54,998 bases of DNA. It comes from a virus. Its lineage: Duplodnaviria; Caudoviricetes. Both the position numbers and the translations under genes were made by a program. The notes under the pieces were generated by a model. It ran no database searches. It was not told where the DNA came from and saw only the letters and a list, made by a program, of their open reading frames with translations. Below, one piece after another: positions 1-54,998 of this stretch; positions within the stretch are counted from its first letter, which is position 1; each line of letters opens with the position of its first letter. Location of the stretch: positions 1-54,998 of the IMG/VR virus record IMGVR_UViG_3300030376_004186. One strand, given 5' to 3'.

Positions 1-9
1 AATTATTAA

Positions 10-318
10 ATGGCAAGTATTATTAAAACAAGTATTAACCTTAACAATATACCTAAAGATAAAATCTTTGTAGGTAAGAAAGGTAAATACTTACCAATTA
101 CAATTACTTTGAATGACGAACTAGATCAGTTCGGTAATCAAGGACCTGTAGTTGTAGAACAAACTAAGGAAGAAAGAGATGCTAAGGCAGCTAAGACTTA
201 TCTTGGTAACGTAAAAGTAGTATGGACAAACGGAACAAACGTTGATACAGCTCCACGTGATGGTGCACCACAACAAACTGCTCCAACTGCTCAACCAGAA
301 GCTGACTTACCATTCTAA
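10..318 (+). CDS. Probable single-stranded DNA-binding protein
   Basis: 102 aa, beta-rich core, Q/P/A-rich linker and acidic C-terminal tail 'EADLPF' typical of SSBs; lies directly upstream of the primase-helicase. Confidence 0.7.
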   Translation: MASIIKTSINLNNIPKDKIFVGKKGKYLPITITLNDELDQFGNQGPVVVEQTKEERDAKAAKTYLGNVKVVWTNGTNVDTAPRDGAPQQTAPTAQPEADLPF

Positions 319-2025
319 ATGAATAGAGAAGAGATCAATGGATTTTTGATTGATAAGTTCAATCAACATAGTCTAAAAGAAGGTGCATCACAGGGGATTT
401 GTCCCCTGTGTTCATCTAGTAGACAACCTAAAAATCAGAAAGCACAATGTGCTTCTTATGATTGGGAACGTGGTCTTGGTACCTGTCACAATTGTGATAC
501 AAGTTTTCAACTACATACTTACCAACGTAAAGGTGCTAGTGAAAAGGTTTATGTTAGACCTGAAACACCAGAACAATTTAACGATGTAAGTACTAATGTT
601 GAGACTTGGTTTGGTACAAGAGGTATATCTAAACAAACACTAAAGGATCTTCAAGTAACAGAAGGTTCTGAGTGGATGCCTCAAACAAGTAAGAACGAAA
701 ATACTATTCAGTTTAATTATTTCATGGGTGATCAGTTGATCAACGTAAAATATAGAGATGGTAGAAAAAATTTCAAGTTATACAAAGGTGCTGAAAAAGT
801 ATTTTACAATATTAATAGTGTTGTAGGATACGATTGGTGTGTTATTGTAGAAGGAGAAATGGATGTACTAGCGTTACACGAAGCTGGTATTACGAATGCA
901 ATATCAGTTCCTAACGGAGCTACATTGAATTCAAACAACTTAGATTATTTAGATAATTGTATTGATTATCTTGAAGATAAGACTAAGATTATAATAGCAG
1001 TAGATGCTGATGAACCTGGTCAAGCTCTTAAAAATGAGTTTGTTCGTAGATTAGGTGCTGAAGTATGCTACTTAGTAGATTTTAATGGTAATAAAGATGC
1101 TAACGAGTATTTAATAGAACACGGTGGTGATAAACTTCGTAATGCTATACACGCATCTAAACAGGTACCATTAGAAAATGTGTCAACCTTATATGATATA
1201 GAAGATGAACTTAAAGATTTTGTTAAGAACGGTTTTAAACCTGGTTTTCAAGTGGGATTATCAAATTTTGATAATATATTTAGCACTTATACTGGTCAGT
1301 TTATTACAGTTACAGGTATACCTAGTTCTGGTAAATCTGACTTTGTAGATCAAATGGTTGTAGGTTATAACAAAAATTATGGATGGAAAACAGCGTTTGC
1401 TTCTCCTGAAAATCAACCTACATATTTACACGCTCACAAATTAATGAGGAAAACGTGGATGGATATGCCATCAGCTGGAGACATTGGAGGTAATAAATGG
1501 AATCAAGTTACAGATCACGTTAATGATAATTATTTCTTTATTGATATGGATAAGTATAATTTAGAATCTGTGCTACGTAAAGGTGCTGAGCTTGTGAAAC
1601 GTAAGGGTATTAAATGTCTTGTTATAGATCCATTTAACAAGGTTAGAGATGTTAATGCGCATTCTGACGACGTAAACCGTTACACGATGGATTATTTGTC
1701 TAAAATTGAAACTTTTTGTAGAAAATATGATGTACTTACTTTTATTGTAGCGCATCCTACTAAAATGTATAAAGGTAATGATGGTAAAATAGAAGAACCT
1801 ACAATGTACAATATTAAGGGTGGTGGTGAATGGTATGATGCTAGTTACCACGGTTTGTTAGTACATAGAGATTACGAAGCTAAAACAACTAAAGTAAAAG
1901 TACTTAAAGTTAAGTTTCAAAATCTTGGTGAAAATGGCGCTGAAGCTCATTTTACTTGGGAACCTAAATCTGGTAGTTTTGTTCCAGAGCAAGTAGTTGA
2001 AGTCGAAGATATGCCGTGGGATTAG
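319..2025 (+). CDS. T7 gp4/Twinkle-like DNA primase-helicase
   Basis: N-terminal Zn finger (CPLC...CHNC), TOPRIM motifs (EGEMD, DAD), SF4 helicase Walker A 'GIPSSGKS', 'LVIDP' and 'VAHP'. Confidence 0.93.
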   Translation: MNREEINGFLIDKFNQHSLKEGASQGICPLCSSSRQPKNQKAQCASYDWERGLGTCHNCDTSFQLHTYQRKGASEKVYVRPETPEQFNDVSTNVETWFGTRGISKQTLKDLQVTEGSEWMPQTSKNENTIQFNYFMGDQLINVKYRDGRKNFKLYKGAEKVFYNINSVVGYDWCVIVEGEMDVLALHEAGITNAISVPNGATLNSNNLDYLDNCIDYLEDKTKIIIAVDADEPGQALKNEFVRRLGAEVCYLVDFNGNKDANEYLIEHGGDKLRNAIHASKQVPLENVSTLYDIEDELKDFVKNGFKPGFQVGLSNFDNIFSTYTGQFITVTGIPSSGKSDFVDQMVVGYNKNYGWKTAFASPENQPTYLHAHKLMRKTWMDMPSAGDIGGNKWNQVTDHVNDNYFFIDMDKYNLESVLRKGAELVKRKGIKCLVIDPFNKVRDVNAHSDDVNRYTMDYLSKIETFCRKYDVLTFIVAHPTKMYKGNDGKIEEPTMYNIKGGGEWYDASYHGLLVHRDYEAKTTKVKVLKVKFQNLGENGAEAHFTWEPKSGSFVPEQVVEVEDMPWD

Positions 2026-2291
2026 GATGGAAAAACTCTAAAAAAACCATAGGTAGAAGTCCTGGTTTTTATTCATATACAAATCAAGATATGAAACATG
2101 CTGGTTGGTGTATTGAAAAGAATATAAAAATAGCAGTTGTACCTAATTGGGAAGGTAGAAACGACGAATGGAAAATTGAATTGAATATTAATAAAAAAAT
2201 ACATATAGATCCTAAGGTATATAAAAGCAAAGAAGCCTTAGCTAAAATGTATGAATATTATAAATACTATTATGACAAATATAGAAACTGA
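2016..2291 (+). CDS. Hypothetical protein
   Basis: 91-aa ORF filling the gap between helicase and next gene; start codon uncertain. Confidence 0.6.
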   Translation: MGLGWKNSKKTIGRSPGFYSYTNQDMKHAGWCIEKNIKIAVVPNWEGRNDEWKIELNINKKIHIDPKVYKSKEALAKMYEYYKYYYDKYRN

Positions 2292-2928
2292 ATTTTATAA
2301 CGCTAATGATGCGTTTGAATACTTTTACAAAACAATAAGTAAACATGGTGTTAGATTTGCTGATACAAGAACTTTGTTTAATATAGGTTTTACAATGCAT
2401 AAACCTCAATTGAATATAATTTCAGATAAGAAACGTAATTGGAATCTTGATTATGCTAAAGCTGAGTGGGACTGGTATTTATCTGGAAACAAGAGTATAC
2501 ATAAACTAGGAGATATATATGGTAAAATTCCACCTATATGGAAACGTATGGCAGACGAAGATGGTAATGTTAACTCTAATTATGGTTGGCAATGGCAACG
2601 TAATCAACAATTAGATTATGTTATTGATAAACTTAAAAAACATAAACATACTAGACACGCTGCGATATCTATATATGACGGTAAAGAACATGATCGATTT
2701 GCTACAGATACACCTTGTACTTACGCGGTACAATTTACAAACGTAGAAAACAGATTAAATATGTGTGTTACGATGCGATCTAACGATCTATGGTATGGTT
2801 TTTGTAACGATCAATACCAATTTAGTAAATTACTAGAATTAGTGTGTGAACAAACAGGTATAGCTATGGGTACATATTACCACTTCGCACATAACTTGCA
2901 TATATATGCAGATAAATTAAACAAATGA
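2272..2928 (+). CDS. Thymidylate synthase-family enzyme, probably dCMP hydroxymethylase/methylase (T4 gp42-like)
   Basis: Catalytic PC (DTPCT), 'NSNYGWQW', 'MRSNDLWYGFCND', 'HNLHIY'; Asp at the nucleotide-specificity position; ATG at 2272 preferred over 2251. Confidence 0.8.
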   Translation: MTNIETEFYNANDAFEYFYKTISKHGVRFADTRTLFNIGFTMHKPQLNIISDKKRNWNLDYAKAEWDWYLSGNKSIHKLGDIYGKIPPIWKRMADEDGNVNSNYGWQWQRNQQLDYVIDKLKKHKHTRHAAISIYDGKEHDRFATDTPCTYAVQFTNVENRLNMCVTMRSNDLWYGFCNDQYQFSKLLELVCEQTGIAMGTYYHFAHNLHIYADKLNK

Positions 2929-3845
2929 AATACTACTATTTATACCACATACCAGGAAAAAAGATCGGTGTAACAACTGACTTAAAAGAAAGGGTAGAAC
3001 GTCAACAAGGTTATGGACCAGGTGAGTACCAGTTATTAATGTCTACTCCAGATATAGATTTTATATCTGAGCAAGAAATAAAATTACAAAAACTCCACGG
3101 TTATAAAGTTGATATGAAATTATATAAAGATTTATATAAAAATAATAATAAACAATTAAATAATATGAAAATAAATGTAACAGAAATGACTACGACATTT
3201 CCCTGTCCAGTCAATAAACTAAAAGGTAGGCTTGTAGATAACACAGGTATGTCTTGGGAAACAGAGCATGGAAATTGTATAATAACAGATAAGTCTATTG
3301 GATGGATAATGGATAACGTTAAAACATCTCAATATACTCAAGATAGGTGTTATATATACAATAAAGCTTTCGCTAGATGGTTTGATAATCACGATGCTTA
3401 CGGTAAACATGGATTAGACAATGCTAAACAAATGAATGACCAATATAATGGTAGAACTAGATCTGGTGCTTTATCTCCATCTGGTATGAACGAAGATTCA
3501 TACGAGTGCTGTGATGAAAACAATCCTTGCGAGTGTAAAGAAAATATACCGCCTTTTACTACATTTGACAATATTAGACAATGGGCTTTTGAAAGAGGTT
3601 TGTACGAAAAGGGTGATGTTAAAACACAAGCTCTTAAACTTGTTGAAGAGGTTGGTGAAACTTGTAGAGCTATATTAAAAGGTAATCACGAAGACGCTGT
3701 AGATGGTATTGGTGATTGCGTAGTTGTGTTAACTAATTTAGCTGAGCTACAAGGCACGTCAATTGAAGATTGTATTGAAGAGGCTTATCATGAGATTAAA
3801 GATAGAACAGGTAAAATGGATAACGGAACATTTAAAAAAGATTAA
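2925..3845 (+). CDS. Fusion of a GIY-YIG-like N-terminal domain and a C-terminal MazG-like nucleotide pyrophosphohydrolase
   Basis: N-terminus 'YYLYHIPGKKIGVTTDLKERVERQ'; C-terminus 'KLVEEVGE...DGIGDCVVVL...CIEEAYHEIKDR' (EExxE/D..D all-alpha NTP-PPase). Confidence 0.75.
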   Translation: MKYYYLYHIPGKKIGVTTDLKERVERQQGYGPGEYQLLMSTPDIDFISEQEIKLQKLHGYKVDMKLYKDLYKNNNKQLNNMKINVTEMTTTFPCPVNKLKGRLVDNTGMSWETEHGNCIITDKSIGWIMDNVKTSQYTQDRCYIYNKAFARWFDNHDAYGKHGLDNAKQMNDQYNGRTRSGALSPSGMNEDSYECCDENNPCECKENIPPFTTFDNIRQWAFERGLYEKGDVKTQALKLVEEVGETCRAILKGNHEDAVDGIGDCVVVLTNLAELQGTSIEDCIEEAYHEIKDRTGKMDNGTFKKD

Positions 3846-3846
3846 T

Positions 3847-4164
3847 ATGAGTGATAGAGAATTATCAGATGCTAAATCAGGTATCACGTCAAGAAAAGAA
3901 TATGGATTTAGAGATCCTGTAGTTAGAAACGTTGTTGATAAGTTTGTTAAACGTTCAGATGTTGGCTATGCTAAGTATGGCTCAACATTAGATGATGAAC
4001 GTAGACTTAAAATGAAAGGATTACAAAAATATCTTAACGATGTTCAAGAAGAGCTTATGGATGCTGTGCTATACATACAAGCCGCGCGTGACGAACTTCA
4101 AGATCTTAATGAAGAATCTTTAATAGATAAATTCAAAGACGATAGATATGAAGAAACGTTTTAA
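3847..4164 (+). CDS. Small all-alpha NTP pyrophosphatase (MazG-like superfamily)
   Basis: 'RSDVGYAKYGSTL...LNDVQEELMDAVLY' motif; ATG at 3847 just after upstream stop preferred over 3763. Confidence 0.6.
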   Translation: MSDRELSDAKSGITSRKEYGFRDPVVRNVVDKFVKRSDVGYAKYGSTLDDERRLKMKGLQKYLNDVQEELMDAVLYIQAARDELQDLNEESLIDKFKDDRYEETF

Positions 4165-4594
4165 AAGAAAAAAAGGTCCTGTCAGAAGTAAAAAAGTTAC
4201 TTTTGATGGGATCAAATTCGCATCAGGTTTAGAGAAGTATATGTATCAAGCTTTAAAAAAGGCTAAGATACATGCTATATATGAAGGAGCAACATTTGTA
4301 CTACAAGAACATTTTATGTTTGATGTAGACTCTTATGAACGACAATCTAATGGAAAAGGTGATATGGTTAATAGAGGTCAAAAAAAGATTCAAAATATTA
4401 AATATACACCTGACTTTGTAAGTGATTCATTCATAATAGAATGTAAGGGTAGAGCAAACGAATCTTTTCCAATTCGTTGGAAAATGTTCAAAAAACATGT
4501 AAAAGTAAACCTACCTCATGTAACTTTATATAAGCCTCAGAACCAAAAAGAATGCGATCTAGTAATTGAATTAATAACTAAAAAATTAAATTAA
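4148..4594 (+). CDS. T7 endonuclease I-like PD-(D/E)XK nuclease / Holliday junction resolvase
   Basis: 'FASGLE...YTPDF...IIECKG' motifs. Confidence 0.8.
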   Translation: MKKRFKRKKGPVRSKKVTFDGIKFASGLEKYMYQALKKAKIHAIYEGATFVLQEHFMFDVDSYERQSNGKGDMVNRGQKKIQNIKYTPDFVSDSFIIECKGRANESFPIRWKMFKKHVKVNLPHVTLYKPQNQKECDLVIELITKKLN

Positions 4595-4726
4595 ATGAAA
4601 GATTGGGAATTCAGTGTAGGGTTCTACCCGGGGATACTATTCGGATTTAGAACTTACACAGAGGTTAATAAACAGAACCATGTATTCTACTTACCGTTTA
4701 TAGATTTTTGTCTAACATATAAATAA
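4595..4726 (+). CDS. Small hypothetical protein (43 aa), absent from the ORF track
   Basis: MKDWEFSVGFYPGILFGFRTYTEVNKQNHVFYLPFIDFCLTYK*; ATG abuts upstream TAA and the ORF fills the gap before nrdJ. Confidence 0.7.
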   Translation: MKDWEFSVGFYPGILFGFRTYTEVNKQNHVFYLPFIDFCLTYK

Positions 4727-4733
4727 AAAATAC

Positions 4734-6596
4734 ATGAGTTTAAATAATAAAATACTATCCGATATAACAGTGCATATGAAGTATGCTAAATTTTTACCAG
4801 AACTTCAAAGAAGAGAAACTTGGGAAGAATTAGTTACTCGTAATAAAGAGATGCACAAGCGCAGGTACCCTGGATTAGTAGACGACATAGAAACGTTTTA
4901 CAGATTTGTTTACAAGAAAAAAGTTTTACCATCTATGAGAAGTTTACAGTTCGGAGGCAAACCCATTGAAATTTCTCCTAATAGACTTTATAACTGTGCT
5001 TTTTTACCTATTGACCATATTGACGCTTTTCCAGAGGTAATGTTCCTATTACTCTCAGGCTGTGGTGTCGGTTATTCTGTGCAAAAGCATAACATAAAAA
5101 AGTTGCCAGAAGTTATAAAACCTCATGACAAGAGAACTAGAAGGTTTGTTATAGGAGATTCAATAGAAGGGTGGTCAGATGCAATAAAAGTTTTAATCAA
5201 GTCTTATTTAGGCTCTAAGAGATCATCTAAGATAAAATTTGATTATTCTGATATTAGACCTAAAGGAGCGCGTCTCGTGACCTCTGGTGGAAAAGCTCCA
5301 GGACCACAACCATTAAAAGAATGTATTGTAAAAATTAAAGGATTATTAGATGGAAAAGAAGACGGAGAAAAATTATCATCAGTGGAAGTCCACGATATCA
5401 TCTGCCACATTGCGGATGCTGTATTGGCTGGGGGAATACGACGTGCCGCACTTATATCGTTATTTTCGGCCTACGACGAAGAAATGATTTCTTGTAAAAC
5501 CGGTAATTGGTGGGAAGAAAATCCACAAAGAGGTAGAGCGAATAATTCAGCGGTTTTAATGAGACATAAAGTTACTAAAGATTTTTTTATGGATCTTTGG
5601 AAGCGAATTGAATTATCTGGATCTGGTGAACCAGGAATATATTTAAATAATGATAAAGATTGGGGGACTAATCCATGTTGTGAAATAGCATTACGTCCGT
5701 TCCAATTTTGTAACTTATGTGAAGTAAATGTTTCAGATGTAGAAACTCAAGAAGAATTAAATAATCGAGTTGCTGCGGCTGCTTTTATAGGAACATTACA
5801 AGCTGGTTACACTGACTTTCATTATCTAAGAGAAGTTTGGCAAGAGACCACTGAAAAAGATGCTCTTATAGGAGTGTCAATGACAGGTATAGCCTCTGGT
5901 AAAGTTCTTGAATTAGATATGGAAGAAGCTGCTGAACATGTAAAAACGATGAATAACATAGTCTCTAAGACTATAGGTATTAAAAAAGCTGCTAGAATGA
6001 CTACGGTTAAACCAGCAGGTACAACGTCTTTAGTGCTTGGAACTTCATCAGGTATACACGCTTGGCACAATAAATACTATATACGTAGAATACGTGTAGG
6101 TAAGAACGAAGCTATTTATAGTTATCTTACCATACATCATCCAGAGTTATTAGAAGATGATTATTTTAGACCACACGATACTGCTATTATTAGTATTCCA
6201 CAGTCAGCACCAAAAGGTTCTATTACTAGAAAAGAATCTGCTTTTGATCTTTTAGAAAGAGTTAAAAAAGTAGCAACTAAATGGGTTAAACCGGGTCACA
6301 GGGTTGGGTCTAATACTCATAACGTTTCAGCTACAATATCTTTAAAAGATAATGATTGGAAAGAAGCTGGTGAATGGATGTGGAAAAACAGAGACCATTA
6401 TAACGGACTTTCCGTTTTACCGTATGATGGTGGTACATATACTCAAGCTCCATTTGAGGATATAACAAAACGGAAATACGACGAAATGACTAAAACCTTA
6501 CATGACGTTAATTTATCAAAAATAATAGAAGTCGAAGATAATACAGACTTATCTGGTGAATTAGCTTGTGCTGGTGGAAGTTGTGAAGTAACTTAA
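4734..6596 (+). CDS. nrdJ: Class II (adenosylcobalamin-dependent) ribonucleotide reductase
   Basis: 'LYNC', 'TNPCCEI', 'TTVKPAGT', C-terminal redox pair 'ACAGGSCEV'; single subunit with no R2 gene nearby. Confidence 0.9.
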   Translation: MSLNNKILSDITVHMKYAKFLPELQRRETWEELVTRNKEMHKRRYPGLVDDIETFYRFVYKKKVLPSMRSLQFGGKPIEISPNRLYNCAFLPIDHIDAFPEVMFLLLSGCGVGYSVQKHNIKKLPEVIKPHDKRTRRFVIGDSIEGWSDAIKVLIKSYLGSKRSSKIKFDYSDIRPKGARLVTSGGKAPGPQPLKECIVKIKGLLDGKEDGEKLSSVEVHDIICHIADAVLAGGIRRAALISLFSAYDEEMISCKTGNWWEENPQRGRANNSAVLMRHKVTKDFFMDLWKRIELSGSGEPGIYLNNDKDWGTNPCCEIALRPFQFCNLCEVNVSDVETQEELNNRVAAAAFIGTLQAGYTDFHYLREVWQETTEKDALIGVSMTGIASGKVLELDMEEAAEHVKTMNNIVSKTIGIKKAARMTTVKPAGTTSLVLGTSSGIHAWHNKYYIRRIRVGKNEAIYSYLTIHHPELLEDDYFRPHDTAIISIPQSAPKGSITRKESAFDLLERVKKVATKWVKPGHRVGSNTHNVSATISLKDNDWKEAGEWMWKNRDHYNGLSVLPYDGGTYTQAPFEDITKRKYDEMTKTLHDVNLSKIIEVEDNTDLSGELACAGGSCEVT

Positions 6597-6617
6597 TTAT
6601 TAACAAAAACAATTATT

Positions 6618-7016
6618 ATGAAAAAACTATTTTTAACGGCAAGTTTCGTTCTTGCTACAATTTTATGTTCTGCGCAGTTTATGGTAGTAACAACTGTAAA
6701 CATGCCAGAAGATAATGCAGAATGGGAGATGTCGAATATCACTGATAATATGGGTGTTGGTTATATATTGAACAATAATATAACTTTAGGGCTTGTAAAA
6801 AACGGTGAGGAGTACGATATGTGGGGTAGATATTATATCAATGATATTTACGCTTCAGTACAAGCTCCAACTGAAGATATGATGGATAATATGATGTTTG
6901 GTGTTGGTTATTCTTTAAAAGTATGGAATGACTTATATGTAGAACCAAATTACATGATGTCTATGAAAGAAGATTCAGAAGGAGAATTTAAATTAGGAAT
7001 ATCTTATAAATTTTAA
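6618..7016 (+). CDS. Small outer-membrane beta-barrel protein with signal peptide
   Basis: 'MKKLFLTASFVLATILCSA|Q' Sec signal, alternating beta strands (MGVGY, FGVGYSL), C-terminal BAM-type signal 'LGISYKF'. Confidence 0.7.
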   Translation: MKKLFLTASFVLATILCSAQFMVVTTVNMPEDNAEWEMSNITDNMGVGYILNNNITLGLVKNGEEYDMWGRYYINDIYASVQAPTEDMMDNMMFGVGYSLKVWNDLYVEPNYMMSMKEDSEGEFKLGISYKF

Positions 7017-7026
7017 ATAAATAAAT

Positions 7027-7227
7027 ATGTACGAAAATAACAATGTAATTAAATTATATCAAAAAATGGGTGAAGAGTTTGAAAGATGTATGCCTGACGC
7101 AGAAAAGTTTGTTGAAGGTAATAACTCAGCAGGAACAAGAGTTAGAAAGTCTATGCAAACTATTAAAAACTTAGCTCAAGAAATTAGAGTTGAAGTTCAA
7201 AACCAAAAGAACAGTGTTGTAGCGTAG
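7027..7227 (+). CDS. Histone H1-like (Hc1-family) small protein
   Basis: 'DAEKFVEGNNSAGTRVRK' resembles the Bacteroidota Hc1 motif GNxxAGTRxRK. Confidence 0.65.
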   Translation: MYENNNVIKLYQKMGEEFERCMPDAEKFVEGNNSAGTRVRKSMQTIKNLAQEIRVEVQNQKNSVVA

Positions 7228-7254
7228 TTTGCTATACACATTGCTCCAAATAAT

Positions 7255-7287
7255 AAAGGGACCGTCGAAAGACGATCCCTTTTTTTT
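7255..7287. terminator. Bidirectional intrinsic terminator between the convergent genome arms
   Basis: AAAGGGA-CCGTC-GAAA-GACG-ATCCCTTTTTTTT hairpin with a T-tract on + and an A-tract on the other side. Confidence 0.85.
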
Positions 7288-7288
7288 A

Positions 7289-10200
7289 TTAATAACCTCC
7301 ACTACCTCCTCCTCCAGGACTTGGTGGTGGTGACGGTGGTGGCGTATAAGTTGTTTCTGGTTCTTCTTCTGGTTCTTCTTCTGGTTCAGTAATTATAGGA
7401 GGTGATATAACTGTAGGAATATCTGGTGTTTCTATTATTTCTGGAATCGGATCAGATAGTAATATATCATTTTCTATATTATCCTCTGTTGTTATTGGAT
7501 AATTAAAAGTTTTTTCTATTTGTATTTCTTCTCCATTATTCCAATCTCCATGAAACTGCGTAACACCCATTTCTAAACCATTAGGCATATAAAATTCTTG
7601 TTCATTAAATTCATGTATATGATAACTTGAGTTCGGACTGTTTTCAATAGCGTCATCTATATTATCATATAATGGATAATAACCTAATATACCAAAAGGA
7701 CCAGTTTTTTTAGGTTTCCTAAGTTCAATAAATTTTTGTCTTTTACTTAATAATCTTTGCTCAAACTCAAGTTTAATAGAATTAGAATCGTTTTCAACGG
7801 GTATTATTAAACTCGAACTACTACCACTGGTTTGACAACAATATCCTGCGGCTACAATTGGTAAAGGAAAATTATTATTTATCACGTTAATAGGAATATT
7901 ATAATTTTGCATACCTTCATATTTAAAACAAATAATGGTACAAGGAACTCCTGTAATTGTATTTCCATTAGAATCAATATAAGAAATTTGCATATTATAC
8001 CCAGAAGTTTGAAATATAAATGTATCTCCAATAGTTAAAGGATTTTGAAACTGTGAAGTTAACCAATCATAAAAAGCAGTGTAATCTTGAATTCCAGGTG
8101 GATTAGAACCAAAAGGCGGAGACGTTACTCCAATAGGATTGTTTTCCATTGCCATAGGCCCGTAAGGTTCACCACCAAACCAAGCGTTAGATGGGGTGTT
8201 CCAAGATCCACCCGCAAACACTCCACATATACTAAAACAATGGTTAACAGAAGCCGCTCCACAAGTTGGTGCGCAATCAGAAAGATTAGCGTGTTGCACA
8301 GCAGTAGAGGGTTGATAAACAAGTAAGTTTGTAATACAAGAATTAACCCAAGTTGGTGGCGCCCAAGTAGAATCACAAGCATGTGCAAATTCATTAGTCC
8401 TTATACTAATCGGGGTAGTTCCAGGTGTGCCTTGTGGATTAGGAAATTGAGCATTACCCCAAAGAAAAGAATTACAACCTGAAATAGAATTATTAATCAT
8501 CTCGTGTTCTACTTTAAAAAACACATGCGTAAGACTTTCTCCCCAATTAGGATCGTCATAAAGTAATTGTGGTATGTTTCCTTCTAAATGCGTAACATTT
8601 TTCAACACCATTAGTATAACCTGACATTGATAAGGATGTGATCCGCTTGGCGTTCCAGGAAGTGTAGAAATACTCTCAATAGTATCATATCTCCATTTAC
8701 CTAAAAATGTATAATCAACATCATATAATGTAAATGTCATACCGGAATCCATATTATTTTGAATATCGCTAGCAGAATAAACATTTCCCATAACGTCTTT
8801 TGTTGGTAACATCACGCCTATATACTCACCACCTATAGAACTATCACTTGCTGGTAAAGTATTTGCGCTTGAGACAGGATTTCCATTTTTATCCCTTAAG
8901 TTAGGTAATGGATTAGTTAAGCTCGAAGTATTGGACGACCAAGTTAATATCATCCCAGAATATCCTGCAATACCAGTATGAAAACCATCTCTATAGTTAT
9001 ACTCTACACAGCTGCAAGTATTTGGAACCATAGGATCTTTACATGGATCTAATGGTTCTACCTCACATTCAAATCTTCTAATTGGACGAACTGATAACGG
9101 ATGACATCTATATGCTAATTTTGGATTGTTAGTGATAGTATCGTATGCATAAGCATATTTATCAGGATCTTGCAATCCAGTACCGTTATCTATGTGTTGT
9201 GAAGAAGTCCAATAAAGATGTTCTGATTTTTGCGTTAAAGGATTAAATGTAATTTGATTTGCCGCGGAAGAACCAGGACCAACATTCGTAAACATTTCTT
9301 TAAATTCCTGTACAGATGGTAAAAACCAATCATTTGTAGTACCATGATTTTTACATACAGTAGCAGCTATATCATGTGTATTTAACCAAGGGTGTGTTCC
9401 ACCTGTAGGTGTTCCAGGGTTCCCAGGAAAAGCGTGTATAATATCTGTGTTATCTAAACCTAAACCAAAATCAAGAGATGTTTGAATTGTAGGTGGTGTA
9501 CCACTGTGCGGTATATCGTAAGCTCCCCATTCAGATCCTTGAAGTCCAAAAGGAGTAAGTCCTGTAGTTCCTGTAAGAGTAATTGATGAAACAGCACTTG
9601 GAGTTAAGTTTCCTAAAGATGGTGATGACAACGACATTTGAGCCGTGAAATACGGTCCAACATTGTTTACCGTAGGGTATGTTGTTGAAGTTATAGTTGT
9701 ATTAGGTGGAAATAATTGATTTCCATTATCGTCTAATCCAGAAACTTCCCATCCCGCGTAATTAATAAAGTTAAAAGATTGATTCCATGGTACTGATACT
9801 GTTCCTATTACTAATGAAAAACTTGGTCCATAATTTATATTAATCACGTTGGATCCTTGAGAAATAGCATTAGGTTGTATAGTTGTAGATATCGGTGTAG
9901 GACTTGTGCACGGTGAAACAACTGTTGTTGTTAAACTAAACTTAAAAGGTAAAGTGTTATTTCCTGATTGATCTAAAGCAGCCGTAAGTTGATCTACTAT
10001 TTTTACAGTAAAAGCTCCATGTCCAGAAGGATGTGTTGATGGTGTTATAGAGAGTATAGTAGTTGTAGATATAGGATTACCAAGAGAATCTGCAAATAAG
10101 TTAGGTGTAATAGCTGCAAGTGTATCACCTACTTGTGGAGGAGGATTAGATCCAACATTTGGATATGGTGGGTTAGGTGTATCATTCCAATAAAACGTAA

Positions 10201-11278
10201 ATTCATTATCATCAAGCATTTGATGAGTAGCTTTTCCATTTGTAACATCATAGGTTACAACTTCATCTCCACAACTAATATTAAAACAACTACTTGGAGT
10301 TGTAGCTGTATCTATATCATTTTGCGCTACCTCGTAATAAATATTAGTAGAAGTGTTAGGACCAACACCAGGCACAGAAAATATAATTCCACCTTCAGGA
10401 CCTATATCGCCTATGTTGTAGCAAGGATTAGGAATAATAGTAGGATCACAGACGCTCCCTGCAACTGCTGTTGCTACCGAACTTAAAGATGCTACAGTAC
10501 CAGCGGCTGTATAAGAATAATCTCCACCTGGAAGCGTTCCGTTTGTTCCAGATATAGGTTGTAATAGTGTTCTCCATGCGAGTTCTTGTGCCGCGGTCGG
10601 TGGAGAGGTTCCAAAATGTGTACGAACAGCATATATATCTATATCATTCATCCACATCCATTGTGCTTGTGTCTCTGTAGATTGTGTTACACAACCTACG
10701 AACGCTGGAGGACCCTGGCAAGCGGCATCTGTTAGAAATATTACAACTCTTTTAAATCCTGATTGTCCAGCTCTATTACCTAAACTACAATTTGCTGTAT
10801 CTGTCACTGCTTTATCAAGATGTGTTTCAGCGGTAATAAGACCTGAAAGTAATTGAGTACTACCAGTCCCAAAAACAGCTTGAGCAACGACATCTAATTC
10901 AACGGGATCGTTACTTAACCATTTATTACTAGATGTTTGGTAAAGAAGAGAACTACCAGGATAAGGTCCAGTTGACCATCTACATATACCCATTTGGAGT
11001 TCACCAGCAATCATATGTGGTGTCCAATGTGTAATTAACGAGCTAATAAAATTATTTTGTGCTTGGGATAAAGGGCTATTCTGAGGATATTGTACACTAC
11101 CTGATACATCAACAGCTACAACTATATCAAACAAACAGTTACCTCCTCCACCACCTAAACGTGCCTTACTATTAATAAAAGCAGAACGTTTAGAATTTAA
11201 AACCTCTGGAATTATTGGTTTTGCTTCTAAAGCTTCTGCTTCTATTTTTTTTATTATTTCTTTTTCGTTATCCGCCAT
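7289..11278 (-). CDS. Large multidomain protein: vWA (MIDAS) domain, DUF1566/C-type-lectin-like domain, Cys/Pro-rich regions; probable virion adhesin
   Basis: 'DIVVAVDVSGS...VIFLTDA'; 'YNIGDIGPEGGIIF...DWFLPS...YWTSSQ...VRPIRRF'; C-terminal 'PPPSPPPSPGGGGSGGY'. Confidence 0.7.
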   Translation of the reverse strand: MADNEKEIIKKIEAEALEAKPIIPEVLNSKRSAFINSKARLGGGGGNCLFDIVVAVDVSGSVQYPQNSPLSQAQNNFISSLITHWTPHMIAGELQMGICRWSTGPYPGSSLLYQTSSNKWLSNDPVELDVVAQAVFGTGSTQLLSGLITAETHLDKAVTDTANCSLGNRAGQSGFKRVVIFLTDAACQGPPAFVGCVTQSTETQAQWMWMNDIDIYAVRTHFGTSPPTAAQELAWRTLLQPISGTNGTLPGGDYSYTAAGTVASLSSVATAVAGSVCDPTIIPNPCYNIGDIGPEGGIIFSVPGVGPNTSTNIYYEVAQNDIDTATTPSSCFNISCGDEVVTYDVTNGKATHQMLDDNEFTFYWNDTPNPPYPNVGSNPPPQVGDTLAAITPNLFADSLGNPISTTTILSITPSTHPSGHGAFTVKIVDQLTAALDQSGNNTLPFKFSLTTTVVSPCTSPTPISTTIQPNAISQGSNVININYGPSFSLVIGTVSVPWNQSFNFINYAGWEVSGLDDNGNQLFPPNTTITSTTYPTVNNVGPYFTAQMSLSSPSLGNLTPSAVSSITLTGTTGLTPFGLQGSEWGAYDIPHSGTPPTIQTSLDFGLGLDNTDIIHAFPGNPGTPTGGTHPWLNTHDIAATVCKNHGTTNDWFLPSVQEFKEMFTNVGPGSSAANQITFNPLTQKSEHLYWTSSQHIDNGTGLQDPDKYAYAYDTITNNPKLAYRCHPLSVRPIRRFECEVEPLDPCKDPMVPNTCSCVEYNYRDGFHTGIAGYSGMILTWSSNTSSLTNPLPNLRDKNGNPVSSANTLPASDSSIGGEYIGVMLPTKDVMGNVYSASDIQNNMDSGMTFTLYDVDYTFLGKWRYDTIESISTLPGTPSGSHPYQCQVILMVLKNVTHLEGNIPQLLYDDPNWGESLTHVFFKVEHEMINNSISGCNSFLWGNAQFPNPQGTPGTTPISIRTNEFAHACDSTWAPPTWVNSCITNLLVYQPSTAVQHANLSDCAPTCGAASVNHCFSICGVFAGGSWNTPSNAWFGGEPYGPMAMENNPIGVTSPPFGSNPPGIQDYTAFYDWLTSQFQNPLTIGDTFIFQTSGYNMQISYIDSNGNTITGVPCTIICFKYEGMQNYNIPINVINNNFPLPIVAAGYCCQTSGSSSSLIIPVENDSNSIKLEFEQRLLSKRQKFIELRKPKKTGPFGILGYYPLYDNIDDAIENSPNSSYHIHEFNEQEFYMPNGLEMGVTQFHGDWNNGEEIQIEKTFNYPITTEDNIENDILLSDPIPEIIETPDIPTVISPPIITEPEEEPEEEPETTYTPPPSPPPSPGGGGSGGY

Positions 11279-11291
11279 GATTGTATTTTAT

Positions 11292-13010
11292 TTAACTAAG
11301 ATCCCATTCCCACATACAGGTAACTAAATAGATATGATCACCTGTACTTGCGTCACTTTGTATAGATAATAATACTTGATCACCTGCGCTAATAACGTTA
11401 GTACCATCATCTAAACTAGAAGTAAAATCATATGTAGCCATAGAAGAAGCTGTACAACCATTACCAGATTGCGTACCAATTACCGATGGTGATCCAAAAG
11501 TAGAAGCACTTGAAGCCCTTGTTTCTAATCTCCACGTGAATTCTTTACCACTTAAATCGCTATTTGCCCTAAGGAACACTTTTAATAATTTACCAGCAAC
11601 AGGCGCGAGAAAAGGTAGATTTTTATTAGATGTATTAGTTTGTTCAGCGTCAGCTTCTTGTAACCCTATATAATGCTTAGTCGTATCAATATCATCTTTA
11701 AACATATGATGTGTTAATTGTCTTTGAGCAGAATAATGCATAGTATCAGCGTCTAAGTAAGCTGAAGCGATAGCTGTTCCTTGCCAAGTCCCAGTATCAA
11801 TAGTACCAACTCTAGTTATACTAGTATGACCAACTACCGGCGAGTATAAATCTCCAATCGCCGTTCCCCCCAAAGTTATAGCGTCAGCCTCCATAGTTCC
11901 ATCTACATCTATATCTCCAGCTAAATCAATGTTACCAGGTATTGTAACAACAGAGTTAGCTCCTAATCCAATAGTTGCGTCAACTTCAACAGCTTCACTT
12001 CCACCGGTTAACGACATCGCAGTTCTAGTAGAGCCATCGTGAGCTACAACGTGAAAGTTTATTTTACCTGACTCTTGACCACCAGTAGAAACATCAATTT
12101 TAGCTATAATTGCTGCATATGCTTGAGTGTTTTGAGCATTATCTTGACCTTTGAACCATATCTCACCTAGGTTTTGTCCACTAGCAACTGCGTCGTCATC
12201 TCTTAATTTTTCAAAAACTAATTGACCTGCTTGATCATCATCAGTAGTATTTAAAACTTTTATTAACGGACTATCAGCAGTTGCAGATGTAAAAGTCGTT
12301 GTAGCTGCAGAAAATGTTTTAGCGCCACTAAAAGTTTGCGTACCTGACAAATGAGCTGTATCAGAATCTAAATAAGCCGAAGCTATAGCTGTCCCTTGCC
12401 AAACTCCAGTTCCTATAGTTCCTACAGTTGTAATGTTAGCTTGAGTAAAATGTTCGTTATCAGCAAAATTTAATAAAGAATCATGATCTATTTCTCCTGG
12501 TATAGCTACCGCTGTTATTGTGGTGCCAGAATTAGTAATACCAATACCTTCATCTCCTAGTATACTAAAATCAGCGCTTCCACTATCGTCTTCAGCTTTA
12601 CTTCCACCTCCACTATCAGTTGTAATAGTAACACCTGTTATATCTCCCGTGTTAGTTGTGTATCCAAAAGACTCTATACGATCATTTATAGCTGCAGAAG
12701 TCATTAATGTTGTATCATTATCAGCAAAAGATTCACTACTAGTTGTTAGTGAACCACCTGCTATTTCTGATATGGTTAAACCACTAACATTAAGCGTTAC
12801 AGCTCCAGAGGTTCCACCGCCAGACAATCCAGTACCAGCGGTTACACCCGTTATATCACCATCGGTAACAGCAGCTTTTACTATTTTATTATTAGAGTCT
12901 AACCCTAAGTTACCTCCACTAGCTATAGTACCAGAAGATATGCTTTCTAAATAAACGTCGTTACGGAATCTAGATATATAATCCCATACATGTTGTCCTA
13001 TCCATTTCAT
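11292..13010 (-). CDS. Tail fibre / receptor-binding protein
   Basis: 572 aa, G/T/S/D-rich, fibre motifs 'GDITGV' x2, 'AGTGLSGGGTSGAVTLNV', 'WQGTAIASAYLD' x2. Confidence 0.7.
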   Translation of the reverse strand: MKWIGQHVWDYISRFRNDVYLESISSGTIASGGNLGLDSNNKIVKAAVTDGDITGVTAGTGLSGGGTSGAVTLNVSGLTISEIAGGSLTTSSESFADNDTTLMTSAAINDRIESFGYTTNTGDITGVTITTDSGGGSKAEDDSGSADFSILGDEGIGITNSGTTITAVAIPGEIDHDSLLNFADNEHFTQANITTVGTIGTGVWQGTAIASAYLDSDTAHLSGTQTFSGAKTFSAATTTFTSATADSPLIKVLNTTDDDQAGQLVFEKLRDDDAVASGQNLGEIWFKGQDNAQNTQAYAAIIAKIDVSTGGQESGKINFHVVAHDGSTRTAMSLTGGSEAVEVDATIGLGANSVVTIPGNIDLAGDIDVDGTMEADAITLGGTAIGDLYSPVVGHTSITRVGTIDTGTWQGTAIASAYLDADTMHYSAQRQLTHHMFKDDIDTTKHYIGLQEADAEQTNTSNKNLPFLAPVAGKLLKVFLRANSDLSGKEFTWRLETRASSASTFGSPSVIGTQSGNGCTASSMATYDFTSSLDDGTNVISAGDQVLLSIQSDASTGDHIYLVTCMWEWDLS

Positions 13011-13333
13011 TACCTTTTAATTAATACAGTTATTAAATCAGATGTAGAACCCATTGTTAAATTTAAAGAGTAACCAGAAAAACTATTATCAAACTTAAGC
13101 ATATCATTATCTAATAATAAAGAAGCTCCTACAGGTAAAGAAGTACTATATAAAAAATAATACTTAGTACCTGTAGAAGAATCTTGAATATATAAACTCG
13201 CTGTAATGGCAGCGCTATCAATGTTAGTTAATAATATTGATTTTAAGTTATTAATATTTTCTCCAGCAGCTATTAATTCTACATTAATACCATCAGTAGC
13301 TGTGTTAATATTATGATATGCTGTAAAAGCCAT
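13010..13333 (-). CDS. Small beta-rich structural protein (probably tail-associated)
   Basis: 107-aa ORF coupled to the fibre gene by a TAATG overlap. Confidence 0.6.
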   Translation of the reverse strand: MAFTAYHNINTATDGINVELIAAGENINNLKSILLTNIDSAAITASLYIQDSSTGTKYYFLYSTSLPVGASLLLDNDMLKFDNSFSGYSLNLTMGSTSDLITVLIKR

Positions 13334-13334
13334 T

Positions 13335-13769
13335 TTACTCGAAGAACATAACGTATTCTAACACCACCGCGTCGTTTGTAGATGGCGCAACTACTACGTC
13401 TTTATCGTCAACTACTGTAAGTGGCATTAATAACCAATCACCACCGTAAAGTCTCCCAACTTCTTGTGGTGTACCACCAGTATCACCTATAGAAACAGTA
13501 ACATAAGTAGATTTGTCAATATTACCCTTACCATCTCCTACGTTGCTAATATATACTTTTGCCGCGGTATTATCGCTTGGTTCTACTAATTCATTAGCCA
13601 TAGTTATTAAATCTACAGCTGTAGTTGCCGCTAGTTTTCTTCTTGAAAAACCAGTAGTTTCTTCTATATCTGTTAACGCACCTGCTTTAGTCATAGTCAT
13701 TGACTTGCTAATACCTCCAAATCCAGGTGCTACATCTGAAGATATTGTTATTGCTGCTGTTGTTGCCAT
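13335..13769 (-). CDS. MATT-family small beta protein, paralogue 3
   Basis: MATTAA start; 'KVYISN', 'VGRLYGGDW', 'LEYVMF' shared with neighbours. Confidence 0.75.
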   Translation of the reverse strand: MATTAAITISSDVAPGFGGISKSMTMTKAGALTDIEETTGFSRRKLAATTAVDLITMANELVEPSDNTAAKVYISNVGDGKGNIDKSTYVTVSIGDTGGTPQEVGRLYGGDWLLMPLTVVDDKDVVVAPSTNDAVVLEYVMFFE

Positions 13770-13794
13770 ATTTTGTTTGTTTTAAAGTTTATTA

Positions 13795-14235
13795 TTAAGA
13801 AGCATTTAAAGATCTACCTTGATGAAACAAAGCGTATTCTATTTTGTTAGTACCTGTGCTAGATGTTATTTCTATATCTGCGTTAGCATCTTCTGCTCCC
13901 CAGGGTATAAACATCCAATCACCTCCATACAACCTACCGACATTTTGCGCGTCAATCATAATTGTTACGTAATACGTTTCGTCTGTTGCGTGATTAGCTA
14001 TATAAACTTTATTTGCTTTATTTGCCATTACTCCCGCTATAGGAGAGCTACTTGGATTATCTGCATCTAAAAGATCAAATTGATCTCCAGTTACTATATC
14101 AATAACCCCATAATCCATCATGTCTAAACCGTCAGCAGTAGTACCCGCTTTCATGCACGTTGTAGACGCGCTTACGGACATATTGTCTGACAGTAGATCA
14201 CTAGTTAGCGTTACCGCTGCTGTTGTTGTTGCCAT
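13795..14235 (-). CDS. MATT-family small beta protein, paralogue 2
   Basis: MATTTAA start; 'KVYIAN', 'VGRLYGGDW', 'IEYALF'. Confidence 0.75.
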   Translation of the reverse strand: MATTTAAVTLTSDLLSDNMSVSASTTCMKAGTTADGLDMMDYGVIDIVTGDQFDLLDADNPSSSPIAGVMANKANKVYIANHATDETYYVTIMIDAQNVGRLYGGDWMFIPWGAEDANADIEITSSTGTNKIEYALFHQGRSLNAS

Positions 14236-14267
14236 AATTTTTATTTATTTATTTAGTTGTTAATTTT

Positions 14268-14687
14268 TTATTGATCTTGTCCCATTACCATAAATTCTAT
14301 AGAGGTAGGGTTGCTTGTACAGTAAGCTTTGTATGTTTTATCTCCGTGCATAGGTATAAATCCCCAGTCACCAGCGTCTAACTGAAACTGAATAGGATCA
14401 CCACTTGTAGTATCATCATATATATATATTCTATTACCCGCTGTAGTTTCTAAATTTTTAACGTACAAGTATGGAATAGCAGCAAAGTCATCTGCTGTAT
14501 ATAACGTTACTTGTCCACTAGCTGTACCTTTTGCTGTAGAAGTTATTTTCACTCTAGCCAAACCAGTTGTATCTTCTATACCTGTTGATGTCGTTGTTTT
14601 TGTAAGTGTAGTTGTTGTAGATAAAGACAGTTCGTCAGTTAAAAGATCTGTACTATTTATTGTTACTGATGCTGTTGTTGTTGCCAT
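14268..14687 (-). CDS. MATT-family small beta protein, paralogue 1
   Basis: MATTTAS start; 'YLYVKN', 'LDAGDWGFIP', 'IEFMVM'. Confidence 0.75.
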   Translation of the reverse strand: MATTTASVTINSTDLLTDELSLSTTTTLTKTTTSTGIEDTTGLARVKITSTAKGTASGQVTLYTADDFAAIPYLYVKNLETTAGNRIYIYDDTTSGDPIQFQLDAGDWGFIPMHGDKTYKAYCTSNPTSIEFMVMGQDQ

Positions 14688-14693
14688 ATTCTT

Positions 14694-15305
14694 TTATTTT
14701 ATATTTTTACTTTCTATTAATGTATATGAAAATGAATTACCCCAATGCTCTCTAGCTTCCTGACATATTCCTAAAAACTCCATCCAATCGTCATTAGAAG
14801 CTATTACTTGACAACCAGCACTCCATTTATTTACGTACGTAGAAGTCTTACCTTCTAACGCTGTTGCTCTATGAATATTTATTCCAAATACACCTGTATC
14901 ACAAGTTGATTCGTCAAATTCATATTGATCATTTCTATTATTATCTCTATAAACTGTTACATCTTTCTTTTGTCCTAGAGCTAAATATCTACCACTATGT
15001 AATCTTAATTTATGAGATCCTCTATATTGGCCAGGTTTTAATACTGCACATCCTTTTTCTTCTATCCAAGGATTTTCCATCCAATCATCTCCTGGGTCTG
15101 TGGTACAAACGTACTCATAGTATTGCCAATCTCCGTTTTCATCTTTAAATGATATAGTTATTATATCATCAAATTTATTTGTAACCTTACCATTAGTATC
15201 AGAGTTTCTAATACCAATAATATTTACATCATAATTATCTCCTGTGAAGTATTTATAACCTAAACTTTCTACGGTATCTTTTATTTGTTCTCTTGTGTAT
15301 TTCAT
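14694..15305 (-). CDS. YkuD/L,D-transpeptidase-fold peptidoglycan enzyme (putative endolysin)
   Basis: 'GINIHRA...WSAGCQV' H...SxGC catalytic motif. Confidence 0.65.
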   Translation of the reverse strand: MKYTREQIKDTVESLGYKYFTGDNYDVNIIGIRNSDTNGKVTNKFDDIITISFKDENGDWQYYEYVCTTDPGDDWMENPWIEEKGCAVLKPGQYRGSHKLRLHSGRYLALGQKKDVTVYRDNNRNDQYEFDESTCDTGVFGINIHRATALEGKTSTYVNKWSAGCQVIASNDDWMEFLGICQEAREHWGNSFSYTLIESKNIK

Positions 15306-15478
15306 TATATTTCAAATCCTAAGTTTAATACCATTAATCTAAATTTTTTAGAGCTACATCCTGCCTCGCAAAATAAACAAGCTTTAATTTCTAAAACTGT
15401 AAATGTACCTAATCTAAATGTTATTTCATATTTTTGCTTTTTGTTTCCGGCAGCATAACCGTTTATCCAATTTATCAT
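15305..15478 (-). CDS. Small hypothetical protein (57 aa)
   Basis: ATG at 15478 just after upstream stop; TAATG coupling to the lysin gene. Confidence 0.6.
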   Translation of the reverse strand: MINWINGYAAGNKKQKYEITFRLGTFTVLEIKACLFCEAGCSSKKFRLMVLNLGFEI

Positions 15479-15482
15479 AATT

Positions 15483-15851
15483 TTATCTTTTACCGCCATG
15501 ATATTCTGTGGCATGACCTTCGTTAATTAATATTTTGTTTAAACTTTCTAAAGTTAATCTCTCTTGTCCATCTACTACGTCTAACATAATTTCACCTAAA
15601 CACCTTCCAAATTTACCTACACCATGAGAATGCAACTGTATATTATCACAACCTTCTAATAGTTGTTTGACTCTATCTTTAGCAGCTAAACCCTTAGCTT
15701 TTTCTTCTAAGTCTCTAGTTCTAGATTCTGGAGCGTTAATCCCCATAAACCTAACTCTTTTTTTTACTTTGATATCAAAACCTAAATCTATTTCGGCGTC
15801 AATAGTATCTCCATCAACCACTTTTAATAGAGAGATTTTATAAGTATACAT
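15483..15851 (-). CDS. Staphylococcal nuclease (thermonuclease)-like protein
   Basis: 'KVVDGDTID', 'RVRFMGINAPE', 'GKFGRCLG'. Confidence 0.85.
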   Translation of the reverse strand: MYTYKISLLKVVDGDTIDAEIDLGFDIKVKKRVRFMGINAPESRTRDLEEKAKGLAAKDRVKQLLEGCDNIQLHSHGVGKFGRCLGEIMLDVVDGQERLTLESLNKILINEGHATEYHGGKR

Positions 15852-15854
15852 AAT

Positions 15855-16061
15855 TTATTTTTTAGGTACGCAATTAGGAACTGTTCTACCACCTTTCTTT
15901 TTGTATCCTTTTTGCGTGTAATTTTTCCAACATCTAAACGGTGTTCTCATTTTAAAAGGACCGTGGCCCCAATTGTCTGCTTCTAAAACGTCGTGTGCTT
16001 TTTTGTTTAGTGTTTTAACTCGGGCTTTACCTTTACCCATTATGTGATCTTTATATGCCAT
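15855..16061 (-). CDS. Small basic protein with CW..Y...G.KKKGGR.VPNCVP motif
   Basis: Likely start ATG 16061 (MAYKD...) avoids overlap with the upstream gene; 68 aa, Lys-rich. Confidence 0.65.
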   Translation of the reverse strand: MAYKDHIMGKGKARVKTLNKKAHDVLEADNWGHGPFKMRTPFRCWKNYTQKGYKKKGGRTVPNCVPKK

Positions 16062-16071
16062 AGTTATTATT

Positions 16072-16443
16072 TTAACATTTCCAACGTCTACGCGCTGCTT
16101 TACCTCTTTCTCCAGTCCAACCTTTGGATCTAGCACAAAACGATTTTCTTCTTTTTGCATCCTTACTACCTGGTTTAACTTTTCCTGTAACAGCTGTTTT
16201 AAGTTTACTACCAGGGTTTTTACGTCTATATTCTTTGACTCCCTTAGAAGTCATCCCAGCACCCTCCTCTACCGTTCTAAAGTTTCTTCCCTTACCCTTT
16301 GTTGTTTTTCTAGGTTCGTTACTATGTAAAGGTGAACCTGGGTTTCTACGTCTACCACAACTAGTTACAGGGAAGGGATTACCGCTTTGAACGTATCCTT
16401 CTGTTTTTTTAAACATACTGTTTTGTCTATGTGATCCAGGCAT
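16072..16443 (-). CDS. Small highly basic protein (DUF6321-like), possibly a DNA-binding core protein
   Basis: 'GMTSKGVKEYRRKNPGSKLKTAVT...RRKSFCARSKGW...RRRWKC'. Confidence 0.65.
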   Translation of the reverse strand: MPGSHRQNSMFKKTEGYVQSGNPFPVTSCGRRRNPGSPLHSNEPRKTTKGKGRNFRTVEEGAGMTSKGVKEYRRKNPGSKLKTAVTGKVKPGSKDAKRRKSFCARSKGWTGERGKAARRRWKC

Positions 16444-16444
16444 A

Positions 16445-17563
16445 TTATCTTATTATATAGTTAACACCAAATTTGAAATCATACCACTCTCTATTCCAAT
16501 ACTTATTATATTTTCCTTCTGCAAATATACCTAATTGTTTATCTAGTTTTCTACCAAATATAACTCCACCTGAATAATCATACCATTGTTCGTTGTTATT
16601 ATACTTGTGGTACGAAAACTCTCCACCATCATTGTAATGATATGGTAATAAATTACCCCAAGCGTGTAGCCAATAGTTTTTACTATATTTATAATAATCA
16701 AAACCCATAACAATAGAATGTTGTATAACTCTACTTAATTCATTTCTTTTTCTAGTAGTATAATCGGCTAGTACTTGTGGTATAACAACTTCTTTCCATA
16801 CGTCAACACTATTAGCAACGGTAGTTCCGCTTGGATCTTTATACTCACTGTTCGCGACATCTATAGTGTAACCTTCCTGTATTGCTAAGTAAGTGTAATG
16901 TAAGTTACCATTATCCAAGATCCATTCTTCTAGCGGATCATAACCGTATGGTTCTGCTAATCGATGTACAGCTCCTATACTAAACGCTAGGTCTCTGTCT
17001 TTCTTGAATCTGTACCTTTCTGATAATTCAAAATATTCTATATCAGCAAAACCATCCTTTAAATATTCTACCTTGGCAGCAAAGTGATCTACGCAAAGAG
17101 GACCATCACAATCATCATCAGAACTATATCTAATAAAGTGATGTTGATCCACGTAGTTTAACCCTTGTTGTCTAGCATAATCTATTTCAAATAAATATTC
17201 AAATCCTTGTATTTTACCTACAGTCGCAGCATCCGTATAATTAGACTCTGTACCATCGTAAAATGTTTGAGCTTTATTTTCGTGACCAAACCTAGCTATT
17301 TTTCTAATACCTATAGTAACAGAATAATCGTAGGGAGTTTCTATTGTCGATGTTTGTAATCCATCTATAATTGAAAATTGTTTTATATCTGAAACTGAAG
17401 TTCCACCGTTGACCGCTCCGTATACAGTGGAAAACTTTAATTGATTTTTTAAAATATCTTGAATATTGTAATCATAACCCTTGTAACTTATTTGTCCACA
17501 ACATTTTTTCGTGGTAGCGCAAGAAGTTATAATGATTAATATTAATATTAATAGCTTTCTCAT
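16445..17563 (-). CDS. Exported protein, probable outer-membrane beta-barrel with lipoprotein-like signal
   Basis: 'MRKLLILILIIITSC' signal/lipobox; aromatic-rich alternating strands; C-terminal 'YDFKFGVNYIIR'. Confidence 0.6.
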   Translation of the reverse strand: MRKLLILILIIITSCATTKKCCGQISYKGYDYNIQDILKNQLKFSTVYGAVNGGTSVSDIKQFSIIDGLQTSTIETPYDYSVTIGIRKIARFGHENKAQTFYDGTESNYTDAATVGKIQGFEYLFEIDYARQQGLNYVDQHHFIRYSSDDDCDGPLCVDHFAAKVEYLKDGFADIEYFELSERYRFKKDRDLAFSIGAVHRLAEPYGYDPLEEWILDNGNLHYTYLAIQEGYTIDVANSEYKDPSGTTVANSVDVWKEVVIPQVLADYTTRKRNELSRVIQHSIVMGFDYYKYSKNYWLHAWGNLLPYHYNDGGEFSYHKYNNNEQWYDYSGGVIFGRKLDKQLGIFAEGKYNKYWNREWYDFKFGVNYIIR

Positions 17564-18381
17564 TTTGTTAATTTCTTTTCTACCGTTCCGTCGTTATATA
17601 TAAAGAACAATATTTTATTATTACCTGGTTTTGCTGGTCTACCTAGTATATCGGTTACCATTAATAATTTTTTGTCTAATCTTTTTGGTAGTGGCCCTAC
17701 CCAAGTTCCTTCACAGTGATTATAAGTAGCTTGACATACTGTATCCCAATCGTTCTTACAACAATATTCGTCTACTAATATAACCCACTCGTAACAAGGG
17801 TCGTTGAGCCAGTAAGGATTACCTGGACCAGTGACACAAGCAGCGCTATATAAGCAAGAAGCAGAATCATTGACATTAGCTGTAACATCGTAGTTGTACG
17901 CAGACTGATCCATACATCCTTCAACAATAGCCACGCACGAATTGTTATCAGTATTAGCTGTTGAATCATAGTTAAGAGCAGTACTGTCGGTACAACCATA
18001 AACATAACTAATACAACTAAAATCTTCCGTATTTGCTTCGGGATTGTAGTTGAGCATAGAAGGATCAGTACAACCGTAAACATAAGGAACGCAAGAATTG
18101 TTATCAACATTAGCTAAAGAATTATAATTAAACATAGAACTATCTGTACAACCATATATAGGAAGTATACAACTAAAATCATCTGTATTACAGCTATCAC
18201 AGTAGTTTAACGCTGTAGGATCTGTGCAACCATAAATAAACGGAACGCAAGATTCGTTATCTGTATTTGCTAGTGGATTATAATTAAACATTATAGAATC
18301 AGTACATCCATAAACAAATGCTATACACGACCCGTTATCTGTGTTTGCGTTTGGATTATAATTAAACATTGTTGGATCCAT
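17560..18381 (-). CDS. C-terminal part of a frameshifted Cys-repeat surface protein, ending in a T9SS-like sorting domain
   Basis: GCxDxxxxNYxxxANxDxxSC repeats continue upstream in this frame to about 18444; C-terminus 'KLLMVTDILGR...LFFIYNDGTVEKK'. Confidence 0.7.
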   Translation of the reverse strand: MDPTMFNYNPNANTDNGSCIAFVYGCTDSIMFNYNPLANTDNESCVPFIYGCTDPTALNYCDSCNTDDFSCILPIYGCTDSSMFNYNSLANVDNNSCVPYVYGCTDPSMLNYNPEANTEDFSCISYVYGCTDSTALNYDSTANTDNNSCVAIVEGCMDQSAYNYDVTANVNDSASCLYSAACVTGPGNPYWLNDPCYEWVILVDEYCCKNDWDTVCQATYNHCEGTWVGPLPKRLDKKLLMVTDILGRPAKPGNNKILFFIYNDGTVEKKLTK

Positions 18382-19880
18382 ACATCCATATACATATGGT
18401 AAACAACTTCCGTCATCCGTATTAGCGCTAGGTGAATAATTCCACCTACACAGCTACCATCGTCTGTGTTTGCTAGTGGATTGTAATTTATAGCTATTGA
18501 GCTCATACATCCATAAACAATAGCAACACAAGTATCAGGTGTGTTAGCGTTAGGATTATAGTTGAAAGCTAAAGGTTGCATACACCCTAAAACCACAGGA
18601 ACACAACCACCGTTATCTACGTTAGCTGTGCTATCATAATTAAAAGCTGTACTATTAGTGCAACCAAACACAGCTAGATCATTGCAACTACCATTATCAA
18701 CATCCGCTACATATCCTTGAGTGTAATATTCTAAATAACCAGGGTTGGTACAACCAGGATTATAATAACACGTATCGCTAGTATTTGCTAAAACATCGTA
18801 GTTATAAGCTGTCACGTCCATACATCCCATGACTACCGGTATACATTCGTTACCACAATAAGGCTGTGCTTCATATATATCTAAAGCGCTTTTATAATTT
18901 CTTAATTTATTTTCATTTGGACCAGGCCAAGGATTGTTACCTTCGTATATTATAGTTCCAAAATAATTTTCTACTTTAAAAGAGTTTTGTATCGTTTGTA
19001 TATCTAACTGCTGCGCATTCTGTTGAGGTGTAGGTATTTCAAAGTAATAAAAATATACCTCGTCATTAGAATTAAGAACTAATTCAAATGTGTCAGAATA
19101 AACACCGTTTTGATCTATTCTAAATTGCCATAAAGAATCTCCTTGCTCAACACCTAACCAACAAGCTCCCCAAGAATCTCCTCCATTGTCATATAATATT
19201 AAATCATAAGTACAAGGTGAGGTTAATAACATTTTATCAGCATTAGGATCGTAATTAAACGCCGCTGGATCCGTACAACCATAAGTAGCTAATGTCACAC
19301 AACTTCCATCATCATCTGTAGCTAAAGAATCATATTCTAAATAACTAGGATTAGTACATCCATATATAATAGTATCATTATTACAACTATCAGATACATA
19401 AGGATTTGATGACGCTGTAGATCCAAAGTTTGGTGGATTTAAAAGAAATACAGTGTCTTTACAATCTAAGTTTGTTACTAAGCAACTTCCAACTACAGAT
19501 CCTCCACCAATACCATCTCCATAGGTATCGTTGATAGTAAATATTATTGTGTCTCCAATAGGTACACAAACTTGCGTGTGTATTGTTTGTCCTGTTTGTG
19601 TATAATCATAAGTTCCAGAAGAAACAGAGTATATTATAGTTCCATTAGCTAAGACTTCCCAAGAAGTTTCGCTAGGCCAGTTATCTAATTTTATAGCAAC
19701 ATCTAATAGTGATTGCCCAGGATTACAAACTACATTTTGCACACAACTACCATCATCAACGTTTGCCCATGGGTTGTAATTAGTAGCGTTAGGATCAATA
19801 CAACCAAAATAATAAATACACGAACCATCGTCATGTGTTGCTGTAGAATCATAATTAGACGATACAGTATCTGTACAACC
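17870..19880 (-). repeat. About 17 degenerate copies of a ~26-aa GC(T/M)D...NY...AN.DDGSC repeat
   Basis: Read directly in the translations of both ORFs. Confidence 0.85.
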
Positions 19881-20432
19881 GAATACAACTGTAAATGGGT
19901 CACCTACATATAAATCATCTATACATATATCACTATAGTACAAACTACCTGTTGTAGCTGTAAATACTATTTTAAAAGAATCTATGGCGGTTATAGGGTA
20001 ATAAGCAAGTTTCCATTGGTCTCCTTGATCACCAGATATAACGCCTAGTGTTGTATACCCATTAGCGTCTATATAGCCAGCTTCCAAATCTCCCATAGTT
20101 GACCCATACATATGGTACCAGAAAGATAATACCTTACCTGGTGTTTGCGATATATCAAAAGTAGGTGTGTATGTTATAAACGTTTGACCTGGATAACCTA
20201 CCCCACTAGTAGAAGCTTCTGCATAATAATATATTCCGTTACCTGTTGTGTGGTCTCCTTGTGGACCCGTTAATTGAGAACTTGTTGGCCCTTGCATTAA
20301 CCACCAATCTCTATCATTAGTCGTATCTTGTTCTAACTCTAAAGTGTTTTCAAAATCATAAACCCAAGGAAAAGTATTTATTTGACTAAAACTAAATATT
20401 GGTAATAATAATAATAATAATATATTTTTCAT
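18321..20432 (-). CDS. N-terminal part of a secreted MAM-domain / Cys-repeat protein (frameshifts at about 18444)
   Basis: Signal peptide 'MKNILLLLLLPIFSFS|Q'; MAM motifs 'TGPQGDHTTGNG.YYYAEAS', 'LSFWYHMYG', 'DICIDD'; the last ~40 aa are out of frame. Confidence 0.75.
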   Translation of the reverse strand: MKNILLLLLLPIFSFSQINTFPWVYDFENTLELEQDTTNDRDWWLMQGPTSSQLTGPQGDHTTGNGIYYYAEASTSGVGYPGQTFITYTPTFDISQTPGKVLSFWYHMYGSTMGDLEAGYIDANGYTTLGVISGDQGDQWKLAYYPITAIDSFKIVFTATTGSLYYSDICIDDLYVGDPFTVVFGCTDTVSSNYDSTATHDDGSCIYYFGCIDPNATNYNPWANVDDGSCVQNVVCNPGQSLLDVAIKLDNWPSETSWEVLANGTIIYSVSSGTYDYTQTGQTIHTQVCVPIGDTIIFTINDTYGDGIGGGSVVGSCLVTNLDCKDTVFLLNPPNFGSTASSNPYVSDSCNNDTIIYGCTNPSYLEYDSLATDDDGSCVTLATYGCTDPAAFNYDPNADKMLLTSPCTYDLILYDNGGDSWGACWLGVEQGDSLWQFRIDQNGVYSDTFELVLNSNDEVYFYYFEIPTPQQNAQQLDIQTIQNSFKVENYFGTIIYEGNNPWPGPNENKLRNYKSALDIYEAQPYCGNECIPVVMGCMDVTAYNYDVLANTSDTCYYNPGCTNPGYLEYYTQGYVADVDNGSCNDLAVFGCTNSTAFNYDSTANVDNGGCVPVVLGCMQPLAFNYNPNANTPDTCVAIVYGCMSSIAINYNPLANTDDGSCVGGIIHLALIRMTEVVYHMYMDVWIQQCLIIIQTQTQITGRV

Positions 20433-20433
20433 T

Positions 20434-20760
20434 TTAAAAATCACTCATTAATTGTTCGTCTATTTCTTCTTGTACTTCTTCTCTTGTCGCTACCATTTTA
20501 AAACTTAAATCGGCTTGAAATCTAGCTACCTCTTCGTTGTCTTTAAATATTATAATAGTAGGTATAACCGCTATTTTATGTTTCTTTTGCAACTCTGTGT
20601 TTTTACCTATATCTACATACCCCTTAGTGTTACAGTCTTTTAAATCCATAATCCAATCAACGCCATTGCTTTCGTTCCACTCAGCGTTAAAATGCGTGAC
20701 TGTTATTTGACTAAAAGACAAATTAGTCAACAAAGCAAATAATAATATTAATTTTTTCAT
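20434..20760 (-). CDS. Exported thioredoxin-fold protein lacking CxxC
   Basis: Signal peptide; 'VTHFNAEWNESN' at the WCxxC position; 'KIAVIPTIIIFKDNEEVARF' cis-Pro motif. Confidence 0.7.
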   Translation of the reverse strand: MKKLILLFALLTNLSFSQITVTHFNAEWNESNGVDWIMDLKDCNTKGYVDIGKNTELQKKHKIAVIPTIIIFKDNEEVARFQADLSFKMVATREEVQEEIDEQLMSDF

Positions 20761-21080
20761 CTATTATAGATTTTATCTTCAATTTTTTCTAGAGTTTCTT
20801 TCATTTCCTCTATATCTGATTGAGTTGTCATTATTGTTTGTCTAATCATCTGATCTTTCATGTCAAACTCCATTCTAGTTATTTCAGCTTCAGGGATTTC
20901 TTTTAATATTTCTTCTTTGAGAATATTAACATCCACTTGTACCGGTTGTTCTTTAGCCTCTTGTATTTCAGCCATCAACGAATACCACCCCGCTATTAAA
21001 GTAGCAATACCAAAACCTAGAGCTATCATAGTTTTGACACTCATTTTAAAAGTTGTATCCTCGTTTAATTCTTTTGCCAT
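20757..21080 (-). CDS. Single-TM, coiled-coil membrane protein
   Basis: Hydrophobic 'MIALGFGIATLIAGWYSLM' followed by a heptad-rich acidic C-terminus. Confidence 0.65.
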   Translation of the reverse strand: MAKELNEDTTFKMSVKTMIALGFGIATLIAGWYSLMAEIQEAKEQPVQVDVNILKEEILKEIPEAEITRMEFDMKDQMIRQTIMTTQSDIEEMKETLEKIEDKIYNR

Positions 21081-21096
21081 TTATACACTTATTTTT

Positions 21097-21111
21097 TATA
21101 TATAATTACGT
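21097..21111 (-). promoter_or_regulatory. Putative phage late promoter, copy 1 (ACGTAATTATATATA)
   Basis: Matches 31550-31564 (consensus RYGTAAYTATAWATA, preceded by an A-tract); 16 nt from the ATG in both copies. Confidence 0.55.
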
Positions 21112-21125
21112 ATTTTTTGCTTTAT

Positions 21126-24100
21126 TTAATCGTGATAGTAACAATACCCACTTTTAGAGTTTGTTTGCATCTTACATCTTTCTTTATTAGACTTTATCTT
21201 TTTACACTGTTTTTTCTTTCCGTCTTTTCTTTTTTCTACTTTAGTGTGTATTGTACAATAACTACTTCCAGGTTCTACTTCTTTTTTACATCTATTACCA
21301 CTTCCACTTATAGCTGAACAAATCCCATCTTTTTTACTTTTCTTTTTGTTTTCTTTTTCTTTTTCTAAATTTTCTTTTTCTTTTTCTTCTTTTTTAATTT
21401 TATCTTTAGTTTTCTTTTTTATTTTTTTCTCTTTTTTAATTTTTTCTCTAACTTCTTCTACTTCTTTGTCTTCAATACCAACATCCCACTTGTTCCAACC
21501 TAAAGATAAAGCTATTCTTTGCCACCATGCGTTTTCAGAATCTGCAGCACCTCGTAAATTTTGTATTTTTCTATGTAGTCTATTTAAAGGTATATTAGTA
21601 ATTGCCTCTGTGCTATTTGTAACAGCATCCCATAATGGATTATCAATATCAAAAATTTCCATTTCTTTCATGACATCTTTATTCCAATCGGTAGTTCGTT
21701 CCGCACTAACTAATTTTCTAATTTTAATACTTATAGGTGGTGATATCTGTAACAACTCAGGCCAAGCTGGAGATTTAAACCACGAATCACTTTTTTGATT
21801 TTCAACAAACTTTATAACAGTGTTTTTTAAAGTAGATACAACAGCTCCATACACTCCAGTTCCTCTTAATATAGAATCTAAAGTACCGTTAATTACTCTA
21901 TCTCTTTTCTTTTCAAAAAATTCTTCGTCTTGCTCGTCATCATCAAACATCATAGCAAATAAAGCTGTTTGTAGTCCGTAAAATACTATACTTTGAACAA
22001 CTCCATAGTAAATTATTCTAGAAACGTTAGCAGTATCACTTTGTGCTTGAGAAGTATAACCTTTTGATATTCTTCTATTTTTTAAATCAAGCGCTGATTT
22101 TTTCATTATTCTAACGTACTGAGAAGTAACGTTTTGAAAAGCTAATATAAATCTACCTAAAACAGAGGCTTGTTGTTGAGATATCATATCAGGTCTAGCT
22201 GATTGCTGTGTAGCTTCTGCTATTTCTTGAAAATCTATAAAAGCTTTAGCTTCAGCTTCTTTCTTACTTAATCCTTGTTTTAAATATGTGTTAATTCTAT
22301 TTCTTAAAAAACTAGCTCCACCAATTGCGATTGCAAAACTATCACCCATTTGGGTAGGTAAAAAACCTATATTCAATAAGTATCTTATAGCGGCTCTAAC
22401 AGGTTCTTTAGATCCAGAAACTTCTCTAGCTATTTCGTTTGCATTAACATCAAATCCAGCTCCAGTTCTTCTTTGTTTTAAATAATCAGAATTAAATATC
22501 ATTGCAAAGTCTGACCAAAATTGTTTTTGATTAGCAAATCTAGCTGCTGCTTTAAATATATTGTTATCTGCAAAATTCATGAAGTTAACAAAAGAAAGTT
22601 GCTGTAGTATTGCAGATCTAGCGTTAAAGAACATTGTTGCTCCAACAGAACCGTTGATCCAGTCTATCCAAGCATTGACAATTTTGTTCTTACCAGTTGG
22701 TCTATTAGTGCCCTTGGTAACGCTATAAAGCATATCTTTCAAGGCACTTTTAAAGTCCGCTCCGTATATAGCTTCTATTTTATTTAAGTTTTTCTCAGAA
22801 AATATAATTTCAGAGTTTTCTATAAATTCTTGGAAAAATTTAGCTCTACCAATTCTACCTGTAGCGTCTATTAAATCGTATTTTATACCACCTGCATCCC
22901 AATTATCACTAGGTTGTACGTAACCTTTTTCGTCTTTAGATATTCTACCTAGTTTATCTGCAAATTCTTGCATTTCAGGATCAGACTTTACAACTTCTAC
23001 TAAGTTTTTTTGATCTGTTTTTGATATACCTGGAATTTTAAGTCCAAATTTATCCCACAAATAAACTCTTATTGCGTCTTCATTAGTAAAATCACCGTCA
23101 GGTATTTTCTTACCCAACTTCTTACGAACATCAGGCATTGATTTTATTAAAGCTCTATAATCATTTGCTATAGCTTGTTTAGCTGCGTTTAATTCTCTAT
23201 AAGCTCTATTTAAAGGTCTTACTAAAGCTTGTTCAAAAAAGTTTCTATGTTGATTACCTTTTTCACCCCTCCCCATAAAGTTATAAAGTAATCCTATAAA
23301 ATCTTCGTGTGATGGTGGTACAAAAAATCTAAACTTACCCTTACCTTTACCACGTCTTCTAGCTTTAGCTTCAGAAAATCTTTTGTTAGATTCAATACCA
23401 GATACATCTTCTAACACATCGTTAAATTCTTTGTCCATAGACTTACTGAACTTAACTCTAGCTTGTTGCACTTTAGACTTAACATCTATCTGATCTAACA
23501 TGTTTTGTACAGCTTGTACGTTTTGTATTGCATCATCAGCAAAGTAAAAGTCATTATAACCTTCTGCTGCCTTATCTAATACCCATAACGCTTTAGCTTC
23601 CGATGTAGAATTACCTAGTCCAGTAATATTTTCTAATGGTATATTTAAACCATTTTCTTTTAAGAACTTTTGTATTGCAACTGCAGACTCAGCTGGTCTA
23701 GCGGTTAGAATAAACATATTTTTAGTACCAAACTTACTTGCTAACTTTTTAGCTTTATTTAACAATGGCGCTGGTTTACCATCTACAACTTTATTAAATT
23801 CAGAGAAGTCAAACTTATAATCTAATCCTAACAAATCTTGGTATGTACTAGCGTACTGCTCTGGTGTTAAAGTTCCTTCAGTTCCATCTGGTCTAGTAAA
23901 TCTAATTAAAGAACTACTTGTAGCAAGTGTATCATCAAAATCTAATATACTAATACCTTTTGTAGGATTGTTAGTAGATCTAGAAAACTTAGCAACAGTA
24001 TCTATTGTGCTAAGATCTTTAATTCTATTTCTTAAATTATCAGTTAAAGTAAATATACCTTTAGCCTCTTCTTTAATTAAAATATCTAATATATTATCAT

Positions 24101-27100
24101 ACCTATTTATACCACCTTTACTTTTATAGCCTCTTTCAGTAATTTGATTGTCAATATTTTTTGGTAAAACATGAACAAAAGATTTGTTAAACATATTTTC
24201 AACATTTTCTTTAGTCGTGTTTTTATTAATATAATCTATTAAAATATCTACAGTATCGTTAATAGTTATTTCATGTTCTAAGGTTAACTCACTTGATTTT
24301 AAAGTAGAATCTTCATTTAAAGTTATACCAAGTTTAGCTATTTTTCTAATAGCACCTCGTTGGTCATAAGCTATTAGCTGTATCATTGATATTTTCTCAC
24401 CTTTAGTTAAATTAGAATCTAATATTTCAAATACAAAATCTCTAGCTTCTTGAGCTTGTTCGTTTACTTTTTTAACTAAATCAACGTTTTTACGAGCATT
24501 ATTTTTTATATTTTCAATGTTCTCGTATAATTCAACATCTTTAAAAGTTTTACCATCATAACTAAATTGCATTTTAAAACCTTTATCAACTTCTTTTAAT
24601 TTAAAATTGCCATTAAAATTACCTTCTAACAAAGTGTTTAACACGTTGTTTAACAAAAGTTCATTAGTAGTTATATTGAAGACACCAGCTGATCTAGTCG
24701 ATCTAAAAACATTTTTTAGAAATTTATTTATTTCATCAATTTGTTTGTTTTTACCGCTTATTTTAGAGATAGTGTTATTAAGATAATTAACAAACCCTTC
24801 GTGAGCCATCTCTCTTATTTCTGGCATATTAGTGTCTTTAACATCTTTTATTATAGTGTCAATATCTAATATATCTGTAAAATTTATTTCAGCTAACTTA
24901 GTATCTCTTAATTCTACTTCTAAATCAAAAATATATTCTAGTTCTTGTAATATAGTTTTAGTATACTCGTCTTTTTCTATTTTAATTTTTTTATCTAAAA
25001 CTGTAAGAAATTTTCTTTTAGCTTGTCTATCTGTTAAAACATTAGAAAGTTTAATAGTATTTTTTAAAACATTGTACTCTTTTGTAGATCTACTAAATTT
25101 AACATCAACATCTCTACCTATAGCAGCGGATAATTGTTGTATATCGTCTATCGCTAAAGTCTGTCCTTTTATTTCTGCAATATCTTTTCTTAATTCGTTA
25201 ACTTTAGGATCTTTAGCAACTTCCATTGTAGCATCAAAAGATAAAGAACCTGCCATAGCTTTTGCTAAAGCATCTTTTCTAGTTCCTTTTAATCCAGATC
25301 TAACGCCTGTTTTAGGGTTTATAGCTGGTTGATTAAAAAAAGCTACAAATTGTTTTTCTGTAGGTATTATTTTTCTATAAAGTCTTACTGCGTTTCCCTT
25401 ATCTATAACATTTATAGCTTCTTTTGGTAATAAATTTTGTTCAACAGCTGACTCTACATCTGCTTTAGATGTTAGTTCTCTATCAAAAACCGTAAATACT
25501 CTTTCGTTTTCTGGAACCATTTTTTCTAATTGCACTAAATCAGCAGTAAAAATAGCATCTACTATAAATGTTCTATATTTTTTTAAATTATTAATATATT
25601 CTTTAGTACCTAAAAAGTTTTTAATATCTTTAAATAAATAAACAGAAGCTTCGTCTCTTAATTTTCTTTGTATATTTCTTACTGAAGTACCTACTTCATA
25701 AGCCCTTAATAAAGATTTTTTAGCGGTACTTAAAACTTTATTGTATAAATCACTACCTGTTTTTATACCTAGTTGTTGTCTAAATTTAGAATACTGCTTT
25801 TCTTTTGATTTGATTTTTTCTTGTCTTGCCTTTGAAGCTTCGGATATAGACATATCTTCTTGTTCCAAAGCTTCTTGCGCAGATTCATCTGTATCTTCTA
25901 TATCAAAAGTTGTTTCACCTTCTTTAGTCTTTTTAGCAGCGTCTATTCTTTTTGTTTTACCTTCTCTTTTTGCTTCTATTGCCAACTTTTTAGCGGCAAC
26001 TAACTTACCAAACCCAATATTAGCCATTAAAAACTCCCCAACAGTTATTGGTTCACCAGAATCTGTTTTTCTTTTAGCGGCTGGATCGTAATTAATTAAC
26101 CTATCATAAACAGCTTCAATAGTTTCTTGAAACTTTTCTTTACTTAATCCTAAACTTTTAACATAATTATTTATTGCCCCATCTTCTTTTACAATAGAAT
26201 TAAATACATTGTCAAACGGCGAAGGTAAAATTTTAGATTTTCCATCAGCGCCCACTACTTTTTCTTTTGCTCTAAACTCAGCTTGTGTTTTTGCTCCCTT
26301 CTCCATTTTGTTGACAGCGGCTACGGCCTTTGATATAGACATTTTAGCTTCAGCGGTAGTAACTTCTTCACTTGTAACCTCACCTTCAGCAACATCAACT
26401 GCTCTTTGACTAAGTTTACCAGCTTGTATACTTTTTTGGTAATCTTTCATAAAGTTGTAAGTAGCTATACCACTTTCAAATTCTTTATTATATCCAAAAG
26501 CTCTAAATACATTGTGTAGGGTGTTTCTAAGTTGTGTAAAAATACCTTCGTTAAAAGTTAAATCACCTTTTGTTAAACCATCGGAATATATAGTTAACCA
26601 CTCGTCAGTAGTATTTATATCTAACCCCTCACCGTCTTTACCTTCGTTTCTACGATTTATTTCAGCTTCTATATAATTTCTAGATTTTTTAGATATAGTA
26701 TTTTTAAAATCGTTTATAAATTTCTTTTTAACATCTGTATCAAGGTTACTTAAGTGCTTAGTTAATATACCATGTAGTATTTCATGTCCACCAACGTTAA
26801 TTTGACCTGTTTTACCTGCAATGTCTTTATTTATAACTATAGAATCTCCAATAATAAAACCATCAGCACCTTTAACGTTTTTAGCCTTACCTCCTTTTTC
26901 AGCTATTATTTTATCATAAGCTTCTTGGGCCTTATTATCGTTATCTACAACAATAACATCTTTACCTATACGTTTACCTTCGGTTTCTGCAAAAGCAATT
27001 GATTCAGATATATTAAATTGTTCTAAACTTTTTTTAGTTTGTTTTTGAAGTTCAACAACATCTACACCTTCATATTTACTAATAATATCATCAATATTTT

Positions 27101-28388
27101 TTTGATTTTCTTCTAGCTTAACATCGTTGTTAACTTTTCTAAAAACTCCTTTTTTATTATTGTTTTGTTCTAATATTAATCTTTCTAATTCTAAATCAAT
27201 TAATTTTTCCTTGTCTTTAGAGTCTGTAATATTTTTATCTATTTCTTTACCTATATTAGCTCTTCTTTGTTTGTTTTTTACTTGAGCTTCTAAGTTTTTA
27301 TTACCTACAATATTTATTCGTATGTTAGATATTTCTTCGTCCGTTAAATTTTTATCATTTAAAAAATCTACAACATCTTTTTCTGTTGCAAACGCATTGT
27401 TTATACTATATTCCGTAGGTGTTGCGGCAGCTGAAATTATATCAGCAACATTAACCACTCCTTTAGCTTCTAAAATACCTTCTAAAAATATTTCTTCACC
27501 TTTTATTTCTTGGCCAGCTGCTATTTGACCACCAAGTTCTCCAAGTGAACCACCGGTCATTTCTATAGGAGCTACAGCTAGTGGTATCCCTACTACTTTT
27601 TGTATTTTAGTTTTTGGTGTTTTCAATAATTTACCAGCTACACCTCTAGATAAACCAGCTGTAATACCTTCTACAGCAGCAATAGTTAAACCTCTAGCTA
27701 ATGATCTATTTTTAATTCTTGTTACAGTTTCCTCGTTGTTTAATATTTCTCGAATATTTTCTTTATTAAACTCTTTACCACCTAACTCGTCTTTTAAAAG
27801 CTCTGTTAGTGTTAATCCAGTTTCCATAGCACCAGTTAGAGATGAAAAACCAGCAATTAAAGCACCTCCACCAGTAGTAGCTGTACCAAGAGGACCAGCA
27901 GAAAAACCAGTAGCACCAAGCGCAGCTCCAGTTCCCATAGAAGCTAATGTAACAGCAGCTACATCATCTGAGTCAAAAAACGAACCTACCATTGTAGAAA
28001 GAGAAGTAACAATAGCTTGCGGCGCATAACCTGGATTTTCGGCTAAAGCTTTCATACCTCCAAAAAATCCTCCTCCATTTTCTTCAACAGCTTTTTGATA
28101 TAAAAACTGCTCATTAGTTGGGCCGTATTTATTCATGTTATTAACAGCGTTGATATAACGTTGTAATTCCTCGTCACTTGTAGAAGAACCTTTCTTATAA
28201 ATATCAAAAGCCTCATCAACAGACCCAGCAGTACTCCAACCTATATTCCAAGAAGTTAGTAAGTCTTCCCAAAAACCACCATCAATAGGTTCAGGTTGTT
28301 TGACAGCTTTTGTTGCACTACCTAAAGGTATTCCAAAAGCGTCTACTTCAGAAGTAGATAATGATGCAAATATTTTGTTATCACTCAT
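21126..28388 (-). CDS. Giant (2420 aa) putative ejected polyprotein: hydrophobic N-region, zincin HExxH, HAD phosphatase, two C-terminal C3H Zn fingers
   Basis: 'GGHEILHG'; 'ILDFDDTL...ILTAR...K...FADD'; two C-x9-C-x10-C-x2-H units; follows other internal-protein genes. Confidence 0.75.
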   Translation of the reverse strand: MSDNKIFASLSTSEVDAFGIPLGSATKAVKQPEPIDGGFWEDLLTSWNIGWSTAGSVDEAFDIYKKGSSTSDEELQRYINAVNNMNKYGPTNEQFLYQKAVEENGGGFFGGMKALAENPGYAPQAIVTSLSTMVGSFFDSDDVAAVTLASMGTGAALGATGFSAGPLGTATTGGGALIAGFSSLTGAMETGLTLTELLKDELGGKEFNKENIREILNNEETVTRIKNRSLARGLTIAAVEGITAGLSRGVAGKLLKTPKTKIQKVVGIPLAVAPIEMTGGSLGELGGQIAAGQEIKGEEIFLEGILEAKGVVNVADIISAAATPTEYSINNAFATEKDVVDFLNDKNLTDEEISNIRINIVGNKNLEAQVKNKQRRANIGKEIDKNITDSKDKEKLIDLELERLILEQNNNKKGVFRKVNNDVKLEENQKNIDDIISKYEGVDVVELQKQTKKSLEQFNISESIAFAETEGKRIGKDVIVVDNDNKAQEAYDKIIAEKGGKAKNVKGADGFIIGDSIVINKDIAGKTGQINVGGHEILHGILTKHLSNLDTDVKKKFINDFKNTISKKSRNYIEAEINRRNEGKDGEGLDINTTDEWLTIYSDGLTKGDLTFNEGIFTQLRNTLHNVFRAFGYNKEFESGIATYNFMKDYQKSIQAGKLSQRAVDVAEGEVTSEEVTTAEAKMSISKAVAAVNKMEKGAKTQAEFRAKEKVVGADGKSKILPSPFDNVFNSIVKEDGAINNYVKSLGLSKEKFQETIEAVYDRLINYDPAAKRKTDSGEPITVGEFLMANIGFGKLVAAKKLAIEAKREGKTKRIDAAKKTKEGETTFDIEDTDESAQEALEQEDMSISEASKARQEKIKSKEKQYSKFRQQLGIKTGSDLYNKVLSTAKKSLLRAYEVGTSVRNIQRKLRDEASVYLFKDIKNFLGTKEYINNLKKYRTFIVDAIFTADLVQLEKMVPENERVFTVFDRELTSKADVESAVEQNLLPKEAINVIDKGNAVRLYRKIIPTEKQFVAFFNQPAINPKTGVRSGLKGTRKDALAKAMAGSLSFDATMEVAKDPKVNELRKDIAEIKGQTLAIDDIQQLSAAIGRDVDVKFSRSTKEYNVLKNTIKLSNVLTDRQAKRKFLTVLDKKIKIEKDEYTKTILQELEYIFDLEVELRDTKLAEINFTDILDIDTIIKDVKDTNMPEIREMAHEGFVNYLNNTISKISGKNKQIDEINKFLKNVFRSTRSAGVFNITTNELLLNNVLNTLLEGNFNGNFKLKEVDKGFKMQFSYDGKTFKDVELYENIENIKNNARKNVDLVKKVNEQAQEARDFVFEILDSNLTKGEKISMIQLIAYDQRGAIRKIAKLGITLNEDSTLKSSELTLEHEITINDTVDILIDYINKNTTKENVENMFNKSFVHVLPKNIDNQITERGYKSKGGINRYDNILDILIKEEAKGIFTLTDNLRNRIKDLSTIDTVAKFSRSTNNPTKGISILDFDDTLATSSSLIRFTRPDGTEGTLTPEQYASTYQDLLGLDYKFDFSEFNKVVDGKPAPLLNKAKKLASKFGTKNMFILTARPAESAVAIQKFLKENGLNIPLENITGLGNSTSEAKALWVLDKAAEGYNDFYFADDAIQNVQAVQNMLDQIDVKSKVQQARVKFSKSMDKEFNDVLEDVSGIESNKRFSEAKARRRGKGKGKFRFFVPPSHEDFIGLLYNFMGRGEKGNQHRNFFEQALVRPLNRAYRELNAAKQAIANDYRALIKSMPDVRKKLGKKIPDGDFTNEDAIRVYLWDKFGLKIPGISKTDQKNLVEVVKSDPEMQEFADKLGRISKDEKGYVQPSDNWDAGGIKYDLIDATGRIGRAKFFQEFIENSEIIFSEKNLNKIEAIYGADFKSALKDMLYSVTKGTNRPTGKNKIVNAWIDWINGSVGATMFFNARSAILQQLSFVNFMNFADNNIFKAAARFANQKQFWSDFAMIFNSDYLKQRRTGAGFDVNANEIAREVSGSKEPVRAAIRYLLNIGFLPTQMGDSFAIAIGGASFLRNRINTYLKQGLSKKEAEAKAFIDFQEIAEATQQSARPDMISQQQASVLGRFILAFQNVTSQYVRIMKKSALDLKNRRISKGYTSQAQSDTANVSRIIYYGVVQSIVFYGLQTALFAMMFDDDEQDEEFFEKKRDRVINGTLDSILRGTGVYGAVVSTLKNTVIKFVENQKSDSWFKSPAWPELLQISPPISIKIRKLVSAERTTDWNKDVMKEMEIFDIDNPLWDAVTNSTEAITNIPLNRLHRKIQNLRGAADSENAWWQRIALSLGWNKWDVGIEDKEVEEVREKIKKEKKIKKKTKDKIKKEEKEKENLEKEKENKKKSKKDGICSAISGSGNRCKKEVEPGSSYCTIHTKVEKRKDGKKKQCKKIKSNKERCKMQTNSKSGYCYYHD

Positions 28389-28403
28389 ACTATATCTTAG
28401 TTT

Positions 28404-30656
28404 TTATTGAATTCCTCTTTTTTCTAATTCCGCGTTTAATTGCGAGGCTTTTTTCCATGTTAGAGGTACAAATCCAGTTACTTTACCTGTAAACAAATCA
28501 ACTTTAACACCATCCATTGATTCTAAAATATCTTTTAAATCTTTATCATTTATTGTGTTATTAATAATAGCCATTTTAAATGGACCTGTAAGATTGTCAG
28601 CTAAACCTCCAATGGCCTCAAGAAATCCTTCTTTTACCCGACCTGTATTTGAAAACTCTTGTTCCATTAAATCATCTCTAGGACCTTTTGATTTATCCAT
28701 GTATTCTTGGTTTACTTTTTTGAAAAAATCGTTTACTTCTTCTTTACTTACCCCGTAAATAGCAGCTAAACTCTCCGCAACATCTCCATCTGACAATGGT
28801 ACTGCTTGTGAATTATCAGTAAATTTTACTTTATAAGCGTTACTACCACCGTATCTAAGCGGGTCTATCATTAAAGTAGCAGCAGTATAAGTAACTCCTT
28901 CTCTAGAAAACGAAGGTAACTTTATGTTTACTGTTTCACCTGATATTAAACCTTCAGTTGATGATGTTGCAGTTGTAGTCTGTGCTAAATCTGTAATTTT
29001 TGTAGCTAAATCACTAAAATCTTTGTTAAAGTTACCGGAAGATGTTTTACCACTACCACTACCACTACCACTACCACTACTACCACTACCACTACTACTA
29101 GTTGTTGTCACATTACCCTGAACTTTAGCATCAATTTGTTTTCTATACCATTGTAAGTATTGTGATTGTAAAGTTTTAGATTCTCCTAATTCGTTAGAAT
29201 AACTATAAGTTACATCTCTAGATCTCATTATATCATATGCGTTAGCTATTTCTTCTTGGGTTAAATTTTCTACATCTTTAATACCAAACTCTTCAGGGTT
29301 GTTTTGTATAATTTGCTCTATAAAAGAATCTGTATTGGTACTTTTAAGTACATCGCCTTGCTCCGCTCCAAATCCGTCGAATATTAAAGATTTAATACCT
29401 TTTGGCCCAACTGAATTTATAGTACGAATAAGTGCGTTTACTTGAGATTCATATCCAGGTGTATTTACTGTGACACCGTCGCTTATAAGTTTTTGAATAA
29501 CGTTTTGTACTTCTATATCTTTTTTTATTCCAAGGTTATCTATTGTTGTTGGACCATCACCTATTTCGTTTAAATCTATTACTTTAGTCTCGCCGATACC
29601 AGTAGTTGTTTGGTATTTTTTCTTTTCTTCGTCTGTTAAGTTTTCGTCTAACCAAGCTTTTTCTAATTTATCTTTATTTTTTAAATACTTATCATAAGCA
29701 GCTTGAGATTTAGGACCCCACTCACCATCAGGATCAAGTTCATTACCGTCAGCATCAGTAAACCCACCTTCAATTAAAGCCTCTTGTAGAAACTTAATAT
29801 CCGTACCGTCTCCATATACCTTCTGTCCTTTTTTAAACGTGTATTGGTTTCCATCGTTATCTCTAGTATAAAAAGCTAATTTTCCTAATTTAGTATCTGT
29901 TTTTCCAAGCGCTTTATATTTATCATCTTGATAAGACCCACCTTTAAACTCATAACTGGTAGTACCTTTCGCGTCTGTCCAAACAAGTTTACCATCTTGT
30001 ATTTTTATATTTTGACCATTACTAGCATATATATCCTCCCACATTCTTCTTGTGGTTGCATCCATACCTCTACTCCATTGAGACTCATCTTCACGACCAT
30101 CTTGAGAGTTTCTTATTTCTAATAACTTTTCGTTAATTGCATCGAAAGCTACAATAGCATCTTGATTCTTTTCAATCCTCTTTTTTATCTCATCATATCT
30201 TTCATCGTTAATGTTTAAACGAGACAACATACGCATGTCTTCTTTAGTAGCTTGTGATATTCTTTTTATTTCATCTACAATAGGCATCGGATTACCACTT
30301 TGATGTCCAAATATAGTAGAGTCGTCAAATTCAGGTAACTTCTCTTTTAACAATGTAAATCTATTTTGAGCAGCGGCTTCTCTTTCTTGTATTAAAGTAA
30401 TTGTAGGACCAAATAAATTAGCTAAGTTTTTTTGCGTACGTAAAACAGCTGCTTCACCTTGTGATCTATATCTAGCCGCCATTTTATCATAAACATTACC
30501 ACTAGCAGGTTTTTCTAACGCTGATATTTGATCGTCAATTCCTGTGGTATCTATTGCTCTAGGTTTAATGCCACCCATTTTTACTCCAGCAATTTTATCT
30601 AAACTAAATTGATCTAACCCAGTTAGATTATCTTCTTTTTTATTATCTTCTGCCAT
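28404..30656 (-). CDS. Putative internal virion protein with a peptidoglycan-binding (PG_binding_1-like) domain
   Basis: 'DIKFLQEALIEGG...DPDGEWGPKSQAAY'; Ser/Gly linker. Confidence 0.6.
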   Translation of the reverse strand: MAEDNKKEDNLTGLDQFSLDKIAGVKMGGIKPRAIDTTGIDDQISALEKPASGNVYDKMAARYRSQGEAAVLRTQKNLANLFGPTITLIQEREAAAQNRFTLLKEKLPEFDDSTIFGHQSGNPMPIVDEIKRISQATKEDMRMLSRLNINDERYDEIKKRIEKNQDAIVAFDAINEKLLEIRNSQDGREDESQWSRGMDATTRRMWEDIYASNGQNIKIQDGKLVWTDAKGTTSYEFKGGSYQDDKYKALGKTDTKLGKLAFYTRDNDGNQYTFKKGQKVYGDGTDIKFLQEALIEGGFTDADGNELDPDGEWGPKSQAAYDKYLKNKDKLEKAWLDENLTDEEKKKYQTTTGIGETKVIDLNEIGDGPTTIDNLGIKKDIEVQNVIQKLISDGVTVNTPGYESQVNALIRTINSVGPKGIKSLIFDGFGAEQGDVLKSTNTDSFIEQIIQNNPEEFGIKDVENLTQEEIANAYDIMRSRDVTYSYSNELGESKTLQSQYLQWYRKQIDAKVQGNVTTTSSSGSGSSGSGSGSGSGKTSSGNFNKDFSDLATKITDLAQTTTATSSTEGLISGETVNIKLPSFSREGVTYTAATLMIDPLRYGGSNAYKVKFTDNSQAVPLSDGDVAESLAAIYGVSKEEVNDFFKKVNQEYMDKSKGPRDDLMEQEFSNTGRVKEGFLEAIGGLADNLTGPFKMAIINNTINDKDLKDILESMDGVKVDLFTGKVTGFVPLTWKKASQLNAELEKRGIQ
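29048..29100. repeat. (CTACCA)n / (CTA)n microsatellite encoding an SG linker
   Basis: taccactaccactaccactaccactaccactac... encodes SSSGSGSSGSGSGSGSG. Confidence 0.85.
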
Positions 30657-30666
30657 AATTTATATT

Positions 30667-31533
30667 TTAATAACTATAAGGAATTCCACCTGTTGGTCCA
30701 CTGTAACTTGGCGCATACGGAGACATACCGTAACTTGGGTTAGTACCAAACGCACCGCCAGACATATTAAACATGTCTGTCCCAAATTGACCTGATCTAG
30801 CGCCGCCCGGAGCGTACATTCCAGTAACACCACTTATAGCTTGACCCATACCGGCGGCAAATTGAGCTCTAGCTTGTCTTCTAGCTGCGTCCGCAGCGTT
30901 CATTCTATCTATACTTAAACCGTACAACATCTCTGTTCTTCTATCTTCCTTTGCTTTTTTCATCATCTCACCCTGCATTTTAGCTATATCTACTTGTGAT
31001 TCACCAGTTCTTTGTAGTTGATCTATTCTAGAAGATTCAGCCATAGCTCTTTGTTTATTAACTTGTTCTTGTTGTGCTATTTGAGCAGAAGCTTGTCTAG
31101 CTTGTCCGGTAGATATATTAGCCATTTGTTGCGCTAATCCAGCAACTCCAGCTCCTCCAGCAACACCTTTTAAATTAGCCATAACATTAGCTTGGGATTG
31201 TTGTTGTTGTTCTCTTAAATAATCTGCGGCTTGTGTGTTTACAGTGGCGTCTTCGTATACGTTTTCCATACCAGCGTACGGATTAGTTAATCCTAAGTAT
31301 GGATTTACAAACTCTATATCTTCAAAAGCTTTTTTAGCTGCCTCTAATTCTTTTCTAGCAGCAGCTTGTTCTCTTCTTCTTTTCTTTCTACCAAACATAC
31401 TACTAATAGCGCTTATAACACCTGGAGCAACAGTAGCTATCATTTGTGCTGTAGCAGGATCTTTCAACGGCGAAGGTTTTATTGAAGAAATTTTATTAAA
31501 AGGGGATTTATATCCCACCGGTAATTTTGCCAT
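30667..31533 (-). CDS. Putative ejection / pilot protein
   Basis: A/Q/G-rich helical protein with hydrophobic Gly-rich patches; first gene after promoter copy 2. Confidence 0.6.
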   Translation of the reverse strand: MAKLPVGYKSPFNKISSIKPSPLKDPATAQMIATVAPGVISAISSMFGRKKRRREQAAARKELEAAKKAFEDIEFVNPYLGLTNPYAGMENVYEDATVNTQAADYLREQQQQSQANVMANLKGVAGGAGVAGLAQQMANISTGQARQASAQIAQQEQVNKQRAMAESSRIDQLQRTGESQVDIAKMQGEMMKKAKEDRRTEMLYGLSIDRMNAADAARRQARAQFAAGMGQAISGVTGMYAPGGARSGQFGTDMFNMSGGAFGTNPSYGMSPYAPSYSGPTGGIPYSY

Positions 31534-31549
31534 ATTATTCTATTTTATC

Positions 31550-31564
31550 TATTTATAGTTACAC
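31550..31564 (-). promoter_or_regulatory. Putative phage late promoter, copy 2 (GTGTAACTATAAATA)
   Basis: Same consensus and spacing as 21097-21111. Confidence 0.55.
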
Positions 31565-31574
31565 TTTTTGTGTT

Positions 31575-31979
31575 TTATTTACTACTAACTGTTATTTCTG
31601 AGCCTACAGCGAATAATTCTTGCTTTACAGAAGAGTTATTTGTAAATTGTACTTCTGCGAAATATCCTTTTAAACTAGATACATTTGTATAGTTATTATG
31701 CTCAGGCTTTCTAAACATAAAGAAATCACCTGCTGTAGCACTACCAACACTAGAAACTTCTACATATTTTTTACCAATAGCGGTGATATCTCCTATTTCA
31801 GTTCTAGTACCAACAACAGGAGGTGTCCAAGTTCCACCAGCGTCAATACAAAGAAGTTCTGTATTGTTATTTGATGGACGTATACTACAAGTACCAGGTG
31901 TTATCGTGCAGTAATATAACTTGTCTCCAACCTGTACTGATTCGTTTATATTTTTATCAAAGGTTATTCTATCTGGCAT
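31575..31979 (-). CDS. Small tail-associated structural protein
   Basis: 'INESVQVGDKLYY...SSLKGYFAEVQF...ELFAVGSEI'; located in the tail block. Confidence 0.55.
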   Translation of the reverse strand: MPDRITFDKNINESVQVGDKLYYCTITPGTCSIRPSNNNTELLCIDAGGTWTPPVVGTRTEIGDITAIGKKYVEVSSVGSATAGDFFMFRKPEHNNYTNVSSLKGYFAEVQFTNNSSVKQELFAVGSEITVSSK

Positions 31980-31983
31980 AATT

Positions 31984-33279
31984 TTAAGAATTAGTTGCTA
32001 ATATAAAAGCTCTATCAATATCGTAAAATACATCTACACTATCTGTTGGGAAAACAGATACAGTCATAGTTCCCTCTATCAAAGCGTAAGCTGATGATCC
32101 ATAAACACGTAAAACCGTGTTATCTTTAATTGTTTGTGCTCCAGTAACAGTTATAGGTGTTCCAGAAGCGTGAACAGCTGTTATTAAATTTGCGTTACTA
32201 GAAGTTGTTACATTACTTCCAATTATTTTACTTCCAACAGAAACACCACTAATACCATCTATATCTATAGAAGTACCACTAACGTCACCGTTGACCGTAA
32301 TTGTTCCAAAGTTATTTGTTTTACTATTAGTAGATGTTACAGGAGTAACGGTTAAATCAAAACTAAACAACCCTCCAGTAGATTTAGATATTAAATCAGA
32401 TCCATAAGCTCTAAATACAACAGCCTTATCATCTCCCCAGCTAGGTGTTGTAGAAAGTGTAATTGTTTTTGCGCTTCTATCTATAGCTGTAATAGTAGGA
32501 TATGTTAAAACTCCCAGTGTTCCACTTTGTTCTTCATCTGAACTATCTGCTATGTCTACTAAACTCATACCAATAACTAAACCGTCTACACTATCTAAAA
32601 TCATACTATTAGAGTTTGTTCCAGTACCATCTGTTTGTCCTGTCACTTTAGTGAAAAAATCTCTATCTTTAGGTTGTAACGAATCTGCTAAACTATTTCT
32701 GTTATTAGTACTAGAAGGTAATGTATATTTATATCCAAGAAAAGGAGCGTCACTACTATCTGATATTGTTTTACTTATAGACATAACTCTTTTTGATGTA
32801 GACCCAGCAGAATCATCTACTTTCATCGCAACGCTATCGTTATCAGAAAAACTACCTATTCCTACGAACTGAGCATCAGCTTGATCTGAAGAAGTAGAAA
32901 ATCTAACTCCCACTTGTTTATGTTGTATTACTGACGTTGAAGTAAAATAACTATTAGAACTTATAGAATTAGATATTTCAGTTTCAAACTCAGGATATGC
33001 AAATAATAAAAAATCATAAGTTTTACCACCAGAATCAGCTGGAAGTACAACTGTTTTATTGAACGTACCTAAAATAGATATATTATTTAATACGTTTTCA
33101 GACGTAAAAGTATTAGTAAATGTATCTGTTGTAAAATTGTAAAATTTATTTGGAGATGAACTATCTTTTATCTGTAAACTAAACACAGCTCCATCGTCAC
33201 CTGCTACGTTTACCGTTACATTATTAATCTTAGAAGATATTTCTGTTTTATCAGTACTAAATCCTGTTATTGTTTTCAT
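31984..33279 (-). CDS. Beta-rich tail/structural protein
   Basis: 431 aa, S/T/D-rich, two similar modules (LDSVDGLVIGM / IDGISGVSVGS). Confidence 0.55.
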   Translation of the reverse strand: MKTITGFSTDKTEISSKINNVTVNVAGDDGAVFSLQIKDSSSPNKFYNFTTDTFTNTFTSENVLNNISILGTFNKTVVLPADSGGKTYDFLLFAYPEFETEISNSISSNSYFTSTSVIQHKQVGVRFSTSSDQADAQFVGIGSFSDNDSVAMKVDDSAGSTSKRVMSISKTISDSSDAPFLGYKYTLPSSTNNRNSLADSLQPKDRDFFTKVTGQTDGTGTNSNSMILDSVDGLVIGMSLVDIADSSDEEQSGTLGVLTYPTITAIDRSAKTITLSTTPSWGDDKAVVFRAYGSDLISKSTGGLFSFDLTVTPVTSTNSKTNNFGTITVNGDVSGTSIDIDGISGVSVGSKIIGSNVTTSSNANLITAVHASGTPITVTGAQTIKDNTVLRVYGSSAYALIEGTMTVSVFPTDSVDVFYDIDRAFILATNS

Positions 33280-36200
33280 TATATAGATGTTATATCGTTA
33301 GCAATTCCTATCCCCTGAAAATTAAAAGCCTGCGTATCTACCACGCTATCGTCACCACTAATGTAATTAAACCATTTTCCTTCTTTTTCAATAAAACTTG
33401 AAACAGTTCCACCTTGTTGATCTGTTTCAATACTATTACAAATCCAACTTTCGTCTCCATCGTAATTTAAAGTATTGTAGTTTTTAATAACAAGAGGAGA
33501 TTCATTTAATAAAAACGTTATATTAGAATTAGTAGAAGTACCATAAAAACTATTTCTCGTTGAATTATCATGGTGTTTATAACATTGTCCCGCGTTAAAA
33601 GTATAATAATCTCCAGACATACTAACACCTGACTCTTGTATAAATGACTTGAAACTAGTCCAACCTTTCACGTCTTCACTATAAGTAACCGTTTGACTAT
33701 GACCACTTGTATTTCCTTGTATACCGTAAGTAGTGTTGTCTCCTCTATCAAATGTTAAATTATAATCGTTTTTATAGGTATCATAACTACCAATAATATT
33801 TATGTGACTATCATCTTTAAATTCTTTTTTAAACCAATCACTCATACCAGCATCTGATATTGGTGTTAATCCATCCATAGATAATCTTAAAACAGCTCCT
33901 CTTTGTCTATCTGTAAAATAAGCTCTATAAGAATCTTTAGCAAATGATTCTGGGTTTTGTGATATACCATAATCACCAACAAAAGGATTTGCATCACCTA
34001 ATACAGCGTCAGAAGCTACTAACTGCGAGTTACCATCCGCGTTGTACAAGGCGTTTTTATTAGCTGTTATACTAACTACTCTATCTTCACAAAATGCAAC
34101 TAAACTTATTCTTCTTGAAAATAGTTTTTGTATACTACCGTATGTAGGGTTTAAATCTTTTGTAATCTTTTCAGCCATTATAAACTGGTTGAGATTATTG
34201 ATCCCACCAGTATCGTTATATATACCAGAATATATCAACCCACTTTTTCTGTTTTCTTCTTTATACTGCTCTTGTAAGGTTGATGAAGCTCTAGCTCCGT
34301 TACTTATAAATGGTTGGTTAAAGTCATCTCTAATTCTATTAGATTCAACTCCGTTACCAAAAGTAAAACAATTAAAATATGGCAATCCTATATTTTTGTT
34401 TAACGTTCTATTTAACGCTATTTTTGTTATTTTACCAGACACTATAGTTTCTATAGTGTGAATTCCAACTTCAACATAACTTAGATCTTTTCTGTAGAAT
34501 CTTAATGTAGAATCTTCAAACAACTGTGTTTGATCACTCGTGCTACTTTGTGAAGCAGATGTGGTTCCTCCAGAACCATCGTCTATATCATCAGTCAACG
34601 CAGTTAGTCCTGGATCTAATTCTACTACTCTTCCATCCCAACTTTTAACTACACAATCACCAAAGTTAGGTGTAGCAGTGTGTGAACCTGATTTGTCACA
34701 TCTAACAGCTGTTCCAACAGGTGCTATCATATGTCCTTTTCTATTGTCTGGATTAGCAACTTTAGTTGCGTCTGTAGATTCTAAATCTAACTTTAATGGT
34801 ATTGCGTCTGATGCTTCGTAGTAAATATCTAAATCTGTATTTTCTTTAGGTTCTGTTTCCCAAACAGCAGGGTCATCACTTAAAACGGTAGAATTTTCAG
34901 AAACATAATTTTTTATAAATTTTAAAAAACCTGGTGTTTGCGGTAAGTTACTAGCAGCACTCGCACTTAAATCATCGTTATTAGTTAACGAATAAAGAAT
35001 CCTTTGTATACCAGTGTTAGTTCCATCGTAACATTCGGTATTAGGATTTTTATCTAATTCTATTATAAAACAAACTCTTCTATTGTGAGGCGCTGCAAAA
35101 TCTCTAATAGCATCTAGATAATCGTTGAAATGAGCAGGTGTTCTATCGTTGGACCACTCGTGCCATTTTGCCCAAACAGAATTTCCTCGTGGAGCTATAG
35201 GATCGTCAAGTACATTTTCCTTGTTAGCACTGTCCCAAACGTAAGTTCTATTCCAAGCGGTGTGATTGTATAAATGTTTTTTAGTAACCTTTAATATTGT
35301 AAATATTGTTTCGTTTACATCGTATTCAAATTGAAACTTACTACCTATTACTAAGTTTTGAATAATCGCTTCGTTTTCAGGGTGATTATGCGTTATATCC
35401 CATTGTTTTTCGTAAATATTTGGATCTGGAGTATAATTTGGGTGTTGTATTGGATAGCTTGAAGTACTTCCACCACCACTAGTGCTATTTGAATCTGGAC
35501 CAGAGTGTCTATAATCATTTTTTTGTTGGTTATAATTATGTATATGCTGAAAGTCTATCCACTTTAAAGATTGTGTGCCGAGCCAATTAGAAGCAGAAGT
35601 ACTCTTCTGATGGAAATCAGTACTTGGAGCTAAATGTTCTCCAACGTGAGAAAAAGATAAGTGCATGTAGAATTCGCCACCTCCACTTCCTGTTTCTCCG
35701 TAAACGTCAGGATCTCCATGTTGACTATAAGTAGTTGCGCCACTTCTTACTTGTCCGTTAGCAAATTGCTTTAACCACATAAAATTTCCGGCGGCAGTAG
35801 AACAATATTGACCGTTAGTTTCGATAACACCCGTCATACCGTTTACACTATTATCAGAAGATTTTCGTAGCATACCAGAAACAGAAGCGTCATAAATATT
35901 AGCTCCTGAATCATGGTTTGTCCAACCACTAGTGTCAGACAATATAGTTGGTTGTTGTGCCATTGAAAGAGCAGAGTCTATAAACCATCCTCCACTTGTT
36001 TCTCCTTTATTAAAATGTAGGATTTCATCTCTCCATTCTTCGGGTCGATCAGAAAAATAATTTGTCCCGGCGTTTTCTGGGTTTAAACTATTATTAGCTT
36101 GTCTTGTGTTCGGGTTAGCGTACAATCCTTGAAACAATCCACTTCCAATCACGTTACTAGAGCTACTTCCATCGCTAGGCGCGATTCTATCACTAACATA

Positions 36201-39200
36201 GAACAGTTCTGTTCTAGCGGCTAAACTAGTTGATATTATTGTTCCAATTTGAGATTCTAAATATTCATCTGTAACTATATCGGATAATATTTTTACAAAA
36301 AATCTTCCTTGGAACTCTTCCCATTCTTGTTGTTCTTCTATCCAAATAGTTGTTTTTAAACTCGTATCTAAAACACCAACGCTAGTTTCTACCCAACCAT
36401 CTGCTTGTACAATAGCTTTATCTAAAATTATAGTATAAAAATCTGTAGTTGAATCTGTTGTAGTTAGCGATATTATTTTATATCTTTGAGAAATTATTTC
36501 ATCACCATTAGCGTTATTTACTTTAAACGTAAGAGATTGTTTAGTGCCTTTATCGTATTCGTGTTGTATATCCGCGAGGCCCTCATTTAAAAAAGAATCT
36601 TTACTTATTATAAGACTATTTGCTCCTGCAAAAGGCTGCGCTCCATTAAGATATAAACCATTAGATCCTGTTAACGTACCATCTCCATCTAGTTGTCCTA
36701 TTTCTTGATATTTTTTCTTTATAAATTCAGGTGCTTCGTTCTTTATATCAATTACCTTGTATTTATTTTCAAACGGAACTTGGGTAGCAGGGTTACTTAA
36801 TGTTCCTAATCCTTTTTTAAGGATTATATAATCATCTTCCTGTATTTTATTTCTATCACTCGAAGGAAAAGATATCCATAAATTACCATCTTCTTCTGCT
36901 CTATATACTCTATCCATTACTAAGTTATAGTATTCTGAAGCAGTTTCTTTTATAAAAACTTTAAAATAATACGGTTCGTAATTAATACTAGAATTATTAG
37001 TATTGTCCATTATAGGTATATCTGTAGGAGAATGTCTCACGTACAACATGTTAGATCTACTAGCCATTCCATTAAAATCCGCAGACGTATCGCTGTCATA
37101 AGGGATTGTTACAACATTATTGCTTCCACCAGAAAAAACTGGTGTTTCTCTACCGTATTTATCTCCAAAAACTATACCTCCTTGGTATGTTCTTTGAGAT
37201 TTTACTGATTGCCTTCCATCACTATAATCTATGTCGGTTCCAGGAAAATTTCTTTTCTGGTATCTGGTAACAATATACGGAGTGTAATCTTCTATCTTTA
37301 AATTTTGAACATAATTACCATAGACAAGTCTGTTACCTGTAACCTCTTGTGCTTTAGCTGTTTTTGGAACGTTATCCCAAGGTCTTAATAATTGATTTGA
37401 AGGTAGGGCAGCGTGGATATTATCAGCAGTTATTCTATAGTAGCCGGTATTAGAAGCTACTAATTCATCACCAGAAGGAAGTGTTATAGTATCTATTTTT
37501 GTTGGTGGAGATGTGCTGTGATCTAGATCTACTAATTCCCAAGGTCCAATACTACCTAGATTACTTGGTTTAATAGTTTCTATAGAGTATACAGTAGTTG
37601 AATTATCAGGTTTATAAAGTAAATTAACTTCTACTACGTCTAAGGGTATATCATGTGTAATAAATTCTTTTAGTATAATACTTTTAACCCTGGTTTCCAT
37701 CGCTGAATTATAAGGTTCTTTAGTAGGATGTATACTAAATTCTCCTGCAGTAAATCCTACTTGTGTAAATGGACTAAAAGCAGAGTATTCTCCATCTTCA
37801 TATTTGTATCTATAAGCAAACCTTGGGAAGGATTTAGTGAATAATAAATCATTTAAATCTTCTATAACAAAATCATATTGTATAGAATCCAAAGAAGTTG
37901 CAGAATCTATAGATAATACAGTGCCTGTAAATGTTTGCGTATACTCTGGGTCATCAGTATTTGATCCTCCTGGAGCTCCAAAACCCGCGGTCATAGTAAC
38001 AGTAGGACTAGTTGTAACTAAAAATCTTATTTGCGCGTTATTTGGTAAAACTCCTTGCGCACTAGGATCGCTTAACAATAAAATATCACCATCATTAACA
38101 CCGTAAGGAATACCATCGTATATAGTTATTGAATTGTTTGTTGCAAAAGATTGACTAACAGTGTCACCAGTAATTAACGGGTAAGGATCTGGTGTTAAAT
38201 TTGGATATCCACCACTACTTTCCCAAATTTTACGTCTATTCATTGGTGCACTTATACTTACGCTTGTGTCTCCAACTGCAACACCGTTTATTGAAAAAGA
38301 ATCTAAAGAACCTGAATTTGCACTTGTATCATCTATTGTGTTAAAATCTATTCTTGGAGCTTGTGTAGGTTTTTTCTTTATAACAGTGATATGCTCTTCT
38401 TTTAAAGGCTGAGCTGTAGCGAACCTTACGTATTCACCAACTGCAGCAGTTGCAGATCCACGATATACCGTACGGTTTAAAGTTACTGTTCCAGCCGCGT
38501 AATTAACACTATCAACAGTCACGGTAGTACTTGGAGAGGAGATATTACCGGCGTGTTCAAACTCTATTAATTCGTCACCTTCTTTAATATTTGGGTTTGA
38601 TGCGGTTCCAAGATTACTTAAATACAATACATCTGTACCACTACTAGCGCCGGTACTAGTGTCTGTATAAGCTTGTGTCCAAAGAGTGTTTACTATTTTA
38701 GAAAAATCATTGTTGTTAACAACTAATTTAGTGTGTGTACTAAAATCACTTGTACCAGCTTTACATCTTTCTATATTTATTTTTTTAGGTTCGTTTTCCC
38801 CATCTGTCCAAAATAATAATCCATCTATTATATTAATTCCAGTTATAATATTACCTGTAGAAAATTTTAAAACAGTATTAGTTAAATCAACTACAACTAA
38901 ATTAGCTGAACCAGTTTTCGTATACTCCACTACCGCACTATTAACATCGTCCGTAATAAAAGAATATAAAACATCGTTTTTTTCGTCAGCTATAGAACCA
39001 ACGCACTCCCAAGCAGAGCTGTTATCAGGTAACGTTAGACTCCCTATCTCAGTGTTACCTAATATATTTTGCACAGTTCCAACTCCTGCTTCGTCAGAAG
39101 TTGAAACCTGTATATTTACCGCGTCTCTATACTGTCCATTTGGAACTATTCTTTCATCAAGGTCTTTATTCATTTTACCTTGAACAAAAGTATTTTTAAT

Positions 39201-39209
39201 CTCTGGCAT
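33279..39209 (-). CDS. Large tail (stabilisation/nozzle-like) protein
   Basis: 1976 aa; 'KMNKDLDER.VPNGQYRDA.N', 'LFWTDG.NEPKKINI', 'YGISQNPESFA', 'FIEKEGKWF'; follows the ring proteins. Confidence 0.7.
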   Translation of the reverse strand: MPEIKNTFVQGKMNKDLDERIVPNGQYRDAVNIQVSTSDEAGVGTVQNILGNTEIGSLTLPDNSSAWECVGSIADEKNDVLYSFITDDVNSAVVEYTKTGSANLVVVDLTNTVLKFSTGNIITGINIIDGLLFWTDGENEPKKINIERCKAGTSDFSTHTKLVVNNNDFSKIVNTLWTQAYTDTSTGASSGTDVLYLSNLGTASNPNIKEGDELIEFEHAGNISSPSTTVTVDSVNYAAGTVTLNRTVYRGSATAAVGEYVRFATAQPLKEEHITVIKKKPTQAPRIDFNTIDDTSANSGSLDSFSINGVAVGDTSVSISAPMNRRKIWESSGGYPNLTPDPYPLITGDTVSQSFATNNSITIYDGIPYGVNDGDILLLSDPSAQGVLPNNAQIRFLVTTSPTVTMTAGFGAPGGSNTDDPEYTQTFTGTVLSIDSATSLDSIQYDFVIEDLNDLLFTKSFPRFAYRYKYEDGEYSAFSPFTQVGFTAGEFSIHPTKEPYNSAMETRVKSIILKEFITHDIPLDVVEVNLLYKPDNSTTVYSIETIKPSNLGSIGPWELVDLDHSTSPPTKIDTITLPSGDELVASNTGYYRITADNIHAALPSNQLLRPWDNVPKTAKAQEVTGNRLVYGNYVQNLKIEDYTPYIVTRYQKRNFPGTDIDYSDGRQSVKSQRTYQGGIVFGDKYGRETPVFSGGSNNVVTIPYDSDTSADFNGMASRSNMLYVRHSPTDIPIMDNTNNSSINYEPYYFKVFIKETASEYYNLVMDRVYRAEEDGNLWISFPSSDRNKIQEDDYIILKKGLGTLSNPATQVPFENKYKVIDIKNEAPEFIKKKYQEIGQLDGDGTLTGSNGLYLNGAQPFAGANSLIISKDSFLNEGLADIQHEYDKGTKQSLTFKVNNANGDEIISQRYKIISLTTTDSTTDFYTIILDKAIVQADGWVETSVGVLDTSLKTTIWIEEQQEWEEFQGRFFVKILSDIVTDEYLESQIGTIISTSLAARTELFYVSDRIAPSDGSSSSNVIGSGLFQGLYANPNTRQANNSLNPENAGTNYFSDRPEEWRDEILHFNKGETSGGWFIDSALSMAQQPTILSDTSGWTNHDSGANIYDASVSGMLRKSSDNSVNGMTGVIETNGQYCSTAAGNFMWLKQFANGQVRSGATTYSQHGDPDVYGETGSGGGEFYMHLSFSHVGEHLAPSTDFHQKSTSASNWLGTQSLKWIDFQHIHNYNQQKNDYRHSGPDSNSTSGGGSTSSYPIQHPNYTPDPNIYEKQWDITHNHPENEAIIQNLVIGSKFQFEYDVNETIFTILKVTKKHLYNHTAWNRTYVWDSANKENVLDDPIAPRGNSVWAKWHEWSNDRTPAHFNDYLDAIRDFAAPHNRRVCFIIELDKNPNTECYDGTNTGIQRILYSLTNNDDLSASAASNLPQTPGFLKFIKNYVSENSTVLSDDPAVWETEPKENTDLDIYYEASDAIPLKLDLESTDATKVANPDNRKGHMIAPVGTAVRCDKSGSHTATPNFGDCVVKSWDGRVVELDPGLTALTDDIDDGSGGTTSASQSSTSDQTQLFEDSTLRFYRKDLSYVEVGIHTIETIVSGKITKIALNRTLNKNIGLPYFNCFTFGNGVESNRIRDDFNQPFISNGARASSTLQEQYKEENRKSGLIYSGIYNDTGGINNLNQFIMAEKITKDLNPTYGSIQKLFSRRISLVAFCEDRVVSITANKNALYNADGNSQLVASDAVLGDANPFVGDYGISQNPESFAKDSYRAYFTDRQRGAVLRLSMDGLTPISDAGMSDWFKKEFKDDSHINIIGSYDTYKNDYNLTFDRGDNTTYGIQGNTSGHSQTVTYSEDVKGWTSFKSFIQESGVSMSGDYYTFNAGQCYKHHDNSTRNSFYGTSTNSNITFLLNESPLVIKNYNTLNYDGDESWICNSIETDQQGGTVSSFIEKEGKWFNYISGDDSVVDTQAFNFQGIGIANDITSI

Positions 39210-39212
39210 ATA

Positions 39213-40790
39213 TTAGTGTTTTATATGTTTCGATTTACCTCTTAATATTTGAGTTAATTCTTCTAATTTAATATTTGATAATCTTAATTTAGCTTGTCTG
39301 GTTGCTGCGAATTTTTCTTTTTGATATCTTCTTACTACATATTCTGGAGTGTTTGCTCTTGTAGATAATATTGCATGCATAATCCATTTATACATAGCTT
39401 CTTCTGCGAACTTATGTACTTGCATTTCTTGAAAAGTACCTAAACTATCGCTTATATAATCTAAGATTACAGTTTTTCCTGAAATATTAGATGAAAAGTG
39501 AATTAATCCTTTTAAGTTATCTATATAAAAAGATCCATTAACCTGAGCGTGTTGAGGATCTAATCCATATCTTTTTTGATTATTTGGCCAATAAGTATCA
39601 TCTTGGTAATCATCTTGATTTTCAGACGGAGTTGTAGATTTATAATTCGTCCATGTTGTAGAATCACTATTTGAATTAGTATCATCTCTCACTAAATCAG
39701 GAGAAGCACCCTCATATGTAACTTCTACATCAGTTAAAGTAGATCTTCTTTTTGAATAATCTGTTAGAGTTGCTGGAGACGAAGCTGTACTAATAAAATC
39801 AGTAAAACAAGTTGTTAAAACATAAACAACATTGTAACTCGTTACGTCTATATCTAAAAGCTCTTTTTGTGTAGCGGTATTTCCAGTACTAACCCATTCT
39901 ACATAAGCAAAACCATTTGTGCTGTTTGAAGCAGGTATAAAGTTTGGAGCGTTAGATTTTCCAGGATTAGTAACAGTGTTGTTTAAACTAGGGTTAGCTT
40001 TTTCTACGTTAGTAGCTTGATCGCCAGGTGTGCTACTAATCCCAAACCGTAAGGTAGTACCAGTAGTTTGATCAGGTATAACTGAAGCAGAATTACCGTA
40101 TGCTCTTATATCTAAAGAATCCATATTTGTAACGTTTATTTCTTGCCAAACAGCGTAAGCTCTACCGGTAACAACACTATTATAAGAAGATGTAAAAGGT
40201 TTAGAATCAAATTGTAATCTTGTAGAACTTCCTCCGGTTATAACAGGAGGAGAAGTTGCTATTACAGTATCTAAGCTACTTCCACCCCAAGGCGTGTTGT
40301 CTACAGCTGGAGTAAACGTCCAGTTATACGTAGCGGATAACACAGAGCTAAAATCCGTGTTACTTAAGTCGTCGCTAGATATTACTCCTTCTGTACCCAC
40401 AAAGTCGTATGATTCACCATCACTACTTTGCTTTATTTTAAATGGATTAGAAGTTTTAGAAGTAGGATACAAAAGATGTTTTATACCAGAGCTATCACTC
40501 CAAGATAACTTAGTATAGTTAACGTAATCATGAGGAAGTCTCATTGTTAGCGATGGTGGTAGTTCTATTTCTTGAGATTTAATAGATTTAAACGTATCAA
40601 AAGAAAGCTCTTGCATAGCTCTTTGTGCGTGAAAAGCAACATCTGTTCTATTTACTTTACTTATTGTTTTTCCTTCTCCTACGTAAGCTACCATAAATTG
40701 ATCTACAATATTTCTAATAGAAGTGAATTGATAATTACCATAATTATCTCCTTCATAGTAACTCTGTTCTGTTCCAGTTAATAATGCCAT
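39213..40790 (-). CDS. Tail ring/adaptor protein with a central insertion
   Basis: Conserved-looking N-terminal (LPHDYVNYTKL) and C-terminal (ILDYISD...VHKFAEEA) blocks around an S/T-rich middle. Confidence 0.6.
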   Translation of the reverse strand: MALLTGTEQSYYEGDNYGNYQFTSIRNIVDQFMVAYVGEGKTISKVNRTDVAFHAQRAMQELSFDTFKSIKSQEIELPPSLTMRLPHDYVNYTKLSWSDSSGIKHLLYPTSKTSNPFKIKQSSDGESYDFVGTEGVISSDDLSNTDFSSVLSATYNWTFTPAVDNTPWGGSSLDTVIATSPPVITGGSSTRLQFDSKPFTSSYNSVVTGRAYAVWQEINVTNMDSLDIRAYGNSASVIPDQTTGTTLRFGISSTPGDQATNVEKANPSLNNTVTNPGKSNAPNFIPASNSTNGFAYVEWVSTGNTATQKELLDIDVTSYNVVYVLTTCFTDFISTASSPATLTDYSKRRSTLTDVEVTYEGASPDLVRDDTNSNSDSTTWTNYKSTTPSENQDDYQDDTYWPNNQKRYGLDPQHAQVNGSFYIDNLKGLIHFSSNISGKTVILDYISDSLGTFQEMQVHKFAEEAMYKWIMHAILSTRANTPEYVVRRYQKEKFAATRQAKLRLSNIKLEELTQILRGKSKHIKH

Positions 40791-40793
40791 TTA

Positions 40794-41489
40794 TTATTGT
40801 TTTTCTTGTTGAATATTCTTGTTATCTTCCGCTCCTGCTATTTGATACAACGCGGGATCTTTTAGTGTTATACCAGCCAAACCTAATATTTTAATAACTA
40901 ATTTTGTTTCTTCAGATGGATGTAATTCAAAATCTACACTATTTGTTGAGTCGTAAAGTTGTGAACCCGATAAAGTATAACTACTCCAATTTGCTTTTTC
41001 TGGTTTTCTAATATAATTAACAGTTATAGGGTCTTCAAGAACTACTGGATATAAATAAACTTTATTATCTTTTAGAGTATATTGTGGATGATAAGATTTA
41101 GCACTTAGAAGAGGAGAATTTCTAATTATTTCAATAAGGTTAGCATTAACTTTTTCACAAATATATCCGTTGTGTGTAATACTACCTATTTTATATAAAT
41201 CATTAATTTTAGCGCTGAGATTATAAAATGTTCCAGTGGTATTTTTGTTAACGGTTTTTTGATCTTCAAATAAACTTACTTTTTCTTCTAAGTAATTTAA
41301 CATATCTGAATACTCTGTGTCATTACCAGGTATTCTACCAAACTGATTTATATCATAAAAATATTGCTCAAATATATCCATCTGAGCTTGGTTAGCAAAT
41401 AAGTTATATTCCTGAGGAGTTATATATCCTCTTTGCTCTTTGTTAGCTAACGCTAAAACTCTTTGATATACCGTATCTATATTTACCAT
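40794..41489 (-). CDS. Head-tail connector / ring protein
   Basis: 'VYQRVLALANKEQRGYITPQEYNLFA', 'YIRKP..ANW', 'FELHPSEE'; position after the capsid block. Confidence 0.65.
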   Translation of the reverse strand: MVNIDTVYQRVLALANKEQRGYITPQEYNLFANQAQMDIFEQYFYDINQFGRIPGNDTEYSDMLNYLEEKVSLFEDQKTVNKNTTGTFYNLSAKINDLYKIGSITHNGYICEKVNANLIEIIRNSPLLSAKSYHPQYTLKDNKVYLYPVVLEDPITVNYIRKPEKANWSSYTLSGSQLYDSTNSVDFELHPSEETKLVIKILGLAGITLKDPALYQIAGAEDNKNIQQEKQ

Positions 41490-41645
41490 TTATTTTTTAT
41501 TTTTATAAGGGAAGACCTTATTTAACGTTTGTTTTCTTTTATTACAACCACAATCGTCTCCCGCTACTTTGTGTACAAATTTCTTTATTCCAGTTGCAGT
41601 TGTTATTTTTTCTATTGTATCACCTAAGCCTTTAGATTTTTCCAT
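41490..41645 (-). CDS. Small protein (51 aa) with GLGD and CGC motifs, absent from the ORF track
   Basis: MEKSKGLGDTIEKITTATGIKKFVHKVAGDDCGCNKRKQTLNKVFPYKNKK*; stop abuts the next ATG. Confidence 0.75.
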   Translation of the reverse strand: MEKSKGLGDTIEKITTATGIKKFVHKVAGDDCGCNKRKQTLNKVFPYKNKK

Positions 41646-41656
41646 ATAATTTAATT

Positions 41657-41694
41657 TGTAGTTTACGATCGCCCCGTAGGGCGACCGCTCTACA
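41657..41694 (-). promoter_or_regulatory. GC-rich RNA stem-loop with cUACGg tetraloop and no U-tract
   Basis: TGTAG-AG-CGGTCGCCC-TACG-GGGCGATCG-TAAA-CTACA on the - strand. Confidence 0.55.
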
Positions 41695-41700
41695 GTTTGA

Positions 41701-42534
41701 TTAGTTATTTAATCTTTTTTCTATATTTGCATATATTTCCATACCTTCATCAGTTTTAAACCAAGCGGCTAAAGCTGAATATGGATGTTCGTCAAATGGA
41801 ACTGTCATTAGTTTTCTATCGTTAGATCCCCACGAAAAAGTTCTTTGATCAGAAGACAATTTTAATATCCCCATTTCTGTTGCTCTAATACCAAAGTTTC
41901 TAAGAACTACATTCTCATCGTTAACTAATTCTAAGAACAATTGAGGGTTTTTCTTAGCGTATACAAGTAAATCTCTTTTAAGTTCTTTAGAACTCATGTT
42001 AGATACCTCAGATCCTTTTTCTACACGTAAAACAGCTTCTGCCATATCAATATCTAAAGATTGAGCAGCGTTTAATGCTTTTATTTCTATTTCTATATTT
42101 TCTACCTCGTCCACAGCTATCTTAATGTTGTCTTGCTCAAAATATCTTCTACCTTTATGCGGATGATAAAGTGACAATAGTTTTTGTAGGACAGTTTTAT
42201 TTTTAGGTACTAATAAAAACCCGTTTTGAAAAGTTATATGCTCTAATCTTTGATCTCCAACCATTTCATCTACGAAACATGTTCTTTGGTTAGATGTGTA
42301 TTTCAATTCTCTTTCGTAACCTAATTCTTCGTCAAAATAATATATATCTGTAGACTTTATAGTTGCTGTTAGTGGTTTTCTACCTTGAGCTAAATAATAA
42401 GTTCTATCTTTTATTTCCCAAGTATCTTTTTTCTTTTTAGATAATGGTTTTTCTATAACCGTTGCTTCAACTTTTGGTTGTTCTACAACCTGTGGAGTTG
42501 TTTCCACTTCTGTGTTTTTTGTTTTTTTTGCCAT
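41701..42534 (-). CDS. Conserved-type protein downstream of the major capsid gene (head assembly/auxiliary)
   Basis: 277-aa ORF with a strong AT-rich leader; function not recognisable. Confidence 0.65.
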   Translation of the reverse strand: MAKKTKNTEVETTPQVVEQPKVEATVIEKPLSKKKKDTWEIKDRTYYLAQGRKPLTATIKSTDIYYFDEELGYERELKYTSNQRTCFVDEMVGDQRLEHITFQNGFLLVPKNKTVLQKLLSLYHPHKGRRYFEQDNIKIAVDEVENIEIEIKALNAAQSLDIDMAEAVLRVEKGSEVSNMSSKELKRDLLVYAKKNPQLFLELVNDENVVLRNFGIRATEMGILKLSSDQRTFSWGSNDRKLMTVPFDEHPYSALAAWFKTDEGMEIYANIEKRLNN

Positions 42535-42564
42535 AATATAATATATAATAAAATTAATAAAAAT

Positions 42565-42597
42565 AAAAGGGAGTGGAGACTAGCCCCACTCTCTTTT
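42565..42597 (-). terminator. Intrinsic terminator after the major capsid gene
   Basis: AAAAGAGAGTGG-GGCTAGTCT-CCACTCCCTTTT followed by ATTTTT on the - strand. Confidence 0.8.
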
Positions 42598-42606
42598 AAA
42601 AATTGC

Positions 42607-44046
42607 TTAGTTTAATAACATAAAGTTATTTCCACCTTGAACTACTAAACATCTTTCAGATAAGTAGTTAATAGTCATTGCATCTAAATCAGAAGTAGCA
42701 GCTCCAACCGAGTCAGTAACCCAAGTTTTAAGTTTTCTACTTTCTGTTTGAGAAGCTCTGTATCTAAGGTGTAAGAAAGGACGCTTCATGTTTTTACCTA
42801 ATTGCTCGTCATAAACTGAAGAAGTACCAGCTGGTATAACAACACCTCTAACGTCATTGTAAGTTAAACCACCTCTTAAAGATCCATCGTTTAAGTATTT
42901 CCAGTCAGTTTTATAGAAGTCATAAGAACCTCTTCTAAAACCAGAAAAACCTAAGTTCAGTGCCATATCTTCAGAGTTATTAAATACTCCGTAAGAAGTA
43001 CCACCAGCTCCGTAAGAATTCATAGAAGCTAACATGTCATCCATTGCTAAAGCAGTTGCTCTATTAACAAACATCATGTTTTCTTCAATGGCACCTTGCT
43101 TGTCAAACTTTGCTAACATAGCATCGAACTCAGCTAAATCGGTAGCAGCGTTAACACCTGTAATACCAGTAGAAGTGTGACCTCTATCAGTAATAGCAGC
43201 AAATAAACCTTCAGTACCAGAATTACCATCACCTAAATCAGAACCACCAATAGCTCCAGATCCAGCAGCTAATTTACTTTCTAATAAAGCCATTTCACAG
43301 TAATCTCCAAAACGAGCCATAGTATCACCATTAGCTTTTAAGTACCATAAGTAACCGTTTTGACCTTCTTCACCAGAAACTTCAACCCAACCAATTTGAG
43401 AAGCATCTGATCCAGAAACTCTATAAGTATCTTTTAAGATAAGCATTTTTGATCTAAAAGACTTGAAAGAAGGTTCAACTGATTGAAAATCGTTTGTTCC
43501 TCCACCAAGACCCATTCCATTAGTTCCTTTGTTAAACTCAGAACCATAAACGAATAATGAAGCTGTGTTAGAACCTGAATCATCACTTGTTCCGAATCCT
43601 GAAACAGCACCAACTGTAGCTGCTTCGTAAGGTAGTAATGTTGCTGTAGTTTGATCAGATGCAATAGCTGATACGTAACATGGTATAACCGTGTCAACGT
43701 TATCACTTAAAAGAACTGTTGCTCCTAAACGGATAGCGTGAGTTCCTGAAGATGCTACTGTAAATACACCTGCGTTTGTTACTGCGCCATCGTAAGATAA
43801 GTGTAATCTTCCTTGTTCAGACCAAACAACTGCGTCTGCTGAAGAAGCTTCCTCTGCTCCTACTTGCGCTAAGAATCCAGAAACGGTTCTTTTACCGTAT
43901 CTTTCAACTTCTTTTTCCATTAAATCCGGTAAGTATTGTTGTTCCCAACCTGTACTACCGTCAATGAAATTTATGAAATTAGAAGGTGATGCCTGCATCG
44001 CTGGTGCAGGTACCACTCCTAAACTTCCTCCATCTGTAATTGCCAT
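42607..44046 (-). CDS. Major capsid protein
   Basis: 479 aa; portal-scaffold-capsid order, followed by a terminator; 'VVWSEQGRLH', 'GTEGLFAAI', 'LGFSGFRRGSYDFYK'. Confidence 0.85.
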   Translation of the reverse strand: MAITDGGSLGVVPAPAMQASPSNFINFIDGSTGWEQQYLPDLMEKEVERYGKRTVSGFLAQVGAEEASSADAVVWSEQGRLHLSYDGAVTNAGVFTVASSGTHAIRLGATVLLSDNVDTVIPCYVSAIASDQTTATLLPYEAATVGAVSGFGTSDDSGSNTASLFVYGSEFNKGTNGMGLGGGTNDFQSVEPSFKSFRSKMLILKDTYRVSGSDASQIGWVEVSGEEGQNGYLWYLKANGDTMARFGDYCEMALLESKLAAGSGAIGGSDLGDGNSGTEGLFAAITDRGHTSTGITGVNAATDLAEFDAMLAKFDKQGAIEENMMFVNRATALAMDDMLASMNSYGAGGTSYGVFNNSEDMALNLGFSGFRRGSYDFYKTDWKYLNDGSLRGGLTYNDVRGVVIPAGTSSVYDEQLGKNMKRPFLHLRYRASQTESRKLKTWVTDSVGAATSDLDAMTINYLSERCLVVQGGNNFMLLN

Positions 44047-44067
44047 AATTTTGTAATTTTAAATTTG

Positions 44068-45285
44068 TTATTTATTTTTAATTTTGAATTTGAAATCATT
44101 AGAGTTATCACCAAGTACTTTAAACTTTAATCCACCAGTATTAATCTTACTACTATGTTGTTGCCGTGGATCCATACTAATGTTTTTAGATTTAGCTACG
44201 CTATTTTTTAAAGCATCAGCCTTACCTTGTTCGTAAAAGTGACTAGCAATTTTATCAGCATTCATAGCGGTGTATATTGACTTATGATAACCTTTAGCAT
44301 CTTCCATTTCGTTATTTTTATTCAAGAACTTCTTGACAAAATTATTAATGTCGCTTTGAGTACCTTTTACTGCGTCTGAGTCTTTAACGTTAAATCTAAA
44401 CTTTTTGTCTCCAACTTCATATTCAAAACCTTTGAAATTCTTGTTGAATAACTGATTAGTTTTATTTAAAAACGTCCTATGTTGCTTTTCTGCTACTTCT
44501 TGCTGCTCTTTTGACTCCTTGTTGTATCTATTGAAGAAATCAACTGCTTTCTGTTGCTCACCAGTGAGCTTAGAACCATATTTGATATCTTCGTAATATT
44601 TAGACTTTGCACTGTCCAAGTGTTGCCTTGCTTGAGCAACTTGCTCCTTCATGGCTAATTTTTTTCTTTTAATATCTACACTATCATCTACTTCTTCGTC
44701 ATAAGAAAAATAGTCTTCCATCATAAAGTCTATTTCTTCGTTATCTAGATGAGGTTTTGTTTGTTTGTAGTATTCTTTAAGTAAAGTATGATTGTCTAGT
44801 TTACTGTAATCTTGGTTTAAATTAACGTAATCCTCTAAATCACCACCAGTTTCTTCCATAAACTGCATTAGTTTCTGAATGTTTTCAGGAAGTTCTTTTC
44901 CAGTAGCTTCAGCTTCCGCAACTGCTTCTTCAACTTGTTCAGTTAGTTCTTCAACTTCTTCTTGAACTTCTTCTTCAGTTATTTCTTCTAAAGTTGTAGT
45001 TTCTTGTGTTTCTGCTTCCGGTTGTACTTCTTCTTGTTTTTCTGAGGTGTTGGCATCTTCAACGAGTTCAACCACTCCTTCGTTGTTAGTGTTATCTTCA
45101 ACAACTTCTTCTTTGGTTTCATTTGTTTCTTCTGGTTTTTTATTTAAATCTACCTTGATAATACTATCGTCATCTTTACTCTCAAATTTATTCAAATCAA
45201 TTTCAGGTTTTGTTTCTTCTACCTTGTTGTCAACTTGTTCCTTAGTAACTTCTTCAGTTACCTGTTCTTTTTTCTTTTTTGCCAT
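44068..45285 (-). CDS. Acidic scaffolding-like protein
   Basis: Very Glu-rich N-terminal half with helical C-terminal half, between portal and capsid genes. Confidence 0.65.
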   Translation of the reverse strand: MAKKKKEQVTEEVTKEQVDNKVEETKPEIDLNKFESKDDDSIIKVDLNKKPEETNETKEEVVEDNTNNEGVVELVEDANTSEKQEEVQPEAETQETTTLEEITEEEVQEEVEELTEQVEEAVAEAEATGKELPENIQKLMQFMEETGGDLEDYVNLNQDYSKLDNHTLLKEYYKQTKPHLDNEEIDFMMEDYFSYDEEVDDSVDIKRKKLAMKEQVAQARQHLDSAKSKYYEDIKYGSKLTGEQQKAVDFFNRYNKESKEQQEVAEKQHRTFLNKTNQLFNKNFKGFEYEVGDKKFRFNVKDSDAVKGTQSDINNFVKKFLNKNNEMEDAKGYHKSIYTAMNADKIASHFYEQGKADALKNSVAKSKNISMDPRQQHSSKINTGGLKFKVLGDNSNDFKFKIKNK

Positions 45286-45314
45286 AATATAATATAATAA
45301 TAATTAATAATTTT

Positions 45315-47741
45315 TTATCTAGGTCCAAACATAGACATATCACCAATGTTTTCTCCACCTAACACATCGTTACCAGATGATTCAAATTTTTTAGGTGGTT
45401 GGTTACCTTTTCTTTGCTCTATAAGTTCGGATTGTTGACTAGCTTGTATTCTAGTTCTTTCGTCTTTACGATCTTCTTTTTCTTTATCTTTTTGTTTAGA
45501 CATTTCAGCTTCAGTACCTCTTAACTGCATGTTATATTGAAATTCTAATTCCATTAACTGTGCTTTTATTTGTGCTTCTTGTTGTAGTTTTTGAGACTCC
45601 ATTTGAGCTTTCATTTGCTCTAATTGAGCTTCTGCTTGAGATAACGCTTGTTGTTTTTGAACTTCTAATTGAGCAGCAGCTTGTTGTGTTTCCATATTAG
45701 CTTGAGCTTGTGCCTGAATATTTTGTTGAGCGATCATTTGATCTTGCTCAGCTTTTTTCTTTCTACGTAATTTTAAAACTTGATTAGCTAGTTTTACGTT
45801 GTTTATTTGTCTAACATCTATAGCGTCTTCTAAGTTTATACTTTGTTGCTGTAAAGACATTTGAATATTGTTTTCAAGCATAGCTTTTTGCTCTTCGTCT
45901 GGTTCTAACTCAATAAATATACCAAAATCATATAAATGTAAATCAGAAATTTCTTCTAACGTGGCTACATTGTGAACTCCTATAGCTTGTATAAAAGCAT
46001 CTTTTGTTGGTGAGTATTCTATAATATCAGATATTCTTAAAGACAAACACTCAGCTGTTTCTGCTGTTAAAAATAATCCAGCGTTTAATATATGTCTTGT
46101 TGCTGTGTTTGAATTAGCTGCTGCCATTTTTTGAACACCTACTAAAGCTCTTTCATCTGGCGTACTACCGTCTCTAGCTTCGTTTAATCCGGTTACATCT
46201 CTAATCATTTGTAAGTAATAATTATAATTACCTATAAGAGCTTGCATTTTATTACCACCGCTACCAGAAGTTATTTCTTGAATAGGCACTTTACCAGGAT
46301 TCATATCACCTTCAGAAGTGAAACTTCGCCCTATAACGCTACCTGTTTGGAAAAACATATTTAAAGCTTCTTGTGGATTGTAGTTCGTGCCATTACCTAA
46401 ATCTACTTCAGCAAGCCCATCAGCGTCTAGATACACACCATCAGGTACCATACGCGACATCACTTGCTGTAGTTTTAAATGAGTTAGTTGAATCATATCC
46501 GCGAATCCTGTAATACGTTGTACTAAAGACTCTATTTTTCCTTTGTACATCCTAGGTGCTACTATAGAATAATTCATTTTTACTTTAGTAAAATCACTTT
46601 TAGGACGCAACATATTTTTTGCCATTTCCCATTTAAGTAATTTTTCCGTACCAAGAACCATAGCTCCTTCATAAAGACACTCTATAGATCTATGTAATCT
46701 TTCGTATCCACCTTCTTTATCAGCAGGCGGATTAAACGTGTCATCTTTTTCTATTGCTTTTAAAGCTCCAGATCCAGTTTCCTTCATCTTATATACCTCA
46801 TTCATATAACTTTTAAAGTTAAAATAAAGTATTTGAACGGAATTATTATCTATTTCTCTAGAAGTAGAAACGTTATAATGGTTATTAGAATGTGTAGCTT
46901 TGTTTTTTACTATGTCTTCTAGATCACTTTGTGTTAAATGTGGAAATTGTTTAGCTAACTCATTTACTGGAATAGTTTTAACTTCTCCTACGTAATATAT
47001 ATCGTCAAAATATGGTGATTCGGTATAAGAGTATACTAAATCAGCTGGGTCAACATAATCTATAACTACTCCTTCAGAAGTGTTAAATCCTGTTTTTACA
47101 GCACCAATACCTAGTACTGTTAAATCTCTATAAAATCTTTTCTTTATTAACTCATAGTTATTTCCATCCATCAAAACGTTTATAGCTTGCTCTTCAGCTA
47201 TTTCAATAGACTGTTTATAAGTCAATTGCATGTGTAGTTCTAATTCTTCTTGTGACTCTGGTAGTGTCTCTGGATCGTTTTCGTACAAATTAACACCAAA
47301 TGCTTGTTGAGCGAAATCATTCATTTCTCGCGTTTGCATGTCCCCAAGTATAGATTCCATGTATTCTGTTCTTTTAGCTACACCATAAGGATCTTGTGAA
47401 TAAGCTTTTACATCGTACATTCTTTCTGCGATACCATTAACTACTATATCTACAAATTTAGGTATAATTGGAACTGGAGTCCAATCTAAATTAAGATATG
47501 ACAAATCACCGTTTATAGATAACTCATCTTTATATTTTTTTATTGATTGATTTCCACTAGCGTATAATCTCAAATTGTGGAAATTATTTTGATTAGTAGT
47601 ATATCTTGTGTGTCCACGATCTTGATAAAACCATTCAGTTTCAATAGCTTTAGCTACTTTTAAACCGTAGTCATAACTTAACTTTTCAGCGTCACTCACA
47701 ACTTGACTAGGGAAATAATTATTTACAACAGACTCTGCCAT
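45315..47741 (-). CDS. Portal protein
   Basis: 808 aa directly after terminase; 'PIIPKFVDIVVNG', 'IRDVTGLNEARDG', long Q-rich C-terminal coiled coil. Confidence 0.85.
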   Translation of the reverse strand: MAESVVNNYFPSQVVSDAEKLSYDYGLKVAKAIETEWFYQDRGHTRYTTNQNNFHNLRLYASGNQSIKKYKDELSINGDLSYLNLDWTPVPIIPKFVDIVVNGIAERMYDVKAYSQDPYGVAKRTEYMESILGDMQTREMNDFAQQAFGVNLYENDPETLPESQEELELHMQLTYKQSIEIAEEQAINVLMDGNNYELIKKRFYRDLTVLGIGAVKTGFNTSEGVVIDYVDPADLVYSYTESPYFDDIYYVGEVKTIPVNELAKQFPHLTQSDLEDIVKNKATHSNNHYNVSTSREIDNNSVQILYFNFKSYMNEVYKMKETGSGALKAIEKDDTFNPPADKEGGYERLHRSIECLYEGAMVLGTEKLLKWEMAKNMLRPKSDFTKVKMNYSIVAPRMYKGKIESLVQRITGFADMIQLTHLKLQQVMSRMVPDGVYLDADGLAEVDLGNGTNYNPQEALNMFFQTGSVIGRSFTSEGDMNPGKVPIQEITSGSGGNKMQALIGNYNYYLQMIRDVTGLNEARDGSTPDERALVGVQKMAAANSNTATRHILNAGLFLTAETAECLSLRISDIIEYSPTKDAFIQAIGVHNVATLEEISDLHLYDFGIFIELEPDEEQKAMLENNIQMSLQQQSINLEDAIDVRQINNVKLANQVLKLRRKKKAEQDQMIAQQNIQAQAQANMETQQAAAQLEVQKQQALSQAEAQLEQMKAQMESQKLQQEAQIKAQLMELEFQYNMQLRGTEAEMSKQKDKEKEDRKDERTRIQASQQSELIEQRKGNQPPKKFESSGNDVLGGENIGDMSMFGPR

Positions 47742-47744
47742 ATT

Positions 47745-49958
47745 TTACTTTATTATTTTTGATGCGTTTCCAGTATTAGTATACCTCGCAATGTTTATGT
47801 TTAATTTTTGTTTCTCAATTTTAGCGTTTGGTCTATATAAATGTCTATTACAAGCCATTATTGCTAAACCACTACTTATAGTAGCGTCAAACTTTGTTCT
47901 TTTTGTTATATCAAATCTACTCCAATCATTTAATGTTTCGTTAAAATATATGTTTCCATAATTTCCATCACCTAAATGACCAACGTGACTTTGTATATAC
48001 ATTTCAATAGCAGCTGCGTGAGCCTGCTTAATATCTTCACTTGAATTAGGTATACCACCTATTTCTTTTTCTGTTACAGATAGTTTGTTCCATAGTTTAT
48101 CTGGTCTATTCATAGAATAACCTCTATAACCTCTTCTTCTTAAATGATACAACAACCTAGGTTTGTTGTTCTCACAGAGAAGTGGCATTCCATAAAAAAC
48201 TAATGCCATTAATACGTCTTCAAAAAATATCTCAGCGGTTGGAGGTCTTGCTACATATTCTAAAAACATATGATTAGGTGGACAGTCTTCCATTGAAAAT
48301 TTAGTTAATCCGTGTAAAGCTCCGTTAGATCCTTTTCCATCTACAGTTCCTGATATATCGTAACTGTCACAACCAAAAGCACCCATGTGTTCATTTGCAG
48401 GATACTTTATATTATTTTTCATAATAATTTTATTCTGCATATGAGACGGTGGAAACCAACTAACTTTAAATCTACCCTTTGGATCTGGATAAAATATAAC
48501 TTGCGTATCTTTAACTCCGTTTACCCATTGAAAATTACCAACTGATAAAACTGCTGAACTACCTATACCTTCGTTGTAATCTATTTGTTCGTATATTTTA
48601 GCTAAATTAAATATACTGTTTTTAGCTTCATCTCTAAACGCGTGTTCTGTAGTTCTTGGAAACTGTCTATAAAATTCGTTTAATCCATCTTGATCAGATT
48701 TTAAACCCTCTACTTCGTTTTCCCAATGTTCTATTATACCTACGTCTATTAATTCGCCATCTGGTCCGAGCACTTCATAATCTGGATTATCGAAGACTGG
48801 ATGTCCGTATTCGTCAATAAATCCTTCGTAGTTCCATTCCATTGGGATAAACAAAGAATATAAGCCAGACTTTGTTTGGCCATTTCTATTTCTTTGTGTG
48901 ACATCTGATGCGTTGTATAGTTTTTTAAAATTGTCTCCACCCTTGTTTAATGCATTTGAAGTAGAGCCCATCATACATTTACCAACTATTCTACTACCTA
49001 ATCGTAAACATGTTTTTGTAACCCTCCAGTTATTTAATATGTTATCAGGTTTTTCCCATTTACCACTCTCATCATGTACTAATAGATTTAGTTTTTCACC
49101 ATCATAACTATTATCTCCAGTGTTTTTCCAATCTATAGTTGTATCTAATCCTTTAATATCTTCGAGTTGTTCGTTCGCTGTAATCTTCTTTCTCGTAAAT
49201 TTACTAGCGGGTACACGATAAGCCAACTCGGATTTTGGACGATCCATTCCATCTTGTATAGGTTTAAAAAAGAACGGGTAGTTAATTGATATAGGAACAA
49301 CTTTATCTGTAAACATTTTTTTCGCATCTGCACCTGATTTAGATAATATACCATATCTACTATCACTCGATATAGTGGCTAAGTTAACTGTTTCAGCAGA
49401 CGACATGAAAGAAAAACCAGATCTACGGTTTTTAAGATAACACATACCGTAACATCTTTTATCTGCTTTACACGCTTCCCAAAATATATAGAATAACCTA
49501 TTTGCCTCTCTATAATCTGGAGCTCCAACGTCAATTTTACTCCATTGTAAATACATATAGTGCGTACCAGTTATCCAGGTTGGTTTACCATTATTCATAA
49601 ACCAGAAACCTTCTTCTCGACGTTTAAACTCCTCGTCTATGTAATCGTACCATTTTTCTTTATTGCTTTCCGGATAACTCCTCCAATCGAATATGTTTTT
49701 GATACGTTCTAACTCCTTGGGATACTCTTGTTTCGCCCATTTGTTTTTCTCGTGCTTATATACTTCTTTAGGTGGTTTAGGTAGCGCTATAATTAAATTT
49801 TGTATTTCTATAATATCACCTATAACTCCATTGTGAGACAATACAATTAAGTCGTATTCTTTGTTGTAACCATATTTCCACTTCTTACCTCTGTTCATTC
49901 TGGTAATAGTAGTCTTTTTTATAGGTTCTACTTTATTAACTAAACTTTGCTTGTACAT
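47745..49958 (-). CDS. terL: Terminase large subunit
   Basis: Walker A-like 'KNRRSGFS', Walker B 'LLVHDESGKW', 'MGST', nuclease 'FGCDSYD'. Confidence 0.9.
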   Translation of the reverse strand: MYKQSLVNKVEPIKKTTITRMNRGKKWKYGYNKEYDLIVLSHNGVIGDIIEIQNLIIALPKPPKEVYKHEKNKWAKQEYPKELERIKNIFDWRSYPESNKEKWYDYIDEEFKRREEGFWFMNNGKPTWITGTHYMYLQWSKIDVGAPDYREANRLFYIFWEACKADKRCYGMCYLKNRRSGFSFMSSAETVNLATISSDSRYGILSKSGADAKKMFTDKVVPISINYPFFFKPIQDGMDRPKSELAYRVPASKFTRKKITANEQLEDIKGLDTTIDWKNTGDNSYDGEKLNLLVHDESGKWEKPDNILNNWRVTKTCLRLGSRIVGKCMMGSTSNALNKGGDNFKKLYNASDVTQRNRNGQTKSGLYSLFIPMEWNYEGFIDEYGHPVFDNPDYEVLGPDGELIDVGIIEHWENEVEGLKSDQDGLNEFYRQFPRTTEHAFRDEAKNSIFNLAKIYEQIDYNEGIGSSAVLSVGNFQWVNGVKDTQVIFYPDPKGRFKVSWFPPSHMQNKIIMKNNIKYPANEHMGAFGCDSYDISGTVDGKGSNGALHGLTKFSMEDCPPNHMFLEYVARPPTAEIFFEDVLMALVFYGMPLLCENNKPRLLYHLRRRGYRGYSMNRPDKLWNKLSVTEKEIGGIPNSSEDIKQAHAAAIEMYIQSHVGHLGDGNYGNIYFNETLNDWSRFDITKRTKFDATISSGLAIMACNRHLYRPNAKIEKQKLNINIARYTNTGNASKIIK

Positions 49959-50233
49959 TACTTAGATCTACCTTCTGCGAATCCTTTAAAGACTTTTTCC
50001 TTTCTCTCTTCAGGTGCTTTGCCCTCAAGCAAGTTTTCTTCTTCTTGGATTCTTGTGAGTATTTCAAATGCGTCAAATATAGCTAGTTTTTTAGTAGCCG
50101 CGGCATTTTTTAATCTATCTGCTGATATATCGTCGTCTGAATCTACAATCGGTTCTTTAGCGACTTTAATCAGTTCTTCAACTGCTTTCTGCCCAGCTTG
50201 GATTATATTCTTCTTCGTTTCCTTGGTATTCAT
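49958..50233 (-). CDS. Helical protein, possible terminase small subunit
   Basis: 91 aa, coupled to terL by TAATG; the call rests on position. Confidence 0.5.
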   Translation of the reverse strand: MNTKETKKNIIQAGQKAVEELIKVAKEPIVDSDDDISADRLKNAAATKKLAIFDAFEILTRIQEEENLLEGKAPEERKEKVFKGFAEGRSK

Positions 50234-50768
50234 ATTTAATTGTAATAAATTGGGTCATAACTCTATATAATCTTTTACTATCGATTATAAATTCATAGGT
50301 AGAAAAAGGTGTGAATCCTACTAAATTACCCTCCTTAAAACTACCATCAGTGTATACAATTTTACCTACACAAGGTTTTTCTACGTCTTCTGTAAGATAA
50401 TTTGTATCTTTTATAGGTTGTACGAAACAATATCCTTTTACTGCCTTCCATCTCCAATATCTTTTGTATAAGAATATTTGATCTTCTTTTACTAGATAAG
50501 TGTTTTCGTCAAAATAACTTCTACTATTTTTTTCTTTACCTCTAACGTCGTGCCAACGTCTAAAAACGTTATGATGTGTTATAATAGTATCTCCAGGTTT
50601 TATTTCTGTTTCAAAAGCCGTAGGAACAGATTTAACAATAGCTTCTCTATTTACAAATTGATGGTTATAAACTTCAGTGTTTAAAATAAGATCTTTATCT
50701 CCAACTTTAGTGGTATTGTTGTATCTATTCCCTTTTGGCTCTATAACAAAGTCAAAAGGCGCTTTCAT
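50178..50768 (-). CDS. Tandem GroES-like-fold protein
   Basis: Two units resembling GroES: 'FVIEPK...AIVKSVP...IKPGDTII' and 'YCFVQPI...GKIVY...KEGNLVGF'. Confidence 0.5.
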   Translation of the reverse strand: MKAPFDFVIEPKGNRYNNTTKVGDKDLILNTEVYNHQFVNREAIVKSVPTAFETEIKPGDTIITHHNVFRRWHDVRGKEKNSRSYFDENTYLVKEDQIFLYKRYWRWKAVKGYCFVQPIKDTNYLTEDVEKPCVGKIVYTDGSFKEGNLVGFTPFSTYEFIIDSKRLYRVMTQFITIKYEYQGNEEEYNPSWAESS

Positions 50769-50989
50769 TAATACTGTAGATTATACTCTATAGACACGGC
50801 CATGTTTTTATTAAAGTCTTTCCATGGTAGTACATCTTTATTTTTCTTAATATAAATAGAATATTTTTCTTTTTCTTCTATTATATCGCAAATAGTGTGT
50901 CCGCCATACACTTCTTGACCAACAGAATAATGCATAGCGTTTTCTTTATAATCTTTACCTACGGTAATTTTTCTAATCAGTTTTGACAT
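50768..50989 (-). CDS. Hypothetical protein
   Basis: 73-aa ORF, tightly packed between neighbours. Confidence 0.65.
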   Translation of the reverse strand: MSKLIRKITVGKDYKENAMHYSVGQEVYGGHTICDIIEEKEKYSIYIKKNKDVLPWKDFNKNMAVSIEYNLQY

Positions 50990-51260
50990 CTTTCTTGTGG
51001 TTTATAGTACCATCTTGTATATCAATATCAGATGTACCGTAAGTCTTTTCAAATCCAACTTGCATTTCACTTAATTTTTCTTGTAATGTAGCTACGTGAT
51101 GTAAAAGGTTATGTTTCTTACTTTCAAAACTTCCAATTTCTAGTTGTGCTCTATTGATGTTGTTTATTACTGATTGTACTTGATTTAATTCTTCGTTTGT
51201 AATTTTAGAAGGTTTTTCAGCCTTCAACTCCTTTATTTTCTTGTTTGTGTTCTTTGCCAT
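50973..51260 (-). CDS. Coiled-coil hypothetical protein
   Basis: 95 aa, long helix followed by 'YGTSDIDIQDGTI'. Confidence 0.65.
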   Translation of the reverse strand: MAKNTNKKIKELKAEKPSKITNEELNQVQSVINNINRAQLEIGSFESKKHNLLHHVATLQEKLSEMQVGFEKTYGTSDIDIQDGTINHKKDVKTD

Positions 51261-51285
51261 TTTATTTAATTTAAGTTAATTATTT

Positions 51286-51621
51286 TTATTCGTTTGCAAA
51301 ATATAAGAACGCCGCCCCGTCGTCTAACGTACAAGCGGACCATCTTCCATATATCCATTGTCCAGCTGGAAAATTATCGGCTTCAGCTATAGCTTCTGCG
51401 TTAACCCCATTTCCAGTAGCCGCAGCTGTTACAGTTGTTCCAATATGATATGTGTTACTTCCCGTATCATTTGCAGGTGTCAAAGTTGTAAAACTAGTAT
51501 TAGCTGCTACTACATTAATAGCTACTATTACTTTTCCCGTTGGTGCTACGTAAACACCAGTATCGTCTAAATAAGTCCCACCGCCTTGACCTATGTCTAT
51601 TTGGTTTATGTTAATTGCCAT
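51286..51621 (-). CDS. Small beta-rich protein, possibly virion decoration
   Basis: 111 aa, A/T/G-rich, 'FPAGQWIYGRW'. Confidence 0.6.
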   Translation of the reverse strand: MAININQIDIGQGGGTYLDDTGVYVAPTGKVIVAINVVAANTSFTTLTPANDTGSNTYHIGTTVTAAATGNGVNAEAIAEADNFPAGQWIYGRWSACTLDDGAAFLYFANE

Positions 51622-51622
51622 T

Positions 51623-52015
51623 TTATTTTTTTACTTTTTCTAGTGATCTACCACCGAAGTAAGCACCGATCACAGTTATTAATACTAATTGTAATAAGTC
51701 TACCCAAGTATCTTTTACCTCAAAAGCTAAAACACCAGCATCGATAAATATCATCAATACTGTTGATATAACTAGAAATATAAGAACCAGTGGTCTTATG
51801 TTTTTTGATAACCAAGAGTCTGAATTCATATCCATACCCCATCTGTTAGAAACCTCTTTTTGCATTTGAGCTTCGTAACCCATTATCATATCTTTAATTT
51901 TCTTTTCAGCTTCAAGCTTTTCTTCTTTAGAAGTGTGTAAGTTATCTATAACACCACCTACACCTTTTACTAAATCAGTAGCTCCACTTGAAAATATTTT
52001 TCCTAATATATTCAT
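51623..52015 (-). CDS. Holin (GTA 3TM-holin-like)
   Basis: 'RW..DM.SDSWLSKNIRP', two hydrophobic helices, 'AYFGGRSLEK'. Confidence 0.75.
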   Translation of the reverse strand: MNILGKIFSSGATDLVKGVGGVIDNLHTSKEEKLEAEKKIKDMIMGYEAQMQKEVSNRWGMDMNSDSWLSKNIRPLVLIFLVISTVLMIFIDAGVLAFEVKDTWVDLLQLVLITVIGAYFGGRSLEKVKK

Positions 52016-52260
52016 TATTTTGGTTTTTTATAATAATATTTTATTGTTTTACCGTCAGCTTTGTAATTTACAAATTTACCTTTAGGTCCTATACTAGGCT
52101 TTAAATCTAATTGTCCTTCATCTATTTGAGATGTTTTAACAGCAGTACCATCAGCTTTGTAAAGCACGTCTGGAGTTTTTGTTCCTCCATGTCCAACTGC
52201 TTTTTTATCTTGTTTTAGTGGTGAGTTTCCGAAACTCATACCTCTCATTTTAAATGCCAT
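52015..52260 (-). CDS. Small basic protein with MAFKM...SPLKQ N-terminus
   Basis: 81 aa, Lys-rich. Confidence 0.65.
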   Translation of the reverse strand: MAFKMRGMSFGNSPLKQDKKAVGHGGTKTPDVLYKADGTAVKTSQIDEGQLDLKPSIGPKGKFVNYKADGKTIKYYYKKPK

Positions 52261-52271
52261 AATTTGTTTTT

Positions 52272-52694
52272 TTAAATAGTTCCGTTATTAGCGTCGTCTT
52301 CCCAAGGAAAACCGGTGTCTCCAGCTTCCTTCCACTCCCCATAGATATTTATCATATCCTTACCATTTCTAGTTTCTCTTACAAACGTATCGCCGTTGTA
52401 TTTTATATAATCATCTCCATACTCTAATTTACCAACTCTCATGTCAGTAGCATGTCGCATTTCATGATTTATCACTTGTCTTTCTTCTTCGCTACCAGGT
52501 ATTATTTTATCACTAATATATATACTTCCGTCCATATTAGCTTCACCTAGTACTCCTTCTTCTAGTGATTTTCTGATAACAGGTGTTCCAGGAATAGACG
52601 CGTCACCACCAGCTTCTTTACCAAAACGCATTTTAGTTTTGATCTCTCCGCCAACAGCATAATTACCTCTATTTGTTCCTAGTTTAAATCCCAT
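52272..52694 (-). CDS. Small zincin-like metallopeptidase
   Basis: 'LGEANMDGSIYI...VINHEMRH...PWEDDA' (HExxH plus downstream E). Confidence 0.7.
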   Translation of the reverse strand: MGFKLGTNRGNYAVGGEIKTKMRFGKEAGGDASIPGTPVIRKSLEEGVLGEANMDGSIYISDKIIPGSEEERQVINHEMRHATDMRVGKLEYGDDYIKYNGDTFVRETRNGKDMINIYGEWKEAGDTGFPWEDDANNGTI

Positions 52695-52695
52695 A

Positions 52696-53108
52696 TTATC
52701 TGTCTTTATCTTTTATCATATCATCTATAGATTTATTAAAAACCTTATCTGTATATGTTTTATTATTATAAAAAACACTTCTTTCTGATGTTGGTAAATC
52801 TTCTTCACCTAACAACACTCTATATATCCTAGATATTAACTGAGAACATTTGAATGATGTTTTAAACACCGAGTATTTTATTGTTGTTCTGTTTCTGTGT
52901 CTCCAGGTTTCTATCCAACCTGCTTTTTTAAGTTTCACCCAACGGTTGTTATCCCAACTCATTGTGTAGGTACCATCCTTAAAACCTTGTCGTGTAAATC
53001 TTCCTTTACAATCTAAATAAATTAATAAGTCTTACAGGCCCACTTTCGTGTGAGCCTGTAGTACTTAAGGATATTCATTTCACGCAAATCTTGCGCGGTT
53101 AATCTCAT
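52696..53108 (-). pseudogene. Frameshifted gene for a probable winged-helix-like DNA-binding protein
   Basis: ATG 53108 gives MRLTAQDLREMNILKYYRLTRKWACKTY* (stop 53022-53024); the -1 frame continues LLIYLDCKGRFTRQGFKDGTYT into the listed 88-aa ORF. Confidence 0.65.
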
Positions 53109-53114
53109 TCAAGA

Positions 53115-53480
53115 TTAATCAGCAGCGTTAACTGTAACTACGGCAGCTGTTACGTCGTCTGAAACAAATGTACTAGTTTCAGCGTCAGATATAACAATAA
53201 CTCCGTCAGAATGAGGACCACCATTGATTGCAGCGATTATATCTTTCATTACTTTAACTTGTTTGTTAATAGTAATTGTTAATACAACCTTGTCAAAAGC
53301 GTCTGCATCCGTATCGAATTCACCTTCTAAACTTCTAAAATACATAGTGATTTCAGTCTCTGTAGTTCCCTCGTTAGTGAAACCAAGAAAAGCGTCAACA
53401 GGGTAGCACGCTACATCATGAGCAGCAGCTCCAACATCAGCAGTTGTAGCTTGTTCGTTAAACAATAAATACTTTTTCAT
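53115..53480 (-). CDS. Acidic hypothetical protein, possibly structural
   Basis: 121-aa ORF with a strong A-rich leader. Confidence 0.65.
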   Translation of the reverse strand: MKKYLLFNEQATTADVGAAAHDVACYPVDAFLGFTNEGTTETEITMYFRSLEGEFDTDADAFDKVVLTITINKQVKVMKDIIAAINGGPHSDGVIVISDAETSTFVSDDVTAAVVTVNAAD

Positions 53481-53506
53481 TTTTTGTTTTTTTTGATTAA
53501 TAATTC

Positions 53507-53550
53507 GTTTTATGTTCTAAGTTTAAGGGTTTAGGTTTGTGGTTTGGGTT
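53507..53550 (-). repeat. Seven AAC-cored units (AAACC-like) spaced 6-8 nt apart in the intergenic region after groES
   Basis: mRNA-sense AACCCAAACCACAAACCTAAACCCTTAAACTTAGAACATAAAAC. Confidence 0.55.
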
Positions 53551-53806
53551 AATCTATAAGTACCACGTCCATTTGTTTTATAACGTGGTAAAATTTATCT
53601 TTATGCTGGATTCCGTGTCCAGCGTGTTTGTCGTAGTATATCACATCGTCTTCTTTTATCCCCTCGACGATGTTACCGATTGATATTACTTTTGCTTTAG
53701 CATATCTATTATCTTCATCCGTTTGGTCCGTCAGGATCAAACCTCCTACTGTTTTCGGCTCGTCCTTTATTCTCTCTATAACGAGGTAATGATTAACTGC
53801 TTTCAT
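53549..53806 (-). CDS. groES: Co-chaperonin GroES
   Basis: 'KTVGGLIL', 'AKVISIG', 'IKEDDVIYYDKHAG'; overlaps the groEL 3' end. Confidence 0.88.
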   Translation of the reverse strand: MKAVNHYLVIERIKDEPKTVGGLILTDQTDEDNRYAKAKVISIGNIVEGIKEDDVIYYDKHAGHGIQHKDKFYHVIKQMDVVLID

Positions 53807-54998
53807 TTACCCTTATATTAGATATTACACAATTTGCGGAGATTATAGTGGAAACAACGGAGATTGCGTTCTTTAATGCTGTTTTTGTTACTAACAGCGG
53901 ATCTATAATACCAAATACAACCATATTAACTGTACTGCCGTTGACAACGTCAATTCCTACTCCTTTACCTTTTGGAACCTCGTAATCTTCTATACCCGCG
54001 TTACGTAGTATTGTTTCGAATGGTGCTTTAATTGCGTTTAGCAGTATTGTTTCTCCAACGTTTTCAGGCTCTATACATTGAGAAGCGTTCAACAATGCAA
54101 TTCCACCACCCGGAACAATACCTTCCTTTAATGCGGCTTTAGTTGCGTATATCGCGTCTTCTACTCTATCTTTCTTTTCCTTCAATTCCACTTTAGAATC
54201 TGCTCCTACGCGCACGATTCCTACAGAACCAGATAACATAGCTAGTCTTTGTTCTATAAATTTCTTTAAAAACCCATTCTTCTCCTTGGTTTTTAGTTTC
54301 TGCACTTCTTTTATTCTTTCAGAGACATTTTCTGTAGTTTCTAATGTAGTAATTACAGTATTTTTGTCATCTGTAACAGATTTTTCCACTTCTCCAAGAA
54401 TATCTAAAGATATCCCATCTAAATCATCGCCAAGTTCTTCATTTATAACTGTAGATCCTGTTAAAATCGCTAAATCTTTAATAGTATCTTGTTTTGTTGG
54501 TCCAAAACCAGGTAAATCTACAACATTTACTTTAATTGTCCCTTTAACTTTGTTCATTAAAAGCGCCGATTTTACTTGTTGGCTCACTTGCGCGACTATT
54601 AGTAAAGATCGGTTGTTTTTTATTACAAATTCTAGTATATTTTGTATTTTTCTGACATTTGGGATCTCAGAAGCTACAATTAACACTAATGGATTTTCTA
54701 AAACAGCTCTTTGCTTGTCGTTATCTGTAATAAAATGTGGAGATGTAATCCCGCAATCAATTTGAACACCATCTACAACCTCAACGTAGGTGTTTTCTGT
54801 ATCTGATCCTTCCATAAGCACCACTCCGTCTTTTCCTACCTTCTCGTAAGCTTCAGATATGATCTTCCCAAGAGTTTTATCGTTATTACAACTAATAGCA
54901 CTGACATTTTGTAGCATATCACCTTTGATATCCAGAGAATTTTCTTTAAGGTAATCATTAACTTTCTTCGCACCTGAGTTAATCCCTTCTTTAATCTC
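53793..54998 (-). CDS. groEL: Chaperonin GroEL (5' end lies outside the window)
   Basis: 'VGKDGVV', 'PGFG', 'KEKKDRVEDA..ATKAA..EGIVPGGG', 'GIIDP..VTK.AL.NA.S'; frame open to the window edge. Confidence 0.95.
   Translation of the reverse strand, partial: EIKEGINSGAKKVNDYLKENSLDIKGDMLQNVSAISCNNDKTLGKIISEAYEKVGKDGVVLMEGSDTENTYVEVVDGVQIDCGITSPHFITDNDKQRAVLENPLVLIVASEIPNVRKIQNILEFVIKNNRSLLIVAQVSQQVKSALLMNKVKGTIKVNVVDLPGFGPTKQDTIKDLAILTGSTVINEELGDDLDGISLDILGEVEKSVTDDKNTVITTLETTENVSERIKEVQKLKTKEKNGFLKKFIEQRLAMLSGSVGIVRVGADSKVELKEKKDRVEDAIYATKAALKEGIVPGGGIALLNASQCIEPENVGETILLNAIKAPFETILRNAGIEDYEVPKGKGVGIDVVNGSTVNMVVFGIIDPLLVTKTALKNAISVVSTIISANCVISNIRVNESS

Follow-up and report, generated by a model that had tools for sequence, protein, structure and literature searches.

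A candidate gp42-type dCMP hydroxymethylase beside a MazG fusion protein in an uncultured marine podophage

Does a gene labelled thymidylate synthase in a marine phage genome encode ThyA, or does its product act on deoxycytidylate, and do the genes that follow it belong to the same function? The locus is found in the IMG/VR record IMGVR_UViG_3300030376_004186, of which we analysed the whole stretch of 54,998 nucleotides (the window). The initial annotation had read this region as a compact T4-like module, in which a gp42-like enzyme would modify cytosine, MazG-like pyrophosphatases would remove dCTP and an EndoII-like nuclease would degrade unmodified host DNA.

The locus and its genomic setting

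The window is an almost complete genome. It comes from an uncultured marine podophage with packaging genes similar to those of Flavobacterium and Cellulophaga phages. The genes at 2251-4594 are placed within its early replication operon (Table 1), and we count the module as part of this operon because a primase-helicase is encoded upstream; the ribonucleotide reductase that follows is a context gene, supplying dNTPs. The TS-family gene has an alternative start at the ATG at 2272, which gives a protein of 218 aa and is the start seen in many relatives, and its stop is overlapped (ATGA) by the next open reading frame, a fusion of 306 aa at 2925-3845. The two genes recur together: the MazG fusion comes next after the TS gene in 79 of the 80 related loci, and both are present in all three records of the window's phage group and both absent from the two terminase relatives. 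The TS group has 397 confirmed IMG/VR matches, and a metagenome search for it returned at least 8,000 scored candidates, all with E <= 0.001.

Table 1. Features of the locus in window coordinates, with the evidence for each.
Feature	Position	Strand	Evidence
Primase-helicase	319..2025	+	phrog_239 E 1.3e-81; Toprim and DnaB_C domains
TS-family protein, candidate dCMP 5-hydroxymethylase	2251..2928	+	225 aa; Pfam PF00303; best PDB match 1b49
MRSNDLWYGFCND, Arg166/Ser167/Asp169 and Asp at the ThyA N177 position	2773..2811	+	translation and alignments
Putative GIY-YIG-superfamily (T5orf172-like) domain, fusion residues 1-63	2925..3113	+	sub-threshold Pfam, VIA, BFVD
Conserved alpha/beta domain, fusion residues 81-160	3165..3404	+	model pLDDT 84-94
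MazG-type all-alpha NTP pyrophosphatase domain, fusion residues 207-306	3543..3845	+	Pfam, VIA, Foldseek
105-aa conserved helical protein, no assigned family	3847..4164	+	alignment; PHROG matches only function-unknown families
DUF1064 nuclease, resolvase-type	4148..4594	+	Pfam PF06356 E 2.7e-10; phrog_190 'Holliday junction resolvase' E 3.7e-12
Class II (B12-dependent) ribonucleotide reductase	4734..6596	+	phrog_367 E 1.1e-133; Pfam RNR-II_ins_dom

The active site and phylogeny of the TS-family protein

Both Pfam and PHROG label the TS-family protein thymidylate synthase. Its PF00303 match (E 2.4e-26, 92.9 bits) is confined to HMM positions 33-216 of 266; where this match ends the protein stops too, without the C-terminal 50 residues of ThyA. 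Every ThyA equivalog cut-off is missed by more than 100 bits; the highest score reaches 72.9 bits where the cut-off is 327, and T4 gp42 scores comparably (48.6). In the PDB search T4 dCMP hydroxymethylase 1b49 ranks first (E 1.4e-15), with a bare lead over ThyA by whole-sequence score (60.9 versus 57.4 bits). We considered membership of ThyA (EC 2.1.1.45) and rejected it: the TS fold and the catalytic Cys146, Arg166 and Ser167 are present, but Asn177 and His147 are replaced by Asp and Thr, the equivalog cut-offs are missed and the C-terminal segment is gone.

The residues pointed out in the initial annotation are indeed found where they were described. Positions 2773-2811 translate to MRSNDLWYGFCND, with an Asp 11 residues C-terminal to the Arg, and in MAFFT alignments this Asp shares a column with N177 of E. 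coli ThyA and D179 of T4 gp42. The T4 strings quoted alongside, MRSNDVVFGFRND and EYIQRELEWY...PKIW...GEINSNYGW, occur in the alignment with PDB chain 1b49 opposite the quoted window segments. The protein has the fold of T4 gp42 (PDB 1b49/1b5d) and is identical to it in the alignment at all 12 active-site positions compared, while identity to T4-type gp42 proteins is about 30-33% in the BLAST-aligned parts and the window protein is shorter (225 aa versus 246), ending 8 residues past the His-x-Tyr motif. Relative to E. coli ThyA it carries the changes L143->D, H147->T, C168->N and N177->D, and E58, W80, Y94, C146, R166, S167, D169, H207 and Y209 are unchanged. Each of the 12 active-site positions is conserved in 199-200 of 200 relatives (80 IMG/VR loci and 120 metagenome proteins), so chance is no concern. 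Asp at the N177 position, Thr at H147 and Asp at L143 (all three shared with T4) are found in 200 of 200, as are the equivalents of Ser167, Asp169 and Arg126.

Several of these positions have been given a meaning in earlier work, which we cite from excerpts. By these rules dCMP is selected by N177D, L143D/E accompanies hydroxymethyl products and D169N marks the 5-hydroxy-dCMP synthases (PMC13326640, excerpt), and Ser167 together with Arg126 accompanies deoxyribose rather than ribose substrates (PMC5175136, excerpt). From the published residue rules we predict a 5-hydroxymethyl-dCMP synthase.

The phylogeny agrees with this assignment. In a tree of 26 rows, which is a small sample with moderate support, the window protein forms a clade with gp42 of Bacteroides phage BF503P2 (support 95/94), and this group is the sister (86/82) of a clade containing the gp42 of Ralstonia phage, T4 and Aeromonas phage 25; ThyA and Xp12 fall outside a branch (100/99) that holds the window protein and all sampled hydroxymethylases. 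The nearest homologue from an isolate is this BF503P2 protein, which is annotated as a deoxycytidylate 5-hydroxymethyltransferase; it has 46.9% identity across 93% of the query and the same short C-terminus and Asp/Asp pattern. The comparison by tree and HMM thus places the window protein beside the T4 gp42 clade and far under the ThyA cut-offs. The four published diagnostic residues, the failed equivalogs, the absent C-terminus and the tree indicate that the gene labelled thymidylate synthase most likely encodes a gp42-type dCMP hydroxymethylase rather than ThyA, as the initial annotation had proposed.

The same features bear on what the enzyme would make. A dCMP methyltransferase like that of Xp12, producing 5-methyl-dCMP, would be compatible with Asp177, which suits any dCMP user, and N177D turns E. 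coli ThyA into an enzyme that methylates dCMP (cited in PMC8670742, excerpt), but we regard it as quite improbable, given that the Asp at the L143 position accompanies hydroxymethyl products (PMC13326640, excerpt), that the C-terminal segment of ThyA is absent and that Xp12 lies outside the 100/99 branch. Where the initial annotation had allowed either 5hmC or 5mC in the phage DNA, these three lines of evidence favour 5hmC and make 5mC less likely. The L143 rule is itself imperfect, since Xp12, which we take to be a 5mC phage, has Asn at this position in our alignment and not a hydrophobic residue. An enzyme acting on uracil, whether genuine thymidylate synthase or dUMP hydroxymethylase, would suit the Pfam and PHROG names and the near equality of ThyA chains with the T4 enzyme in the PDB search; it is very improbable in view of the missed cut-offs and of the Asp177 found in all 200 relatives, where the sampled dUMP hydroxymethylases (SPO1 gp29 and Sa157lw) have Asn. 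A flavin-dependent 5-hydroxy-dCMP synthase of the RB69 gp48 type has Asp177, an acidic residue at 143 and a short C-terminus in common with the window protein, but is scarcely credible, as the diagnostic D169N is absent (the RB69 homologue has Asn where the 200 relatives have Asp in the alignment) and the scanned ORFs contained no genes for arabinosyl or glycosyl transferases.

The fusion protein and the genes that follow it

The fusion protein consists of three domains: a short GIY-YIG-superfamily-like domain that resembles T5orf172, a middle domain with no assigned family or fold and a MazG pyrophosphatase. The middle domain gave VIA matches only at Z of about 3 and no Pfam match. Of the GIY-YIG-like::MazG fusion described in the initial annotation, the MazG end is well supported by Pfam (25.5 bits, cut-off 22) and by structure (Z 10.2), and the GIY-YIG-like start stands on weaker, consistent evidence. 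At this start, T5orf172 is matched in 20 of 36 members (E <= 1) and MUG113 in 17 of 36, all under the cut-off; in the window T5orf172 reaches 13.5 bits where the cut-off is 20, and the best E among the 36 members is 0.0014. The three best VIA matches are I-TevI (Z 5.9), a GIY-YIG 5hmC-specific endonuclease (Z 5.2) and UvrC (Z 4.8), 19 of 50 BFVD rows are named GIY-YIG or T5 Orf172 (E 0.005-0.2), and a PDB Foldseek search with the head gave no match at E <= 0.001.

The residues Y7, K13, G15, R23 and E51 of the head are invariant, and its predicted order of elements is beta-beta-alpha-beta-alpha, with the Tyr in strand 1, the Arg in helix 1 and the Glu in helix 2. This order and the invariant Tyr, Arg and Glu resemble those of the GIY-YIG nucleases (I-TevI catalytic domain, UvrC N-domain and T4 EndoII) and of T5orf172, and by secondary-structure order, not by superposition, we tentatively map Y7, R23 and E51 to the GIY-YIG catalytic set of Tyr, Tyr, Arg and Glu (Asn), with K13 at the expected site of the second Tyr. 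Unlike these nucleases, the head has only 63 residues and KIG in place of YIG, and all its scores are under the significance thresholds. Its likeness to T4 EndoII (VIA Z 4.2, rank 6) is not specific past the fold. The proposal of an EndoII/DenA-like cutting of unmodified host DNA has no direct support: the head is T5orf172-like with a Lys at the expected site of the second catalytic Tyr, and the nuclease further downstream is of the resolvase type.

The MazG domain is matched by Pfam MazG and PRA-PH (PF01503) in all 36 fusion members. It has a four-helix fold, aligning in VIA with 1vmg (Z 10.2, rmsd 3.0, 81 residues aligned) and with the MazG-like enzyme of cyanophage S-2L, 7ody (Z 9.3, rmsd 2.6 over 90 residues), and Foldseek lists mouse dCTPase at E of about 0.04 as one among many MazG rows. 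The residues E241, E242, E245, D260 and D264 are invariant in the 36 sequences and presumably form the metal site, by the EExxE...ExxD motif. The corresponding T4 enzyme, gp56, belongs to PF08761 (dUTPase_2), and in the fusion a MazG-family domain is found instead; an hhalign comparison of the fusion with T4 gp56 gave a probability of 1.75% and no specific link. Another parallel is MazZ of cyanophage S-2L, also a small all-alpha MazG-type pyrophosphatase beside a nucleotide-modifying enzyme, which reportedly supplies the monophosphate substrate in a base-replacement pathway; it differs in belonging to a purine (2-aminoadenine) pathway and in having no GIY-YIG-like head.

On the fold and its neighbourhood, the MazG domain is a plausible partner of the TS-family enzyme, one that would remove dCTP and supply dCMP. 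Alternatively, though we doubt it, the fusion may be a pyrophosphatase for general house-cleaning or pool skewing whose head binds or cuts DNA, brought next to the TS gene by operon packing rather than by a partnership as dCTPase. This domain is matched in more than 1,100 phage records, most of them from groups outside those known for cytosine modification, single-domain MazG is common among phages without the Asp177 enzyme, of five isolate phages with an Asp177 enzyme none has MazG over the cut-off, and no substrate determinant can be read from it. Against this stand the order of the TS gene and the fusion in 79 of the 80 loci, their joint presence or absence in five of five records, although adjacent genes may travel as one block, and the co-occurrence of TS with the MazG-superfamily Pfam PF01503 (PRA-PH) on modified-cytosine contigs (PMC8670742, excerpt).

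The 105-aa protein behind the fusion had been taken for a second MazG-like pyrophosphatase, which is not borne out: hhalign against the fusion gives 1.2%, and no MazG-superfamily Pfam is found in any of its 33 members at E <= 1. Its invariant residues (R36, S37, G40, K43, Y44, E68, E69 and D72) include only one acidic cluster (E68, E69, D72), in contrast to the two acidic motifs of MazG. The PDB profile search returned nothing relevant and the Atlas only unnamed clusters, and the 120 relatives listed have no Pfam domain, the named ones being nearly all 'hypothetical protein'. The last gene of the module is a nuclease, as annotated, and matches DUF1064 with 41.1 bits against a cut-off of 24.7; read by eye, its TPDF...IIECKG segment is a PD-(D/E)XK nuclease motif. 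DUF1064 proteins are common resolvase-type nucleases in phage replication modules, and by sequence this one is an ordinary putative recombination or resolution nuclease.

A possible route to modified cytosine

The phage DNA probably holds modified cytosine, because a T4-type active-site pattern is found beside a nucleotide pyrophosphatase. We lean towards the view that the genes at 2251-4594 reshape the deoxycytidine pool, with the TS-family enzyme making 5-hydroxymethyl-dCMP, the MazG domain turning dCTP into dCMP and the host completing the process. In the first step, argued from the residues, the tree and literature rules, the thiol equivalent to Cys146 would, with methylene-tetrahydrofolate, add a one-carbon unit to C5 of dCMP; the Asp replacing N177 would select cytosine, and with Asp for L143 and without the C-terminal lid, water rather than hydride would resolve the intermediate, giving 5-hydroxymethyl-dCMP. 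In the second, for which only fold and gene linkage speak, the fusion's MazG domain would split dCTP into dCMP and pyrophosphate, which would both supply the first step and clear the competing canonical triphosphate. In the third, the product would be converted by host kinases and incorporated by the host replisome, which we propose because no recognisable phage kinase or polymerase was found.

The full parallel with T4 in the initial annotation is incomplete: of the components of the T4 pathway, searches of the window genome recovered neither a gp1-type kinase nor a glucosyltransferase, and neither a dUTPase_2-type dCTPase nor a phage DNA polymerase. Neither the search with the gp1 protein nor PF21448 matched any of five records. 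The window and relatives that are 97% and 100% complete yielded no member of the thymidylate-kinase family and no convincing extra Walker A protein, although an unrelated kinase may be encoded; Pfam finds no glycosyltransferase in the scanned ORFs of the window and its relatives, and searches for DNA polymerases of families A and B gave no match. That kinase, polymerase and glycosyltransferase were not found counts against our reading at the step where hm-dCMP would enter the DNA.

Because no phage kinase for 5hm-dCMP is recognisable, the compound could be made with no bulk replacement of cytosine in virion DNA, being only partly incorporated, or the enzyme pair could mainly drain host dCTP. 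Besides the failure to find a dNMP kinase family, an extra P-loop protein or a polymerase, or a glycosyltransferase in the scanned ORFs, this is suggested by the TS homologues that, expressed in vivo without their own kinase, left only trace product in DNA (PMC13326640, excerpt). Palindromes with C (TCGA, ACGT, CATG, CTAG) are rarer than expected (O/E 0.56-0.77), which in this weak test is not what full protective modification predicts. We nevertheless consider such partial use unlikely. The T4-type kinase family is likewise missing from BF503P2 and Enterococcus phage VPE25, yet in both the context points to DNA hypermodification: beta-glucosyltransferase genes lie no more than two genes downstream of the TS homologue in VPE25 and in Lactobacillus phage ATCCB, and the BF503P2 cluster pairs its TS homologue with a carbamoyltransferase and a P-loop protein. 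Unlike the window, BF503P2 also has a second TS paralogue and a dUTPase, its P-loop protein is of the AAA_28 family, and it has no MazG over the cut-off. The strict active site in 200 relatives argues for a selected function, and Asp177 enzymes are statistically tied to modified-cytosine contigs. In the MetaGPA study, which is a statistical one across sewage and coastal viromes, PF00303 with Asp177 and a non-His147 residue is enriched on environmental phage contigs with experimentally modified cytosine, and PF01503 and DNA ligase are also associated (PMC8670742, excerpt); the first two are features of the window, and related genomes also encode a DNA ligase.

A more specific picture is distinctly unlikely in our view: a globally abundant marine lineage without its own polymerase, dependent on host kinases and replisome, would replace cytosine by 5hmC with a minimal cassette of two genes, for a C-terminally truncated gp42-type enzyme and for the fusion, and this tri-domain protein would join dCTPase and EndoII-like functions in a single chain, its MazG domain removing dCTP while the GIY-YIG-like head recognises or cleaves unmodified DNA.

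The system is of a known kind in a new host group, and the gain is one of scope and not of concept, because the principle and the link between Asp177, the MazG superfamily and modified contigs have already been published (PMC8670742, excerpt). Should the enzyme prove to be a dCMP hydroxymethylase, 5hmC-type DNA would occur in a widespread group of marine phages that are uncultured, with a bearing on host range and restriction biology in marine Flavobacteriia and on native long-read sequencing and enzymatic library preparation of such genomes. With no recognisable kinase and polymerase, these phages may offer a minimal model of how host enzymes bring modified dNMPs into DNA. In viromes, the label thymidylate synthase would conceal cytosine-modifying enzymes, which could be re-annotated by four residues.

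The thymidylate synthase-family enzyme

Judging from its sequence, the gene at 2251-2928 very probably encodes a dCMP hydroxymethylase that has been mislabelled as a thymidylate synthase (TS). The motif at 2773-2811, to which the initial annotation drew attention, is real and meaningful. Its exact translation is MRSNDLWYGFCND, as had been claimed, and in a phmmer comparison it aligns with MRSNDVVFGFRND of PDB chain 1b49, the T4 deoxycytidylate hydroxymethylase; the T4 string cited for the neighbouring region (EYIQRELEWY...PKIW...GEINSNYGW) aligns with the segment upstream of the motif in the same chain. When the window protein is aligned with ThyA of E. coli K-12, gp42 of T4 and further named phage enzymes from annotated records, the motif Asp shares its column with ThyA N177, and the proposed exchange of Asp for Asn holds.

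The protein is assigned to the TS family by Pfam (92.9 bits), with only model positions 33-216 of 266 covered, and it ends 8 residues past the His-x-Tyr motif. Its relatives measure 202-246 aa as longest-ORF calls, and 218-230 aa among the best 120 database relatives. A frameshift, with the start of the 306-aa ORF as the missing TS C-terminus, was considered and rejected, because the relatives share the short TS and a separate fusion ORF. In the PDB, T4 dCMP hydroxymethylase ranks first (E 1.4e-15, 60.9 bits), closely followed by a bacterial ThyA (1.6e-14, 57.4 bits), and these scores are so nearly level that whole-sequence scores alone are not decisive.

Twelve active-site positions, numbered as in ThyA, were compared in 200 relatives, of which 80 are ORFs of IMG/VR loci and 120 are the best metagenome proteins. 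E58, W80, Y94, R166, S167, D169, H207 and Y209 are each present in all 200, C146 is present in 199, and three replacements, L143 by Asp, H147 by Thr and N177 by Asp, are found in every relative. T4 gp42 carries the identical residue at all twelve positions. R126 is likewise invariant (200/200), and R127 is replaced by His or Gln. PMC13326640 gives three residue rules: dCMP as substrate for N177D enzymes, hydroxymethyl and not methyl products where the L143 position is acidic, and D169N as the hallmark of flavin-dependent 5-hydroxy-dCMP synthases. Deoxyribose substrates go with Ser167 and Arg126 in PMC5175136, the CMP enzyme MilA having Ala and Lys, and positions 177 and 147 are described in PMC8670742 as the best separators of TS homologues on modified-cytosine and unmodified contigs from sewage and coastal viromes. 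Under every one of these rules the window enzyme reads, residue by residue, as a putative 5-hydroxymethyl-dCMP synthase. The alignment controls behave as expected, with Asn177 in the uracil hydroxymethylases SPO1 gp29 and a Kuttervirus enzyme, and Asn169 in the RB69 gp42 homologue. The enzyme of the 5mC phage Xp12 has Asp177 and an Asn at position 143 where a hydrophobic residue would follow from the L143 rule, indicating that this rule is not strict.

The comparison with ThyA and gp42 by tree and profile, which the initial annotation had proposed, sets the window protein beside the T4 gp42 clade and far below the cut-offs of the NCBI ThyA equivalog models (best 72.9 bits against the 327 required; T4 gp42 behaves alike at 48.6). 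In the maximum-likelihood tree (26 rows, 226 of 502 columns kept, the T4 td exon fragment omitted), gp42 of Bacteroides phage BF503P2 groups with the clade of the window protein (support 95/94), and this group has as its sister a clade made up of Ralstonia phage RsoM2USA and the gp42 proteins of T4 and Aeromonas phage 25 (86/82), with E. coli ThyA, RB69 td and Xp12 outside a branch supported at 100/99. Several rows have long branches, and the deeper forks are therefore uncertain.

The closest isolate homologues, at 47% identity, come from Bacteroides phages and are annotated as deoxycytidylate 5-hydroxymethyltransferase, followed at 32-34% by those of Lactobacillus phage ATCCB and Enterococcus phage VPE25. 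In ATCCB a beta-glucosyltransferase gene stands directly after the TS-family gene, and in VPE25 the two are separated by a dUTPase gene. The cluster of BF503P2 (2639-8669 of its locus) holds two TS paralogues, both with Asp177 and under one automatic name, together with a dUTPase; one of the paralogues is preceded by a carbamoyltransferase and an AAA_28 P-loop protein. A carbamoyltransferase, a P-loop protein and an Asp177 enzyme are the ingredients of the 5-carbamoyloxymethyl-cytosine route as outlined in PMC8670742, and by gene content the cluster of this cultured gut phage looks like such a pathway.

The MazG fusion and the genes that follow

The start of the 306-aa gene overlaps the TS-family stop by ATGA. 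The initial annotation had described its product as a GIY-YIG-like::MazG fusion; the MazG half is confirmed over the Pfam cut-off, and the other half is retained at superfamily level, all GIY-YIG scores being below threshold. The AlphaFold model, built with 36 family sequences (mean pLDDT 81.6), has three ordered parts with disordered linkers between them. Residues 207-306 are the MazG domain, with MazG and PRA-PH matched in 36 of 36 members, five invariant acidic residues, and VIA Z scores of 10.2 to 1vmg and 9.3 to the MazG-like enzyme of cyanophage S-2L. A comparison of the fusion with T4 gp56, the dCTPase, by hhalign gave no relation.

Since a fold search with the whole model matched the MazG domain alone, the N-terminal 160 residues were modelled separately (pLDDT 83.4), and in this construct residues 1-63 form a beta-beta-alpha-beta-alpha arrangement. 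Among 48,161 chains the best VIA match of this head is I-TevI (Z 5.9, rmsd 2.9, 59 residues), with a GIY-YIG 5hmC-specific endonuclease at 5.2, UvrC at 4.8 and T4 EndoII at 4.2 (rank 6), all of them below the Z of 8 under which a match may reflect a common arrangement; GIY-YIG entries make up 8 of the 50 rows listed. Foldseek against the PDB returned nothing at E <= 0.001 for the 160-residue model, and in BFVD 19 of the 50 rows listed were named GIY-YIG or T5 Orf172, with E values of 0.005-0.2. Pfam T5orf172 and MUG113, presumably both families of the GIY-YIG clan, are matched below cut-off in 20/36 and 17/36 members. Y7, R23 and E51 are invariant and stand where a GIY-YIG set would be expected to have its first Tyr, its Arg and its Glu, and K13 is at the place of the second Tyr. 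From the model, it seems fair to call the head GIY-YIG-like at the superfamily level, which does not imply nuclease activity, and its likeness to T4 EndoII is limited to the common fold. The conserved middle domain (residues 81-160) has no family match and no VIA fold above Z about 3.

The 105-aa protein had been taken for a second MazG. This was not borne out, as no MazG link was obtained by hhalign against the fusion, by Pfam on 33 members or by a PDB profile search, and neither the Atlas nor a profile search of a large protein collection gave a family. Its sequence contains an invariant R-S..G..KYG segment as well as a QEELMD segment. The nuclease said to follow the MazG genes is indeed present as DUF1064, labelled Holliday junction resolvase in PHROGs, with a TPDF...IIECKG segment readable as a PD-(D/E)XK motif. 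None of the evidence gathered connects this nuclease with discrimination of cytosine DNA. The T4-like degradation of host DNA that had been proposed is speculation from fold class. A staphylococcal-nuclease homologue in the late block, absent from the initial annotation, is by homology a further candidate for DNA degradation.

Genome context and the proposed route to modified DNA

The window, an entire IMG/VR record of 54,998 bases, has an estimated completeness of 91% and a G+C content of 33%. The terminase shares 65% identity with its counterpart in an uncultured podovirus genome and 46% with those of Flavobacterium elemo phages, and phages of Cellulophaga, Tenacibaculum and Maribacter are also matched. 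Searched as nucleotides, the stretch 2000-7000 matched no phage isolate. The early operon runs from a 102-aa protein through the primase-helicase, a small ORF, the TS-family gene, the MazG fusion, the 105-aa protein, DUF1064, a 43-aa ORF and a class II ribonucleotide reductase to an Hc1-like protein; outside it lies a minus-strand block with structural, lysis and chaperonin genes. The GroEL/GroES pair is also found in the related genome G001 and in Flavobacterium elemo phages.

Features of the window and their coordinates
Feature	Position	Strand	Remarks
Replication and nucleotide-metabolism operon	10-7227	+	
102-aa protein	10-318	+	
TS-family protein, 225 aa	2251-2928	+	
MazG fusion, 306 aa	2925-3845	+	
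105-aa protein	3847-4164	+	
DUF1064 protein	4148-4594	+	
Histone H1-like Hc1 protein, 66 aa	7027-7227	+	PF07432, E 9.5e-20; end of early operon
Giant ORF, 1329 aa	7289-11278	-	without PHROG match
Staphylococcal-nuclease homologue	15483-15851	-	PF00565, E 3.7e-9; phrog_452 endonuclease
Giant ORF, 2420 aa	21126-28388	-	N-terminal part matches PHROG of unknown function
Giant ORF, 1976 aa	33279-39209	-	virion structural PHROG match
Further ORF	50178-50768	-	PHROG labelled co-chaperonin GroES
GroEL/GroES pair, phage-encoded	53793-54917 and 53549-53806	-	

Neither the T4 kinase gp1 nor its Pfam family has a match in the window or in relatives of 97% and 100% completeness, and no thymidylate-kinase family was found. 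A Walker A scan gave three matches, in the helicase, a virion structural ORF and a lysis ORF, and the latter two were not taken for kinases. No glycosyltransferase appeared in Pfam scans of the window ORFs and part of a relative's ORFs. The five lineage records (the window, G001, G002, NC_055853.1 and MW202828.1) encode a primase-helicase, and a DNA polymerase of family A or B was found in none of them; upstream, the relatives carry genes for a ligase, a sigma-like protein, an ERF recombinase and an exonuclease. With no phage kinase or polymerase recognised, the path from hm-dCMP to DNA must use host enzymes or unrecognised phage proteins, and this gap is the main weakness of the hydroxymethylase reading. 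Since BF503P2 and VPE25 also lack the gp1 family, its absence alone does not exclude modification.

The 102-aa protein, whose sole family match is a PHROG of unknown function, is encoded directly 5' of the primase-helicase and has an acidic C-terminal tail (...EADLPF), which resembles the extreme C-terminus of bacterial SSB proteins. The protein may be a phage SSB for recruiting parts of the host replisome, which would fit the absence of a phage DNA polymerase.

The sequencing runs that contain the window are marine metagenomes, available as assembled contigs, with no raw long reads among them. Against a maximal-order Markov expectation the palindromes TCGA (O/E 0.56), CATG (0.72), CTAG (0.75) and ACGT (0.77) are rare and GGCC, GCGC and AGCT are not under-represented, statistics that are too weak to decide on modification.

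Linkage of the TS-family and MazG genes

A pattern scan of IMG/VR gave 399 stretches, of which 397 encode relatives. In the best 80 of these 397 loci the TS gene is followed by the fusion in 79, the 105-aa protein and DUF1064 are kept in 75 each, and a class II ribonucleotide reductase is present in 20. One 4.5-kb contig (L033) is the sole locus of the 80 that has none of the usual TS neighbours within its length. In a small sample, TS and fusion are both present in three records of the group and both absent from two terminase relatives, a co-presence of limited weight because adjacent genes can travel as one block. A fixed partnership is also opposed by the finding that MazG exceeds the cut-off in none of five isolate phages with Asp177 enzymes, and by the frequency of the MazG domain alone in many other phages.

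TS and PF01503 co-occur on modified contigs in the data described in PMC8670742. Among the matches listed by a literature search on TS/MazG pairing in phages of marine origin or of Flavobacteriia, none dealt with this phage group, which does not prove absence from print. As a reasonable inference from fold and gene linkage, the MazG domain may convert dCTP to dCMP for the TS-family enzyme. The kind of system is already known, the association of TS and MazG-superfamily proteins with modified cytosine having been published; what is new here is the phage group, with its truncated form of the enzyme, its tri-domain fusion and its apparent lack of both kinase and polymerase.

Follow-up and report, generated by a model that had tools for sequence, protein, structure and literature searches.

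Border motifs that change together with a built-in zincin suggest that a giant marine phage protein may cut itself into separate pieces

The polyvalent proteins of phages carry HExxH zincin (MPTase) domains that have been linked to lethal factor, and Iyer, Burroughs, Anand, de Souza, and Aravind proposed in 2017 that these domains process the proteins in which they reside, leading to autoproteolytic domain release (PMC5512222). The virion RNA polymerase (vRNAP) of phage N4 also has a zincin domain and, according to the same paper, is packaged unprocessed (PMC5512222). It is a giant ejected virion protein whose C-terminal region is described as consisting of a zincin-like HExxH subdomain and, after it, a large and mostly helical domain without a known fold (PMC13434306). 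Outside phages, MARTX toxins are described as huge secreted polypeptides with RTX repeats, whose exchangeable effector modules are cut apart after delivery into eukaryotic cells by a built-in cysteine protease domain that inositol hexakisphosphate activates. Phages of the T4 and phiKZ types have a dedicated prohead serine protease, which cleaves after Glu and acts on many head proteins. The T4 internal proteins (IPs) and Alt and the inner-body proteins of phiKZ and SPN3US are packaged in the head, cut at a short consensus motif, and ejected (PMC10052503).

Here, we describe a giant gene in a 54,998-nucleotide stretch of viral DNA (IMGVR_UViG_3300030376_004186, hereafter the window), the source of which is a marine flavobacterial phage. 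The open reading frame (ORF; 21126-28388, minus strand, like all features of the protein given below) encodes a protein of 2420 aa, P0001, and lies in a structural gene block, with a muzzle-like gene upstream and fibre-like genes downstream. Judging from this position among structural genes, P0001 probably travels inside the virion and is ejected along with the DNA, and the N4 vRNAP is likewise an ejected virion protein. Its composition is of the polyvalent type, since unrelated modules are joined in a single giant phage protein (a zincin motif and a HAD phosphatase fold, with a P-loop kinase cassette in relatives), and extensive mosaicism is common to both (PMC5512222). The main text of that paper gives no cleavage motif, whereas P0001 has a defined candidate site. 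Further features beyond that description are that sites and zincin change together in the P0001 family and that this marine family is very large: 2386 relatives have E ≤ 1e-3 (7998 candidates scored), and residues 1440-2330 match at least 2994 cluster representatives (50% identity clusters) from public metagenomes. The terms Cellulophaga and Flavobacter are absent from the main text of PMC5512222, whose supplementary files may list the family, and the literature searched, mostly outside subscription journals, holds no description of the motif or of the P0001 family.

The N-terminal region of P0001 (residues 1-439; 27072..28388) is rich in Gly, Ala, Thr, and Ser, and its residues 38-439 match phrog_32588, the function of which is not known (E = 5.4e-54). 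It is followed by the zincin domain (residues 440-669; 26382..27071), in which the HEILH motif, already seen in the earlier note on this DNA, occupies residues 535-539 (26772-26786). All 112 relatives aligned there share H535, E536, H539, and E596 without exception (112/112), which argues that the predicted catalytic site is intact; Glu596 is the likely third zinc ligand. Two relatives, P0141 and P0157, have HDxxH instead of HExxH and still contain recurring border motifs. Lethal factor and PPEP-like zincin metallopeptidases belong to MEROPS family M34, and the P0001 domain (model pLDDT, 80 to 92) weakly resembles the catalytic domain of anthrax lethal factor (1yqy_A; Z = 5.7, 166 aligned residues, rmsd 5.4) and, also weakly, PPEP-2 (6fpc_A; Z = 5.0) and PPEP-3 (9g0j_A; Z = 4.6), all below the Z of 8 that is advised as safe for a fold match. 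Foldseek gave no match to the domain at E ≤ 0.001. Sequence and fold searches likewise revealed no match between P0001 and the N4 vRNAP, and no RNA polymerase module was recognized in P0001.

The earlier note had reported a K-F-S-x-S motif at four places in this protein, and all four were confirmed, with coordinates agreeing to within the flanking residues. The pattern K[FM]SxS occurs at residues 682, 1097, 1467, and 1646 (sites S1 to S4), i.e., in four copies against a shuffle mean of 0.068, and none of 3000 shuffles reached four, which excludes a chance origin. The enrichment extends to the homologues: 273 family proteins hold 286 copies, compared with a shuffle mean of 16.2 (maximum of 19 in 5 shuffles), while the reversed motif S.S[FM]K is present in only 3 copies versus 18.2 expected. 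In a set made up of P0001 and 120 relatives, the strict motif is missing from 30 of the 121 proteins, most of which still have F-S at S4. Across relatives, the conserved core reads phi-x-F-S-[KR]-[ST], with the strongest conservation at the Phe (hydrophobic), plus a hydrophobic residue two positions earlier. In many zincins the main specificity pocket is S1', and this pattern fits such enzymes.

In a six-frame scan of the window, the four sites were the sole strict matches in any long ORF's own frame, and no non-giant ORF of 13 related loci contained even the relaxed motif. A look-alike in a 431-aa ORF was rejected as a site, as it appears to be a conserved structural strand. The codons differ between sites, with Ser encoded by AGT or TCT, Lys by AAA or AAG, and Phe by TTT or TTC, and they differ also in the related loci L003 and L009; the sites are no more alike in nucleotides than the peptide alone predicts. 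Because the same core recurs at nonhomologous positions with differing codons, selection appears to act on the peptide, in agreement with the protein-level conservation claimed earlier.

S1 (K-M-S-I-S in AKMSISK; residues 682-686, 26331..26345) lies at the end of a stretch with pLDDT below 50 that follows the zincin. The motif is present there, but its poor conservation (strict motif in 9/162 aligned relatives and S[KR][ST] in 44/162) makes S1 a weak and doubtful member of the set. Module A (residues 683-1096; 25101..26342) is helical and conserved, with an internal acidic disordered linker at residues 792-853, and a search for known folds gave none. It is bounded by S2 (K-F-S-R-S in VKFSRST; residues 1097-1101, 25086..25100), which sits in a low-confidence stretch of the model and has F-S in 82/88 aligned relatives. 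Then follow the variable cassette, S3 (K-F-S-R-S in AKFSRST; residues 1467-1471, 23976..23990), with S[KR][ST] in 102/175 aligned relatives, the HAD module, and S4 (K-F-S-K-S in VKFSKSM; residues 1646-1650, 23439..23453), the best conserved of the four, with F-S in 240/269. S2, S3, and S4 are thus conserved across relatives. In the models, none of the four sites appears buried in a folded domain; all lie in border regions of lower confidence outside the folded cores, S4 at a dip (pLDDT, 58) where the final strand of the HAD gives way to the initial helix of the C-terminal domain. The models put S3 and S4 at the ends of helices, where the spacers are very short, and not in long flexible linkers. 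The motif sits at unit borders, but there are borders without it: no motif was found at the border between the N-terminal domain and the zincin, in the 792-853 linker, or at the border near residue 2320.

The variable cassette between S2 and S3 (residues 1098-1466; 23991..25097) corresponds to the K/N/I-rich segment of about 370 aa noticed previously; it measures 369 aa, and N, I, and K account for 32.5% of its residues compared with 20 to 28% in the other segments. It has no Pfam match and is found in about half of the close relatives, whose coverage falls from 98 to 43-66 of 120 over its length. Breakpoints in homology pile up at its two ends, with 67/235 internal BLAST alignment ends at residues 1101-1120 (S2) and 142/422 internal alignment starts at residues 1441-1480 (S3), which bears out the proposal that the motif delimits exchangeable cassettes. 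The number of sites rises with cassettes, from a mean of 1.6 to 1.7 in 177 proteins with a short middle region to 4.1 to 4.5 in 28 proteins in which this region is long. Sites often come in tandem, at a spacing of 15 residues (13 cases) or 27 residues (19 cases). No genes naturally split at sites were found in the 12 loci examined. The short relatives look like fragments ended by contig ends.

The last two sites tightly bracket the HAD-fold phosphatase module (residues 1475-1645; 23454..23966), as had been suggested: the fold, which aligns to model residues 36-206, begins 3 residues after S3 and ends directly before S4, so that both boundaries are within 4 residues of a site. The module is without a cap domain, and its motif I, DFDDT, follows the DxDxT pattern, with D, D, and T unchanged across the alignment. 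Foldseek linked it to HAD phosphatases with a probability of 0.99, whereas the Pfam HAD family PF12710 scored below the cut-off (E = 0.091; 13.6 bits against 27) and NCBIfam gave no match. In its predicted structure the module is most like the 3'-phosphatase domain of T4 Pnkp, which is its best fold match (123 of 142 residues) at a sequence identity of about 15%; the matches include 5uj0_B (Z = 13.2, rmsd 2.3, 123 aligned residues), 4xrp (Z = 12.4), and 1ltq (Z = 12.3). As in T4 Pnkp, a kinase is joined to the HAD phosphatase in the relatives P0166 and P0169. The kinase is fused at the HAD N terminus in T4 Pnkp, whereas in these relatives the HAD is interrupted by a P-loop kinase of family AAA_33; the enlarged unit of P0166 has no internal site and keeps S3 and S4. 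The fold neighbours and this insertion suggest a polynucleotide 3'-phosphate as the putative substrate.

Downstream of S4, the conserved C-terminal helical domain (residues 1647-2320; 21429..23450), with a single hydrophobic helix at residues 2129-2148, is the family's universal core, found in 119 to 120 of 120 close relatives. An Atlas feature search leads from it to the LPD domains of polyvalent proteins (LPD39 in 28% and LPD38 in 88% of cluster members), a lead that Pfam scans did not confirm, as they recovered no LPD family. The Lys-rich tail (residues 2321-2420; 21129..21428) has two Cys-rich, DUF5763-like zinc-ribbon motifs; PF19067 falls below the cut-off in P0001 and above it in the relatives P0012, P0042, and P0045.

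Within single proteins, variants of the motif change in concert. P0168 has FSEG three times, P0161 has FSET four times, P0257 has FSLD twice, P0098 has KLSKSAK twice, and locus L009 has K[LS]SENP three times, including at the equivalents of S3 and S4. The 142 proteins with a noncanonical 4-mer at S4 contain 30 extra copies of their own 4-mer, whereas permuting the 4-mers among these proteins gave 9.25 on average and 22 at most, and none of 2000 permutations reached 30 (kinship ignored). S4 is altered in proteins with a different zincin type even though their C-terminal domain is 81 to 91% identical to that of a P0001-type protein, e.g., NFSEG versus KFSKT at 91% and KFSEN versus KFSKS at 87%. 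Ignoring kinship, canonical xFS[KR][ST] occurs in 105/201 proteins with the P0001-type zincin and in 3/38 others (P = 1.8e-7), and Gly at position +4 occurs in 5/201 and 10/38, respectively (P = 5.7e-6). In these sequences, the motif varies with the type of zincin rather than with the adjoining C-terminal domain, which is closely related.

As the border motif changes together with the built-in zincin, P0001 may cut itself into separate pieces. We give about an even chance to the reading that the border motifs serve as processing sites, most likely recognized by the lethal-factor-like zincin of P0001 itself, and that cutting would free the modules. The motif would then be a short linear recognition signal marking the borders of functional units; recognition would lead to cleavage, the zincin of P0001 would be the cutting enzyme, and the scissile bond would adjoin the invariant Phe. 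The predicted pieces would be an N-terminal piece of about 75 kDa that includes the zincin (provided that S1 is cut), module A at about 45 kDa, the exchangeable cassette at about 41 kDa, the Pnkp-like HAD 3'-phosphatase at about 20 kDa, and a piece of about 85 kDa made up of the conserved C-terminal domain and the zinc-ribbon tail. The earlier suggestion that the motif is a recognition site is thus strengthened by the concerted change and the tracking of zincin type, with the exception of S1, which is doubtful. The points against processing are the short spacers at S3 and S4, the weak S1, the 30 proteins that do not have the strict motif, the HDxxH relatives that have motifs, the unprocessed N4 vRNAP, the weakness of the fold match to lethal factor and PPEP, association tests that ignore kinship, and the negative search for split genes in the 12 loci.

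A serious rival, which on balance we consider somewhat doubtful, is that the motif is a nonproteolytic docking or joint element, i.e., that a strand-like border peptide binds a co-evolving partner (the portal or capsid interior, a packaging or ejection chaperone, or the groove of the zincin-like domain without cutting) and the protein stays whole. Concerted change and border position would be compatible with any binder that co-evolves, only short spacers separate S3 and S4 from folded elements, the HDxxH relatives keep their motifs, and the zincin region of the unprocessed N4 vRNAP is needed for its encapsidation (PMC5512222). On the other hand, the invariance of the His, Glu, His, and Glu residues in 112/112 relatives argues for catalysis over binding alone, other virion proteins of the window and the 13 related loci do not have the motif, and the partner is hypothetical. 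If the motif is instead merely a by-product of cassette exchange at the DNA level (microhomology or junction scars with no peptide function), one would expect sites to coincide with mosaic breakpoints, as they do, and tandem sites 15 or 27 residues apart could be remnants of lost cassettes. This we regard as highly improbable: the codons differ between sites in the window, L003, and L009, recombination would work poorly on degenerate similarity of 12 to 18 bases, and S4 is conserved between two universal modules that are not exchanged.

The sites could also be true cleavage sites that are cut by another protease, such as an unrecognized phage head-maturation protease, an HExxH protein encoded at 52272-52694, or a host protease acting after ejection. 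Their features would fit any endopeptidase, and P0141 and P0157 keep recurring motifs with HDxxH. The 140-aa product of 52272-52694, which the earlier note had considered a separate zincin, has an HEMRH motif and, in the Atlas, weak leads to zincins of the SprT-like and M78 kinds, but shows no further sign of peptidase identity. We nevertheless consider another protease unlikely. No protease family was recognized among the other 35 ORFs scanned or in the PHROG scans, and in particular no prohead protease was recognized in Pfam and PHROG scans of the window's ORFs, several of which had no match at all. If a general head protease were at work, other head proteins should be cut as well, as many are in T4 and phiKZ; here, the border motif is found in a single protein, one with a zincin of its own, which argues against such an enzyme. 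Moreover, the variant tracks the zincin type within the same polypeptide, and a host protease would leave the lineage-private codes unexplained.

If the border motifs are processing sites for the built-in zincin, P0001 may tentatively be viewed as a phage counterpart of the MARTX-type effector polyproteins, in which each lineage would have a matching private protease-site code for freeing exchangeable anti-host modules; we regard this as less likely than not. P0001 shares with MARTX toxins the huge polypeptide, the exchangeable modules, and, as proposed here, a built-in protease that would separate the modules once delivered. In contrast, its carrier would be a phage particle and its target a bacterium, and no MARTX cysteine protease or RTX Pfam family was found in it at E ≤ 1; the resemblance is one of analogy, not kinship. 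The zincin and the border sites would co-evolve, giving rise to the FSKS, FSEG, FSET, and KLSENP variants, the modules freed from one ejected polypeptide would include a Pnkp-like RNA-end repair enzyme, and cassettes would be traded only where codes match.

Although processing of polyvalent proteins by zincins has been proposed since 2017, the main text of PMC5512222 identifies no cleavage site, and the P0001 family offers a concrete, testable candidate peptide code. Natural swaps, in which zincin type and site variant change together, predict which protease should cut which site. If the code is true, the borders of modules, and hence individual effectors, would be readable from sequence in a large number of marine phage genes of no known function, the motif would explain cassette exchange, and a Pnkp-like end-healing phosphatase would enter the cell along with the DNA.

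P0001, the 2420-aa product of the giant ORF (21126-28388, minus strand), carries K[FM]SxS at residues 682 (AKMSISK), 1097, 1467, and 1646 (sites S1 to S4), where an earlier note had placed them, and its zincin motif, HEILH, occupies residues 535 to 539. Shuffled versions of P0001 contained a mean of 0.068 copies, and at least four copies, the number observed, occurred in 0 of 3000 shuffles. When all six frames of the window were scanned, the four sites were the only K[FM]SxS matches in a long ORF's own frame. As the note had also said, the codons differ between the sites, and we therefore rejected a frameshift or RNA signal. Two other candidates were discarded. VRFSTS in a 431-aa ORF corresponds to VRFSTA and ITFSLA in the two homologues of that ORF and is therefore probably a structural strand, and a second MSIS (DMSISEAS; near residue 838, window 25875-25889, minus strand), within a predicted disordered acidic linker (residues 792-853) of module A, is not kept in the family consensus. 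A look-alike is also present in the muzzle-like protein.

Relatives of P0001 numbered 2386 at E<=1e-3 among 7998 scored candidates, and residues 1440-2330 matched 2994 cluster representatives at 50% identity. The motif proved enriched across homologues: P0001 and 120 relatives together contain 197 strict motifs, compared with 7.3 expected from composition (none in 30 proteins, one in 29, two in 35, three in 13, four in 11, and five in 3). In a set of 273 proteins, we counted 286 strict motifs against a shuffle mean of 16.2, and the reversed motif was depleted. Site-by-site alignment gave the actual core as phi-x-F-S-[KR]-[ST]. Aligned relatives have F-S at S4 in 240 of 269 cases and at S2 in 82 of 88, and S[KR][ST] at S3 in 102 of 175. 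The motif is conserved at the protein level, with S1 a weak site (strict motif, 9/162; S[KR][ST], 44/162).

A tblastn search with P0001 and its C-terminal and N-terminal regions against 50,697 phage records gave no match, so no cultured relative bearing P0001 was found; the N terminus nonetheless matches phrog_32588. The syntenic giant protein of MW202828.1 (3859 aa; locus L002, 741-12320; annotated as a reticulocyte binding/rhoptry protein) has two HExxH motifs, is without the recurring motif, and matches P0001 only weakly at the N terminus (26% over about 170 residues). Its counterpart in Maribacter phage Panino (1829 aa; L016:35444-40933; annotated as a tRNA methyltransferase) is without HExxH and shows no clear recurring motif by eye. 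The giant genes in this syntenic position differ greatly among deposited relatives; the slot appears to be occupied by fast-evolving giant proteins.

Concerted change of the motif within individual proteins is the main new evidence. In more distant relatives, the motif is not simply lost; instead, another one stands at several sites. K[LS]SENP occurs three times in a protein from the related locus L009, two of the copies standing at its equivalents of S3 and S4, and a protein from L012 carries LKSEQL twice, once at its S4 equivalent. Recurring variants among the 273 proteins include FSEG three times in P0168 (S3 and S4 included), FSET four times in P0161, and FSLD, KLSKSAK, and ESKA twice each in P0257, P0098, and P0141, respectively. 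For a concordance test, we took the 142 proteins with an S4 4-mer other than FS[KR][ST] (57 types) and permuted the 4-mers among proteins. Extra copies of a protein's own S4 4-mer numbered 30, compared with 9.25 on average and at most 22 after permutation (at least 30 in 0 of 2000 permutations).

The form of S4 is also linked to the type of zincin. The zincin residues H535, E536, H539, and E596 are invariant in 112/112 aligned relatives, and 118 of 121 proteins have HExxH, the exceptions being three shorter proteins (1671-2162 aa) that appear to be truncated at the N terminus. An HMM of the P0001-type zincin matched 207 of the 273 proteins, the others being fragments or carriers of other zincin types, two of them with HDxxH. 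In some proteins, another zincin type is combined with a C-terminal domain that shares 81-91% identity with the one in a P0001-type protein, and S4 is altered: NFSEG versus KFSKT (91%), KFSEN versus KFSKS (87%), KFSES versus KFSKS (85%), and NFSET versus KFSKS (81%). In Fisher tests, which ignore relatedness, P0001-type proteins differed from the others in canonical S4 (105/201 versus 3/38; P = 1.8e-7), Gly at S4 +4 (5/201 versus 10/38; P = 5.7e-6), and Asp/Glu at S4 +3 (4/201 versus 8/38; P = 6.3e-5). Two full-length relatives, P0141 and P0157, have HHDxLH as their zincin motif, Asp replacing the catalytic Glu, and their border motifs still recur (ESKA twice, FSET twice).

The positions of the sites were examined against the units of the protein. 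Coverage by 120 close relatives was 98-120 on either side of residues 1100-1467 and 43-66 within; 67 of 235 internal BLAST alignment ends fell at residues 1101-1120, and 142 of 422 internal starts fell at 1441-1480. These breakpoints and the drop in coverage mark S2 and S3 as the junctions of an exchangeable cassette, as the note had supposed. We modeled residues 440-1110 (mean pLDDT, 73.7) and 1440-2330 (mean pLDDT, 78.1) with AlphaFold. After the well-modeled zincin comes a stretch with pLDDT <50, at the end of which S1 is found; S2 falls in a low-confidence stretch, S3 at a helix end of low to middling confidence, 7 residues ahead of the first HAD strand, and S4 in a pLDDT dip (58) that separates the final HAD strand from the helix opening the C-terminal domain. 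The HAD alignment spans model residues 36-206, from 3 residues past S3 to the start of S4, so the bracketing of this domain is as tight as had been described. Placement at domain borders is true of S1 to S4, but the border between the N-domain and the zincin, the linker at 792-853, and the border near residue 2320 are without the motif. Proteins with a longer middle region have more sites (means of 4.1-4.5 in 28 proteins versus 1.6-1.7 in 177).

The zincin has weak fold matches to the anthrax lethal factor catalytic domain (Z 5.7), PPEP-2 (Z 5.0), and PPEP-3 (Z 4.6), in agreement with the link between polyvalent-protein zincins and lethal factor made by Iyer et al. (PMC5512222). The HAD module (23454-23966, minus strand) best matches the T4 Pnkp 3′-phosphatase domain (Z 13.2), with Pnkp1 at Z 12.4 and T4 PNK at Z 12.3. 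Two relatives, P0166 and P0169, have their HAD interrupted after motif I by a P-loop kinase (AAA_33/Zeta-toxin type; E 1e-10 and 6e-9) that weakly matches bacterial Pnkp (E 0.003); the enlarged unit of P0166 has no internal site and keeps S3 (in tandem) and S4. The fold likeness and the inserted kinase together suggest that the phage protein may carry a polynucleotide end-healing enzyme. The C-terminal domain (674 residues) is helical, includes a single hydrophobic helix, and has no recognized fold; LPD38 and LPD39 are unconfirmed leads from Atlas. Two Cys-rich DUF5763-like motifs, which are probably zinc ribbons, close the Lys-rich tail (21129-21428, minus strand); DUF5763 is above the cutoff in relatives. 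Pfam, NCBIfam, and PDB sequence searches with the modules and 16+19 relatives left module A, the variable cassette, and the C-terminal domain without a match, and Foldseek against PDB found no hit at E<=0.001 with either of the AlphaFold models, both of which are multidomain and barely probed in parts.

The window is a complete 54,998-base contig of a low-G+C phage whose portal is 41-55% identical to those of Flavobacterium, Cellulophaga, Maribacter, and Tenacibaculum podoviruses. Minus-strand genes run from terminase, portal, and capsid-type structural proteins through a 1976-aa muzzle-type protein and several unknowns to the giant ORF and fiber-like proteins; given this place among structural genes, P0001 is probably a virion or ejection protein. 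The 1976-aa virion protein (33279-39209, minus strand) has the crassvirus muzzle C-terminal domain PF25729 (E 4.5e-9, above the cutoff) and a match to phrog_14478, linking the tail of a marine podovirus to crassvirus architecture. Likely fiber or receptor-binding proteins of 707 aa (18321-20444, minus strand; MAM domain, E 1.7e-18) and 1329 aa (7289-11278, minus strand; weak Lcl C-terminal domain match) are also encoded. Genes for primase-helicase, thymidylate synthase, MazG, and ribonucleotide reductase lie together on the plus strand (319-7016). On the minus strand are GroEL (53793-54998, cut by the contig end), Cpn10 (53549-53806), and a further protein that matches a GroES-like PHROG (50178-50768); GroEL/Cpn10-type genes also occur in MW202828.1 and Panino. 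No tRNA genes were found in the whole window, unlike the relatives Panino and Gundel, which have many.

If the sites are recognition sites for processing, as proposed, cleavage there would be the natural consequence. Against this reading we count the very short spacers from S3 and S4 to folded elements, the weakness of S1 and of the zincin fold match, the retention of motifs in relatives with HDxxH, and the lack of split-gene forms at the sites in 12 loci; the short relatives resemble fragments cut by contig ends. N4 vRNAP, a zincin-bearing virion protein, is packaged uncut (PMC5512222). For these reasons, a nonproteolytic docking motif stays a strong rival. Cleavage at the motif by another protease is a lesser one; a 140-aa protein with HEMRH (52272-52694, minus strand), offered by the earlier note as an alternative protease, had no Pfam, PHROG, or PDB match, and Atlas placed it in virus-only clusters with weak leads to SprT-like and M78 zincins. 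DNA-level scars, which might be thought of at cassette junctions, are unlikely; codons differ between sites also in L003 and L009.

P0001 fits the class of polyvalent proteins. A description of the motif or family is absent from the literature searched; zincin autoprocessing of polyvalent proteins was already proposed in PMC5512222, in the text covered without a site. P0001 is unlike the internal proteins that a head protease cuts, since its motif is confined to one protein with its own zincin. Its putative way of working would resemble that of MARTX toxins, by analogy only.
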